Part shown: one piece after another, positions 1 to 64,000 of the stretch | Layout of the letters: each line of letters begins with the position of its first letter | How positions within the stretch are numbered: the stretch's first letter is position 1 | DNA from: Podarcis gaigeae | Lineage: Eukaryota | NCBI GenBank assembly: GCA_964106915.2 | Contig: OZ066918.1 | Length of the DNA stretch: 64,000 bases | Strand: one strand, 5' to 3' | Notes under the pieces: model-generated | What the model was told of the DNA's origin: nothing | Databases searched by the model: none | What the model saw: only the letters and a program-made list of their open reading frames with translations | Program-made: the position numbers and the translations under genes

Positions 1-379
1 ACAGACTGAGGCTGTGTATACATCATATGTTTAAAGCACACGACTCCCCCCCCCCCCGGATTCCTGGGAATTGTAGCTTGGCAAGGGCACTGGGAACTGT
101 AGCTTTGTGAGGGATAAATGACAGTTGTCAGTAATCTCTGGGGGAAGTCATCTGCTGTAAATCTGTGGTGTGAATGCAGCCAGAGGAGACAACATATATA
201 GTAAGCTCCCTAAAGAAGAGACCTATCATTTTTGCTTATGCTATCCTGCGAAGCTCCAATGCACATTGACTGTGAGGTCTATCTATGATATGCCATAAAA
301 AGCACATGGTGCATATCACACGGTAACATGTCTTCCATCCTTAAATGCATGCTATTTGTCATTTTACTCTGAATGACAT

Positions 380-1420
380 CATCCACCTTCTATCTTGTAT
401 GCAAGCAGCAAATACTCTTGCTAGTATTACATAAACAGAAAATGTGGCATCTCCAAGAGCTAGAGAACGGAATCCTTTTGAAGCCATACTGCCTAATCAT
501 AATAAATAATACTGCCAGAGATCTCACCATCATTTCCCTAGAGTGAGCACAGATGTGCTTAACCCAGTCTGCCAGGTCTTTCAATTATTGACTTATGAGT
601 ATAAGGCACTGCCTTGACCTAAGACAGTTTTCCCAACTTGCTTTCCTTCCCAAACACAATTCCTTATACTGGATTCAAAGCACCCTAGCTGTGTACCTCT
701 CTTCAGCCACCCTCCCGCTCTGTTTTCCCCATACTGCAGACTGTGCCAATTGCCTGCATAGGTCTAATGAGCCCAGACTTTGTTCAATCTTCCAGAAGTT
801 TTGCTCCTCTCGTTGAGCTGTAGCTAATCTTTCAGCCTTTCTTGTTGATGTGATTCTGTGCAGTGATCTCCAATGTGCAGCCTGAGTTTCCTTTCCAAAT
901 CTTCAGGTTTTTTTTTTGGGGGGGGGGGAGACACACCATGTCTGAAGATCCGTAAATGAAATTTTAGGCTGCACTTTGGGGAGCGCTGCACAGAATGGCA
1001 ATGAGAGATACTAAAACATTTCCAGAGCAGAACTCCTCTGCAGATAATTACAGGTTCCAAGCACTAGGCATCATCGTTGGCTTTGGGCCAGGCATGCCCA
1101 GCATCTGCTCAGGTCGATGCAGCATTTCTGCTCATGCCAGCAAACAGCTGGATTACCACTGGCTCTCAAGCCTCCATTCTGCTGATGAAGTGCTCAACTG
1201 CAGGGTTGAGAAGCTTCTCAGCAATCCATATTGCTCCTTTAATTTGCCTGAATGACAAGATCCTCTGATAAATTTTTCTTGTGCCTTTGCACAATGCATC
1301 TGACAGGGTCCTGGGCTGTATGAATTGGGAAGAGATGGGAAGAATGGAGGAGGGCCAGAATGACAGGTTTGTCTTCAGGGTGAGGCAGAAGAAGCAAGTA
1401 TCCTGGCTTGAGAGTTGGGT
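380..1420 (-). mobile_element. Possible highly degraded LINE (RTE-like endonuclease region)
   Basis: Broken minus-strand translations give faint AP-endonuclease-like motifs (LRLHIG resembling GDFNAHIG; FIMIRQ resembling IDYIL) with many stops and frameshifts. Boundaries are approximate. Confidence 0.3.
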
Positions 1421-2140
1421 GTGGTTCTTCTGCAGGTGTATAAAGGGTTGAATTAGGCTTGCAGCTGATATTTATATGTGTGTGTCTGGGTATAAGTATG
1501 CATATCTGAAGTCTCTCTGAAGTAGCACATAATGACACTATATTTTTAGACCTAAGCATTTATTTTCCTTCCTTCTTTCCTTTTTTTCTTAAAGGTAGCA
1601 CATATATATCACAGAAACATGCACAGCTAAACTATTCCTGCTATCTGCATGTATCTCTGTTTCCCTTATGTTGCTGATGTGAAGTTTTGGAACATTCAGA
1701 AACAATCACAATGTTCAAGACAGAGCACACAACAGTAAAAGGTTCATAAGCAGGCCAATTTCTACGAGGGGCTAGAGAGCTCAGCTTGGGTGGGGGAAGA
1801 TTCACATAAGGCAGAAGAAATTATACCCATGTTGTTTATATTCCATGAAGTCTTCAGTACCCTATATAGCTCGTTGCCCCTTCTTTATGTCTGCTGAATA
1901 AATTCTGCAAACTAAGCAAAGACATGAAAATAATAAATGTGCATAATTCATAGAGCTTGCAGAATCCAGCCTTTTCCTTAGCACTGAACTCCATAATTCA
2001 GAGTACATTTGAAGGAGCAGCTGAATAGCAAGAGGCCCCAGGAGGTAAAGAAGACAAAGAGCAGATCCTGACGCAGAGCAGAGTGGGCATGAACTGAGAA
2101 ACCAAAGGGAAGGATAAGGAAATAAGGCAAAATCCTAATG

Positions 2141-2268
2141 CAAGGATGATGAACCTGAGGCCCTCCAGATGTTATTGGATTACAATACCAATAATTCCTG
2201 GGTTGCTAATGGTGCTGATGGCACTTTGAGCTGAACAACATCTGAAGGGGCCAGGTTCACCATCTTTG
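2141..2268. mobile_element. Palindromic hAT-type MITE (degraded copy)
   Basis: Imperfect terminal inverted repeats CAAGGATGATGAACCTG...CAGGTTCACCATCTTTG; same family as 7859-7994. Confidence 0.6.
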
Positions 2269-3662
2269 CCCTAAAGAAAGGACAAGCAGAAGAGACAGTG
2301 AATTGAGAAAAGGATTAATCAGTGAGAAAGGTATTATGAACAAAGCTCCCATATGGCCTCAAGCAGTTGTGGAGAACATTTGGCTCCTCCAGATGTTGCT
2401 CAACTACAACTCCCATCATCAGGGATGGCCATGCTTGCTAGGGCTGATGGGTGTTGAGACAACAGTGACTGGTGGTCATCTGGAAGTTGCACTAAGGAGA
2501 AAGCAGAGCAGGCAAACCCCATAAAACAGGATAAGGGACCTTGTGCTGTTAAGAGAAAGGGTGAAGGCAGGCAAAGATGCTTTGGAGATTAGAAGGGTGT
2601 GGGTCAAGGAGAGTGATATGAGAACAGGGCTATTACTTCCAGGTGCCAGGAAACTTCCTGTACCTTTAAAAGTACTGTAAAAGGGAAAATCCAACCAAGG
2701 GTGAAAGAAGCCACACCAGGAACTGTAATTATTATTTTAATCAAATGGTCAAAGGTAAGGTACAGAAAATCTCTCAAGTTGCAAGTTTAAGGAGATAGCA
2801 AGGCCCAGAGATGCAGGCTTGAGTTTGAACTATTAACTAAGGGCACTGCATCTAAAGTTGCTCAATTGTAAACTCAGGAGAGGGGATACAAATATATTTA
2901 ATTTCATGAAAAATTATGGTTTATTGGTATCTTTCAGTCCTGTTTGGGGAATATCATTCCCTGGAACAGGGAGAAAACCCCATTATCTTTAATTCCAAAT
3001 AAACATTCAGAAATCATAAAATGCTTTTATCCACATTTCCCTCGGAAGATGAACACTCCCTGGCCAGTTCTAGACAGTAAACATGGAGGACCAAGTATAG
3101 TGCAGACACGCCACCCCAGGGAGGGCTATTCTGAAGGAGGCCCTTCTGTCGCTGTGCCCTAAGTGCCCATTAGTGCGGCCAATTAGTCAGCCCCACACCA
3201 TATACCAGGTCTCCCTTAGGCTTGGTATGTGAGGGGTGGGTATGTGGCAGCTGGGGCCAAGCGTTCCCCATCAAAGAGAACTGCCCTGGAAGCGGAGGCA
3301 ACAACACCCGCCAGCAACACCGGGACCCGAAGCTATGCGCTATCTCCCGCTTTGAGGCTGGGATGGCACGTGCCCCAAGTAGCCCGTACGCCGGCTCTCG
3401 GAAGACAAGCAGGAAACGAGCGCGAGCCCGGTTGCTCTTTTCCTTGCTCTGCACAGCTCCGCCTCTCGCCGTCCCTCCCGCGAGTCAGTGCCGGAGCCCG
3501 GCGCTCCAGCGTGGGGACACCCTGGGGGGATGCGGCTCCCACGAAGGCAGCCCGCCCCCTCCCCTTGTGGTGGAGATGCCATTCACTGAGGAAGCCTGAG
3601 CGTTGAGGCTGGGGGCGAGCGAAGCAGCGGTTGAGGAGGGGATCGCGCTGGGGGAGCGGGTC

Positions 3663-3683
3663 GTCAGCACCGCGGACAGCGCT
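3663..3683 (+). promoter_or_regulatory. RE1/NRSE (REST site) 1
   Basis: GTCAGCACCGCGGACAGCGCT matches consensus TTCAGCACCACGGACAGCGCC at 18/21 with both half-sites intact. Confidence 0.85.
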
Positions 3684-3721
3684 AGGCGGGGCGCTTTGCC
3701 CCCGACTCCTGCGCCTCCGAT

Positions 3722-3742
3722 TCCAGCACCAAGGACAGCGCA
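3722..3742 (+). promoter_or_regulatory. RE1/NRSE (REST site) 2
   Basis: TCCAGCACCAAGGACAGCGCA matches the consensus at 18/21 with canonical half-site spacing. Confidence 0.8.
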
Positions 3743-3976
3743 GAACTCTCCGCGCCCGTTGCCCACCGCGCTTCCCCGCCACGGACGCCGCCCCAGCCCT
3801 GCCGGTGGCAACAAGCTCCGGGGAGCCGAGCGCTTCCTCCGCCTGCGGCAACAGGGACATCGCCCTTAGGTCGGCTTCCTGAGAAAGGAGGAGCCTTCGT
3901 CACCAACCTGCTCTAGCCTCGGCTTCGGACTCCCGGGCTCCCGAGCAGCGTGGAGCAACCACGCTGGCAGCACAAC

Positions 3977-3988
3977 ATGGCAACCGAG
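3977..3988 (+). CDS. GOLGA7B: Golgin A7 family member B, coding exon 1 (MATE)
   Basis: aacATGG Kozak context, ATG GCA ACC GAG then gtgagc donor; matches the recalled GOLGA7B N-terminus [14 protein letters not shown]. Confidence 0.9.
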
Positions 3989-4649
3989 GTGAGCAGCGCG
4001 GGGAAAGCACAAAACATAGGAGGAAGCTCTGTCGAATCATGGCAGCCGCCGGAAAGCATCTCCTCCTGCTTTGCCTGCCTAGTTTCTGCCCGGTGCGGTA
4101 GGAGATCGCCAGACCAGGCGACCCTCACCGAGACTGGCTGCTCCGGCACCGCATCCCCTGGGTTTGTTCTGCAGGCCCCAGAAGTCCCTTGTGCCTCCGA
4201 CTTCAGCGCGGGTTAAAGAAAGGCAGCGCCGAGAGCCTCCGGCATGTGTCTGGGGCTAGGGTGGTTGGCACGTCATGGCTCCCTCCCCAGAGTGGCGCTT
4301 CCCCTGCTCCGCAATCCTGGGTCACTAAACAAGGCAGGGCATTGCTAATAGAGAACGAGACCTCGCTATGCTCAGTGGCTGAAGCAGTGTGTTTCTCTGG
4401 GTGCAGCGCAGGGAGTCTCATGGCAGTACCTGCCAGCGTCAGGCAAGGGGCAGGACGACGACAAGAGGAAGCCACAGGGCGAGGACAGCAGCACCCCTGA
4501 TGCTTCCCCAGGCTGTCCTTGGCATGTGGCTCTGGTGATGGAGGATGAGACCACCTGTGGCATATGACTCTCCGGTTTAAGTGTGGGTCCCATTAATCAG
4601 CTTTGTGAATCACCGGCAGCCACCCCCACCCCACTGCTCCGTGTGGCAG

Positions 4650-4806
4650 GTCTCAGTGGTAAAGCCCTGGGACCTCCAGGTAGGACTGAGAGAGAGAGAC
4701 CCCTGCCTGAAATCCTGGAGAGCCACTGCCAGCCAGTGTGGGCAATACTGAGCTAAGATGGACCAATTATGTGGCACAGCATAAGGCAGCTTCCTAGGTC
4801 CCTATG
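4650..4806 (+). mobile_element. tRNA-derived squamate SINE (Squam3-like), degraded
   Basis: Shares body and tail (ggagagccactgccagccagtgt...gagctaagatggacca...ataaggcagcttccta) with copies at 18910, 43975 and 61975. Confidence 0.6.
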
Positions 4807-6780
4807 TGGGGTTCAGAGCAGAGCAGAAAGGGTGGGGAAACGGGGATCCAGCGGCGCTATCTCTCCAGGTGTCCTATAGCCAGAAGCTCTCCAAAGCCAG
4901 CTCCTTCATCTTACACCTCAAATCCATCCCTTAGGGCTGTTCGCCACAACCTATGCTCTTCACCTTCCTCCTCCCGCGCCACAAAACAAGGTCTTGTTTA
5001 CTGTCGTTGTTGTGCTGCTACCGAGGCAAGATGCAGCAGCGAGCAGGCGAAAATGGTCTGAGCCGGAATGGGAACTACCGAAAGGTTGTTACTAGGGGAA
5101 AGGCGGCAGTTTCTAAATGCGGGTGGTTCGGCGGCGCGCGCGGGGAGGGGGGGGGGCTTGCAGCCTGCTACTAACGCCACAGCAAGGCATCCCTGTAAAA
5201 GGCCAAAGCATCTGAGCACACGGTGCGCACCGAACCCCTCCCCTGTAGAGTAGACCAGTTCCCCTTCCTGCTAGGAAAGTCAATAATTTTTATCCCAGCA
5301 TCAGATCTTCAGCATCGCAGCCCTTGTTGCTGAGGTTAGGACCTCGGTTGACTCCCATCTTGCACATGCTCAGATTAAATAACCCTTGACTTGAGCCCAA
5401 ACCCTCTTGAAAAAAACGAGCGGTGTTCCGAAATCCAGGTAGAAAACAACTGCTGACTTTCTCAACATCTAGGATGATTTATTAATATGGAGCACCCGAG
5501 ATCCAATATAACAGAGCATGTGGGAAATTTAATGAGGTCAGAACCTGAGACATGCCTTTTTTTGAAGCCTTGTAAGGAGATGTCTAATAGGAAGGAAAGG
5601 TGTGCTCTCCCTGCCAGACAGGGTGGGGGCTGCTTGCAAACTGGGAAGAAATATAGGATTTCAACATGCCTCTAAACAAAGCCAGCATCAGACTGTGAAC
5701 AGGCAGGATGACAGATTATCCTACACTTGCTTCCCAGGGGATCTGAAATGCCTCTTGGAAGGTTTGAAACTGGGCTGAAAGGATTTCTGGATTATATATA
5801 CTGGCCAGCTACAGAAGTTTAAAAAGGTAAAGGGAAAGGACCCCTGACAGTTAAGTCCAATTCCACAAAGCTCATTAGAAACTAAAGGCAGTGGGATGGA
5901 CCCTGGAGCTAAGAGGTGTGCAGTTCCATATCGATTCTTAATCACTCTGGGATTCGTCACAAATAGGAGAGGAATAGCTTGAGACACAAAATCTGCTGCC
6001 ACCTCTTGGATTATCCATCACACAGCTCTAACTCCCAGCAGTCCTATTCAGGACTTTGCAAGCTGTCAATTGGCATATACTGTTGCAGTTAATTTCTGTT
6101 TTCTTTCTGTTACACCATTCTACATCTTTCAGTGTTGGTTTTAATGTTTTGGACCTGCTATGCTTCAACTCAAGCTGAGTAAATTTCAATAAGTTTTTTT
6201 TTTTGAGAGAACATAACAGCTAGATAGTTGGTTTTTTAAAATAGTTTTTGCCAAAAGTGCACTTTCTTGTTCTGTTAATAGCTTATTGACTTGTCACATC
6301 CTCATTCAGCATATTCCATTATAAATAATTGGCAAACCAATGAGTCATACAACCTGGAAAATCAAGCTACAGAATTACACCTCAATAACAACAAGGTGTT
6401 CCATACCTAACTATGTATTTTATCCTCACACTATCAAACCCTCAAAAATGACGTGTTTCCATCAAAATATTTTTGTGAAATTGATTTTTTCAGAAGGTTA
6501 TTAAATAGTTCCAATTTTCCATATAGCTTCTAATTGTGTTAATCCTATTCCCATACTGAATCAAACAACATGTATTAACTTTATCAAGTAACAGATATTC
6601 CATGCATTCATAACTTTCATAGCTTTATTTTTCCAAATTGTTTTTGTGATTTCAATTCTTGCAGATATAATTTGGTTATTGAAAATCCTCTGGTTTTATC
6701 CATGTTCTCTGCTCTATAACACAGGAGAAACCTTAATGGTATTAAAGGCAATACAGAGAGAATGGGCTTTTACAGAATTG

Positions 6781-6817
6781 GTGTGTGTGTGTGTGTGTGT
6801 GAGTGAGTGTGTGTGTG
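6781..6817. repeat. (TG)n microsatellite
   Basis: Direct reading. Confidence 0.95.
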
Positions 6818-7858
6818 TTTCAAAAAGATGGAAAAATAATGCAGTACAATGCAGAAAAATATAGGTAGTGCCAAGCTTATTTTCTTCTGACACAAATTTT
6901 GTACATCTCTATTTCTTTAAGCTTGCTTATTTATCCCTCTCTGTCTGATTAACTGTGTCTTTGAGAGTCTGTATGCAGGGCTTGGGAAGCTTCTGGAGAA
7001 AAGGCAATCTCCTTCAAAAGCAATTTAGTTCTGCTGCAGAACAAATTATAAGTATAGCTGGAAATACAGAATTAATAGGATTTTTTAAAATTTATTTTGG
7101 TTACCCACAGTTTAGTTCACACTCACATATACGATACATCATTGCATGGGTCAAACACAGTGGACCTTACTCCACATGGAACCAGGACACTTTGAAAGAA
7201 TAAAGAAAAGTGTCTGGTTATACCAGTAATTTTTCAGAACTGTTTGGATACTTCATAAAGAAGGAAACTGCATGAGGTTTTAAAGGCTTAGATAATCTGG
7301 GTTTAGGAAATGAAAGTGTCAAGAGAACACAAAAAGTAATATGGCATGACAAAGACGAAGATGCTGAGCATAATTGTAAGGAACAAGTGACTCAATGTAT
7401 TGTTTCATGCATTTTATGCAGTTTAATTATTACTGTGACACAATATGGTAGGGCAGAAATGGGTCGTGAACCCAGGATTACCCACACCGAGTCTAATGCT
7501 CCAGTTATTGAGGCACACTGCTCAGTTGTGTGTGTGTGTGTGTGTGTATACACCCCACCCCACCCCTTCTGGATGAAATAGGACCAGAAAGGAAACGCCC
7601 ATTAGAATTGCCAAGGGATATTCAGCTACAAGCTGGCAGTTTATGAAGTTATATTCATATAGTCACAAATCTAGGGGCGGCTGGAACAACTCAGAGTGTT
7701 TAACAAAAATGTTTATAATGGGTTAGCCTCAGGAAGGATACACACTTTTACTCCCTAAAGTTATGTGACAGATGTCTGCAGTGTTTATGGAAGATCTTGC
7801 TTTGGGGTTGTAGTTCTTGAGCCTACGTTAAATAAAGAGACAGATGCAAAGGCTAGAC

Positions 7859-7994
7859 CAGTGTTTCCCAACCTTGTGCCTCCAGCTGTTTTTGAACTAC
7901 AACTCCCATCATCCCTGACTAGCAAGACCAGTGGCAAGGGATGATGGGAACTGTAGTCCAAAAACAGCTGTAGGCACAAGGTTGGGAAACACTG
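7859..7994. mobile_element. Palindromic hAT MITE, 136 bp, with 8-bp TSD
   Basis: TIR CAGTGTTTCCCAACCTTGTGCCT / AGGCACAAGGTTGGGAAACACTG; perfect TSD GGCTAGAC at 7851-7858 and 7995-8002. Confidence 0.92.
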
Positions 7995-9521
7995 GGCTAG
8001 ACTCCATATCAGCTCGAGGCTCTTACCTTTTTGCCATGCATGATCTGCTGCTCTTACTTTTTATCTGTGTCTTTGGCTGGCTGGGATTCAAACTGGAGGT
8101 GGGATGAGTCTGTACATTCGGCTCAGTCCAGTCTCAGAGTTGGCTGGCAACCAGGGGAAGAAAGAGTGTTTGGGGAGCCTAAAAACCTCTGTGGTTTATT
8201 CTGGAAGAACTTGTTTTTGCTTTGTTAGGTGTGTCCCTTCAATTGAGGTCATCCTGTGATCTTTTCTATATGTTCCTGCCAGCTCCACTCTTTGTAAGAT
8301 ATATAACCCCAGAGTTTCAGGTTTTCCAGTCATTGATGGTCTTGGGAACCTGCTCCATTTCTTACTACAAAGCATCTTGCCAAGTTCCATTGATAGTCCT
8401 CTTGCTCCAACAGCAGCAGGCACATGTTGCTTGTATATAGGGATAGCCCATAAAATGCAATAGGAGGGCTGATTCACACATGGATGTTGCACAGTTCTCA
8501 GCCAATAATGTGCACTGCCTCAGTCGGAAATCACTATCTGTTGTGATATAAAAGCTTCATGATGTTTGATCTACGACGACTGTTTTATACATCTAAGTTA
8601 CTAGCTAATGAATATGGATGTATGAATTTACTCCGTGTCTAACCTTCAAACTGCATTTCCAAATCTAAAATCCTTACCAGTATTCTAAGGTGATGTTGAA
8701 GAGATAAGGAACTGTGTTATAATCCACTGCAGCAGGGCTTACCAGTGTTGTGAACTATAGTCTCATAGAACATACCGTATTTTCAATCAGTTTTGGGTAG
8801 GATTGCAATGCTGAATTGGTTAAACAGCTGTTGAATGGCCTTCTGGTCAACTAAAGAGATGCCCTCCAATTAAGTAGCAGATCAAAACAACTGTTCTTTA
8901 AATGCAAGCAAGTGTCAGATGCCATCTTAGAAGAGTCATTCTTGCTTCTTGCTCACACAAGGAGGGAGGGAATGCCTCTTCTGAGATGGTGCTCTCAATG
9001 AAGAGTGGCACATCATCAAAAAAACAATGGGTGGCATCCAAACCTGTGCAAGCCATGTTCCATTTGTGCAAAGTAACTCACCTTCCTCCCCTCTCCCCCT
9101 GCACCCTCAAAATCTACTCCAGAGTGTTTGTGGGGATGGCTGAAGGGGAGATGAGAGAAGGGGATATTTCCATTGCACAAGCAGAAATTAGTTGCATGAG
9201 AAGAGCAGCACTGACTACAACCCAAAAGCAGTACCCCATAATCATAACTTAAAAAAAAATATTTGTATCCAAGTCAATGTAGATTCAGGGACTCTTTAGA
9301 GCAGGGGTGAAGAACCTGCAGCCCTCCAGGTGGTGTTGGGCTCCATCTTCCACCAACCCCTGCTAGCATGAACAATGGATAAAGAGAGTTGTAATCCAGC
9401 AATATTTGGAGGGCCACAAATTCCTGCCTTAGATGCATGGCATCAGGGTATGCTGTGAGCTTCCCCCACTGTTCTAGAAGGCACCTTTGCCTGTTGTAAC
9501 CACCTGCCTCTGCTCTTCCAG

Positions 9522-9647
9522 GTCCACAATCTCCAAGAACTACGGCGGAGTGCTTCCCTGGCCACCAAGGTCTTTGTTCAGCGGGACTACAGTGATGGGA
9601 CCATCTGCCAGTTCCAGACCAAATTCCCTCCAGAGCTGGACAGCCGG
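9522..9647 (+). CDS. GOLGA7B: GOLGA7B exon 2 ([42 protein letters not shown])
   Basis: ttccag acceptor, gtacag donor, 126 nt, phase 0-0; near-identical to recalled human GOLGA7B. Confidence 0.96.
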
Positions 9648-10093
9648 GTACAGCCAGTTTTCTCACAGGGTTCATGCTGACTGGTGAAGTAGGTGACAAA
9701 TCCTTATGTCAGACGAAGGCATTGTAGTCTGGATGCCAGTGAGAGCAAGGTGTTAGTGCACCAATGATGTTTCAGATGCTCTAGAAATCTTAAGCTGCAC
9801 AGAGTGGTTTCCTGCCTTCTTAAAAACCTGGGGTATGCCTCATTTCCTTTTATGATTTATTCTAACCTGTTAGCTGTTGTGATCATATACAAAATGCATA
9901 GCAGACCATCTTGCTCAAAGATCTGAACACACACATTTCCATTCCACCGTACACCTGCTCTTGTTTCATTGCTCCCTTCTCTGATAGCATCTATTATTTT
10001 GCACTGGGGGAAAGATGGGCGCCATAAACAATCGAATGCCCTCTTGTGCATACATCTTATGGCATCCTTTCTCTTTTTTTCTCCTCACCAAAG

Positions 10094-10246
10094 ATTGAGC
10101 GGCAACTTTTTGAAGAAACTGTGAAGACCCTCAACAACTTCTATGCGGAGGCTGAGAAAATAGGGGGCAGCTCCTACCTGGAGGGATGCCTGGCCTGTGC
10201 CACAGCCTACTTCATCTTCCTCTGCATGGAGACCCGCTATGAGAAG
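10094..10246 (+). CDS. GOLGA7B: GOLGA7B exon 3 ([51 protein letters not shown])
   Basis: aag acceptor after a polypyrimidine tract, gtttgg donor, 153 nt; contains the family's palmitoylated CLAC cysteines. Confidence 0.96.
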
Positions 10247-10457
10247 GTTTGGAGCCACAACATGCATTGTATTGTGATACAACAATTGACGTTGTTGTTA
10301 TATAATATTGATTGGTCAATATGGAGTGTGTAAGTTAAATGAACCACCTGATTATCCACGTTCATAAGATGTAGATGCCTTGTTTCTCCCATATTTAACA
10401 ATATCCTGTCCAACCTCTTCTTGTGCCAATAATCTCAATTTGTGAATCATTGGGGTT

Positions 10458-10805
10458 CAGGGTAAAGGTAAAGGGACCCCTGACCATTAGGTCCAGTCAT
10501 GACCGACTCTGGGGTTGGGGCGCTCATCTCGCTTTATTGGCTGAGGGAGCTGGCGTACAGCTTCCGGGTCATGTGGCCAGTATGACTAAGCCGCTTCTGG
10601 TGAACCAGAGCAGCGCACGGAAATGCCGTTTACCTTCCCACCGGAGCGGTACCTGTTTATCTACTTGTACTTTGACGTGCTTTTGAATTGCTAGGTTGGC
10701 AGGAGCAGGTACCAAGCAACAGGAGCTCACTCCGTTGCGGGGATTCGAACTGCCGACCTTCTGATTGGCAAGTCCTAGGCTCTGTGGTTTAACCCACAGC
10801 ACCAC
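10458..10805 (-). mobile_element. Sauria SINE (Squam1), near full length
   Basis: (ACCTTT)n-type tail seen as ggtaaaggtaaag on +; tRNA-like head with B-box (ggattcgaac on +); 12-bp TSD ATCATTGGGGTT at 10446-10457 and 10806-10817. Confidence 0.9.
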
Positions 10806-11158
10806 ATCATTGGGGTTAGGATGAACTAAATAGGATACAAAGGGTTACCATCCAGAAATGTTGTGATCACAACTATTGTAGCAAAGCTATAGCAAACTGA
10901 CACTATGCTCAGTGCATATGGTGCTGAAGCACTCAGAAATTAGAATGCCAAGCTGATGTTTTTATTTCTATACTTGCATTTATTTACTTAATTGTGATAG
11001 TATGTGATCTGAATCCTGAATCCAAACAATGCAGGATCATGTAGACAATGAAGTCGCATTGGCAGAGTTTTTATGATAAGCTGATGGCAGGAATCCAGTG
11101 AACACTTGGCTCATGCATATGGACTGAAGGATTACTTGCACATAATGAACACCTAGAG

Positions 11159-11786
11159 CAGGAGTGTCAAACTCAAATTCATCGGGGGCCGCATCAGCAG
11201 TTTGGTCACCCTCAAAGGGCCAGTTGTATCTGTAGGACTATGTGTCCACTCTTTATTATCATAAATTATTGTCACTGCATTCAATTATTACTGTTTTTTG
11301 TAATAATGTAAGTAATAACTAGCTCTGAAAGCAGAAACATAGTCAGAATAATGGCAAGTAGATATTCAAATGTACAATTATTGTACAATTTATTGAAAAA
11401 TGATTTTTGGTAACAGACAGTAATTTATTTTTTAAAAACATACAAATATCGCCAAACACTGTTTATTACACATATGGCAAACACAAGGCAGCCGTTGGAT
11501 CTGTCACACCACAGGATGGCATGCGCCCAATATAAAAACAAGTGGAGGTTTCCTGAATGCATGTAAAGTGGAGGTTTCCTGTGTAGAACGGCTGGCGCCG
11601 CTAGAGGGCAGACGTTCTCTGGCTTGTAGGCTGCCGTGCATGCGCTGAAGAGGCGGCTTTCTTGTGTCAAAAAAAAACAACCGAGAATAAAAGGTGAAGG
11701 CTGGCGGCCGGCGGTGGCTACACGGGCCACATGGCGAGGTCTGGCGGGCCGGATTCGGCCCGCGGGCCTTGTGTTTGATACCCGTG
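11159..11786. mobile_element. Non-autonomous hAT (Charlie-like) DNA transposon
   Basis: TIRs CAGGAGTGTCAAAC / GTTTGATACCCGTG, GGCCCGCGGGCC-type subterminal motifs, perfect 8-bp TSD ACCTAGAG at 11151-11158 and 11787-11794. Confidence 0.9.
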
Positions 11787-13249
11787 ACCTAGAGTTTCAA
11801 GAGTGGAGAGAGAAGCCCAGTGTGGACACATCCTCATTCTTTGGTTTTGTTCTTTAGAGTCCCCCCCCCCCACCTCCTGGTTGCGTCTGCAATTTGCTTA
11901 TCTCTAACAGCAGGTAGGCAGGACCTTAAATATTCTTGCCTAGTAAAGAGCTCTGGTAGAACAGAACCAGGGAGACCTGCAGCAAAATGTTGCAGTGTGG
12001 AATGTTCTTGGGCTCCTCCAGATGACCTGTTTACTAGCACAAAGTTTTCAGGGCAACTTTACAGTATCTCCTCTTCTCTTTATTGAGAATCCCTCCTGAA
12101 TTGTTTGTGGGGAGGTTATATGACTTCCTGTTAACAGACCATCATCACACACTTTTTAGTGAACTTCCTCATCACTTTCCTTCCTGCAAAAAGTCTGGAA
12201 CTTTTTAAAAAGTAGATATGTTGTGCCACAGCACTTAAACTGTGACAACCAAGATTTCTGGTATGCAATGAAATTCTTCCTGCGATATAGTGACAGTCTG
12301 TTCAGTACCCTCCCCAGGATACTCCATTACATTTTCCACCCAATCAGTTTTCCTCCCTCCACCCACATGCTGCAATAGTATTCCATGGCCACTGAACATG
12401 TTCTTTTTGGGGTCCCCCATAATTTCCCCCCTAAAGATTCTTTATACTTCTGCAAAAGTTAGAGTTTCCTGAAGCCTGTTGATACTTCCCTCTTGCCCAT
12501 AGCTGTCTTAGCTTCATAAGCAGTGGTACTGATGTCTGAACATAAGAAACAGAGGGAATAATGAGCAGGACTAAAAGGGAAAGGTACATGATTTAAACTG
12601 ACAGCCTGTTTCAAGCTGTAGGGAATGCTTTCTTTGTCACAGGTTTTGCTCAAAATGTCAGACTTGACAACTCACTATTTTCCAGGGTTGGGAAAATATT
12701 CATAAATAGCAGAGCATTCTGGTACACTTAACAGCTCTCCCTTCGGGTTTTATACATTTCATCTGAATGTAGCTCTACCTTTTTGTGAGGTCTTTAGCTA
12801 ATTTAGATTGGGCTCCCACGCATTCAAGATGTGATGCAGTCATTCACAGGGGCACATAAATAGCGTAGGAGAGAGGCTAAAATAATTATTTTGGTTTCAC
12901 TTACAAAAAATGTTCTCAGGCAGATAGTAGGGCAACATGCTCTGTGTAGGAGCACAGTTAGGCAATAGAGTGACTTGTCTTGGGAAACTTTCAAAGATTG
13001 ATGGTTATCAATCAGAGATTACTGAAACTGGGAATGGGATATCTAGGTCAACACTAGCTTCTGTAATTGAGGTGTTTCATCTGTTGCGGTTTCATGAAAC
13101 ACCTTTTCCTTCTTGAAGTAGGTGAATCCAAGAACTTCAGAGGATCCCAGTAAATTAAATGGATCATCTTCCCTATATTTTGTGTCTCATTCTCTGGGGC
13201 TACATCTTCGCCAAATAGTTGCTGAACGCTTGTCCAATTATCTCACCAG

Positions 13250-13351
13250 GTTCTGAAGAAGATCTCCAAGTACATCCAAGAGCAGAATGAGAAAATCTAT
13301 GCTCCTCGAGGGCTGTTGCTGACAGACCCAGTGGAACGGGGCATGCGAGTT
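13250..13351 (+). CDS. GOLGA7B: GOLGA7B exon 4 ([34 protein letters not shown])
   Basis: caccag acceptor, 102 nt, followed by GTATCCTTC; not in the ORF track because it is short. Confidence 0.96.
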
Positions 13352-13440
13352 GTATCCTTCCTGGTTAGCACCAAAGGGGAAAGGGGAAGATATGGTCACC
13401 ATATAGATCGCTCTACTTACCCGTGTGGATGACTCTCAGC

Positions 13441-13441
<1 letters not shown>

Positions 13442-13473
<32 letters not shown>
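13442..13473. repeat. (AC)n microsatellite
   Basis: Direct reading. Confidence 0.95.
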
Positions 13474-13475
<2 letters not shown>

Positions 13476-14657
13476 CCATTTCCTGTGTCCCAGCTGAGAT
13501 TCTCTGCTCCAAATTCAGTTGTGGGATTGTGCTACTTAGTCTTCTTACTTATTTTACAGTGTTTGTTTACTGCTTTCTAAGCACAGTGGCTCAAAGCAGT
13601 TCCCAAAAATAAAATCAGATCTACAGGCAGATGATATTACTCTACACAGCAACAAATCTGGAGTCCCAAGTGCTATCAGTGATATTTCGAACAATAGCAT
13701 TGTGTGACTCTGCTCCCTTGACAAGAGTTTGGGGAAATGGGGCAATATAAGGCTGAAGTTTTTAGCAACATAGGAAACTGCCTTATATGAAGCCAGACCA
13801 TTGTCCCATCTTGCTCAGTACCACTGAGCTATGACCCTTCCTAACTGCTGCTCACTTTTCTGCTGCTCTCAGCAGATGGGATCAGCTGGTTTGAGGCACA
13901 GTGTGTGGACAGTGATGTCTAAAGTAACCCCCCCAATTCCCTTTGCTGGTCTTGCTGCCTCCCCAGGTTCACCACAGTGCCACAGGAAACGACCCTTGCT
14001 CCCAAAGGGGCTACCAGGCCTATGCTTAGCAGCCAGAGGTTTTTGGTCTTTGTGGAGGCAAGCTCCTTCACCAGAGGTTGTGTCCAGCTATTGCGGCTTC
14101 TGGCTCTGCTCCCTTGAAGGGATGTGGTGGCCAAGAAGAAGTGGGTACTGAAAGGCCCATGTTTTCCCTCCAACCCACCAAGCATTCCTGCTGCCTCTAG
14201 TGCTGCCAGGACTCACAGTTTCCTGAACTCGTCAGCAAAATGTATTTTAGCCTTCAAAAACACCAGCAAAACACCGTAGGGATTATAAAGGATGTGCTTG
14301 GGATGTGTTTGTTTAGAGCTTTAAAACTTTGCTCTTCAGATGAAAAAGGCTTGCAAAGACCAAAAATAAAACAGTCCCTGCCCTCGGGCTCACAATCTAG
14401 GGGACACAGCACAAAATGAGAGATTTGGGAGGGAAGAGGTAAAAGCAAACTCAGGTGCAAATTTTTAGTTACGAAGAACATCTCATAATGGAAGGCAGTA
14501 GCATATAGCTTTAGGGCTGTCCCTGCAATAGTGAGCATGCAATACATTCATGGGGCAACGGCTACTTTTGTGTAAGGAAAGATTAACTGTCTTATCATGT
14601 CAAAACAAAAAAAATTCCTTCCAGTAGCACCTTAAAGACCAACTAAGTTAGTTCTTG

Positions 14658-14695
14658 GTATGAGCTTTCGTGTGCATGCACACTTCTTCAGATAC
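14658..14695 (-). ncRNA. Minimal type I hammerhead ribozyme motif (Penelope-type)
   Basis: Minus strand reads GTAT-CTGAAGA-A-GTGTGCATGCACAC-GAAA-GC-TC-ATAC: CUGANGA and GAAA cores, stem II hairpin, palindromic AGCT stem III, stem I GTAT/ATAC. Confidence 0.7.
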
Positions 14696-14701
14696 ACACC
14701 T

Positions 14702-14739
14702 GTATCTGAAGAAGTGTGCATGCACAGGAAAGCTCATAC
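14702..14739 (+). ncRNA. Minimal hammerhead ribozyme motif, second copy (stem II closing pair mutated)
   Basis: GTAT-CTGAAGA-AGTGTGCATGCACAG-GAAA-GCTC-ATAC; C>G at 14727 breaks the base of stem II. Confidence 0.55.
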
Positions 14740-15602
14740 CAAGAACTAACTTAGTTGGTCTTTAAGGTGCTACTGGAAGGATTTTTTTGTGTTTTGACTA
14801 TGGCAGACCAACATGGCTACCTATCTGTAACTGTCTTATCATGTGCCTGCTTACTCTCTCAAACATAAGTTTCACTTAGTTCAGTAATACTTATTCCCAA
14901 GTTAATAAAGCATTGCACATTTTCAACTATTTGGCTTAGATAAGTGGTGGTTAAGGAGTGGAAGTAGACAGATATGAAACTATGACTATGGAGCAACCTT
15001 CTTTCACCTTCTGTGTGATATCATACAGCAGGAATGGAAAACCTGTCACCCCACAGATGTTCTTAGGTTCCAGCTCCCATCAACGCCAACTAACTTGGTT
15101 GGCCAGTAGTCTGGGATTATGGGATGGAACCAACAGATTAAGGGCACGTCCATACTTCTGCTTGTCATGCCACTTTCCCTGGGGTAATGCAGCTCTTTAC
15201 CGCTGAATCGGAGCAAATGTCAATTGGGTTTTCCATGGACTGACACTTGCTCCAATTCAGCAGTAAAGAGCGGGTTTTCCTGGGAAAAGAGGTGGGGCAA
15301 ACAGAAAACCTCTGGGACCTGTTCTTTCTAGGTGAGGGATAAGTGGAAGTGAGCAGAAGCTCCAACAACACAGGATGTCAACCCCTTCTGTAGAAGAAGG
15401 CACCTGATGTCAGAGAAAAACAGATGAGGCATATTTTTACCCAGTGCATAGTTGACTTGTGGAAGCACAACAACATGTATTTGAGACAGAGCAACTGCCT
15501 GAAAGGTGCGCTGTCATTTCATACTTCAGCTGCACATGCCAAACTGTCTGAGGTTGGAACAGTCAGAAACTTGCTCTTACCAGATAAGCTGAAGTCTTAC
15601 AA

Positions 15603-15900
15603 CAGGGGTGAGGAAACGTCTTCAGTCTGAGGCCTCGTTTCCTCGTGAGGAACCTCCCAAGGGCTACTTGCTAGTGGTGGGTGATGCCAGAGGCAAAGCT
15701 GGGTGAAAGATCAGATGGGACTCTTCCAGCATAAATCAGAAGTTTATATACATACATCTGTCCAGCCAGGCAGAAGAACTCAAGGTGGGCATACAGCAAG
15801 ATTGTCCCAGGAGAGGCATGGCCTAGGGAGTTTCCTAAAGGCTGGATGGAGAGATCTGGAGGGACACAGTTGGCCCCTGGGCTGGAGGTTCCCCACCCTG
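15603..15900. mobile_element. Degraded non-autonomous hAT element
   Basis: Ends CAGGGGTGAGGAAAC / GGTTCCCCACCCTG; imperfect 8-bp TSD TCTTACAA / TCCTACAG. Confidence 0.6.
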
Positions 15901-16008
15901 TCCTACAGCATTGTCAAGCTCTTTGTGCATTTGTGGCTGCTGAACAGGGGTGCGCAAGGCTACTAGCTCTCCTTGTTCCCTGTGTCCTCCTTATCCTCTT
16001 GCCCACAG

Positions 16009-16116
16009 ATCGAGATCTCCATCTATGAGGATCGTTGCAGCAGTTCCAGCTCTGGCAGCTCAAGCAGCAGCAACAGCAGTGCTGGTGGCGGGGGTGGGGG
16101 AGCCGGGGGCCGGTGA
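16009..16116 (+). CDS. GOLGA7B: GOLGA7B exon 5 to first stop (IEISIYEDRCSSSSSGSSSSNSSAGGGGGGAGGR*)
   Basis: cccacag acceptor; Ser/Gly-rich tail typical of GOLGA7B; TGA at 16114-16116; total CDS 166 aa. Confidence 0.95.
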   Translation: MEISIYEDRCSSSSSGSSSSSNSSAGGGGGGAGGR

Positions 16117-16206
16117 CTGGCACAGAGTCCCGGCAGGGATTTGTACTGCCGGGACGACGGTGTCTCCGAGATCCGCAGACTGCGCTACCAGAGCACCCGC
16201 TTCTGA
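16117..16206 (+). CDS. GOLGA7B: Putative stop-codon-readthrough extension of GOLGA7B (X-LAQSPGRDLYCRDDGVSEIRRLRYQSTRF*)
   Basis: In frame after TGA-CTG, 29 sense codons to a second TGA at 16204-16206; ends in a class I PDZ motif; 8 CpGs in 87 nt versus 2 in the next ~94 nt. Confidence 0.6.
   Translation: MAQSPGRDLYCRDDGVSEIRRLRYQSTRF
16119..16164 (+). promoter_or_regulatory. RNA stem-loop 3' of the GOLGA7B stop codon (candidate readthrough stimulator)
   Basis: GTCCCGGCAG (16127-16136) is the exact reverse complement of CTGCCGGGAC (16146-16155) with a 9-nt loop; extendable by GGCAC (16119-16123) pairing with GTGTC (16160-16164). Confidence 0.65.
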
Positions 16207-18048
16207 GCAGCCCCAGGGGGGTTGGGGTGCCGGCAAGGAGGGTTGGGGCACCCCTGGGGAGGGGCTTGTGACAACCAGCGGGGGGCAAAGTCCTTGTAAG
16301 AGGATGCTTGGCCTCAGCCCCAAATGAGCCCAGTCTCTCCATGGCTCAGAACCTGGATAACCTGAATTGACACTTCCTGCGGGCTCCTGGGGACACTCCT
16401 GCCCACCCCCTCCCTGGGATGTCCAAATGTGTCATTCTCCAAGTCCTGTCCTCACAAGCTGCAGGTACACAAATACACCGTCCGAATGCACCCTCTTGCT
16501 CAAGGTCAAATGACCAGTAAAGACCAGCCCAGCATGGTGAGGTGGGGTGGGGTGGGGTGGAGTGTGGGTGAGGGAACTGGTGGTTTTGGGACCCTGTGAC
16601 AAGCCTTTCCCTGAGCACCACTGTCCTCTCCCCTCCTGCATTGGCACTGACCCCCCATCCTAGCTCCTGTCTTTTGCTTGCTGCTGTGCATGCCATTCTC
16701 CTGGCACTTTAGGCATGGTCTGAGCATCCAACATCCACAGTGCTGTGATGGGGCCCCTGCAAGTGCTTTGCCCACCTTCCCCTCCCTCCTGCAGGGTGCT
16801 GGTACTGGCAGAGACATGCCCTCTCACAGATTCCAGGATGGACTCTGTACTAGGGCACATGCCTCTTGCGCTGGATCCTTCTGAGGTAACAGAGGGACAG
16901 GGGCATTGTAAGGAGCCACAGGAGGATGTGAGGCAGCAGCACTGCCCCCCTCTGGTGGGATAGCAGCACGGATCCTGTCGAGAACTATAGAGTCTTCCAA
17001 AGTTGAAAGACTGCACCTTGCCACCTCTGACCAGGTGCAACAGGTTTTCCAGTTCAACGAGGGATCACGGAGAGCATCAGAAGATGGGAGATGTTGGAGG
17101 TGCTTTAGTGGAGAGGCCTCTGGCTCCTCAATTCCTCAGCTCATCCCAGTCCAATAAGCATCTTTGGGATTATGTATGTAAATATTTAATATAGCCCTGG
17201 CTACCAAAGCTCCACCCCTCCCTTCACCCTTACACCACATTTGGCAAACAGAAGAAAGAGGAAGGAGGATGAAAATTCCGAGGTGGGTATGGAACCCTGC
17301 AATATTTGACCCACTTCCCTAGAGCACAGGTGTTTTGCAGCATCACCTTATCACTTGCATGCACAAGTTGTCTCCTTGCTGCATGCTCCCTCTCCCTCCT
17401 TCCTGTAAATAGCTTCCTGGGCCCCCCCTATGTATGTTTGAGACCCTTTTGGTTCTGGAGCTTCAGTACCTCTTCTCTGAGTCCCCAGTGCCATTCTGTG
17501 AAACGAGATGGGAAGGCAAGGGGGAGACGACTGAGCCACTGGGTCAGTGGTCTGGGCCCCCCCAATGTACAGGTGTCCAAGCCATGGGCAAAGCCTGCCA
17601 CCGCTTCTGGCAATGGACAGCAGCTCCAAAAATGCTTCCAGCTTCTCACACACCACCCGTCCCATGCACAGGTAGATGTCCTTGTGGGGGTGGGGGTCAC
17701 TCAGTATAAGACTTTGTTTGCACCCAGCTGTGGAGGGGGAGATTGTTGGAGGGTAGACACCAGGCTGTTTTGGATGCTTGGCCTGGGCAAACTCAGCAGT
17801 CACTCCACTACTTCGTTAGTGCTCCAAACTTCTTGATTTCAGAATGGGATTTCCTCCTTTTTGATGGTGGGGAAGAATGTGTTTGGCTGCAGAGGGCATC
17901 ACAAATGCATAGAGGTTAAGCCAATGGGACCCTGGGAGGGTTTTCCCCTGTACCCAGATGCCCTGAGAAGCTGCTCCCCATGCCATATATTGGACTCATG
18001 GATCTGGTCATAGTTGTATCCCTCTGACTCTACATGAAAACTTCTGAC

Positions 18049-18108
18049 AATAAACTAGAAGTGAGAATCTACCAGTGTTGCTTTCTTCCTATCCATTCTC
18101 TTAATAAA
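18049..18108 (+). terminator. Candidate GOLGA7B polyadenylation signals
   Basis: AATAAA at 18049-18054 and 18103-18108, where the GC-rich 3' UTR-like sequence ends. Confidence 0.5.
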
Positions 18109-18909
18109 TAATAGACCTGGCTCCCACACATATATTTCATTCACAGCCACCCATGCTGTTGTCTTAAGGCTGCATAACCCATTAGTAGCAATGATTCCCA
18201 TGAATTAAAATATAAAAGTATAGTATGCATTGCCTGGATGATCAAGAACTATCAGCAGGCTTACACTTTTAGGCTTACGCTTTAATTGGACCTTTATTCA
18301 TATGCTTGATTATAGAGCCACTGATGCATGGTTGAAGTATGCATTTAACATTTAATTGATGCTAACACTGCTCTTGAAACAAACAAGACAGATGCTGGAA
18401 TCATGATTGCACCAGAGATTTTGCTGGTTTCGTATGCACTATGCAGATTCACCTGTTTCGTTTGAAGATATCAATGGAGCTGATATGCAGCTGACCTGCT
18501 GCCTGGCTTGGTGGTACTCATACACAGGTAGGTCTGCAGGCAATTGCTCTAAGTCTAAAGCTAGCAAATGAGCTTCAAGAGAGACAGGTTTTCACATGCA
18601 GATTGTCTCACCGATGTGAACTATGCAAAGAAACAAAGTGGGTTTGTGTAAAAGGCCCTGTACCCTTCCAGCACTCAGAGCTTTGCCCTTGACAGAGATG
18701 ACCATGTTAACCAAAGTTAGTTTGGATGAATGTGGGAATTATCCTATAACTTCTGTGAATTTAAAAAAATGTGAACCGTCAGAAGACCTCAGACATTTCC
18801 CCCCAAAAACAAACCAGAGGACTCAGAAAATAGTATTTGTTCACCTCCCCAGAAACTGTCCTCCATCAGCCTCTTCCCCCCAAACAAATTTCCCCTTTCT
18901 TTCCCTTTA

Positions 18910-19098
18910 GGAACATTGGAATCTGCCTTATTTTGAGCCAAGCCACTGGTCTATGTAGCTCACTATTGCCCACACTGGCTGGCAGCAGCTCTTTAGGGTT
19001 TCTGGCAGGAGACTCTCCCGGTGTTACCTGGAGATTCTGTGGATCGAACCCGAGACCTTCTGCTTCCAAGGCACATGCTCTATCACTGAGCTATCCCC
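18910..19098 (-). mobile_element. Squam3-like tRNA SINE
   Basis: Tail aggaacattggaatctgccttat through head ggatcgaacccgagaccttctgc...ctctatcactgagctat; a second partial copy lies head-to-head at about 19120-19240 (+). Confidence 0.65.
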
Positions 19099-19764
19099 AA
19101 GCCAGGTGTCATCTTTTGATGGGGAAGAGCCACAGGTCCATGGCAGAGCATCTGATTTGCTTGGAGAAGGTCCCCAGTTCAAGCCGCAGCACTTTCAGGT
19201 AGGGCTGGGAACACACACCCTTCACCTGAACCCTGGAAAAGGGGAGTAAAATAAATTTTAAAACATTTATCTGTCGGTATAGCCCATTAGGAAGTATCAA
19301 AATTCAAACCCACAATGTTCAAAACAGCCAGAAAATTTTGTATACTTCTGGGATATTTCTTTGCATTTCATCTTTGCTTGTATAAGCAATAGAACAGTGC
19401 CAATCTGCTGCAAAAGAATCTTTATACTTCTTTAGATTATTCATTAATTTATCCACCCAAGTGACTCGCCAGCCCATCTTATACCAATTAGCTTCTGAGG
19501 CACTCTTTCAGTCCATTGAGCAACAACTTGCCACACAGCAGCAAGAATCTATCCAATTAAAGGTTTGGAATAGCCACCCCCATTGTTGTTTTGAAGAGAA
19601 AAACAAGTTTTACAGGACCAATTCTGGAGATTTCATCACTTACTGTCCAGTCATTTCAGGAATTTCTGCAAAGATCACAATCCAAAACTGCAACACATTT
19701 TCACAAGTCTACCACATATGCTGGAATGACGTTTGTATATCCTCTCTAACACAGTTTCAGTTAG

Positions 19765-20753
19765 TATCATGGACTGGCTGGAGGCAGAGTAATGGGAGGC
19801 ACCAGCTGGGGAATCCCCAAGGGAACCCCCAGCGGAAGAAGGCGCAAAGCCAGGGGACTGGTGGTGGTCAGAGGGAAAAAAGGGAGCAGACTGAAGGGAG
19901 GGGGCATCGGAAGCTGAAAGGGTCAGAGGCTTTAGTGAGCAGGAGGAGGCTGTGGCAGAGAGCAGTCCAGAATCAGGCAGAGGCAAAGGCTGGAGAGGAG
20001 GGGAGCCAAGAGGCAGAGATCAGGCAGGCTGCTGCAGAAAGCCAGGGAGTCTCTGTCAGTATATGGAAACATCGCAGCTGCAAACAGCCAGATTGTTGAC
20101 ATCACATGATGCGCCTATCTGTGGGAAAGAAGAATTTCCCAGGAAGTTCACAGGCTTCTCAGAGCTTTGTGAAGAGTGCAATTTGAAACCTTCCATTTGC
20201 GCATGTTCAGGAAGTTTGTCTGACCTGCTAGAAGAACTGAACTGAAAGGACGTGTTTTTCTGTAGTGCTGTAATGTCAGAAATAAACATCATGTAAATAG
20301 ATTTCTGACTTATTTTCTTTCCCCTGCGGAAGCAGGAGGAGGGGGTGTGCATTTTACCCACGCTTGGCAAAATGTCGCCTATCAAAATCTCCCTGGTCTG
20401 TCTGGATGTCAGCCAGAGGAGGTTACCGGTATGCAAGCTCCGAGGACAGCGAGAGGGGCCAGCCTCTGTGGAGGGGGCTTGCAAACTAACAGTCTCCCCC
20501 TCCCTCCTGGTCTCCCAGAACCCATGGAGGTATGAAAAGGAGCCTAGACAGACACGGCAAAGAAGTTTCAGGTTGCATGGGAAGGAGACTTAGGGAGTCC
20601 TTGCAACTGCCTCAATGGGGCAAGATCTACTGAAAAGAGCTGCTGTGCTCACTGGGCCTGTCTTCCTGAGCTGTTTGTTTTTTTGTATAAAGAATTAACT
20701 TCACGGACGCCTTGTGAGTTATTGTTTATCTGCTCCCACCTCCCTCCTTGACT
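19765..20753. mobile_element. LTR-like element (probable Gypsy-type solo LTR) interrupted by a nested solo LTR
   Basis: Purine-rich body; degenerate TGTCA...TGACA ends (TATCA / TGACT); possible 5-bp TSD GTTAG / ATTAG. Confidence 0.5.
20054..20491. mobile_element. Solo LTR, 438 bp
   Basis: TG...CA ends with short inverted repeat TGTCAGT / ACTAACA; perfect 5-bp TSD GTCTC at 20049-20053 and 20492-20496. Confidence 0.75.
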
Positions 20754-22369
20754 ATTAGATATATTCATTTGAAACAGTCTCATACCATTTCTGCACATCT
20801 TTTCATGTTCGTTCCCTCATACTAGATGATGCTGATTTAATGGGCAGCTTTAACCACATAGAATTCCAATAACTGCCTTAAGTCTCTTTTCCACAGGCTA
20901 GTTGGTGTTAGGTGGCCTGGGAGTGGCAGTCCATCAGGAGTGTGAACCTGGCATTGCTCTCACTTGCTTTCCATGGATCATTTGGTGTCAAGGCTTATGT
21001 AGGCTGGCCTTCCCTGCCCACTGCTTGCTGGACTACAACTCCCATCAGCCCTAGCCAGCATGGCCAATGGTCAGGAATGATGGGAGTTATAGTGCAACAT
21101 CTTGAGGGCACTAGATCGGGGAAAACTGATGTGGATCTTCTGCTGTGCTAGGCCCCAGCCTCTCTGTGCCTTCACCAAGATCTCAGTTATTCAGAACTTA
21201 CAGCAGTGTAATAATACATATCAGAAAAGCATGTGAACTAAGCCAGATAAGAGTTTGGGGGCTTGTAACACTCACCTCTCATTTAAAGTGGGTTTTATGA
21301 GCCCCCAGAGTTCATTTCTGAGCCTGGTATGGCTCACGAGATCTTCACCAGCATCCCTAGTCCCTGGTGGCTCTTGCTTGTTCAAGTTTGTGCCAGACTT
21401 CCCTGACAGGTGATCAGCATGGCCAATGATCTACTTGCCTGGGAGCCAGAATTCTTAATCCAAGCTTTCCCTTTGCTCTGCCTCCACCCCCAAAAGCTGA
21501 TAGTTGGCATTATTAAATCTAGGAGCATTGACCACAGAGAATGTGTGCATAGGGATGCTCATTCATGGCCAACTGTAGCATGCAGGGGTATGGGGACTGG
21601 GACCAATACTGTGGCATGGATTGCAGCGATTCAGAGAAAACCTAAGTGTGAATTCTTTTTTTTTTTTTTTTACTTGAAATATTCTAACCGTGAGGTTGTA
21701 AAGCCCTACAGGTCTTCTGAAATTCATGTTTGTATCACAGCACCCTCAAGTGGTGAAGGATTTTAAGAGGCATAACCAGGGCTATACAGTATATATATAT
21801 ATATCAAATTCTAAAAGAGCACAGAATTCTGTACTGAGAACAGGATGTTTCATGTTAATCTCAGCTTTTGTGGTTTTTGAAAAATGAAGCCTCTAGCCCT
21901 TTTGGCTGTGAAGGTGTGCTGAAAAGCAACGTGGGCAATATCTGCTGAAATCTCAGGACCTGGAAAGGTAGCTGTATAAGTTTAGCAGCAGCAGAGGAAC
22001 AAGTCTTCCGTGTTCTTTGCCCTTCCCTTGACTAGCAAAGGCAGAATAAATTATGCAAAATATAAATAATTGAAGAATGAATTATGCAAAATAAGAGAAG
22101 TGTACACATTCCCCCAACTTGCATAATTTATATAGATTGCAGATTTCGGCATTGGCACTAAAAATATTTATTTATTCAGTACACCAAGTCCTTGCCATAA
22201 CCATGGATTATCTCCATGGAAAACCTTACATTATTTTAAATAACAGTAATAGCAATAATGTAGAACCACAGATTTCTACTTTTGAATGCCCAGTCTATGG
22301 ATGAATCTCTTTTCCACCATGTTGGACCATGTTTACACAAACAATTAGAAGGCATAATAGAATAGAGAC

Positions 22370-22482
22370 CCTTGATTCCAGGGTCGTGGGTTCAAACCCC
22401 ATGTTGGGCACAAGATTCTTGCATTGCAGGTGATTGGACTATATGTCTCTTGTGGTCCCTTTCAACTGTAGAATTCTACGAT
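22370..22482 (+). mobile_element. tRNA-Lys-derived SINE with CR1 tail (degraded)
   Basis: cagggtcgtgggttcaaaccccatgttgggca followed by a CR1 3' end (ttggacta...ggtccctttcaact...attcta). Confidence 0.65.
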
Positions 22483-23454
22483 CCTTGGAATATGGTGCAA
22501 CAATATCCTTTATTGTTTGATCAGTGATTCATCATGACACTGGTTGTTGGTCCAGTAGAAGGTCTCACTAATTCTGTGCCTCTGTTCCTGTGGGACCAAC
22601 ACAGCAATAAACACTGCACAATAAATGCTGTAAATCCATATCAACTGTATAAACTATGACAGGCTGTGTTTGTGTTCAGAACAGTATGAATGGATAACTA
22701 TTTTGTGTTGTGTTTTTAAAATGTGGTTCTATTAAAGGCCCACTCATCCCTTGATGAACGTAACATCAAGTGATGACTTCCACAGGTGAAACAGTCATCA
22801 CAGATCAACCACAGCAGACAGAACATTCAAACTACCTAATATAACCCTGGGCACAATATTTTTCACACATTTATCTGAGAGCAATGAAGTAATATCAGTG
22901 AGTGATGAACTATCAAATGATATATAAGGAAGTGTGAATCCATCCTATGAATCTCTTCCATCCATCTGATCACACAAATGAGCTGCCGGAAAGGTCAAGA
23001 CCCTTTGCCTCTGGGAAGTGGATACTCTTTAGTTTTATTGACTCTTGAGTCAGTGAGAGTTGTGCTTGCTATCGCCTTGTTTTACCTATCTTCCACATCA
23101 GCTTTATTTCCTTATTTCCCATCAACTTCCACAGAAGGCATCATCCTTTTCTATCTCCTAGAAAGACCAAACCTGATTTAGATAGCCCAATAGCCTGATC
23201 TGCTCTTCTGCAGCTACCAATGTACCTGGGGACCACGCTGATGAAGCACCAAAGGCTGGAGTCTAGGGTAAGGAGCGCCATTCAGTAACAGCTCATTGGA
23301 GTGTGCTTGTGTAAAAAAATGGCATCTGGCATTGCTTGTATGAATCTGAAGGAAGTGACCAAACACAGGCAGGTGCCTCAAAGGGGTTGTGTATAGTCCT
23401 GCTAACTTAGCCAGGAGTTTCTGCTAGACTCTGTCTTTATGCGTGGAATGAACT

Positions 23455-23600
23455 CTCTGGAAAGTGATAGACTCTCCTTCCTTGCAGATTTTTAAGCAGA
23501 TGTTGGGTGGCCATCTGTCATGGATGCCTTAGTAGATATTCCTGCATCGCAGGGAGTTGAACCTTCAGGGTCCCTTCCAACTCCATGGTCCTTGATTCTT
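23455..23600 (+). mobile_element. CR1 LINE 3' end fragment
   Basis: Similar to the 3' end of the CR1 copy at 53160-53308. Confidence 0.7.
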
Positions 23601-26426
23601 TGAGGCTTTAGCTCCTGTCTTTTTATTCCCCCTCCCCATAGGTCTTCAGAGCTAATGCTGTGGTGTTTAGTGCCATCAGCTGGGGGAAAGTATTCTGCAG
23701 TCCAAAGCATGCCTAGATGAGGAATATTCTACAGTGAAGAAGATGGCAGATATTAGGTAGGTATGAAGGTCCATTGCCTGGGAATCCAACACAATAAGAG
23801 GTGGGCAGGCCTGGGAACCATCACGTCCCTCAATTGCTGGCCTCTGTGTGTGTTAGCTGCAGAGTTGTTTGTGGAAGAAGCAGGGAATTATGGGAGTCAT
23901 GTACCCCTAGATCTTTAGGGAAAAGGAATGAATGTGGCACCACAGAGTCTAATTTTGATGCACTTGACTATGATGTAATCCAAACATTTCTGAATATACA
24001 TTACACCCTCCAGCAAATCATGTCAGGGGGGGGGATGTAACAGATGAGTTGGGAAGCTTGGGCTGACATAAGATAACAAATGGCCCTGTCATTTTGTAAA
24101 CACAGTGCAGGATTTGATGTTCAGGATGATTGTAAAATGCTAAATTAGAGATGTAAGATCATGTGACATCACTGAAATGGTATTAGCATCTTGAATCTGA
24201 TCTGAGGTGTGGACCAGGCTGCCTATTCCATAGACCTCCTCAGCTCAGTTGGCTGGCATAGATTTCATATGGTGACTAAAAGCAGTTTAGATCCAAGTGT
24301 TTGAGCTTAACTGGATTATGTATTTTGCTATTAGCAAACACAAATTATTTGTGTGATAATCACTGAACATTCCAGACACCGTGACAGTTTCTGCATAGGG
24401 GTCTGGAGATCTAGCAATACTATCTTAACCTTCCATGATGATTCACTGCCAGCCTTAAGCCTCTTGACAATCAGTTCCATATATATATCTCACAAAGCCA
24501 ACATCTGCAATAAGTAGGAAAATTGTGTTGGAAGCCTGGAAATCTGAGAAATGACAGAAGTGATGATGATACCAATGTACTAGATTAGCTATAAATTGAG
24601 ATAATTACATTATTCTTATCAGTTTTCACTCTTTCTAAGGTAAAATCATCTCAGTTGCAGCTAATGACAAACCTGTCTCCCTGCAGGCCACCTCTGTCAT
24701 TGACCTGGGGACACAGGAGCCCCATGATAGCCAGAAGGTGGGGAGTCCTACACCCCTCTTGCTTTCATAACCCACTCCATCACAGAACCTGTCCAATAAA
24801 AGCTTTGACTGATGTACACTTGTGTTTCTGTGCTAGTGAAGGCTAGTGAACAGGGATCTGTGTTTCCCATTTGTTTCTCAGCTGCGTTCATGATGAGCCA
24901 CCCCCTGCGGGGGGCTCAGGAGTTTTAGGGACTATTCCACTACCACACCCATATCAGGGCTCAGCGCCTGCATCTTATCCACCATCTGTCTGCTCTACCG
25001 CAGTCCCCCTAGTTACTGCTGGTGTGATAAATCATGCAGCTGGGCTGCATGGTGGTGAAAGATAAGGGGGTGGGGGGGGACATTGATATCATGGTCTGCT
25101 GGATTCTTAATCTGCAGACAGTGGCAATCAACCAAATGAACATGGGAGATGTAGCGGGATGAGATTAAGTGGGCTGGTAAAAATGACAGGCAGCCTAAAG
25201 CAGGTCAAAATCAGGCAAGTATCCAAAATGGGATATTGGTCCCTGCAGGGGTGGTGTCGGTGCTCACCATCCTTGGGCATCTTCCAGGGCCCTGGCAGGA
25301 CCCACTGCTGCCATCTGTTCTGGGCTCCACTTAGAAGAAATAATATGCACCCGCCACCCTCTAAGCAACCACCAATCCAAATTCCTACGGCGTTACTGGT
25401 GTAGCATCACTGCAGAGTATTGTGGGAAACGAAGAAGACAGGCTGCTTGCAACATTGCCATTCACTGCTGCAAACCAGGGCCCTGACTCTTCCCCAGCAA
25501 CTGATGCTTGTTTACCCAATAATAACTCCCTGAAGGATTCACCCTGGAGACTCACCTGTCAGAAAGTGCACAAAGGTGGGGGTTTTTAATACCCAAGGAA
25601 TTGTTCCGCATACGAGATGATGTGAACATCAAAACGTCTTATATAAACTACCCACTGCTGACTGGGTTTGTAGCAAGAAGTTGTGCCTTTCCTTTCCATT
25701 TGCGATAATTCGGCTTGTCTGCATTTGTATAAATATATCCATATTTAAGCAAACATACATTTTTAAATATAGATTGCTCTGCAGTAGATCCTGCAAATCA
25801 CCTGCTTCCGGCCTTATCTATTGATTAACTCGTTCACTACAGAAATATGCCAGAGCTGCCCAGAAAGAACTTGGAAGTTCTGGCTCCCATCAGTAACAAG
25901 GAGAGACTCCTCACCAAAGAGAAGATTTTTTTCCTGGTTGTGTGTGGCTCAAGCATCATTACTTGCCTGATTATAAAATAAGCAGTAATGTGATTGTAGC
26001 ATTTAAAGCTGGGATTTAAGCACAGCACTAACATTCAAGAGCCAATTTCCTTTCTAGCTCAACCTTTTAAAAAATGGGTTTTCCAGCAAACAAGTGGAGA
26101 TTGTTTTCTTGAGCTTGGTCTCCCAGGCGAAAGATTGTGACATTGTGATAAGTAGCCTGTCACAAGGTCAGCGTCACGTAGGAATTTTGTCTGAACGGTC
26201 CCTCAATAAATTCCACCTGCTCTGACTGCTGAAAGGTATCTCATACACCCTGCAGAGGACTGCTCTGTCACAAAACTCCTAGGTCAGTGATGGCGAACCT
26301 TTTAGAGACCGAGTGCCCAAACTGCAACCCAAAACCCACTTATTTATCGCAAAGTGCCAACATGGCAATTTAACCTGAACTGGTGCATAGTCTGCAGTAG
26401 CTGTCACTACTCTGACTCCTATTTAG

Positions 26427-26600
26427 CCCTGAAGAAAGAACTACCTGGTTACCATATTGCACAGTATCTGAGGAATTTGTGTGAAGTCCAGGCAAGCTCT
26501 CTCAGCGTTTGCATTGAAAGAGAAGATGCATATAGATCTTTTTCCCGTTCATTAACCCAACAATTACCCATTCTCAGCACCGTTGTTTGCCTTCATGAAG
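26427..26600 (+). pseudogene. Exon-like fragment of an unidentified gene inside the hAT element
   Basis: ctgactcctatttag acceptor and AAG|gtaagg donor; 174 nt, phase 1-1; only one + frame is open (LKKELPGYHIAQYLRNLCEVQASSLSVCIEREDAYRSFSRSLTQQLPILSTVVCLHE). Confidence 0.45.
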
Positions 26601-26818
26601 GTAAGGGTAGTTAATATGTTTTTACAGCACCACCATGAGACTGGGGTTGTCTTCTCTAGGAGCTACTCATCTTCTCTGTTAGGATAAAATACTTGTTTCT
26701 GCAGCAGCCGGAGCAGCTTTTAGAGAAAATAAATTCAACAGTGTTTTCCTTGCTCCCTCGCCCTGCCCTGACTGGCCCCTATGCAGGGCATCCGGTGTGG
26801 CCCTGGGCGCACCCTCAC

Positions 26819-26881
26819 CCGCTGCACTTGGCTGTGGTTGAGCTCAGTGAAGAAGTATGCCAGCAAGTGGGAGGCGATCAT
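26819..26881 (-). pseudogene. HK2: Captured hexokinase-2 exon 1 ([21 protein letters not shown])
   Basis: 19/21 identical to the recalled HK2 N-terminus [21 protein letters not shown]; gccATG Kozak; gtgagg donor right after codon 21; GC-rich 5' flank to about 27110. Confidence 0.88.
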
Positions 26882-27411
26882 GGCATGGCGAGGCCGGTGG
26901 GGCCTGGAGCCCTGGTGCTGGCTGAGGGGCAATGAGGACGGGGCAGAGGCGGCCCTGCCTGCCTACCTGGCACTAGAACAAAGTGGCTTCTTTAGGCTTG
27001 CCAGCGATTCCATCCTCCCCTGCTGGCTCCCGCATGACACGCCCTGCCCGGCGCCTCCCATTGGTGCCGGGCAGGAGAAGGTGGCTGCTCGGCTGCCCCA
27101 TTTGAGCTGAGGATTCTACACGCTGACCTTGCCTTCTGCTGGCTCTGTGCTGGGGCAACAGCACACGTGCCCACAGAGGGACCTCTGAGTGTCCCCTCTG
27201 GCACACGTGCCATAGGTTCGCCACCACTGCCCTAGGTAGCATTTGTTACATTGTGTTGAGCTAGGAAGTCATTTTGGACTGAACTCAAGAATGCTTTGCC
27301 TGGTCCTCAGGCTTACAAAGATGACTCCACAGCAGGACTCTCTGAACTTTGTTGCATTGCAAAACCTGGGCAAATAAACCCTGAAGTTCTTCACGAGAGT
27401 CAGGAAACAGC

Positions 27412-27417
27412 TTTATT
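27412..27417 (-). terminator. Candidate polyA signal for the CRTAC1 three-EGF isoform
   Basis: AATAAA on the minus strand at the end of the (AAT)n tract, about 230 nt past the stop at 27644. Confidence 0.5.
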
Positions 27418-27439
27418 ATTATTATTATTATTATTATTA
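27413..27439. repeat. (TTA)n microsatellite
   Basis: Direct reading. Confidence 0.95.
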
Positions 27440-27643
27440 CTCAAGAAAAGCAAGGAAAGGGTGATTCGGTTCTCCAAACAGATCCTAGTGGGTTTGCCTG
27501 GAGGAAGTGGAATCACTAACTCGGGGGAGAGAAGTTATCCTTTTTGCCATACGGAAGCTGGGCGTTGTCTATCGCACGAGCCACTAATGCCGGGCATGCA
27601 CTCCAGCTGGCAGCGCCCACAGTGGAACACCATTGCCACTGAA

Positions 27644-27774
27644 TCAGTTCTTCACACAGCGCCGCCTGTCTGCCCCCAAGAAGAAGCCTTGCTGGCAGTG
27701 GCAATGGAAAGAGCCAGGCTCATTGTGGCAGATGTGATCACACGGGGCCGGTCTTTCTCTGCACTCATTTACAT
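27644..27774 (-). CDS. CRTAC1: CRTAC1 alternative terminal exon, calcium-binding EGF domain 3 (DVNECRERPAPCDHICHNEPGSFHCHCQQGFFLGADRRRCVKN*)
   Basis: tccttctgtttttcag acceptor, phase 1; D-x-N-E-C and C-x-N-x-x-G-S-F-x-C signatures, six cysteines, TGA at 27646-27644; absent from the ORF track. Confidence 0.8.
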
Positions 27775-28133
27775 CTGAAAAACAGAAGGAAGAGACATAT
27801 TTCACCCAGCGGGAGGAGCAGATGCCAGCGGGGATTTCAACGGAGTGCCCAACAGCAAGGATAACCAGCTCCTTGGAGCCTACTCCTTGCAGCTGAAAAA
27901 ATGAAAAAATGATGCCTGCAGCAAACTGTTACCCTACTCCCTACTGCAAGAGGTAGTCGCTGACCCAGCTCTTCCACAGTTTTGTGCCATGGAACACCTC
28001 AGAGAGACCTAGAAGAGGACATGCTATGGCAATGCCTGCCACCATGGAAGGTGTGGTGGTCTGGCTCATTGCTTGCAGACTTTTTGGAGCAACAGCTACT
28101 GGCCTGCTCAGCAGATACTGGCTACTATTTTTT

Positions 28134-28135
<2 letters not shown>

Positions 28136-28182
<47 letters not shown>

Positions 28183-28197
28183 TCACTCACTCACACA
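28136..28197. repeat. (AC)n / (ACTC)n microsatellite
   Basis: Direct reading. Confidence 0.95.
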
Positions 28198-28291
28198 CCC
28201 CAAAATGTATATACTAGTTGTTTGTACTAAAAGCTTGCAGTGGTTTACAAAAAGGATTAAAATATTAATAAAAGACAGTTTAAAAACTTAC

Positions 28292-28417
28292 CCAGGCACT
28301 TGTTGGCATCTTGGGGATCAGTCTTGAAGCCGGGGTGGCACTGGCAGGAATGCCCACCCTGTGTGTTGACACAGACGTGGCTGCAGTTATGCAGACCATA
28401 GGTGCACTCATTTATGT
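28292..28417 (-). CDS. CRTAC1: CRTAC1 alternative exon, calcium-binding EGF domain 2 (DINECTYGLHNCSHVCVNTQGGHSCQCHPGFKTDPQDANKCL)
   Basis: ctgcccag acceptor, G|gtaagt donor, 126 nt, phase 1-1 (compatible with exon 14); six-cysteine cbEGF pattern. Confidence 0.82.
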
Positions 28418-29562
28418 CTGGGCAGAGAGGAAGGATCATAGTGAGCGCAGCAGTGGTTAAGTGTTCCTGTTCACACACGTGTCTCCAACCTCATGAGGAG
28501 ACCTCATGGGCACCTCTCAGACAGCTATTACCACTGGGGGAAACATGGTTAGATTCCCATTCCTGATACCCTCAGGGTCAGCCTTGTAAAAAAGTGCCCA
28601 AAATTCCCATGACCATCACCAGCCCCAAATTGCTGGGTGGGGTGAGGTGGTGGTGGTGAAAACCTGGCCATGGCAACTAATTATGCAAACCTCATTGGGG
28701 CAGCAAACCTTTGTGACAGATGGCTCAGGTGGCACCCTATATTTAGCCATTTAGCAGGTAAGTGAAGCCTCGAAAGAGATTCAGAGGAAAGCCATTTTGC
28801 ACCTAGTGGACAGTGAAGCAGTTTTATCAAGAGCATGAACTGTGCTCTATTTCCAAGGAGATGATCTGAGAGACTATCCAGGCACCAGCACTTAGCAGGG
28901 GAAAGTGGTGTTTCCTCATGTCCACTACTCTGGTGTGGGGAAGCTTGCAATGATAGGCTTCTAGTTCTCTCTTTTTCTCCTCCAGAGGGCACCAGTGTCC
29001 TATCTGATTGTTGCCATCTGGATATGCAGCAAAGAAGCAAGAAAAGGCTTGGTCACTCCTTCAGGTTGTGCTCTCAAACTTATCTGACCAAGTGACATGT
29101 CTACTTATTAATTGATCAATGGAAACTCTATGGAACCAGAGCCCAGGTGTCCAGAGTATGTGACTTTCGCAACAGAGCAAGGGGGTGATGCAGCAGATCG
29201 GGATTCCAGCCTCTACTCCAGCTGTAGGTATCTCAGTGCCCCTGCTGGGTCAGGTGCACGGAAAACAAGAGCCCCTCAAGAGTTCAGTTCCCTAGAACTA
29301 GGCAAGGCACACAATCCAGACACATAGCTCACGGAGGCACATAATACCCAAATACACATTTGAGCATATGGCAAAGAATGATAAGGTGTGACATGGCCAA
29401 CACTTATCAGCACCCTTGTGTGGCACATCAACGTTCACTCACATTTCTGGTTCATTCAGGCATACACTTGTGAACATGTGACTCACACGGCATATATGTG
29501 GACATTGTATTGCCACTGTTTATCCCCTGAGTCTGCTTCCAATCAAACTATCATGGGATCTA

Positions 29563-29769
29563 CAGTGGTACCTCGGGTTACAGACACTTCAGGTTACAGA
29601 CTGCTAACCCAGAAATAGCACCTCGTGTTAAGAACTTTGCTTCAGGATGGGAACATAAATCGTGTTCTGGCGGTGCAGTGGCTGAAGAAGGCCCCATTAG
29701 CTAAAGTGGTGCTTCAGGTTAAGAATGCATCTCCAGAACGAATTAAGTTCTTAACTCGAGGTACCACTG
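29563..29769. mobile_element. Tc1/mariner (Tigger/pogo-like) MITE
   Basis: TIR CAGTGGTACCTCG / CGAGGTACCACTG flanked by a TA TSD. Confidence 0.88.
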
Positions 29770-30034
29770 TACATGCATTTCTGCTTCTCCATCAGCAACA
29801 TAGTGGTATGTCAATTCTCTCTCTTTCTTTATTTTAGACATATCTGAGGACTTACCTTTCTAAGAAATATGACCATATAAATGAGCAGCAAAGACCTCTG
29901 AGGGTTTAAAATGGGGCCGGAAGCACAGGATCATGGAGCTGGAAGGCACCTAATGGGCTACCAAATGGCCGATGTCTCCAATCTGGATTGGAACCTGTGC
30001 TCTCCCCAGATGAGCTGTTCAGAATCTGGAGCCC

Positions 30035-30278
30035 CACATCAAACCAATGCCTTCAAGTTACAAGAAAGGAGAAAACTTTCTGACAGTCAGAGCTGTTCGA
30101 CAGTGGAACAGTCTCCTTCGGGAAGTGGTGGACTCTCCTTCCTTGGAGGTTTTTAAAAGCAGAGGTTGGATGGTCATCTGTCATGGATGCTGTGGCTGAG
30201 ATTCCTGCATTGCAGGGGGTTGGACTAGATGACCCCTGGGTTCCTTCCAACTCTACCATTCTATGATTCTGTGATTCT
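30035..30278 (+). mobile_element. CR1 LINE 3' fragment
   Basis: Matches the ORF2 end and 3' UTR of the 51.9-53.3 kb copy; ends in ATTCTATGATTCTGTGATTCT. Confidence 0.85.
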
Positions 30279-33200
30279 TCCCACTCTCTACACACACTGT
30301 AAATAAAGATTTCCCAGATTCAAATCATCCCTGAACAATTGCGTCCAGCCTTTTTAGCTTCCTGCCCAAGACGTATTTCAAACTCGGTCTTTAGGGCAGG
30401 TAAACACATACCTAGTGCGTAAGACTGGGTGGGAGATTTTTTAATCAGCCATGATGTGGAGCTCTTGCTGCCCTGCCTCCTCTTTGCCTCTTATTTACTA
30501 CATTTCTTGTGTTAGTTTCACTGATAACAGTGATGGGGAAGGTCAGGGATAGGAAGAGACGAGGGTGGGGTAGAATCATTAGTTATGTACACACCCTTCT
30601 GCAAAATTGCCCTGTGGACTCACAACTGAATGAGTCCTCAGCAGAAATGCAACACGCAGCGCATGGATAAAAGGGAAGCTGTTCTGACCCTCATGAAATG
30701 CAGCAAATAAATGATGTGCTGTAGCAATGGTGCTTTCTCTTGGCGACACCAGACTTTGAGGCTTGCTGTTCTGTGGCTTAGTCTGGCCAAATCGATCAGC
30801 TCCTTCTGTACAGGTGAAACGGTTGCAGAGCAAAAGCAGTTGTGCTTTTCAAGAGGACAAAGGCTTCACAGCAGTGCAAGGCCAACTGAATTTCCCATCA
30901 GGAAGATGTGGCTCCTGGCAACAATGCCAGAGATGGGACAGGACTTCAGGCAAACAAATAAAAGCTTCAAGAAACAGGATCATCTAGAGGAGAGCCCCAA
31001 GAGGTCATGATATCTTGGATTTGATTCTACATCATATTGGAGAGAGGATTGTTAAAGCTGAAGAACCACAAAAGCTTTGCATTCCAGAGGACAGAAGTAG
31101 ACCTAATGGACTTAAATTACTGCGTGGTAGATTTTGGTTGAACATTAGGAGAATCTTCTCAGTGCTAAGAGAACTTTGGCAATGGAACTAATCATGTCCA
31201 GTGGGGATTGGGCCCTCCTTCCCTAGACATGTTCTAAGAGGCGGCTGAATGGCTGACTGTTGGGATTTTGGGTTTAATTTTGATGTAATTTTAGATTTCC
31301 TACATCAAGTAAGGTGTGGGGATTCTGCTAAACTGCAGCTCCCATCAGCCCCAGAAACCATGGCCAATGGCTAGATATGATGGGAATTGTAGTTAAGCAG
31401 AGAGCAATCCACAGGCTCCCCACATTAGAAGACAGCCTACAAGACCCCTTCCAGTCCTAGGATTCTACGAGCAAAAATAGCAAATGGATCTGTTCTCTCT
31501 GCAAGAAGCATATTTAGGCTGCAAATGAGACAAAGATGTATGGAATGAAATTCTGAAACTGTATCTCTAGAAGCAGGAAGAGTAATGTCATTAGTCAAAA
31601 GAGAGCCAGATAAACTTATGAAGGGTGTTGAATGAGAAGCATCATCTTAGGTTTCAGGAACAGTCAAATGTGGTCAGGAAATAATTAACCCTCTCCAAAA
31701 GGTGTGAGTTTCTTTTCTCTCCTTAATAACAAAAAAAAATATCACTCATTGGTAGTGATGAATGAACTTTGCAGTTAGGTTTGGAATTGAGCTGGGTAGG
31801 GAATGAGGAGCAGGAATGAACTATCCCACCCCTAATTCAGAAAATAGTTAAGAGGGATGTTGAACTCAGTTCCAAGCCTGTTTCAGACACACCTGTGCCC
31901 AAAAATGACAAGATCCATAAATTTATCCAAACCCTCACAATGGCAACCTGTACCCATTCACCTGTCTATGCCCTCTCAAGCCCCTTGTTCCTCTGCGTGT
32001 ATCTTTGCTGCTGCTCCAACGCAGGGAAAGGGAGAGGGGTCTCTTTCTCCCCTTCCCTCTTTACTCTCTGCATGCTGCTATGGTTCTGTGTTAGACGCAA
32101 GGTGTACTGGGAAATGTAGTTTCCCAGAAATATTGGCATAGGTTACTGGAGTTACATTTTCCAGTGCTTCTCGCATCTGGCACACAGCATGCCAACTGTC
32201 CTCTCCCTTCGACTGCTGAAGCATACACACAAACACACACAAACAAAAGCATGGAAATGAAGGGGCAGTGATGGATGGGAAGCAGGAACACGGGACATTT
32301 TTAGTCCTTCTCTGGCTTGGATTTTAATCTGAACCAATGAAGAACTTTGGGGGTTCTAGTTCTTGCAATATATTTTAACATAGGCTCATCCAGATTTGTA
32401 GTCCAAGGATAATGGTTTGATGCCTCACAAGGGTTTGCGAAGGTATCTTCTACCAAGTCAGGTTGATCGGTACCTACATGGATTTCTGCCTTTTCCCTTT
32501 CCCCCTCCTGGTTTGTGGCACAGATCGCTTGCCCGAGCCTTCTAGGCTTCCTTTACTGAATGCTTTTTGTAGCAACCATGTTTTTCAGTGTGTCTAAGGC
32601 AGGAGCACAATAACTTGAGAATGGGAAATGCACAGCCATCAACACAAAGGAGAAATCATGGCCAATCAAGACACCCTGGGTAATGCCCATTTTTATTCAT
32701 TTTATTTACATATGCATTGCATATTTACAAACATGCATATCCCCTTCACAGTTATGGTGTTCATAGTATAATAGGCATTGGCCATGCTGGAAACCTGTTT
32801 TCCATGTGACGCCCTTACCTTTGCCTTGTAACAATCTTTGGTATGGAGCGCTTTGCTCACTTCTGTTGTGGGCATGTTATGCATCAGGATTAATCTAACA
32901 AAAATCAGTTGTTGTTGGATTACAGCTCCCATCATCTCTGGCTATTAGGCCAGTAGGACTCCAACAACATCTGGAGGACCTCAGATTCTGCAATCGTGAT
33001 CAAAATTGCAAGGGCTTAAAGAATTTGGTCGAGCTGTTTGCATAGGGAAGAAGTCACCACAGCTCAAACAACTGAGCTACTCAATAGTAGAATGGCATGG
33101 CCTTGGCTGGGAGGCAAATAGTCAACATGCAGTTGTCTTACAAGTTGAAGCTTCCTCATGTGTAGCCAAAGTCCCATGCAAATGCCTGCAGTCATTTGCC

Positions 33201-33895
33201 CTGCGGCTGTTATGGCTACCCATCTCCCTGAAGGTTCACACGTGTCTCTCACAAAAGGAAACTGGCACACAGCTTGGCACCACCTCATTCTTGGCCTACG
33301 TTGATCTTCTGAATATAAGTTGTGGCCCCGCATTCCCACCCATACCCCCAAGCATAGCTGCAAGCAGGTGCTTATAGACAGTGTAGAGTTTATTGGGTGG
33401 AGTGAGCTGAGAGACCGGGTGGGTTCAAACTTCAGACACACACTGGTAAGACAAGGTCAAGGTGAATCCCGGTCCAGTCGGGCTGGGGGAGCAGGAGGAG
33501 GAGGAGGGAAGGGAAGCAATCATGTCACAGGCCAAACCAGCAGGCACAGGGTAACTGTTATCAGTTTTAACCAAGCAAGCAACTACCAGCGGGAGCCGCC
33601 ATCTTGGTTAAAGGCAAGCTCCTAGGAAGATGGCAGCCACTCTGAGGAGACAAAGCATTGGTGGGGCCTCTGCCCTGTCTTGTTTTCTCAGAAAACATGC
33701 AAGGGGTGTGACACTAGTGAGAGAGTGTCGTCCGCCGGGCTGCGTAGTGCCCTTTGCAAAGATGGCTGCCCCCACCTCAGTCCATGTTCCCAGGGACCAC
33801 CATGAGAAGACTGGATGAGAGAGATTGGAGGGGAGGAGTACAGGGGAAGCCACTTCCATCTATAAAGGCTGCTTTTTGTCCTTTATTGGCAAGGC

Positions 33896-34014
33896 TTAAA
33901 GTGCATAGGAGTGAAAGCAGAGTCCGAGGCAAAGTGGAAGCAGAGGGGCAGAGGGCAAGATGGGGCCCAGCCAGCTCCCTGAGGAAGGGTATCCACCAAA
34001 AAAGGCCACTTGAG
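33896..34014 (-). CDS. CRTAC1: CRTAC1 B-type (LOTUS) terminal exon (AQVAFFGGYPSSGSWLGPILPSAPLLPLCLGLCFHSYAL*)
   Basis: ctgtgcag acceptor after a pyrimidine tract, phase 1; resembles the recalled CRTAC1-B tail AQVAFLGGYSS...LGLCLQLYAL. Confidence 0.88.
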
Positions 34015-34635
34015 CTGCACAGAGAGGGAAACAGAAAGAGAGACAGAGAGAAGGAAAGAGAAAGACAAGGCAAGAGTTAGTGGCGGTTGGCAAAGAAGGA
34101 GGTCTTCAGGGGCTAAACCAAATGTTTGCTGCCTGACAAGGGCCTGGTAACCCTACCTACAGAGTAAAAGCAACATACCGAGGAAAGCAACAGGTGTTGG
34201 GGGGGGTAAGCACCCATTTCCACAAGTCCCTACAAATCGCACTCTTTGCCCACTGCTTTGCAGCTGTTCAGCAACTATTATGCTTTTCCAGACCCATGCC
34301 TGATGCCAGATGCCTTATTTGGCCCGAAGGTATACTTTACCGCTTCTCCTCCCTTGCTCAGGCATCCTAACACGGCATACAAAGCAGGCGCTACAGTGGC
34401 CCCCACCCCATGCCATTTTCTCATTGGCCAACGTACAGAGATCATGATTCCAAGCTCGGGACCTCACTGGCTTCACTGCTTTCCCTTGCTCCTTCCCTTC
34501 TTGGGATTATGAAATAAAGAAATCCCAGCCTCCGGTAAACTTTCCACTGCTCGGGTGGCTTCAAGGGAGGGCTCAGCCCCTGTGGGGAGCGCCTTTCTCT
34601 CTCCCTCCCTCTGCTCTGCCAAAGCCATCACTCAC

Positions 34636-34779
34636 CAACGCAAGCTGTGCCGTCCTCGTTGGGCTCAAAGCCGCGATTGCAGCGCTTGTTGCTGCGGCAA
34701 CGGTACCCGCCATATGTGTTGATGCAGATGGGCCTGCCCCTGGGGCAGACAAAGGGGAATTCTGCACACTCATCCATAT
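34636..34779 (-). CDS. CRTAC1: CRTAC1 exon 14, calcium-binding EGF domain 1 (DMDECAEFPFVCPRGRPICINTYGGYRCRSNKRCNRGFEPNEDGTACV)
   Basis: ttctcag / gtgagt, 144 nt, phase 1-1. Confidence 0.95.
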
Positions 34780-35047
34780 CTGAGAAAAGGGGGCAGAGGG
34801 CGGGTGGAGGGAGGGAGGGGGTAAAGAGAGAGAAAGAGTGTGTGACGGAGGCCCAGGACAGGACAGAATCTAACAACAGCCTCTTAACACCACGGTTGGG
34901 CTGTTGCTTTATCCCCAGAGACTACCGCTGTGTGGCTGTGGACGGCTGCCACAAAGAGCCCGCCTTGTGCCCCATTGAGCCCAGTTGTGGGTAGAGGAAA
35001 TTGCACCTGAGCACCATTCACTGAGCTGCCCCTTGCAGGTGACTCAC

Positions 35048-35090
35048 CAACACATCGCCCATTCTCATGCTGAGAGAAGCCTTGGCCACA
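35048..35090 (-). CDS. CRTAC1: CRTAC1 exon 13 (CGQGFSQHENGRCV)
   Basis: ctgcag / gtgagt, 43 nt; matches recalled human CGQGFSQQENGHCM. Confidence 0.93.
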
Positions 35091-37544
35091 CTGCAGGAGA
35101 AAGAGAGAAATGTGTTATCTGTGTGCTGCCTAATTGCCTCCCAGCCTCGGCTCCCTCTCTGCCTTGCCTCCATCAAGATGCTATTTCCATGCTATTTCCA
35201 GGAAATCGGGGGGTTTGTGTGGCTGCCTCAGACCATATAGCAGCTAATGTGGTAGCTCTCAGCCCTTGAGTCTCTTTTTGTTATCATCTCAGTTCTGAAA
35301 AGGTATATGGAAAGTTTCTGCTCAACACTTTAAAACAGCAGGTGAACCTAGGTTGGGCTTTCACAGCTGGCAGGAGATGAGATGAGTTCCTCAATCATTC
35401 CCCAAGGTCTCAATTGCCTTGTGCGCCTATTTCTTCACCTCTGAGTGTTTTGCAATGGGCAAATTCACTGTCCTGCAATCTGGGCAGCAAAGAAGGAAAG
35501 GGTCGGTTACATGCTGTTCTAGACTTCTTAAGATCTGTGACGAAGGGGTTGACATATTTTGCTGCGACTCCACATCTCTCCAGTATTTATAACAGTTCTG
35601 TGTAGCAGTGGGAGTAATGCTACAGCCAGACTACCCAAACCCAGACTCTGCGATTCACATATGGAACCCGTTGGGACACGTGGCCTTCCCACTTCACTTC
35701 AATGGAAGGGGAAATCCATATGTACAAATGGGTTCACATTCAGAGCCGCTTCCTCTAAAAAAGAAAATGGGGCATCCTTTGCAAGTGATTTCCTATAATG
35801 CACAGTAAAGGACCCACGTCAGATTTCTGGATAGTGGGCTTCTTTGGGAGGATGGGCAGGAGCGAGTCTTGATCATTTCCATTGTGTAGATGCAGGTCCT
35901 CTTAACATCTAGTAAATCTGCCACTGAACATGGAGAATTCACAACTCAGCATCCACCAAACAGAGAGGTTATCTAACCTACATAGCTTGCCCTCATCTGG
36001 CTGCCCATCCACCAGAACATGACTGGTCCAACTATCTGATGATGGTGTACAAATTCATATCCAGACTTCTTCAAAGCAAGTGAATATTCAGGTTCTCTCT
36101 GCAAATTTCAGCAGCCTTTATTGGTCAACTTGACAGATGGCAGCAGAGGAAGCAGAGCAGGGGAAAGGACAAAGTCTGCTCTGGACCACTTCATCAGGAA
36201 TAACTCCAGCAATTCCTGCTGCAGCCAGAGCTGAAGAAGTCGTGTTGCAGAACTTTTTGGCACGGACTGTCTAGCCATTCTGTGCCTCCTTCCGCTGCAA
36301 CTCTAGTGTTGAAATTCACTGAGCTGACGGAAGCACATTTTGTAGAAACGTCATTTCAGTTATTATCTGTCTAGCACACCAAGGCCCCTTCGGCTGGTTT
36401 ATAGCCTCCCTGATCACTTGAACTGTTGCTGCCACAAATCAGGGAGCTCCAAAACAGACCACTCAAAGGGAACAGACTCAAATAACTGATGTTATTAGTG
36501 GCATTTGTATGCCACCGCATAACACAGGAGTAGGGAATTAGGCCAGCTGATCAGCCTGAAGGAGTCCTCTAATCAAAGGTCTGGTTGGTCCAAGTCCAGT
36601 TTATATATTTCTGTTTAAATGATAGCAATTTTCAATTTGCATCTATATATATAACCTGACATTTGCAAAGGTTATGCCAACTTGTGTCCTCTTTTTTGGG
36701 GGGGGGGGTATGTGAAAGTGGACACCCTCCTGGGAAGGGCAAGTAACCACCAAGTTTGTCCATTAAAAGAAAATGACATTTGAAAAAGAGAGAAAACCTT
36801 GCCCAATAGCAGCATGTGAGATTGTCCTTTTCTTTCAGTCCCCAAATATAACTTTTTCTGCAAATCTAGTGCCCCCTCCAACTACTTGGAAGTCACTGTC
36901 TTAATTTTGGGTGGCCCCATTTTGCTTGGCAGGCACTCAACCACCACAGTTCACTCTTAAGAAGGGAGAAGAGGCCCCTACAAAAATATTGCAGTGCATC
37001 TTCTTTCAGCATGCTATAAGTCACAAGCAGCTGAAGCAAGTCACTCTCTCCCATTTTCTGTTGTTTTTTTTATATGACACTCTGCGAACCGCAAATCTTA
37101 GAGACCAGTGAACACACTTAGCCTTCACTTTCTTTTAAGAGACAGGGAATTGCCCTTTTTTGATATTTTATTTTTAGATTTATTTATTTATTTGCACTTC
37201 TGCGAAGCTCAGGATTCCCCTTTGCCTGCTGAGACACCCTCAGTGGCTCTTTTGATGTCCATTTCTTTCAACAAGGGGGCACTGAATTTGTTGCTGGAGG
37301 GAGTCCCTATTACGAGGATTCTTGACATGCCTTATTGCGGGAAACAAAGCTTAGGTTTGCAATTTGCCTTTCTAAGGGGACAGAAATAATACCTCTGTCA
37401 GCACAGAGCCTCCAACAGGATCTTGCATGGCCCTTTTTCTCAGTGAGATGAGAAAACGGAAAAATGTTCCAAAGAGGAAAGGGTGAAATTGAGGAGGTCC
37501 CCATTCTAAGTAAGATGCACATGGCTGGCAAAGGCAGGGCTCAC

Positions 37545-37693
37545 CTCCAGAGGCAGAATGGTAAGGGGTGATCCCGGAGTGTCCTGGGGATAGGGGATCT
37601 CCAGCACCGAATTGATCTCGCTGCTTGCTATCGACCGGCTGATCACCCGGCCATCTGGCCAAGTCACCTCCAGGCTGCTAGGCTCATCCTGTC
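37545..37693 (-). CDS. CRTAC1: CRTAC1 exon 12 (QDEPSSLEVTWPDG...ILPLE; UnbV/ASPIC region)
   Basis: ctgtag / gtgagc, 149 nt. Confidence 0.93.
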
Positions 37694-37736
37694 CTACAGG
37701 GAAGAAAAGCAAGGAAGGGTTGAGCCCGGGAGAGAT

Positions 37737-37764
37737 AAACAAACAAACAAACAAACAAACAAAC
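37737..37764. repeat. (AAAC)n microsatellite
   Basis: Direct reading. Confidence 0.9.
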
Positions 37765-38241
37765 CTGCAGCCCACCCAGGGATCTGAATTGCTCTGTAGA
37801 ACCATCTTCCTCTCATGCGGTGGTCTGTGCTTTCCTTTCCCTCTTCCCCCTTTCAACCATTTCTTCCTGCAGAGATGAAAGAACTTGGGATGTGATGAGG
37901 GTCATGTCCTTCCATCAAGCACTCTGAGCCAACACTAGCATGGCTCTTGGGCACAAGGCCAGCTGTGAGCAGGGATGTGGGGCATTGTGGGGCACGAGCC
38001 CTCTGACTTCCCGTGCCACTTGGCTTCTCAACTCACAGCGTGGTCTAACCCGGCCAGGCCCCACTAAGCTGGGCCACCTCGGGGCTGTGGAAGAGTAATG
38101 AGGTGTGGAGACATGCCGTCCCTTCTGCAGGAACAGCTGGAGGGGGCAGGCAGGGGCCTCGCTGCAACGCACGTCCGCTCTGCTTTTTAGGACGGCAAGA
38201 TCCTGCCACTTGCTTTTTAAATGAGGACAGGAAGCAGACTT

Positions 38242-38402
38242 NNNNNNNNNNNNNNNNNNNNNNNNNNNNNNNNNNNNNNNNNNNNNNNNNNNNNNNNNNN
38301 NNNNNNNNNNNNNNNNNNNNNNNNNNNNNNNNNNNNNNNNNNNNNNNNNNNNNNNNNNNNNNNNNNNNNNNNNNNNNNNNNNNNNNNNNNNNNNNNNNNN
38401 NN
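38242..38402. other. Assembly gap (161 N) in CRTAC1 intron 11
   Basis: Run of N; exon phases either side are continuous, so no constitutive exon is missing. Confidence 0.98.
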
Positions 38403-38621
38403 CCCGCTTTATCACTAGCCGAAGGAGTCTCAAAGCGGCTAACATTCTCCTTTCCCTTCCTCCCCCACAACAAACACTCTGTAAGGTGAGTGGGGCTGAG
38501 AGACATCAAAGAATTGTGACTAGCCCAGGGTCACCCAGCAGCTGCATGTGGAGGAGCAGAGACGCAAACCCGGTTTACCAGATTATGAGTCTACTGCTTT
38601 TGACCACTACACCACACTGGC
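38403..38621 (-). mobile_element. tRNA-derived SINE (MIR/L2-tail type)
   Basis: Minus strand starts AGCCAGTGTGGTGTAGTGGTCAAAAGCAGTAGACTC (A-box) and has a CORE-like gctgggtgaccctgggctagtcac; the tail runs into the gap. Confidence 0.7.
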
Positions 38622-38949
38622 TGCACACTGGGGATAGGTAGGTTTCACCAAATCTACACTGTTTTTCAGCAACATTAGCAGACTCAAAGATGGGGCATTA
38701 TGCCTAGAGGCAGAGGTTTCAGACTGAAGGGAGTTTGTTAGAGGAAGGACAGAAACAAATGTCTGCAAAGCTTGCAATGTGTTCTGGTAGCGCAGGGCAG
38801 GTATTATCAGGGATGAGCGGCAGACGGGATCCAGGAAGCTCAGAAGCATCATTGGGATGGCCGTGAAGATGGACAGGACGAGAAGAGATCTGGGAGGGCA
38901 CACACCCCGCTCAGGCTCCAAGCCCTGCTTCCAACTCCTCCGCACTCAC

Positions 38950-39118
38950 CCAAGCCGAAATGGGCAACGGGCTCCATCTCGCACAAGTACCCAGACCCTC
39001 CGTCAATGATACGCAGATGGGCACCACTCTGACGTGTGAAGAGAACCACCTTGGCACCACGAGCAAATGCCCCGAAGCGCGTACGTGGGATCACTCGCAG
39101 CCAGTTGTTGCCAGCGCC
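38950..39118 (-). CDS. CRTAC1: CRTAC1 exon 11 (GAGNNWLRVIPRTRFGAFARGAKV...GGSGYLCEMEPVAHFGL)
   Basis: ccacag / gtgagt, 169 nt; ASPIC/UnbV motif. Confidence 0.96.
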
Positions 39119-39247
39119 CTGTGGAGATGGACAGACAGACTAAGCCAAGGAATGGGCAGGCACGGAAGGGAGGAAGGAGTGGACCATGCTTGCTCAGATG
39201 TGGGCTGGGATCTGAGCGCATTGTGAGGAGCACCTCTCAGCACCCAC

Positions 39248-39348
39248 CTCGTTGACCTTGAAGACTGAAAGCGGCTGGGCCATGGACTCTCCATGTGACA
39301 GGATCAGGTCCAGCCTTCCATCGCCATCAAAATCCACCACTGCCCCCC
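39248..39348 (-). CDS. CRTAC1: CRTAC1 exon 10 (GGAVVDFDGDGRLDLILSHGESMAQPLSVFKVNE)
   Basis: ttccag / gtgggt, 101 nt; FG-GAP calcium loop DFDGDG. Confidence 0.96.
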
Positions 39349-40127
39349 CTGGAATGACACAACGTCCATAAGCAAAGGTCTTGTTTAGTACCCATAGGAC
39401 CATATTCCCCTTCCACAAGCATGGCTGGAATAAGAACCAGTAGGAGAGTCAAGGAATACATCTCTGCCCCATGGTTCCACCCAAATTGCCTCCACTGACA
39501 CTGACCATCCATGTGTCTGTTCACCCCAGAAACTGTTTCTGTTCCTGGTGCCAAATGCTTTGTAAATGGCAACATCATTTCTGCGAATGTTACTCAAGAT
39601 TTCAGTGTCTTGGTGGTGGGTGGGAATTCCACACAGCCAACCCCTGGATCTTAATTTAATTGTCATGAAGTAAGATTCTGGCCTGGCTTGGTTTCACCCT
39701 TTAGTGGGGTAGGAGTCATCTTGCTTCTTCTTGATGGAGGCACACTTTAATTATTTTTATTTTTATGCTATGAATTCTTTCTGCTTGGTAAGTTGTTTTG
39801 TATTTTAATATTTTGAAGGTCACTTAGAGATGTTTCACAAAAAGTGCTGAAATTTATTATTATTATTATAAATAATAATAATACTTTGTTTTCATGCTTT
39901 GCTCTAAGAGTTGGCCAAGCATGTGTGACCAGATTACAGACCTTTTGGCTTGGGGCAAGAGGATATTTTGTCCCTCTCCCCTCCACCCACCAAATCATAA
40001 AGTTCTGATCTTTTCATGGGATACCGAAGCCCCCAGCTCTGCCAATCCTCTCCCGTCTCTTCTGAGTGCCTGCTGTCTCTGCAGTGAGAAGATGCTCCCT
40101 GCATCCATCCCCATGCTGATAATCCCT

Positions 40128-40224
40128 GCTGTACGCCAGCTCCCTTGGCCAATAAAGCGAGATGAGCGCCGCAACCCCAGAGTCGTCCATGACTGGACCT
40201 AATGGTCAGGAGTCCCTTTACCTT
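40128..40224 (+). mobile_element. Sauria SINE 3' fragment
   Basis: Reverse complement of about 10465-10560; ends CCCTTTACCTT. Confidence 0.85.
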
Positions 40225-40378
40225 ATTTATATGCAGGGTGGAATATAAATACGAATTTTGGAACAAGCCCCCACCCCAGGCCGTCTGGTAGCTAGAGTAA
40301 CCCCTCTGTTCACTAAGCCCACTCCTGCTAAGCGAAGCCACCTGATCATGTTCCACAAGAGACATTGGGGAGACCCAC

Positions 40379-40461
40379 CTGTGCCACGCCCCTCGGGTTC
40401 CACGGCATCACCAGGATTCAGTTCCTCGATGGCCGGGTCAGCATGCTCTCGGCGGACCACC
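40379..40461 (-). CDS. CRTAC1: CRTAC1 exon 9 (VVRREHADPAIEELNPGDAVEPEGRGT)
   Basis: ccacag / gtgggt, 83 nt. Confidence 0.95.
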
Positions 40462-41133
40462 CTGTGGCAGAAGGGGAGTGTGCCAGTGCAGAGAAGATGC
40501 TCTTCCCTCCCACAAAAGGGCAGTCAAGCCTACCACCACTACTCCTGAGTGGGCACCACCCTTTGCCCACACACTCTCTTGCCAAATCCTTATCTTCCCA
40601 GAAAGGGGCCCTGCCCACTTGCATAGCAACAGGTTTCCGCACGGACTGCCCAGATTTGCCACATGCTGCTGCTATCACTTTATTAGCCTGAGAAATGTAA
40701 GCGGCTCTGTTTAACGAGCCATTGATTGCCTACAATTAATGGGAACCGTGCATAAGTGCTAATTAGTGAAAGCCAGAACCTCCAGGGATGTGGTCTAGGC
40801 GGAACAGAACTGCTGTATTAGTAGCGGTGTAGGAAGGAGCTCAGTCACAGCTCTGTCAGCTGACCGGAGGGAGGGCAGAGCAGGATAGAACACACCCTCC
40901 TGTGGGTTACGGCAGTGGGGGAACTAAAAGGCGCTAGATTCTGGGTGCAGAATCCAGCCCTCCCCCCCTCCCTCTCCCCATGTTCTCAAGTTCTGCATGC
41001 AGGACTTCCTAAGGACACAGCGGGTTCACCACAGACTCTGGTGCGGGGGTCGCCCTCCCTGCAGTGCCCGGGAGCCTGGGAAGATGGGGAGCCCACTGCC
41101 CCAGCCTCTGGTGGCCACGTGGCTCTCACCCAC

Positions 41134-41270
41134 CGGAAGAGGCGGTTGGCGGATGAGCCGCGATAGGCGATGTTGTTGAAGAAGACCTCCAACTCCTGGT
41201 CATTGTCAAAGTCAGCAGCGATGACGGTGCGGACGGGTGATGGCATGGACAGTTTGGGCGTGGCAATGTC
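41134..41270 (-). CDS. CRTAC1: CRTAC1 exon 8 (DIATPKLSMPSPVRTVIAADFDNDQELEVFFNNIAYRGSSANRLFR)
   Basis: ccccag / gtgggt, 137 nt. Confidence 0.96.
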
Positions 41271-42185
41271 CTGGGGGAAGGACGGGGGTTAGTGGGGCAG
41301 GGCTTGGGCTGGAGCAGGGCCAAGAGGAAGCTCAGGTCTAAGGAGGGGAGGGGTCAGGAGGCATCGTGGCTGGCAGGGCCAGAATACAGGGGAGCTGTGG
41401 AGTGGAGAGGGGAGCAGAGCTGGAGGAGCTGGGCACAGCGCAGAGACTGCAGTCTCCTGCAAGGCAGCAGCTGGGGAAGGAACCAAGGAGAGGAAAAGGC
41501 TGCCTGGTCGACACGGCGGGAAGAAGCAACGGTGCGGAGCCGCGGGTCTAAAAGACGAGGCAACCCTTTAAAAACAAGGAACATCTGGCGGCCCAGCTGG
41601 GGGCAAAGGCAGCAGTCTCCTTGGTGATCTGCAGTTCTGCTCTGGCTTTCCAGAATGCGGGGGGGGGGGGGGGGGAATAAAGCACAGAGGGAGCGCCGAG
41701 TGGTGGTGGCAGTGGGGATCCCTGCCTGCTCCAGCCCAGCCTTCGCACATTGAGCAGGAAGGGTCTGAAGGGGAAGGGTTCGCATATTCAGCTGAGCGCA
41801 CTTGGAAGTGTGCCCGCAACTGGGAACTCTCAGTTGCACAACGTTCCTGATCCTAAGCGCATCCAGCTGAACACACAAAGACTCCTCCTCCAGAACCTCA
41901 GGAGTCAATGCATGAAAGCTGGCAAGTGTTTGTGGAGCGGGGGGCGGGGGGGGGGAGCTAGGAGTGTGGCTGGCTCACATGGCCTTGCACAAAAACACCC
42001 CCCCCACACACTGTATCTTTCCCCAACACCAAGCGTTCACTGAATGCCTGAGTAAGGCTTCTCTGTTCCACTCTTTCTTAGGGACTTCCAAGGACTGGAC
42101 TCTCCCTCCATGATCCCACCACTTCCCTGCTCACAGCCCAGGCCTTTCACCATTTTGGGACCTCCCTCTTCCACGTGACACTTAC

Positions 42186-42325
42186 TCGGAAGCGCCCACC
42201 TGCGCTCATCTGCAGGTAGAGCCGGTGAGGTCCGTTCCAGTTACCGTAGATCAGGTCCACTTTGCCGTCGCGGTTGAAGTCGGCCAGCGCCACGCCGCGC
42301 CCGTGCTGGTAGGGGTCATCCAGGC
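42186..42325 (-). CDS. CRTAC1: CRTAC1 exon 7 (LDDPYQHGRGVALADFNRDGKVDLIYGNWNGPHRLYLQMSAGGRFR)
   Basis: cccacag / gtaagt, 140 nt; not in the ORF track. Confidence 0.95.
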
Positions 42326-42935
42326 CTGTGGGAGGCGGCAGAGGAAGTCAGCAGGGCTGAGAGTCCCCTGAAGGCAAAAGGACGCTGTGGACTCAACTGA
42401 GCCTTCCCTTCTGCTCCTGCCTTAGAGGTTGAGCAGCTCAGAGGTTATGAGGCAGCACTTGCCCCAAGTGGCTCAAATTCAGCCTGTCAAGGATGGGACA
42501 GTGGGGGGCAGGCTACAGGGGGCAGAGGGTGGCTGGTGGAGCAGACAGTCCACAGGCAGGGGCCAGAGGACCTCTGCAGATTCCCATGGACACCTAACCC
42601 ATCTTTCCCGCCTCTCCCCGCAGGTCCCCCTACTCCTATTCTCTTGCTGACAAGGAAGGAGTGTTTCTAAAGGGAATAGGTGTCGTCAGCAGCACCACGG
42701 TGATGGATGCCACCCTGACACCTCGTTAAACTCCAGTGATCAGCCAGACACTCAATTACTGGTGGTGGCTGAGCCCTCAGGCACTCGTCATCACACACAC
42801 ACCGGCAGGCAAGGAGAGGGGCAGGGAAATGGCAGGACCCCACCAGGATGAAAGAGGGCCAAGCAGCTGCTCTGGTGAGTTCTGCCCCACAGCTAATGGC
42901 TTCCGATGACACCCTCACCCTTGCCACTCACTCAC

Positions 42936-43070
42936 CAGCAGAGGGCGCTACGTCTATGAAGGTACCATCACCCTGGTTCTTGAAGAGGAAGTTGGCTCCG
43001 TTCTCGTTGTCGCAAAATATGTCGGAGGCTGCTTCACTCAGGATGGGCCCCACAGCCAAGCCCCGGCCCC
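42936..43070 (-). CDS. CRTAC1: CRTAC1 exon 6 (GRGLAVGPILSEAASDIFCDNENGANFLFKNQGDGTFIDVAPSA)
   Basis: ttcccag / gtgagt, 135 nt. Confidence 0.95.
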
Positions 43071-43974
43071 CTGGGAAGAGGAACAGCAAAAACCAGAAGT
43101 TAGCACAATATGGGCATTACAGGTGGGACAGGTTCCCGTCGAGATCCACTTCTTGGTTCGCTCTCCTGCTCCCTTACACCTCTTTTCACAATTATTGAAC
43201 TTCACTTGAATGTTGGGGTTCAGTCTTCACCAGCAATGATCACCACAATTATTACAAAAATAGTCAGTGGCAGTTCACTGCCATAGAGACTGAGAGCAAG
43301 ACAAAAATGGCATATAGCTCAGCAACACTTCCCAGTTGCCAGGATTGAAGGTGCCTGCCTTCCACCCCTCCTAAGGCTTCTTCTCTCCAGGATGTTTCCT
43401 AGGCAGCCTCAAATTGTGTCTGTGCACCTCTGGTCTCTGTTCTGCCCTCCTTATTATCCTGCACATTCTTGGGGAGTGGGGGGGGATGGGAGCTTGTCGC
43501 AGCTGGAGAGGGAAACTCCCAGGATGCTTCAGTAGACTCTTGACCACCCTCCTCTGCTTCAGTCTTAGTCTGAATTGCTGCCTGTCACAGGTTCCTCCTG
43601 CTCACTAAACCCTGTTATCCCTTTAGTATCTAGCATCTCCTCCCAATTTCGCCCCTCTGATCTCACCTCAGTGTCCCACCACCAATGTCCTGGCTCTGAT
43701 CCTTCCCTCTCTGGGATTTCCAATGGGGGGGGGAGAGGTTTCCCAGCTGGTGTCTTCCACCACTCTTCACCACCTGACACCTCCCTATATTGGAGGCTTG
43801 GGCTTAGTTGGCCAAACTTGGCTTTTGACTGCTATTTTAGTTTTCCTAATATCCGGGATCTGTGTGTTTTTCCAACAATAGAACATCTGAGGCATCGTGG
43901 GAAAACAAAATGGTGGACGTATGTGGCTGTTGCTAGAGGAGCTCTGTCACTCTTTGTACTGCCCAGCCACGTAT

Positions 43975-44286
43975 AGGAACATAGGAAGCTACCTTATACT
44001 GGGCCAAACCACAGGCCTATCTAGCTCAGTATTTAGAGTCATAGAATCATAGAATGGTATAGTTCGAAGGGACCACAAGGGTCATCTAGTTAAACCCCCT
44101 GCAAAGCAGGAATCCTTTGCCCAACACTGGGTTCAAACCTACAACTCTGAGATTAAGAGTCTCATGCTCTACCAACTGAGTTCAGACAGGAAACTCTTTT
44201 CCCTTCCTAAAGATGCTGGGGGCTGAATCTAGAACTTTCTGCATGCAAAAAGCAGAAGCTCTACCATTGAGCTACAGCCTTTCCCC
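43975..44286 (-). mobile_element. Squam3-like SINE interrupted by a tRNA-Lys/CR1-tail SINE (about 44035-44180)
   Basis: Host tail at 43975-44031 and head at 44181-44286; the insert reads (minus) CTCAGTTGGTAGAGCATGAGACTCTTAATCTCAG...TTGGGCA plus a CR1 3' end with (ATTCTATG)n. Confidence 0.75.
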
Positions 44287-44331
44287 TTATGCTGGGCTAG
44301 CTCTTGGGAGAACAATACTTTGCCCTCATAC

Positions 44332-44488
44332 CTGTGAATTTGTTGACTCCGGCATCTGCCGCCACATCATTCAGTGCCACAATGCCATTCTCCAGGTCGC
44401 TGGCAGCTGTGTCCATCTCGATGAGGGCATGGGGCCCAACTCTCATACTGGCATAGTTAGCTATGTAGATGGAGTAGCGGCCAGAGCC
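44332..44488 (-). CDS. CRTAC1: CRTAC1 exon 5 (GSGRYSIYIANYASMRVGPHALIEMD...AGVNKFT)
   Basis: ctacag / gtatga, 157 nt. Confidence 0.96.
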
Positions 44489-45129
44489 CTGTAGGAAGGG
44501 ATGTGGGGGCAGGTGAGAGGCCTGAGTCTTCACTGGACTGGACCCCTCTCTTCCCAGCACGAGGACGGACGCAGAGGGTGCCATGCCCAGGGCCCTGACA
44601 GGGATGAGTCTATAAAGTAAAGCCAGGCACAGGCACCTGAGCAGAAGCGGCGTAGTCTAGCCATGGCCTCCCAAACAGGGGGTGCCATCCTTCATGCTCC
44701 CCTGTTTTGCCTCAGACATCTCTTCCAACCACTCCCTGTCCGTCCCCCCATTGTTTCCCTCATGGCACCCTGATTTAGCAATAATCGTTTGAAAATAAGC
44801 CACGCAAGGCAGAGGGAGAAGAAAGCACAGGTGACAGGGGCATAAATCACCTAGACAGGCTGTGTTTATCAGCAGCACGGCACCCGCCTGGCATGGCAGT
44901 CCCTGATGGGAGCCCTGACAGCTGTGAGGGAGGGGGAGGAGGAGGCAGAGCTCGGCCTTGAGAAGTTGGGTGGAGAGCAGGCCCCTCTAAGCCCATGTCC
45001 TCCCCTCCTCCATACAACTACACTGGTGCATCTTCGGCTCCCAGCTGGCCCCACCCCCCGTGGGCCTGACCCACAACCCTGAAATCACAGCCTCAAGCCA
45101 ACCCACCCCAAGCTGTTCCACACACTCAC

Positions 45130-45260
45130 CGTCCTGTCCACGCAGGCCACGGAGCGCCCAGCAAACCAGCTTGCCACACCCCGGTTCACCTCATCACTCA
45201 AGATGTCCTCCCAGCGCCCGTTCCGAAACTTGAACAGTTTGTCTGTATAGGTAGCTACAC
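45130..45260 (-). CDS. CRTAC1: CRTAC1 exon 4 (VATYTDKLFKFRNGRWEDILSDEVNRGVASWFAGRSVACVDRT)
   Basis: ttcccag / gtgagt, 131 nt. Confidence 0.96.
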
Positions 45261-48158
45261 CTGGGAAGGAGAGATAAGGTATCAAGATGTTTCAGGGTCT
45301 CCTGGCCAGGTGCTGAATCAGCTCTCCCTTTCTCTCCTTCTCTCCCAAGACAGGAAATCAGTCTGGGTTGTGCATGACTTTCTCTGGAGCCCTAACCGTG
45401 TAATTATGCTACGGGCCCTCCCTAATTGATGCTCCAGACGATCTGTTTGTTCAGCATTCATCCTGATTTGCTTGCACAAATCTTGCCTGGTTAGACTATG
45501 CATTCGTTCTGATTTGTTTATGGGGAGGTTATATGACCACGGGTCCCTTCAGACTGGTGCTTTTTGTGGCTATATTCTGCAAAATGTCGCTGATGCAATA
45601 ATTGTGCATTAGTGGAGGGTTTACACCACCCTCAAATCTACTACTTTATGAGTTGTTCTGTGATGCCCATGGAGCACATCATCACCATCGGAAGAAGAAC
45701 TTATGCTTAGTGCAACAAAAAGTGGATAATCACCCACTGACCCCGAACTTCTGTGGTATGAAAAGTTGCAGGATTTCGGCACTGAGCTACACAACATGCA
45801 CCTATTGCAAACAAAGCAGTATGTTTGTCCTGAAACCTTTTCAGGAATGAACAGGCTTGAAAGTGGGATCCTATAAAACTGTCCTGACACCATCATGAGC
45901 ACAACTAATGATGAATATTCAAGAGAAGAGACATCTGGAAGGACCCAATGAACATGCATCCTGATTTGCTTCTGGGGTGTTTACATGTCTTCCCATTAAT
46001 CATTTCTTCATGCCACACTCTTTAGTGCATTTTGCTGTCACTTTCCAAACCACAAAAAGTCCCCTGCAAGTGGGTTTGTTGAGCTAGGGCAGCAGAGTGC
46101 TTTAATCCATTTGAATTGCACAAATCTAAATTGAATTGCTCTTGCAAAATACTGACAGTCTAGAGGCACCCTAAGCCTCCAGCAACTGCAGGTTTGGAGT
46201 GCAGAGACTTGCTGCAAGCCTGGCTCCGAACTGCAGCGTTACACTCTGCAGGTGTGACACCCATGGATGCAGATCTTTGCAAGTGATGAATGCACCCCCG
46301 AATCCTGATCTAGATTGAACCCTTGCGACTGTCCCATTTGGATCACATTCCCTCTGTCCATAGATGCCTGTTCCTGATCATCCGCCTTTTGGGGCTCCCC
46401 CTACTCTGCCGACCTCGCCCAATGCCTAATTGCTCTCTGGTACTGCAGGGTTGTGATCAGGACCGTGCGACAATGAATGCAGCAACCCCAGCAAAGCTTA
46501 AGGGCTGGTAAGGGAGGCCCAAAAGAATAAACTCATTAAGGTAAAATGTGCCAGAGCAGCGCGGAGCCATGTTCATCATAAAGGGAAAGGGGAAAATCAA
46601 TGGCAGGCACTGGCTGGGCCCTGATGCCAGGAGTAATGTGAATGGCTGATTTAGGGAACCTTTGGCAGCTGCAAAGCAGTAATTAGGTGTGTCAGGAAGA
46701 CTGATAAGTGGAGCCAAGAGCAGGTCGATGCTGCAGGTGAGGGGCCCAGCCCTTCTCAGGAAGGATGCGATGGGGAAGTGGTCGCTTTTCTAGGCAGATT
46801 TCCGGAGACCCCAAGCAGTGCTTTGGACCAAAGGAAAAGCATTGGTGGTGGGAGGGCATTTATCTTTTCCAGATATATTCCGACTAGAAATGACGTATAC
46901 TACATATCCCATCATCCCTAGCTAACAGGACCAGTGGTCAGGGATGATGGGAATTGTAGTCCAAAAACAGCTGGAGGGCCAAGTTTGGCCACCATTGCCC
47001 TAGAACAAGTCACAGGCTGCCAGATCTGATCAAGCAACATATTTCTAGGATTCGAACATGTGAAGCCATCCAAGCAAAGCGTCTGTTGACTTGGGTGCAA
47101 TTCCTAACTAGCCCCTAGGAAGGGGCTTGGCCTTGGGACAGAACCAACAGTGTGTATTTTGAGGTTAGTCACACCTAGGCATTGCAAAAGCATGCCGAAC
47201 ATCACCTCTGCTCCTAAAGCAGCAAAGGGTCTCTTAGCAGCAGTCTAGGAATTAGGGAACCACCTTTCCAGAAAAGAAAATATTAGCCCCTCTACCATTA
47301 GAGGTAGAGCATTGCCAGTGGGGGTGGGAAAGAATATGCTTTGGGGTTTCACTACTTTCTCCCTTGCGTAACCCCAATGCTGTCTCAAAGGATGTCTCCT
47401 TGCCCAGCGAGATACTTGCCTGTCCCTCAGAGATCCCAGGGCTCCTGGAGCTGCAGTCCCTGCTGGCAACTAGAGATGTGGCAAAGCCCTGAGTCAGCAG
47501 CCAAGTCTCCTCCCCCCCCCACTCCCTCTCCCCCCCCCCCGCCGCCACCCGCTGCTGCCAGAGAATCGACAAAATCACTCAGCTGGGAAATTAACTCCAG
47601 CCTTGAAACATCCCACCCTGGTGGCCAGTGAAGGTCAGGGAACTGGAGTCAGTGGCTCGGGGCTGGCAGGTGAAGAGCCCCAAAGCCAACGGTGTGAAGG
47701 AGGGGAGCCTGCACTGCCAGGACATCAGCCAAGAAAGGAGAGTGACCACTGGCCATCACCACCACAGCCACATGCCCCTCTGTGGATCACTCCCATTCTC
47801 TTTTCATTCTCCTGTTTGCAGGATAAATGTTAATGATAGGATCGTTTGTGAAGAAAACATCATGTTTTCATCATCAGTGAGTGAATGTGGACTGATGGGT
47901 GGGTACCACGTGTTTAATGGGTGTTATGGGATGGGCACGTCACAACAGAGGTGAATGGAGATGGCTCATGGCAGACAATGGGTAGGTGCAAGAACCTGGT
48001 AAAAGATGTAAGACTGATCAAGGTGATTCTTGAGAGGCAGGTGGGTCTTGATGGATAGATATCAAGGACAAGAAAGTTCATAGGGCACAGGAGAAGCTGG
48101 ATATGCTAATTGGGTTGCCAGCAGGCAAATGTCAGGAAGGAACAGCTTTCGCACTCAC

Positions 48159-48355
48159 CGGAGAAGGCGTTATTGGTGTTGAGGAAGTAGATCTCCTCCC
48201 GCCCGTCCCCATCAATGTCGCATGCTGTCACACCAATCGCATTGCCTTGGCGATCCCGCAGTGCATAATATGGGGAGCTACGTTCATCCACTGCAAGGTT
48301 CACCAGCCGGCCCCGTATCTTGTCATACTTCAGCACCAGGTTGGGACCATTGTAC
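48159..48355 (-). CDS. CRTAC1: CRTAC1 exon 3 (YNGPNLVLKYDKIRGRLVNLAVDERSSPYYALRDRQGNAIGVTACDIDGDGREEIYFLNTNNAFS)
   Basis: cttcag / gtgagt, 197 nt. Confidence 0.97.
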
Positions 48356-51300
48356 CTGAAGGAATGGAGAGCAGGAAATGTGATGTGGGAGGTGCTTCAA
48401 GGTAGCAGTGACCCTTCCCACCAGATCTCTTCCAGAAAATCAAAGTCCACCGTTCTCATTTTGTGGGGTTACCGGGAGACGCAGCAAAGGGCACATCCCA
48501 TCATTGCTATTCCTGGGGGAAAGGGAGGGGTGTGTCACAAAGAGAATGGAGCTTGAAGCCAAACATGGAGGAGACTTCAGAATGTCTATATTTATTCCAC
48601 TTGTATTCTTCTCCTCCCTGCAGTTCAGGGCAGCAAACGAGGGGACTATCCCACAACAAAAATAACAGCAAGACCAAGGTCATAACATGGGTTTCGTGGC
48701 CGTCTCCGTTTCAGAGCACAGTATCTACTATTACTATAATCCTGCTGTAAAACCTGGCACTGTAGATGTTCCAAATCAGGTAGATAGCACTGCAAAAAGG
48801 TTTTTAAATTCTTACTTTACTGTAAATAAAAGAAAAGGGGGAAACCATCTGCACCCATGAACAATAAGAACAATCCACCAACCCAGCAAATATATATATA
48901 TGTGTGTGAATGAGCTATCATACCTAATTTAAACATATATTGCACATTCATATAATCCAGCCATATGCCCAAAAGGGTATCCAAGTGAGACAGATGATTG
49001 TTTGATACATGATGCTTTAGTTGACATTCCTGCACTGCAGGCAGTTGGACTGCATAACCCCTGGGATCCCCTCCAGCTGTACAATGCTACGGTTCTATGT
49101 TCAAATGTGCAAAGGGCAGTAAGATTTTCAGACCACCGTGCAGTAGATGGTGGGTGGGTGCAGTTATAATTTAACTGCAGGGTTAAATTATAAGGATTTG
49201 GAGGTGGGCTTCTGGCTGTAGGGCTCCCATCTCTATGGAAGAAGAGTTCCTTTTTCTAATTAATTTCACTCAAATTGAAGGACTCTGGCATCTAGAAAGG
49301 CAGTACTGGGGCTCCCAGGAAATAAAAACCAGCTGGTAAAGCAAGCTAGGGAGGTGCTTATTTGAAAGCATTGAACATCTATCAGAGATCTGATGCCCAG
49401 AAGATTCAGGTTGAAATTCCCCTTGTCAGTTTGGGGATCAACACAGCCCACTTGGAGCTTGAATGCCAAACCGGCTTACGACATTGGGTTAGCCTGGAAA
49501 CCCCTGGCAGGCAACAGCTGGCACTTCTAGTACAGGGATGGCACCTGCCCGTCTTCAGGACGGCTACGGCCCAGTGGCACCCTCCCACGCCAAACGCCCA
49601 ATCAATCAGCTTCTCAGAACCCTGATAGTCAGATCCAGCATGAGACCCGGATTCTTTTAGACATCCATCCATGCTAACATCACACAATGCGAAGTTGCAG
49701 AAACGCCTGAGCAGTTTCATCTGGCAGCTAATGATGTGTGACTCTAATGTGGTTAGCATGGAGTTTGCGAAGGCTGAAAATGCACAGTCTAGAGAGAGAA
49801 AATTAATACAGCAGAGGAGAAGGAGGTCAGGTAGGGAGGGAGAAACCTTGAGGACAATGTTACAAAGCCCTGGAGAAAATAACGCTCACTAGCACCCAAG
49901 GGGAATCAGGATTGGGGCCTGATAGTGAAGCGCAATTGATAAAAAGAGCCATAGCTGCATCGGAGGCTGAATCCTGAGCATCAGAGGTGCATCACAGGTG
50001 AACATATCAATATATTGGCCAGATTCACCTGAAAGTGCTAGCACCTGTGAGACTTGGGAGAAGAAAAAGCTGGCTTTGGGAAATCTACCACACCATCACT
50101 GAAGCCATCTCAGAAGCAATGAGTTCCTATAAATGTTCACACTGTCCATTTCTTCATTCTCAAACAGAACATGGATTCAGATGCTTCCCAATGATTTCAA
50201 CGAGTACATGATAGCCAGATGATCTGAAGCTTTTCTCATATGACTGACTACAATATTCCCCCTCCTCCCCATCTGTAATCATGAACAGGAAGGAGGCTTT
50301 CATGTGATGAATGCCGTGTGAAAGGGTTAACAGCTGCTCTGAGTTCCTCCAGAGTCTTATTTCTGTCACGTTTTGTGGTTGGCATAGCCTTTGCCTGATT
50401 GGACATGCACCCCACTGAAAAGCACAGTGCTGCCTAGGCTGTGGTGAAGGCCTTTCCGGAAAGGTGGCAGTCTGTGATCCAGAGCGCGCTAGATCTGAGC
50501 AGCTAAGAAACTTTATTGGATAAGACAGTTCCACCCCTCTCTCAGGAGCTGGACACGCATTAGGAACAAGTGCAAAAGCAAATTAGAAGTAGCTAGGCAT
50601 GAGAAAGGAACTCGGCCTGCAGATGGCTTTGCAAAGTTCTAACTCTAGTCTCTCTTGTTAAGGCAGCACAACACCACTTCTTCTCGATAAAAGCTTTCCC
50701 AAGAGAGCTGAGAAATGTATTTTGCCGCTTAACCAGGTGAACTTGCCAACTCCAGTGCGAAAGGCTTTAAGAGATCCAAGATGGCGAAGCAAGATAAATG
50801 CTCTCCCACCTTGTTCCCAAAGCCAGGCAAGTTGGAGCAGAGGGCTGGGCGCTGTTGCTACATACCATTTCATTGTTCTAGGGCCCATAAAACTCATTTG
50901 GACATCGGAAAATTAAAGGGAGTACATGAAGCTTAAAATGTAGCTTTTTGATATGTATGAACATGCTCAAAGTCTCTCGGATCTTGTAATAATCTCAGCT
51001 AAGTTACTTGTACCAGATAGGGGCCTGAATTTTGAGAGGATCTCCTTAGGACGCATGCAAGAGGAGTTGCAAAGGCGTTCTGTTGCCTTTCCCCTTCCAA
51101 TTTTTAAAAAGTTGTCTAGTGCCTCTTGCACAGATGAGTGAGCACCAGTTCCCAGCTTAGGGCTTTCTGCCTGGGCTGACTCAGCAAGCGCTATACCCTG
51201 GCCTCGGATAAACAAGTTACACAAGCAGCAGTCATTGGGTTATGAAATGTCCCGTCTCTGTTTATGGTTATGGCCTGGCACGGGAGGGAGGGAAGCAGAT

Positions 51301-51924
51301 AATTGCTTTTCCCCTCCCCATCTCCATGGGATGGTTGCAGCCAAGCTCCCTGGGAGGGTTTTAATTCCCCCCCCTTCCCATCTGGCCCACCCACTCCTCA
51401 TTCTTAGACAAGGAAAATATGGAGCACCGCCCTTGTCAAGACTACAGAACACAGATGGGATGGGTGATCCAAACAGACTCCTTAGCAATGGAGTAGGGGC
51501 ACAATCCCATTTCAGACCACAGTGAGCACTTACTCTGGGACTGGCAGCAAACCCTTGAGCTGGCACGTGTCAGTGATCAAAGAGAAGCCAACAGCAGCAA
51601 ACCTGCTTGTGCCCAAACTTGTCTTCATGTGATGCATCCAGCTCCTTAGCACACCCCCTCCCAGTGCTAACATTTCGCATCTAGGCACAACAGCAGCATC
51701 TGTGCTATTAAGACTCCAAGTATCAACAATGTGGCCATGGACCATGTGGAAGTGGTATCTGAATTGACATTGCTGAATATGGTCAGCTTGGAGGCAGACA
51801 CTCCATTGGCAGAGGAAGGAAGATACCTGCAACAGAGATTGCCAGGTCAGTCTGGTCTCACTTCAGCAAGACTCAGCCAGTCTCTGGTATGAGCACATCT
51901 TGGACAGCAAAAGCTTCTCTGGCA

Positions 51925-53308
51925 TGCTGTCCCTATTTTCAAAAAAGGGGAAAAGAGAGGACCCAAATAATTACCACCCAGTCAGTCTGACATCAATACC
52001 AGGGAAGATTCTGGAGCAGATCATTAAGCAAACATTCCTAGAAAGGAATGCTGTGATCACCAATAGTCAGCATGGACTTCTGAAAAATAAGTCATGTCAG
52101 ACTAACCTGATCTCATTTTTTGACAGAATTACAAGCCTGGTAGATGAAGGGAACGCAGTGGATGTAGCCTACCTTGATTTCAGCAAGGCATTTAACAAGG
52201 TGCCCCATGATATTCTTGTAAAGAAGCTGGTAAAATGCGGTCTTGACTATGCTACCACTCAGTGGATTTGTAATTGGCTGACTGACCGAACCCAAAGGGT
52301 GCTCATCAATGGTTCCTCTTCATCCTGGAGAAGAGTGACTATTGGGGTGCCACAGGGTTCTGTCTTGGGCCCGGTCTTATTCAACATCTTTATCAACGAC
52401 TTGGATGATGGACTCAAGGGCATCCTGATCAAATTTGCAGATGACACCAAAGGGAGGGTGGCTAACACCCCAGAGGACAGGATCACACTTCAAAACGACC
52501 TTGACAGATTAGAGAACTGGGCCAAAACAAACAAGATGAATTTTAACAGGGAGAAATGTAAAGTATTGCACTTGGGCAAAAAAAATGAGAGGCACAAATA
52601 CAAGATGGGTGACACCTGGCTTGAGAGCCAGGTGTGAAAAGGATGTAGGAGTCTTGGTTGACCACAAACTTGACATGAGCCAACAGTGTGACGCGGCAGC
52701 TAAAAAAGCCAATGCAATTCTGGGCTGCATCAATAGGAGTATAGCATCTTGATCAAGGGAAGTAATAGTGCCACTGTATTCTGCTCTGGTCAGACCTCAC
52801 ATGGAGTACTGTGTCCAGTTCTGGGCACCACAGTTCAAGAAGGACACTGACAAACTGGAACGTGTCCAGAGGAGGGCAACCAAAATGGTCCAAGGCCTGG
52901 AAACGATGCCTTATGAGGAACGGCTAAGGGAGGGGGCATGTTTAGCCTGGAGAAGAGGAGGTTAAGGGGTGATATGATAGCCATGTTCAAATATATAAAA
53001 GGATGTCACATAGAGGAGGGAGAAAGGTTGTTTTCTCCTGCTCCAGAGAAGTGGACACGGAGCAATGGTTCCAAACTACAAGAAAGAAGATTCCACCTAA
53101 ACAATAGGAAGAATTTCCTGACAGTAAGAGCTGTTCGACAGTGGAATTTGCTGCCAAGGAGTGTGGTGGAGTCTCCTTCTTTGGAGGTCTTTAAGCAGAG
53201 GCTTGACAACCATATGTCAGGAGTGCTCTGATGGTGTTTCCTGCTTGGCAGGGGGTTGGACTCGATGGCCCTTGTGGTCTCTTCCAACTATGATTCTATG
53301 ATTCTATG
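51925..53308 (+). mobile_element. 5'-truncated CR1 LINE (reverse transcriptase part of ORF2 plus 3' UTR)
   Basis: RT motifs YHPVSLTSIPGKILE, YLDFSKAF, GVPQGSVLGP, FADDTK; several frameshifts and stops; terminal (ATTCTATG)2. Confidence 0.97.
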
Positions 53309-53479
53309 CGCTGGAGGAGATACTGGGCATGTGAGGGGGTGTTTGCTATAGGATGCTTCTTGAAGTTGCACCAGCACTAATGACAAAACCAGAAGATGAA
53401 AGGGGAAATGCTACCATCTGACGGGTGGAGAAATAATGGAATTCCTCCCCAGAGAACACTTAATGCATTGTTGAAGCTC

Positions 53480-54050
53480 TTCTACATAGATCAGACCTGG
53501 ATTTGGTGTTATTTGATTTCTATTAGCAAGCTGGAGAACCTACTTATTAATCTTGCAGGTGACACAAAACTAGCAAGTTCTGTGGACATTTTAGGGGATA
53601 GGAGTCAAATTAAAAATGAATTTGGCAAATCAAAATCCTAGCCAGGGGAAAAGAGGAAAATAGGAAGCATTTTGAAGGAAAAAACCCCAACTGAACTTCA
53701 GAAAAACTTGGCTAGGTTGGCAGTAATACTGCCGAGAAGTGTCTGGAGTTATAGCGGATCATAAACTAAATGTGAGCTAGGAGTATGGCAAAAGCAGACA
53801 AAATATTGTTTTGAGGCTGCCTTCTCAGAAGCAGTGTGTCTAAGAAGCAGAACCTACTTGCTCTGTTCAGCACTGCTCAAGCCACCGCTGAAGAAGTAGC
53901 GTCTCCTTTAATAAGAACATTGACAAATTGGTGACAGTTCAGGACAGAATGATGGAGATGCCAGGTTTGGAATGCAAGTCCATGAAGAAAGGTCAGTGGG
54001 ACGATGGGACAAAAAGGATGGATGGATTCAGGTTAAACACAAATATGGGT
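53480..54050 (+). mobile_element. Ancient degraded CR1 fragment
   Basis: LLINLAGDTKLASSVDILGDRSQIKNEF resembles CR1 IKFADDTKLGG..DR..IQNDL; downstream is collinear with CR1 but heavily decayed. Confidence 0.65.
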
Positions 54051-57000
54051 AAATGAGCAAGTTTGCTGAGTTGATGCAGACATTTCCCTTTACTAAAACT
54101 TTAAGAAGTCATATCAGATATAGACCCGCCAGAGATGCTGTAGATCAGGGATGGTGTTTCCACAGCCCCCCAGAAGTCATTGGACTCCCATCATCCCTGA
54201 TCACCAGCCATGCTGGCTGGGACTGATGGAAGCTGGAGTCTGGAGAGCATCCTGTTGGCTATTCCTGCTGTAAAGAAATTGTGCAATCCCAGTAATTCAT
54301 GATTTAGCAGCACTCACTGGAATCAGAGTTCCTTCAAATTGTTTGTGTCATGAGGAGAGCAGTCTTCATAACTATATCCATGTTAATATTAGTAGTAATG
54401 GTAGCAGCAGATCTCCACAGCCTAGATTTGTCTCATGAGGTGTGGGGTTTCTGTCTCACAGTGTTAAAAGTATTGTGGCTTGCAGTTCCTCAAAGGCTTC
54501 TTTCCTACACGGTTTCCTGACAGTCTAGAACATAGAATCATAGAAACGTAGAGTTGGAAGGGACCACAAGGATCATGTGCAGAGGTCTCCAAGGGACAGT
54601 CCAATCAGGGCAATCTGTGTATTGTCTGACACTTCCTTTGCTGAGGACTGCATCCTATTTGGCTAGCAGATTAAGGGGACCCTTGGGATACAGCTGAAAT
54701 CCTGTTGCTATTGCAGTATGGCTCAAGGGGGTGGGGCTGTCCTCTCAAGGATGCCCTCCTGGACCTGCACACAGAGTCTTTATTATGCTTGCATGGAAAC
54801 CTCCTTTGATGTCTGCTCCCTCCAGATGCAAAACTGTTGGATCCCTATCAGGACAATGTGGAATGGGCCGGATGGCTGGCTCTTCAAGCAGCTGGCCAAG
54901 CTTCAACTCCGCTCCTCATCCCCGCCAACTGGAACTAGGAAGATTGGGGATACGCACAGCTGAATGCCTTGCTCGCTGCTGTGCACCTTTGCAAGCCAAG
55001 TATGCCAATAATGAGCTGGGGCACTTCCTCGCTCTGCAGCCAATTAACGCAATGTCAATTGGTGCACACCGAGGCCTGTCAGCACAGCAAGAGAGAACCT
55101 GGAGAGAAAAGGCTTGCCCCTCCCTCCAAGAGAATGCCAGCAGCTGCTCAGCCCAGGTGAGATACCACTGGCCAGAGTGCCGAGTCACAGCAAGGGAACC
55201 TTTGCTTTTCCTTAGGTACAAACCATTTTTTCACATTGCTTTTTCCTGCCGTCAGATACTCAACCCTAAAGACTAGGGAGAGGGTAAGGTAGTTTGGGTT
55301 CCAAGTCAAAAGTCCTAACCTGCTTGGGACAAGGATACGCGAAGAATCGCCTTGTCTCACATATGCACAGCCAAACACTATCTATGGTCAGTTTATGAGG
55401 CCTCTCTCTGGTACTCCCATGAATGAGGTTTTGTGGGTAGCAACCAGAGGGCAAGAAAGAGTCCTTTTAGTGGGGCATCTTTGTTTTGGAATGCCTTCCC
55501 TAAAACCTCTTGCCTCTGCTGTGGTCTTTTTGGTGCCAGGTGAACCCCTTTTTATTTTCCTAGGCTTCCCTATCTTAAAAGTTCTATCTTAAATTTATTA
55601 GCACTTTTAAGATCTTTTCCACTGTTGTTGTTCTCCACTGCTGGTTTTAAATCTGGATTTATTCTGCTGCCAGGTTTAGTCTGTTTTCGGTTTTATGCTT
55701 ACCTGTTATTATATTTTCACATATTATTGTCTTGTTTTAGTGCAAACAGAAAGGGACTTTTGTTACTGGGCAGTACAGAAATACGGTAAGTAAGTAAACA
55801 AGTAAGTAAATTACAAGATGGCAGCCACATCATAAAGAATGTGGTGGAAACTCTGGCCTGATATGCTGATGGGGCGAGGGTAACTTCTGCAGCCAGGAAG
55901 TGTGCTGCTATGCGGATGACCACACTCTGGAAAAGAATGGCTATCCACTTGGAGGAAAGGAGCTGGATAAGTGTGCATGAAGTCAGCTCATCTGCATAGG
56001 CTGTGTCAAAGGCTGCTGACCTTAGAGCTGGGCAAGAGGACTTGGCGAAAAGAGAGAGGGCTTGCCTCACCTTTGAGTGGATGGCCAGCTCAAGGCACAC
56101 ACCACAGCAGTTCAGCATTAACACAGGTGATATGGGGCGTTGGGTATTAGGGCAAATGGGATATAGCTGCTCAGTGAATATGGCACCAAACACACACATG
56201 AAGGTGGTATAAGGAGGAATGCAAAAAAAGAAGAGGGGCAGACTTTGGGGGCAGGAAAAAGGAACGGAATGAGTGCCTGGAATCCTGAACTCCACGTTGC
56301 AACATTTTGTTGCATGACTCACTTGTTTGTAATGTTAAAGAACAAGAGCCCAGGATCCTTCTGAATGGAAGGAAGTGCATCTACTTTATATAACGATGCC
56401 TGGAAAACAAGTTGGGCCCTGTATCACAAAGTAAAGGAGCCAACCCCTCAGCTAAACTTGTTACTGCAAAAGAAATTGTGCTTCTTTTTGTGTTCATGCA
56501 GCACAAAGAGAATTAAAGCATTCTGGACTGGGGAAGCTTGGGATGGAGTGCTCTGTTCCACAAAGGCAAATGCAGAATGTGCTTGCATGGAGCAAGGTGG
56601 GGCAAGGAGGCAGGGGACATAGGTGGCCATAAAACACACAATGTGGCTTTGGACAGCTGAGCGCAGCAGCCCAAGAGAAAATTCTGGGACCCTAATATCC
56701 CCAAGCCTTTACAAGCCGTGTTATTACTTTGTCTTGCTGCTGTATTAAAGATGGGCAGGACAGAGCAACACCTAAGGAGGAATTCAAGGGAGGCTATGAA
56801 GAAATGAGATTTCTTTGGAAAGTGAACTCAGCCGAAGAGGTGAATACGATCCAGGAAACGCCAGACATAAAAGTTATCCGGCAGATATATACTCCTTCCC
56901 CCAGCTCAGTGCAATTCAGAGAATGTTTTATGGGCCGGACAAGTTATACAAGTGGTGGCCAAGTATAAAGGGACAGCCCCCCTCCAGTGCCCATCCACCA

Positions 57001-57253
57001 GGTCATGACTCCCGGGTGGCCAGCTAGCAAGGGGGGCTCTAAGGCAGCTGCAGGCAGAAACAGTTTGTCAGAGAAACGACTTGGGAAGACAGCTGCTAAA
57101 GGAAAGCTTTACTGCAGATGCACGTTCAGGCCTCCATCCGTACCTTTGCACTGTTATTACTTCAGGTTTATTTCAGGTGCTACAGCCTGACCCCATCATG
57201 TTGAACATCAGAATGAAAGAGCAGAAATATGCACCTTTTTCATCTCTCTAGAA

Positions 57254-57668
57254 CCCGCCCTCCAGCTCATGGACCAAACTTGGCCCATGCCAGGGGTTCA
57301 GATTTTGCCTGTGAGGCTGTTTCCGCCAAACCACACACACTTGCCCCCCACTCGATGTCAGTGTGACATCAATGTGGGGCCGGTATAGATACAGTTGCCA
57401 ATGCACAAATCGGGAGTCTTAAAAGTGGGTCCACAGTTGTGCGTTGAGAAGGGAAAGCAGGCTTCAGCCAAAGCGAAAGCGAAAGCTGGCTAGAACCAAA
57501 ATCTGCTGGATGATTGCATAAAGCAGGACTTGGCTCTACCACCCATCAGATGATGCCTGCTGCACTGCATGTGAATGGTGCTTTGAAGTCCCGACTTTAG
57601 GACTTCAAAGCTCCTAATCACCTGGTGTCAAATTTGGCCAAAGGAGCCAAAAAGATTTCTCACCCCTG
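57254..57668. mobile_element. Degraded hAT-like element
   Basis: CTCTAGAA direct repeat at 57246-57253 and 57669-57676; right end TCTCACCCCTG resembles a hAT TIR; left end is eroded. Confidence 0.45.
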
Positions 57669-57953
57669 CTCTAGAACAAAGGGGAGGTTGAGGACACCAA
57701 ATGACACCAAGCCCACACTTGCCTCCAGCCTAGAATCTCCACAATAACCCAGAAAGACAGGCCATCTCCCCACCCCACTGCCTGACACATGTCAAAGATG
57801 CATGTATACCTAGCCTAGACTTGTGAATGTGTATGTGAACCTGCCTAGACCTGCATCATGTCAAAGCTCACCCCAACCATGGCACCCTCTTTCCTGGCAG
57901 CCATCTCCATTCTCATACCTCTTACAGCACCCAGTATTATCCATGGTACCCAC

Positions 57954-58156
57954 CCAGCCACGATGATCTCAAAGTCTCCATCCTGGTCCACATCAGTCAC
58001 GGCCACACCATAATTGAGCTGGGTCGGATTGCTGTCATAGTCAGGCGGGAGGATCTGATCCGTGATGGCTGTGAACATGGGCTCGCTTCGCTGAGATCCT
58101 TCACCAGGCCAAGCCAGGACCAAGCTCCACAACAATAACAGCCGCCACTTTGACAT
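57954..58156 (-). CDS. CRTAC1: CRTAC1 exon 2: signal peptide and start of FG-GAP region (MSKWRLLLLWSLVLAWPGEGSQRSEPMFTAITDQILPPDYDSNPTQLNYGVAVTDVDQDGDFEIIVAG)
   Basis: cttgtag acceptor directly before ATG, gtgggt donor, 203 nt; matches recalled CRTAC1. From this ATG the B isoform is 635 aa and the three-EGF isoform 681 aa. Confidence 0.97.
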
Positions 58157-59552
58157 CTACAAGGAGAGAAGCAGGAGACTGTCAGTCCTGTTGCCCTCAC
58201 CCATCCAGCTGCTGGGAAATTTCCCCCCAGGCGTAAATTCTGAGCCATATTTCTGGTCACAGTTTTCAATGTGTGTGACTGCTCCCCAAGGGAGATGAGC
58301 CTCTCATTTGGATATGGAAGTGAACGAATCCCGCCTTGTTCTAGCCTGGGCTCAGATGGTGTTAGTACTCCAGAAATCCCCCTGGTCTCCATCCATGGCA
58401 GACTATGCGCCTGCAGAGAGTCTGCCTGTTTCAGTGCTACTTACCCTGCAAATAATTGCATTTGGCAGGCGATCTGATGCAGCCTGCCTTATTGTTGGGA
58501 GAGAGCCACCCTGCCATTGCAGATCCCAGGCAAACAGCCCCAGTCTTTGGGTTTAGGCCTGGTTGCCTATTGCTCAAGTGCCAGTGATCCCCCACACTCC
58601 CCAATTCAGCGCAAGCAGGAATAAGGAAAAGCAATGAAGTTGTGTTTCTTAATCCTCTGGGCTTGCTGGGGGAGAGCTCTGGAATGTGAAAGCTGTGGCA
58701 GCCTTGGGCTGGTGCCCAAAGCAGGAAGTGTTAGGACTACGATTGATGCAAAAAAGAGAGAGAAAAAAGTCTAGGGTGGAGATTTTTTTGACCTAAAGTG
58801 AATTCAGCTGTCGCACAGATTTCACATTGAGATGCGAAACCAGGCTTGCTCCAGAGTTCCACATCACGGTTGAAGAGAAAACAAACAAAAACGACAGTGG
58901 ATTAGACCTCACAGATACTCTGCCCTCTTCAGGACTTTGATAGGAAGAGGGAGATCCTGAGTTAGCCTGTGCCTCCAAGCAGAATGACCCATCTCTACCC
59001 TTTGACTGCATCAAAGAGAAACAGAAGATTCTGTCTCTGGACTGGACTGGGCTGGGAGGGAGGGAGGGACAGGAGAGGAGCAGCTATAAACTGAGTGCCA
59101 GGCAGAAACAGTACTTGTGTGCTTATCTTCAATCTGGAGTTCTGTCACTTCTATAGGAAGATGTATATATGCACAGCCTTCTTGCTAGCCAGACGTTTGC
59201 TGGTGACCGTGAAATTAAATTAGCACTCATAGAGAATTAACACACTGTATGATGCATGGGCGAAATAGACAGAAATTCAGAATTGCTACAAAAGTGGAAA
59301 GGCCTTCTGCACTCCAAAACTCCCAGTGGGACACTACAAACATTTCTCATAATGGAAAAGGCCTTACAGGGATCTAAGTTCATTAAAGCCATAAGCATAA
59401 GTGGCCTTCCTAAATCAGATCAAGGGTTCATCTAATTCAGGTCTCTTTCCAGCCAAGGCCATGAAACACTCGTAAGCAGGTTAATCCCTCCAACAGCCAG
59501 CCAGAGGTATACTGCCCTTAATCAAGGAGGCTCAATTTGGAGCGTCAAGGTG

Positions 59553-59700
59553 AGCCAGTGTGGCTCAGTGGTTAGTGGGTTGGACTAAGACTGGGGCCCT
59601 GTTAAGCTCACTGGGTGACCTTGGGCCAGCTACTCTCAGCCTAACCTACCTAACCTACCTCGCAGGGTTGTTCTGAGGATTAAATGGGGAGAGGTGGGAT
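59553..59700 (+). mobile_element. MIR-like tRNA SINE fragment
   Basis: agccagtgtggctcagtggttag head and ctgggtgaccttgggccag...cctcgcagggttgttctgaggattaaatg core. Confidence 0.6.
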
Positions 59701-59760
59701 ACATATGCAAGCAAGCAAGCAACAAATAACTATACTATTCCATTTCACCACATCTGTAGG

Positions 59761-59764
59761 ATAA

Positions 59765-59804
<40 letters not shown>

Positions 59805-59807
59805 AAA
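59761..59807. repeat. (AAAT)n microsatellite
   Basis: Direct reading. Confidence 0.95.
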
Positions 59808-61974
59808 TTATACCCCACCCTTCTGGATTGAATCTAAAGCTGGTCATGGGCTCTCCTATTTGTTATGAGAAGTATATAAACACAGTGAAGGAAAAGGCAC
59901 CTTTCAGTGTGTACAGGATGGGCACACCAGTAAAACTACACACTAGGGGATATAAACAACATCCAAACATGTGTGCAAGGACTTGGTGAGATCACACTTC
60001 TACTCTAGAAGAATCCCTGCCCCCTGACTACGTCTGTACAATAATTAGGGACTCATAGCATCATAAAGCTGGAAGGTATTAAGAAGCATCTAGCCTACTC
60101 CTTAAGGCAGGGTCTTCTCAACATTAAGCCACATCCAGATTGCTTATTGGCTCCTCCTACAGGATAATCCATCAGATGTGTGACACAGGCAGAGGTAGAG
60201 CAGAGACAGTGTCCTGCACCAGAGGACACTTTCCCAGTTCAAGGGGCTGTTTAGCAGGCGTCTCAGATCAGAACTACCCTCCTGCACTTGAGGGTGCATT
60301 TTCATAATTAATGGAGCTAGTCCTTAAAACAAGTTAAAGCCACCCCTTTCCAAATCTGTACATGCAATCAGGGTAGCCAGGAGCTTGGCAGGGGAGGCAC
60401 TTTCTCATTCTGTCATTGTGTGCATATGGAAACTTGACAACTTACACTAATAAGCAGCTTCTTCTTTTTCTGGGGCTGCCAGCTTGGAACATTCTTATAA
60501 ATGCAGCCAATGGCTAGGATCAATACTGTCTTTAAAGCCTCTCGGGGATACTTTATCCACCCTGATTGTGTGCACAAAAGGGTGGTCAAAGTGCAAAGCA
60601 AAACATGTAATATGTCTTATGATCATTCCTATGGAGAACACCTGGTTAGCTCCACTATTAGCCACTCGGCGCTCCCCCATTCCCCTGTGGCAGTACCTGG
60701 CTGCGTTGTAGACTCCAGCATGCAGATCTGCTGTTCACTTCCCCATACCCACCTCTGAGTTGTGGCTTGGCTACGCAAGTGTTTCTGCATGTTTTCAACC
60801 TTCTGCAGCAATTTCCCTGCTTGGACCCATGATACAAGGGTGGGCTAGAATCCTTAGAAGCATCCGATTCACCTTAGGCCAGCAGCAGCATATAGTGCCA
60901 GAAGCAGACACATCCCAAATCCATTCAGCTCTTGGTCCAGAGCCACCTAGATCCTGCTAGCTCCAAAACCTAGCCTCACTCACCATATGCTCAGTGTTAT
61001 TTCCTGAAGGGGGAATAAGTGGTGCTTACATGGTCATTGCCTTTTATATAATAATGTTTAGAGCAGTGGGATTCATGGTGTGGCTGGCAATATTGCCATA
61101 CAAGTAGCCAGAAGGCTATCTAATAAATACCCCACTGGTTTAAAAGTCCGTCTCAGATCAAACTTCAATGGGTGCCTGATATATGAGAGAGTAAGAGAAT
61201 TCTGCTCACAGTCATGGTGCAACATGATAGGAGCCAACACGTGCAGTCCTGTTATTCAGATAGGATCTTGCCTCTATCCACTCACCATGGAAATAGTCTG
61301 AAGAGCGCCGTAGATTCCTCCAGACATGGGGATTAGGCAGGAGCTTACGAAGAATAGGGTACATCTCCCATGTGTTAGGTCACAGCAAGCAATATATCAC
61401 ACAGAGCTGGCAGTCTGGGTGCTAGCACCACCCTCCAGTTCAAGCCCAGATTAACTTGTTGTCAAATTAGAACAGGATGGTAACAGGTACCTGGTGACAA
61501 AGATGGTGTGTTCTACCATCAGGCTCCCAGCATTTGGTTTGGGCTAATTAAACCCATACATCAGTGAACTCCAGATAGATCATTAGGGAAATGGCTATTA
61601 ATTAAGTTGCCTTCCTCTACACACAGAGAAAGCGTTTATACCTGTGCACAAGGCAGTCAAGCAGACAGTCACAAACTTGATCTTTGTAACCCTTCTTCCT
61701 CCTCCCGAGAGCTCTTGACTTTCCCACTGGAGCTTGGACAACCTGGTCTCTAAAAGCATAACGTCACAACATAGTTGCTTAACAAATTAGAGTCCCTTAC
61801 ATTGATGGTATTCCATACAGAAATGTGGAGTGGAGGAGGCAACTGTTTACATGAGGAATGAGCCTTCTGGATGTTGTTGGGACTCCCATCAGCATTGGCC
61901 AGTGGTCATGAGGGTAAGTTGCAGCTCAACAACACCTGGAGGACCACAAATTCCCCAACCCAGTTGTAGATCAT

Positions 61975-62182
61975 GGAACACAGGAACACAGAAAGCTGCC
62001 TTATACTCAGCCAGATCACTGGTCCATGTGGCTTCATGTTGGTACCTATCATCTACCCTGAATGTAAGGTGCTCTCCAAAATTTCAGACAGGACTCTCTC
62101 TCAGCTCTATCTGGAGATGTCATGAATTGAACCTAGGATTTTCTGCATGCAAAGCAGATTCTCCGTCACTGAACTACAGCCC
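61975..62182 (-). mobile_element. Squam3-like SINE
   Basis: ggaacacaggaacacagaaagctgccttatact tail through ttgaacctaggattttctgcatgcaaagcag...ctgaactacagccc head. Confidence 0.65.
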
Positions 62183-64000
62183 TGGAAGTCTCTACTCCCC
62201 AGCCCCACAACTTTGTATTCACACTAGCAAACCACAACTTCCCAGGACATGCAAACAGCAAAGAAAACTCCCAGAGGCACAATGACCACACATTCCCCAG
62301 AGATTCCTATATGAAAGTCTTTACCAGGCATGAATTGTGTGATGAGAGAAGATTTTGTCTGATCCCTTCACTTGATTAACTGATTAACACCTTCTTCCTG
62401 GAGCCTGGAGAGCATCCAAAAAGGAACTGAATTGGCGGCGGGAGACAAAAATGAATGATCTAGTCCCAGAGCGGCTGATGGCTGCTTCTATTCTCAGGAT
62501 GCTAGTCTCTTGTTTTGGATGCAGCAAGAGTCCAGCCCCACCAAGTGCGATGTGCCCATGGCATTAAATGTAGGATGGTGCAGGGAAAGGCAGCAGAATA
62601 CTACATGAGTATCAGGCACCTGAGCAGGAAAAAGGGACCCTCCCAAAGACCAGGGAGACAGTCTTCACTCTGAACAAGGGAGGAAACTGTGCACAAGCAA
62701 AGAAGGAGAGCCGGGCCTTTGCCTGCTCATTGCTGGGTTATTTAATAATCCCTTCCCTTATCTCTTATGGGCAGCTCTTGGAATGGAGGCAGTACAGAAT
62801 AGGTAAGAAGGCATACATCCAGGCTCCGATCCAGTCTGTCCTTGGACCAAGCTTAGGCTCAGAACTGGGGTCAGGCATCTTGGCAGTCGCCTGCTAGGGG
62901 GATCCACGGTATAGATTTGCTTTTAGAGATGCCCTTGGCAACTGGGGAAGGAAAAAAAAGCAGTTGGTCGCCATCTTGTTCCGAATGTGGACATTGATGG
63001 AAGTCCTCTCCATGACTCTGTGCCCTGCACACCACCATTTTCTGTCCCACTAAACAGGCCAGCTCTTGAGTAAAGGATGCAATGTGTACAAGAATGCCCA
63101 CTCAGTGCCCGCACTGCAGTAAATTTGCCCTGGACAGCTTGCTGTGGTCATAGACAGATCCCCTTTCTCTGCATTCTGTGTTGCCTGCCCAACTCTGACG
63201 TTAAGGTGGTGATATGGCACCAAGGAGGTGAAAAGTTTCTCAAATGGGCAGTGATGATTCTCCACCGGGCAAAGGAGAAAGCACCTCTCTGGCCATGGAA
63301 GCAGCTGCGCAGTTCCATGTCTTGCTTGCTCCTACAGGGTGTGGTTGATTACACTGCAATTTGCACCCATTTATACAAATGGACGGAGATACACTTAACT
63401 CAGTAGACCTTGCCCCAAGGAGCAGATGGCACTAGAGGCTTACAGGAAGGTAGCTGGTCCTGCTAGTGACACAGCAGGGCCTCTGCATGCTGGGGGCAGA
63501 CAGCGGGATCTGCATGACATGCTAGCATGGGCATTTGATAATTCCCAAGTGAAGGCACTGCTTTATTTCCTATCATGGAGAGAGAGGGAGCTGTGTCCCA
63601 TTCGCTCCAAGGCGACAAGGCCAAGACAGGTTCTTTGGAGAATTCTGGACATCCAGAGAGAGGATGCAACAGAAGCAAAAATTTAATTGTATTGTTGCTC
63701 TGCACCAGCAAGCAGCTGCCGTTGTACACAGTTCCTGCTATTTATCCTAAATGACTTCATAGCCCCCGTGGCACCGCCATCTCTGTTATAAAGCACGGCC
63801 CTCCAGCAACCTCGCAGTGAGATAACACTGCCTGCGCTACTGTGGACTAGTGACATCACTAGCTCACAATGTCATTATCCAAATGCATTCCCACATTTTC
63901 CTCGGTGACATCACAAATGAACAGCCAATCAATTGTGGTAGCATCAAAATAGCCTGGAAACATCACGAGACACCTCCTCTGTCTCCCCCCCCCCCCCACT

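What the first reader, a model, noticed from the sequence alone, without database searches (positions are those of the whole stretch)
16114..16206. Candidate programmed stop-codon readthrough of GOLGA7B giving a PDZ-ligand isoform
Seen in sequence: the stop is TGA followed by CTG G. After a 10-nt spacer there is a perfect 10-bp GC-rich stem (GTCCCGGCAG / CTGCCGGGAC, 9-nt loop), extendable by 5 more pairs. The frame stays open for 29 codons (LAQSPGRDLYCRDDGVSEIRRLRYQSTRF) to a second TGA, and CpG density drops after it (8 in 87 nt, then 2 in about 94 nt). Established: UGA-C, especially UGA-CUA(G), is the leakiest stop context; 3' stem-loops about 8-12 nt downstream stimulate readthrough (alphaviruses, Drosophila headcase, the SELENON SRE); -S/T-x-hydrophobic-COOH is a class I PDZ ligand, and -TRF resembles the NHERF-binding -TRL of CFTR; GOLGA7B is an accessory subunit of the palmitoyltransferase ZDHHC5. 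Inference: a 196-aa isoform could dock a palmitoylation complex onto PDZ scaffolds. The recalled human CRTAC1-A peptide GTLGQSP is antisense to this site and implies a similar TGA-CTG context in human. I do not recall this being described, but cannot check the literature.
Basis: partly seen in the sequence, partly recalled or inferred. Interest (0 to 1): 0.92.

Follow-up and report, generated by a model that had tools for sequence, protein, structure and literature searches.

The report
Conserved readthrough extension of GOLGA7B
The 29 codons after the stop codon of the lizard GOLGA7B gene have been kept as protein-coding sequence from paddlefish to mammals, so ribosomes most likely read through that stop and make a longer, apparently undescribed form of this palmitoylation cofactor.

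Summary
The window comes from a lacertid lizard. GOLGA7B exon 5 ends at TGA 16114-16116, followed by CTGG, 29 open codons and a second TGA at 16204-16206.

In one sequence this is weak: an open run of 29 codons has P about 0.4.
- Cobra, ostrich, sea turtle, bat, woodrat, a salamander-like transcript and paddlefish all have TGA-CTGG, exactly 29 codons without indels, a second stop, and a tail ending -STRF.
- Alignment collapses right after the second stop.
- Substitutions show coding periodicity (33/17/53 by codon position). ML omega is 0.15 (LRT p about 1e-13). Lizard versus cobra shows 9 synonymous and 0 non-synonymous changes.
- A teleost copy and a shark lack both the extension and the CTGG context.

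Rivals fare poorly. No SECIS was found. Transcript contigs show no splice that bypasses the stop. The antisense CRTAC1-A exon covers only 7 codons and is absent in squamates.

The PDZ-ligand idea fits the invariant T-R-F end but is untested. No translation data exist. I found no paper describing this.

Verdict: strong candidate for functional stop-codon readthrough, a new member of a known kind.

The parts
3977..3988 (+). GOLGA7B coding exon 1 (MATE)
   Evidence: ATG followed by a GT donor; matches the N-terminus of squamate GOLGA7B proteins
9522..9647 (+). GOLGA7B coding exon 2
   Evidence: AG/GT borders; Pfam Erf4
10094..10246 (+). GOLGA7B coding exon 3
   Evidence: AG/GT borders; Erf4; 293 GOLGA7B-family hits
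13250..13351 (+). GOLGA7B coding exon 4 (end of the Erf4 domain)
   Evidence: the splice joint 13351->16009 is seen in RNA of a related lacertid
16009..16113 (+). GOLGA7B coding exon 5: IEISIYEDRC followed by a Ser/Gly-rich linker of variable length
   Evidence: orthologues
16114..16116 (+). First stop, UGA, proposed to be read through
   Evidence: TGA in all 8 lineages that have the extension
16117..16120 (+). CUGG context directly 3' of the stop
   Evidence: TGACTGG is invariant in alignment A1. The first Leu codon has 0 changes although Leu is six-fold degenerate. Species without the extension have CCGC or CATC instead
16117..16203 (+). 29-codon readthrough extension
   Evidence: No indels or stops in 8 lineages; pN/pS 0.41 in this frame only; ML omega 0.15, LRT 55; Fitch changes by codon position 33/17/53
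16192..16203 (+). Invariant C-terminal S-T-R-F, fitting the class I PDZ-ligand pattern S/T-x-hydrophobic-COOH
   Evidence: Identical residues in all 8 lineages despite synonymous codon changes
16204..16206 (+). Second stop (TGA here, TAA in the salamander-like transcript)
   Evidence: alignment breaks down just after it
16127..16155 (+). Squamate-specific 10-bp hairpin (arms 16127-16136 and 16146-16155)
   Evidence: z -4.0 in the window and -2.8 in cobra; other species -0.06 to -1.9. 82.5% of cells paired across species
16117..16152 (+). Shared alternative fold: outer stem 16117-16123 with 16146-16152, inner hairpin 16127-16131 with 16136-16140
   Evidence: RNAalifold; 89.6% of cells paired; one compensatory pair, A-U to C-G in mammals
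16207..18065 (+). Remaining GOLGA7B 3' UTR
   Evidence: A transcript contig runs continuously from 16009 to about 18065, and the stranded reads indicate RNA from the + strand under the usual library convention
16063..16137 (-). Antisense open frame corresponding to the therian CRTAC1-A last coding exon. In this lizard it lacks the AG acceptor and is cut short by a stop at 16060-16062

Best explanation
GOLGA7B mRNA carries a functional, evolutionarily maintained stop-codon readthrough site. A fraction of ribosomes decode the UGA at 16114-16116 with a near-cognate tRNA instead of terminating. This is helped by the invariant UGA-CUGG context and possibly by local RNA pairing. These ribosomes add one residue plus 29 more and stop at 16204-16206. 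The product would be about 196 aa instead of 166. A conserved peptide ending in S-T-R-F-COOH would then hang from the Erf4 domain through the Ser/Gly-rich linker encoded by exon 5. Shown here: the anatomy, protein-level purifying selection on the extension in its own frame, conservation of the stop and its context, and the continuity of the mRNA. Inferred: that readthrough is the route of translation, its efficiency, and that the new C-terminus acts as a docking motif (PDZ class I is the simplest reading).
For: Seven further lineages have TGA-CTGG, exactly 29 codons and a second stop: cobra, ostrich, sea turtle, bat, woodrat, a salamander-like spliced transcript and paddlefish. Alignment A1 is gap-free between the two stops and falls apart just after the second. 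Identity in the extension (0.60-0.90) exceeds that of the last 87 nt of the annotated CDS and of the next 87 nt in every pair tested. Only the sense frame 0 combines zero stops with a low pN/pS of 0.41; the other five frames give 0.55-2.0 and/or contain stops. ML codon model: omega 0.151; LRT against omega = 1 is 55, p about 1e-13. Fitch changes by codon position are 33/17/53, or 23/9/43 in tetrapods, p about 8e-6. Lizard versus cobra: 9 synonymous and 0 non-synonymous differences, P about 2e-6. The extension and the CTGG context are lost together in the teleost Alosa (TGA CCGC, 5 codons) and in a shark (TGA CATC, unrelated tail). RNA of a related lacertid shows the exon 4-5 joint and one continuous transcript contig across the stop, the extension and the 3' UTR, with no joint that bypasses the stop. 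Three spliced amphibian transcript contigs carry the same arrangement. No SECIS-like element was found on either strand of 15900-24000, even at E up to 10. In a deep mutational scan, CU right after UGA is the feature shared by all variants that keep readthrough (10.64898/2026.07.14.738498).
Against: There is no direct evidence of translation: no Ribo-seq, mass spectrometry or reporter data. The context is CUGG, not the validated CUAG. In that scan 764 of 765 changes to the four bases reduced readthrough. The non-CUAG candidates SACM1L, ACP2 and BRI3BP gave under 1% in HEK-293T cells (PMC4132726). Raw RNA read depth at the stop was 0-3, so editing of the stop cannot be judged. One Gnomon model (ruff, P0038) reaches the same frame through a splice instead. 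The fold is not significantly stable outside squamates. Only eight lineages were compared, and the in-frame relation is inherited rather than independently re-derived.
Confidence: 0.7

Rival explanations
1. The extension is a real, selected coding sequence, but it is reached by alternative splicing that removes or bypasses the stop (an alternative 3' splice site or an exitron), not by readthrough.
For: The Gnomon protein P0038 of Calidris pugnax joins an intron-4 read-in to the extension two codons after its start and ends in the same -YQSTRF. AG dinucleotides occur within the first 10 nt after the stop in all species.
Against: Those AGs sit at different positions and in different phases in different lineages. 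The sequence upstream of them is the G/A-rich Ser/Gly coding run, which is a poor polypyrimidine tract. Lizard-relative and amphibian transcript contigs show only the canonical 13351->16009 joint and a continuous stop plus extension. This model also does not explain the invariance of TGACTGG or the conservation of codons 1-2.
Confidence: 0.12
2. A-to-I editing turns UGA into UGG (Trp) in part of the transcripts, so the extension is translated by ordinary decoding. The local hairpin or sense-antisense pairing with CRTAC1 RNA would provide the double strand.
For: The stop lies in a self-complementary region. In therians it is also overlapped by an antisense exon.
Against: All transcript contigs carry TGA. 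No antisense reads were seen at the locus in the lizard-relative RNA. The A of the UGA is unpaired in every predicted fold. This is not excluded, because raw read depth at the stop was 0-3.
Confidence: 0.05
3. The conservation comes from the other strand or from RNA-level constraint: the CRTAC1-A last coding exon with its splice signals, or a 3' UTR regulatory element. Under this view the coding look is incidental.
For: Therian CRTAC1-A C-termini (GTLGQSP...VLVDGDLDL) are the in-register antisense of GOLGA7B exon 5 plus the first 7 extension codons. The region can fold.
Against: The antisense exon covers only 7 of 29 codons. Its AG acceptor is missing in the window, cobra and woodrat, and the squamate antisense frame is truncated. 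All sauropsid and amphibian CRTAC1 proteins fetched are B-type. No CRTAC1 gene is called next to the paddlefish copy. The antisense in-register frame has stops in 2 of 8 lineages and pN/pS 0.95. The 3>1>2 periodicity and omega 0.15 are specific to the sense frame.
Confidence: 0.04
4. The UGA encodes selenocysteine, and the adjacent hairpin is a Sec redefinition element as in SELENON.
For: An invariant UGA followed by a conserved open frame and a nearby stem-loop.
Against: No SECIS match on either strand in 8.1 kb at E up to 10, and RNA evidence puts the 3' UTR end at about 18065. The residues flanking the UGA show no redox motif.
Confidence: 0.02

Closest known systems
SACM1L, ACP2 and BRI3BP: readthrough candidates defined by evolutionary signature (Loughran et al. 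2014, PMC4132726)
   Same: A conserved UGA, a coding signature between the first and second stop, no CUAG motif, and for SACM1L and ACP2 a stem-loop a few nucleotides 3' of the stop.
   Different: A different gene and the context CUGG. Here the strong hairpin is lineage-specific. Those three gave under 1% readthrough in HEK-293T cells; GOLGA7B has not been assayed.
UGA-CUAG readthrough genes AQP4, MAPK10, OPRK1, OPRL1, VDR, MDH1 and LDHB
   Same: UGA followed by CU, short C-terminal extensions conserved far beyond mammals, and extensions that change localisation or partner binding.
   Different: The third base after the stop is G, not A, which is a single-base departure from the core motif. 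Nearly all such changes lowered readthrough in the deep mutational scan.
Class I PDZ-binding C-termini (S/T-x-hydrophobic-COOH, for example CFTR -DTRL; my own knowledge)
   Same: An invariant T-R-F-COOH, preceded by Ser and a basic stretch, at the end of a flexible Ser/Gly linker.
   Different: No binding partner is known or tested. Phe at the last position is a less common variant. The same tail also fits a 14-3-3 mode III motif next to an R-x-R signal (my own knowledge, untested).
SELENON-type Sec redefinition element
   Same: A UGA with a hairpin about 10 nt downstream.
   Different: No SECIS was found.

Membership tests
Functional stop-codon readthrough gene (comparative-genomics definition) | The first stop codon is conserved, typically as UGA | tested here: met
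   TGA in 8 of 8 lineages with the extension
Functional stop-codon readthrough gene (comparative-genomics definition) | Protein-coding signature between the first and second stop, in frame with the CDS | tested here: met
   omega 0.15 with LRT 55; changes by codon position 33/17/53; no indels; signal specific to this frame
Functional stop-codon readthrough gene (comparative-genomics definition) | Conservation ends at the second stop | tested here: met
Functional stop-codon readthrough gene (comparative-genomics definition) | Alternatives excluded: splicing, Sec, antisense coding, editing | tested here: inconclusive
   Sec and antisense coding are excluded. Splicing is unlikely but rests on contigs and thin read depth. 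Editing was not testable at depth 0-3
Functional stop-codon readthrough gene (comparative-genomics definition) | Direct evidence of translation past the stop | not testable with these tools
   No Ribo-seq, mass spectrometry or reporter data available
UGA-CUAG readthrough motif class | CUAG immediately 3' of the UGA | tested here: not met
   CUGG, invariant across lineages; only the CU and the final G are shared
Structure-stimulated readthrough (3' stem-loop about 8-12 nt after the stop) | A stable structure at the right distance, conserved with covariation | tested here: inconclusive
   The 10-bp stem is strong only in squamates. A shared two-part fold has 89.6% of cells paired but only one compensatory pair
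Class I PDZ ligand | C-terminal S/T-x-hydrophobic-COOH | tested here: met
   T-R-F-stop in 8 of 8 lineages
Class I PDZ ligand | Binding to a PDZ domain | not testable with these tools
   No partner known; complex prediction was not used because the extension alone is 29 aa and no vertebrate PDZ reference is available
Selenoprotein | SECIS element in the 3' UTR | tested here: not met
CRTAC1-A antisense terminal exon (in this lizard) | AG acceptor and an open frame running through GOLGA7B exon 5 | tested here: not met
   The acceptor AG is CG, and the frame is stopped at 16060-16062

The most novel reading that the evidence does not exclude
GOLGA7B is an undescribed programmed-readthrough gene dating back at least to the common ancestor of ray-finned fishes and tetrapods. 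It uses a non-CUAG context (UGA-CUGG). Its 29-residue extension gives the ZDHHC5 accessory subunit a docking C-terminus (-STRF). In therian mammals the recoding site and extension start are at the same time the antisense coding sequence and splice acceptor of the CRTAC1-A terminal exon. One short stretch would then serve two proteins and a recoding signal.
Probability: 0.5. Interest if true: 0.85.

Novelty: new member of a known kind. Interest (0 to 1): 0.8.

Why it matters
Vertebrates have very few accepted cases of functional readthrough; GENCODE lists 14 human and 11 mouse genes (PMC7778937). The experimentally robust cases share UGA-CUAG. A deeply conserved case with a different context would widen the rules for vertebrate recoding. 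It would also add a hidden isoform to a brain-enriched regulator of palmitoylation. Because bat and woodrat keep the extension, the prediction should carry over to other mammals. It can be tested directly with reporters, ribosome profiling and a peptide pull-down. The antisense overlap with CRTAC1-A may explain why screens that discard regions overlapping other coding sequence could have missed it. That last point is my inference; I could not check it.

Tried and rejected
- **Selenocysteine:** an Rfam scan of 15900-24000 at E up to 10 gave no SECIS.
- **Antisense CRTAC1-A coding as the cause:** rejected for codons 8-29 and for squamates, woodrat and paddlefish.
not conserved in mammals or paddlefish.
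- **Alligator sinensis locus L005:** exon 5 is not in the assembly, which has gaps. I left the gaps as they are.
- **Podarcis lilfordi and Neofelis proteins:** not on record for DNA look-up.
- **Literature:** no paper links GOLGA7B with readthrough or recoding. The tail peptide occurs in no paper. GOLGA7B is absent from the supplements of Loughran 2014, Loughran 2018, Jungreis 2016 and Schueren 2014. Rajput 2019 and Jungreis 2011 are not held. The GENCODE and RefSeq readthrough lists could not be inspected, so prior annotation is not excluded.
- **Already-annotated extended isoforms:** among 479 fetched proteins only the odd Gnomon model P0038 contains the tail.
- Exons and the extension were handled apart, by reference. 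I fetched and compared no human contig.
- **Earlier scan notes:** nothing relevant.

Full report
**What is there.** The window comes from a lacertid lizard. The peptide obtained by reading exon 4 on into its intron matches the Podarcis lilfordi GOLGA7B model almost exactly.

GOLGA7B lies on the + strand in five coding exons: 3977-3988, 9522-9647, 10094-10246, 13250-13351 and 16009-16116. All have AG/GT borders and together hold 166 codons. Exons 2-4 carry the Pfam Erf4 domain.

Exon 5 encodes IEISIYEDRC, then a Ser/Gly-rich run, and ends at TGA 16114-16116.
- CTGG directly after the stop;
- a 10-nt spacer, then a perfect 10-bp stem (16127-16136 with 16146-16155) and a 9-nt loop;
- 29 open codons and a second TGA at 16204-16206;
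- CpG counts of 8 in 87 nt, then 2 in 94 nt.

In this one sequence the open frame is unremarkable (P about 0.41). The hairpin is moderately unusual: z -4.0 in 57 nt and -2.2 in 93 nt.

**The other strand.** CRTAC1 runs on the minus strand. Its exon 1 lies in 57848-58156, an EGF_CA exon in 34631-34921, and the B-type last exon in 33899-34105.

An antisense open frame, 16063-16431, lies codon-for-codon in register with the GOLGA7B frame. This was the main rival: the region after the stop could look coding because it is coding on the other strand.

CRTAC1 proteins fetched through a representative show an A-type C-terminus (GTLGQSP...VLVDGDLDL) in seal, Myotis, deer and marsupials. That tail is the antisense of GOLGA7B exon 5 plus only the first 7 codons of the extension. 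Its acceptor is ccctgcag|GG on the minus strand.

In the window, in cobra and in woodrat that AG is CG. The squamate antisense frame is also cut by a stop at the Ser codon 16060-16062. All sauropsid and amphibian CRTAC1 proteins fetched are B-type. The antisense exon therefore cannot account for codons 8-29 anywhere, and for nothing at all in this lizard.

**Comparative test.** I fetched GOLGA7B loci exon by exon and by reference. The exons were not joined, and no protein read through the stop was submitted.
- **Lineages with the extension:** cobra (L012), ostrich (L001), two sea turtles (L002, L003), the bat Eptesicus (L004), the woodrat Neotoma (L013), three spliced transcript contigs of a salamander-like amphibian (L006-L008) and paddlefish (L009). 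All have TGA followed by CTGG, exactly 29 sense codons, a second stop (TAA in the amphibian) and a tail ending S-T-R-F.
- **Alignment:** A1 has no gap between the two stops and disintegrates right after the second.
- **Identity:** the extension (0.60-0.90) is more conserved than both the last 87 nt of the annotated CDS and the following 87 nt in all seven pairs tested.
- **Frame specificity:** only sense frame 0 combines no stops with low pN/pS (0.41). The in-register antisense frame has stops in two lineages and pN/pS 0.95.
- **Codon periodicity:** parsimony changes by codon position are 33/17/53, or 23/9/43 in tetrapods, p about 8e-6.
- **Codon model:** on the species tree omega is 0.151. 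Fixing omega at 1 costs 27.5 log-likelihood units (LRT 55, p about 1e-13).
- **Closest pair:** lizard and cobra differ at 9 sites, all synonymous.
- **Deepest tetrapod pair:** the last seven codons differ between lizard and the amphibian transcript only by synonymous changes.
- **Lineages without the extension:** the teleost Alosa golga7ba (TGA CCGC, 5 codons) and the shark Chiloscyllium (TGA CATC, unrelated 36-codon tail). The extension and the CTGG context are present or absent together.

The extension therefore dates at least to the common ancestor of ray-finned fishes and tetrapods, and was lost in at least one teleost copy.

**Other routes to the same frame.**
- **Selenocysteine:** no SECIS-like match on either strand of 15900-24000 at E up to 10.
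- **Splicing:** stranded RNA reads and contigs from a related lacertid confirm the 13351->16009 joint. One contig runs continuously from 16009 to about 18065, the 3' UTR end. By the usual stranded-library convention the reads come from + strand RNA; none indicate the antisense strand, and no joint lands between the two stops. Read depth over the stop itself was only 0-3, so rare isoforms and A-to-I editing of the UGA remain open.
- **A conflicting gene model:** a Gnomon model from the ruff (P0038) reaches the extension by an odd splice two codons after its start. The candidate AGs differ in place and phase among lineages and follow a G/A-rich tract. I therefore rate splice bypass as unlikely but not excluded.

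**How it probably works.** The seven bases TGACTGG are invariant. The Leu codon after the stop never changes, although other Leu codons in the extension do.

In a deep mutational scan of AQP4, MAPK10 and OPRK1, CU directly after UGA was common to every variant that kept readthrough, and almost any change to CUAG lowered it. In OPRL1 the C and the next three bases were all critical. UGA-CUGG is thus one base away from the validated motif, so modest basal readthrough is the expectation.

The shared fold is an outer stem that begins at the first base after the stop (16117-16123 with 16146-16152) plus a 5-bp inner hairpin. Across species 89.6% of cells are paired, against at most 52% in slid controls, with one compensatory change in mammals. 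Single-species z-scores outside squamates are not significant, and both arms are also coding. A structural stimulator is therefore possible but not shown.

**Function.** The Erf4 profile ends at exon 4. Exon 5 is a linker of variable length, and the conserved element lies beyond the stop. The same tail also fits a 14-3-3 mode III site next to an R-x-R signal (my own knowledge). Neither reading was tested.

**Novelty.** No paper in the searchable library links GOLGA7B with readthrough or recoding, and the tail peptide occurs in none. The gene is absent from the supplements of four key readthrough papers. GENCODE annotates 14 human readthrough genes, but I could not see the list, so prior annotation cannot be ruled out.

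I class this as a new member of a known kind. It is closest to the signature-defined, non-CUAG candidates SACM1L, ACP2 and BRI3BP, which gave under 1% readthrough in HEK-293T cells.

**Limits.** Eight lineages were compared and there are no translation data. RNA depth at the stop was thin. The alligator locus had assembly gaps, which I did not fill. No human sequence was fetched or compared.

Noticed in passing
window 16063-16137 (-); L004 and L013 at the same place: In therian mammals the last coding exon of CRTAC1-A is the exact in-register antisense of GOLGA7B exon 5, its stop codon and the first 7 extension codons. The residue at extension position 6 tracks the antisense acceptor. Cys (TGC) goes with a CAG acceptor on the other strand in bat, ostrich, turtle and the salamander-like transcript. 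Gly (GGC) goes with no acceptor in squamates and woodrat.
   Followed up: partly
window 27647-27928 (-) and 28260-28490 (-): Two further calcium-binding EGF exons lie on the CRTAC1 strand, between the B-type last exon and GOLGA7B (Pfam EGF_CA, E about 2e-10 each). They fit the long 714-728-aa CRTAC1 isoforms annotated in birds and suggest a third type of C-terminal end in sauropsids.
   Followed up: partly
P0038 (Calidris pugnax GOLGA7B model): An automatic gene model already calls the last 27 codons of the extension as coding, reached through an intron-4 read-in and an unusual splice. This is probably an annotation artefact driven by the coding signal.
   Followed up: no
window 14583-14956: A highly repeated element lies in GOLGA7B intron 4. 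Contig depth is up to about 55,000, with many loose ends and strand-switch joints in the RNA runs.
   Followed up: no
window 19029-19098 (-) and 21026-21099: A tRNA-like match (31.9 bits, just above Rfam's cut-off), probably a tRNA-derived repeat. Also a palindromic hairpin that matches mir-5408 on both strands, well below the cut-off.
   Followed up: no
window 38242-38402: A run of 161 N (assembly gap) inside CRTAC1; left as it is.
   Followed up: no
L010/L011 (Alosa) and L014 (Chiloscyllium): The teleost golga7ba and the shark GOLGA7B-like genes keep TGA as the stop but have other contexts (CCGC, CATC) and no extension. No CRTAC1 gene is called beside the Alosa copy, which has an Ig-domain gene downstream instead.
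   Followed up: partly

Follow-up and report, generated by a model that had tools for sequence, protein, structure and literature searches.

A predicted secreted three-EGF form of CRTAC1 in Podarcis gaigeae and its likely loss in mammals

CRTAC1 is studied as a marker of osteoarthritis and lung, and, under the name LOTUS, as an antagonist of the Nogo receptor. The available parts of the literature describe the protein with one EGF motif (PMC8536980, PMC4945026, PMC10477339) and with tails of the A or B type only, and the available text of PMC11352776 holds no passage on EGFs. In a stretch of 64,000 nucleotides from Podarcis gaigeae (contig OZ066918.1; the whole stretch is called the window), a first-pass annotation made from the letters alone had placed two intact calcium-binding EGF (cbEGF) exons about 5.5 kb beyond the B-type terminal exon, with canonical splice sites, twelve cysteines and a phase-1 fit to exon 14. 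The locus raises the question of whether these exons form a second end of CRTAC1 and, if so, how old this end is and what became of it in mammals.

The gene and its two terminal routes

On the minus strand, tblastn of database CRTAC1 proteins, refined to AG/GT ends, gave 13 coding exons between the ATG at 58156 and exon 14 (34779-34636). Those upstream of exon 14 encode a signal peptide, an FG-GAP propeller and an UnbV/ASPIC domain, with exon 13 (35090-35048) forming a half-EGF with two cysteines. Exon 14 carries EGF1, the cbEGF common to every form, and the alternative ends part at its phase-1 donor. The features are:

35048..58156, minus strand: CRTAC1 coding exons from the ATG to exon 13 (tblastn; splice sites and frame; several junctions in RNA)
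34636..34779, minus strand: exon 14, EGF1 (Pfam EGF_CA, 49.5 bits; RNA junctions; splice sites)
33896..34014, minus strand: coding part of the B/LOTUS-type terminal exon (matches to database B tails; contig ends at 34014; hydropathy)
28292..28417, minus strand: exon for EGF2, a six-cysteine cbEGF; 126 bp, phase 1-1 (Pfam; splice sites; RNA junctions)
27644..27774, minus strand: coding part of the EGF3 terminal exon, cbEGF with six cysteines, then TGA (Pfam; splice sites; RNA junctions; single genomic place)
27412..27417, minus strand: AATAAA that likely directs polyadenylation of the three-EGF mRNA (sequence; stranded read depth)

Several findings identify the gene as the CRTAC1 orthologue: exon-wise tblastn matches; FG-GAP repeats, UnbV/ASPIC and a cbEGF matched by Pfam on the near-identical database protein P0459; a hydrophobic N-terminus that fits a signal peptide; and an adjoining GOLGA7-family gene, recognised by Erf4-family exons on the plus strand. 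Counted from the ATG at 58156, the model reproduces the lengths first proposed, 681 aa for the three-EGF form and 635 aa for the B form; some database CRTAC1 models are approximately 13 aa longer (694 aa), and an AG immediately before this ATG suggests an additional upstream exon. The sole CRTAC1 match in the PDB, 9ETN, spans the core and EGF1 only, and a structure prediction of P0459 from a 22-sequence alignment had a mean pLDDT of 63, at about 34-60 across the EGFs, too low to inform on their fold. Very high-copy interspersed repeats occupy parts of the introns (29560-30270, 38400-38620 and 40130-40220), where they dominate read depth.

Splice sites, frame and domain content all bear out the two exons as first described. 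The EGF2 exon lies between a pyrimidine-rich AG acceptor and a GTAAGT donor, the EGF3 exon follows an AG acceptor, and the frame left by the phase-1 end of exon 14 is carried on through both. Each begins with the D-x-[DN]-E-C motif and has six cysteines, and each scores above the Pfam EGF_CA (PF07645) cut-off of 27 (EGF2, 38.6 bits, E 1.2e-9; EGF3, 40.3 bits, E 3.8e-10), such that both are predicted calcium-binding domains by consensus and cut-off; EGF2 departs from the consensus in having His at the aromatic position preceding Cys4. The distance and the ending were also as had been claimed, with the B stop ending at 33896, 5.48 kb before EGF2, and EGF3 closing on a TGA followed by an AATAAA from 27417. 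EGF2 also contains an N-C-S/T glycosylation sequon (28415-28370), as do 44 of 62 two-EGF tails in the database.

Transcription was assessed in a close relative about 95% alike to the window, using eight runs of unspecified tissue from four studies; two of these were stranded RNA-seq runs, and about 12% of each was read. None of the runs listed was catalogued as RNA, although several were presumed to be, and the evidence is what their reads and contigs themselves display. Both junctions predicted by the first-pass annotation were present in this RNA. In the two stranded runs, 34636>28417 was crossed by 167 reads (70 starts) and 83 reads (42 starts), and 28292>27774 by 175 and 94 reads, compared with 99-308 and 64-173 reads over the five constitutive junctions listed. 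Hence the EGF junctions are about as frequent as constitutive ones in the RNA sampled from the relative. Both were found in all eight runs across the four studies, with only two and five reads in the single-cell run X21. One sample yielded three contig sets in which both junctions had depths of 41-77, and a single contig of 2504 nt (X7) spans exon 14, EGF2 and EGF3. The stranded depth was 90-170 over EGF3 versus about 1-4 over the B exon, UTR included, and in X23 and X24 it fell from this level to about zero beyond the bin holding the AATAAA at 27417. In window 27400-26500, contigs from X1 and X3 continue beyond that signal to at least 26500, and the 3' UTR may thus extend further. Between the window and its relative, four coding differences were listed, two silent and two changing an amino acid.

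The B route was visible in a different way. Its exon encodes a 38 aa tail with a hydrophobic end, and AATAAA occurs at 33887 and 33394. Contigs of the B exon reached a depth of 6-8, against 41-77 for the EGF junctions, and stopped precisely at 34014, the acceptor, with an unmatched remainder of 30 letters in two cases, all in one sample. No junction from exon 14 to B was among the joints listed in tables crowded by repeat-derived joints, with 68 and 31 others beyond those listed. Minor spliced use of B is read from the contigs ending at the acceptor, which it fits. Hence one donor serves two terminal routes, the EGF route being seen by junction reads and the B route by contig ends, which supports the alternative last-exon choice originally proposed. 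In the RNA sampled from the relative, the three-EGF form is the main form and B is minor.

That choice had also been read as a switch between a membrane-associated and a secreted protein. One part of this proposal stands, in that the three-EGF tail has no anchor: its best 17-residue Kyte-Doolittle mean is 0.04, versus 1.72 for the B tail. The other part, secretion itself, is a prediction from this missing hydrophobic stretch. The available passages of PMC4945026 and PMC10477339 give the B tail of CRTAC1 as a presumptive transmembrane segment; in the window it consists of small residues and then a hydrophobic C-terminus with nothing beyond, for which a GPI-anchor signal would be as plausible as a transmembrane helix.

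Age and origin of the EGF block

The tail is not confined to reptiles. It was found in lizards, birds, turtles, frogs and gar, the last in P0124, alongside which a B-tail model exists too. Among the 101 records with EGF1 on which the tail counts are based, 34 had both extra EGFs, three had one, 40 had a B tail and 24 had other ends. Of 62 two-EGF tails, 54 fit a strict 12-cysteine pattern with calcium ligands, while the eight misfits comprised six with an insert between the EGFs, one with a piece of B tail in front and one with longer spacing. Given its presence in gar and frogs, the form must be older and wider than reptiles, and the view of it as a sauropsid feature has to be abandoned; these orthologous tails date it back to the bony vertebrate ancestor, if not further.

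The tail was absent from the retrieved snake, gecko, crocodilian, salamander, caecilian, lungfish and shark records; these include snakes (P0003, P0004, P0006, P0455, P0462, P0463, P0465-P0467), geckos (P0008, P0009, P0457) and an alligator (P0094). No teleost CRTAC1 was recognised among the matches listed in three homologue lists. Repeated independent losses or patchy annotation are both possible causes of the absences in snakes, geckos, crocodilians and the other groups.

These comparisons bear directly on two other accounts of the exons. They might have come from another gene, or be chance or decayed sequence. This has virtually no probability left, as junction reads show exon 14 spliced directly to the EGF exons; moreover, EGF3 has a single exact place in the genome, where 32 other EGF hits are only 38-54% identical, and the neighbouring GOLGA7B lies on the opposite strand. 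Nothing was found in support of this account, nor of a reptile-specific gain, for instance by tandem duplication of exon 14, which we regard as equally close to dismissed. The latter is refuted by the orthologous tails of frogs and gar, and EGF2 and EGF3 have just 11 and 16 identities to EGF1, from which they differ in Cys4-Cys5 spacing. Instead, we are confident, if short of certain, that EGF2 and EGF3 are a terminal part of CRTAC1, that exon 14 is joined either to B (635 aa, predicted membrane-attached) or to EGF2-EGF3 (681 aa, predicted secreted), and that the latter was probably the ancestral secreted isoform of bony vertebrates, which mammals have likely lost.

The likeness to fibulins that the first-pass annotation had noticed extends beyond the two added domains. 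The half-EGF of exon 13 and EGF1-3 (35090-35048 with 34779-27644) align, in the same order, with part of the EGF array of fibulin-2. With the Anolis protein as query, fibulin-2 records took the top ten places (345-359) among 130 EGF-rich proteins (median 274), the 130 having been preselected by similarity and nine of the ten records coming from birds; fibulin-family proteins led with gar and frog queries as well. Nevertheless, the protein ends after EGF3 and matched no fibulin C-terminal Pfam family, such that, by domain content, its tail is like a segment of a fibulin rod but the protein is not a fibulin. The cbEGF motif occurred in only one of 46 unnamed homologues of the core, others carrying Reeler, Sushi, ShK or TSP1 domains. 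This rarity and the fibulin collinearity would fit acquisition of the EGF block in vertebrates. Three of the database proteins (P0178, P0181 and P0188) have the CRTAC1 core fused to Reeler, Sushi, ShK, TSP1 or rhodanese, and not to EGF.

Mammalian tails and the neighbouring gene

Downstream of CRTAC1, on the opposite strand and tail-to-tail with it, lies the GOLGA7-family gene:

3977-16117, plus strand: GOLGA7-family gene (GOLGA7B by position), exons near 3977, 9522, 10090, 13250 and 16009 (upstream exons match Pfam Erf4/GOLGA7; exon chain)
16009..16117, plus strand: likely last coding exon of GOLGA7B (exon chain; antisense alignment to the mammalian CRTAC1-A tail)

We take this neighbour to be the B paralogue by position and from PMC10477339, in the available parts of which human CRTAC1 overlaps GOLGA7B. 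The antisense frame of the last exon (16130-15990, minus strand) aligned with the A tails of all six mammalian records tested, with scores of 113-132 against shuffle maxima of 60-86. In the window, the only non-mammalian genome in this comparison, that frame is not an open A-type tail exon: it is interrupted by a TGA at 16062-16060, and before 16130 there is CG in place of AG, with a weak in-phase AG 15 nt upstream. Because the frame matches the A tails, but has a stop and no matching AG here, the A exon can be read as a mammalian overprint; from these alignments, the mammalian CRTAC1-A tail appears to have been overprinted on the antisense strand of GOLGA7B. Marsupial records with an A tail may have been projected, with no RNA behind them.

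Neither EGF2 nor EGF3 occurred in any of 91 mammalian protein records (84 from the best 120 of 246 and the best 120 of 199 hits, and seven more, with ten marsupial and two platypus entries among them); these are gene models, not genomes. Hence the suggestion that mammals lost the form agrees with all 91 records, while loss from the genome is a step further that we infer from such models; in this sense loss of the three-EGF tail in mammals is likely.

It has to be weighed against the alternative that the isoform is real and mammals retain its exons, unannotated or rarely used. The evidence consists of protein records only, and records from snakes, geckos, a crocodilian and lungfish lack the tail too, which could reflect annotation gaps; that the tail is missing from several non-mammalian records as well weakens the argument from absence in models. 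Yet no record among placentals, ten marsupial and two platypus entries contains it, though many carry rare alternative tails, and 3' RACE of mouse brain and cartilage gave exon 15B only, according to the available text of PMC4945026, such that retention seems improbable. A more serious rival concerns not the history of the added EGFs but their role: they could be a spacer of little consequence, with only loss of the anchor mattering, hence their skipping, decay and replacement. EGF2 is indeed skipped in several models from skink, bird (ostrich), bowfin, turtle (sea turtle) and frog (P0007, P0036, P0158, P0408, P0412, P0431), the bowfin model carrying EGF3 only; it looks degenerate in those of sturgeon and paddlefish (P0143, P0146, P0161); and the secreted mammalian form has a low-complexity tail instead of EGFs, as the available parts of PMC10477339 describe it. 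Against this, identity with gar reaches 20 of 41 residues in EGF2 and 24 of 42 in EGF3, with scores of 128 and 158 that exceed those of the best non-CRTAC1 EGFs (111 and 115), such that, on these alignments, EGF2-3 are more conserved to gar than expected from the cysteine scaffold alone. Hence we regard the spacer as a minority reading, to be taken seriously but unlikely, and prefer one in which EGF2 and EGF3 have a role of their own.

A proposed history and its relation to known proteins

Fibrillins and fibulins contain tandem cbEGF pairs that act as calcium-stiffened rods binding matrix partners. Because tandem pairs behave in this way there, EGF2-3 would likely form a fibulin-like rod, stiffened by calcium, that tethers the propeller core to matrix partners. 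The cell would choose which terminal acceptor, and with it which poly(A) site, is used; the three-EGF form, without a hydrophobic tail, would likely be released from the cell, and the B form would likely be a neural surface protein of the LOTUS type, as in mouse. On balance, and by a slender preference, we favour a fuller history, in which bony vertebrates started out with the three-EGF protein as their secreted CRTAC1, its half-EGF and three EGFs having been taken whole from a gene like fibulin-1 or fibulin-2; the mammalian ancestor would have lost EGF2-3 and kept the anchored B form; and some therians would have regained a secreted form through splicing to antisense sequence of the last coding exon of GOLGA7B. 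The tail of human plasma and cartilage CRTAC1-A would then be a de novo overprint replacing an ancient folded module.

The isoform is not new in itself, as it is already in public annotation from gar to birds, which lowers the novelty of the exons in just the way the first-pass annotation had foreseen: it is a standard RefSeq isoform, e.g. the 681-aa Zootoca vivipara model. Hence the gain lies in interpretation. In the literature searched, no description of three-EGF CRTAC1 was found, though primary papers may mention extra EGFs, nor one of a history of loss and replacement, with EGF2-3 loss and antisense overprinting. If the main non-mammalian product is indeed a secreted three-EGF protein, work on birds, reptiles, frogs and some fish uses a different C-terminus from that of human. 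If the history is also true, then mouse (B only, by RACE), human (A and B) and the states outside mammals would mark stages in a single process of loss and replacement, a clean case, open to test, in which antisense overprinting came after the loss of exons.

Among known proteins, the closest are automated models that differ in no structural respect from the window form. Zootoca vivipara RefSeq CRTAC1 isoform X2 (XP_034988635.1, P0459) has 681 aa and is identical at 674 of 681 positions, while the same three-cbEGF tail ends Anolis sagrei isoform X1 (XP_060624189.2; 620 identical positions) and Lepisosteus oculatus isoform X1 (XP_015202013.2; 484 identical positions). The cbEGF array of fibulin-2 and fibulin-1 aligns with the half-EGF and three EGFs, and the match extends to the long Cys4-Cys5 loop of EGF1, whereas the window protein has neither a fibulin C-terminal nor an anaphylatoxin domain, and its core is an FG-GAP propeller with UnbV/ASPIC. 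Mammalian CRTAC1-B/LOTUS shares the core and EGF1, and its B exon is also present in the window, but in the available descriptions (PMC4945026, PMC10477339) it has a single EGF, followed by a tail presumed to be transmembrane, and its counterpart is minor in RNA from the window's relative. Human CRTAC1-A is similar in manner of production, arising, as far as the available text of PMC4945026 describes it, by use of an alternative last exon without a membrane tail, as the three-EGF form does. It differs in how that end is built, being secreted with a 56-residue, low-complexity, O-glycosylated tail and no extra EGFs (PMC10477339, available parts).
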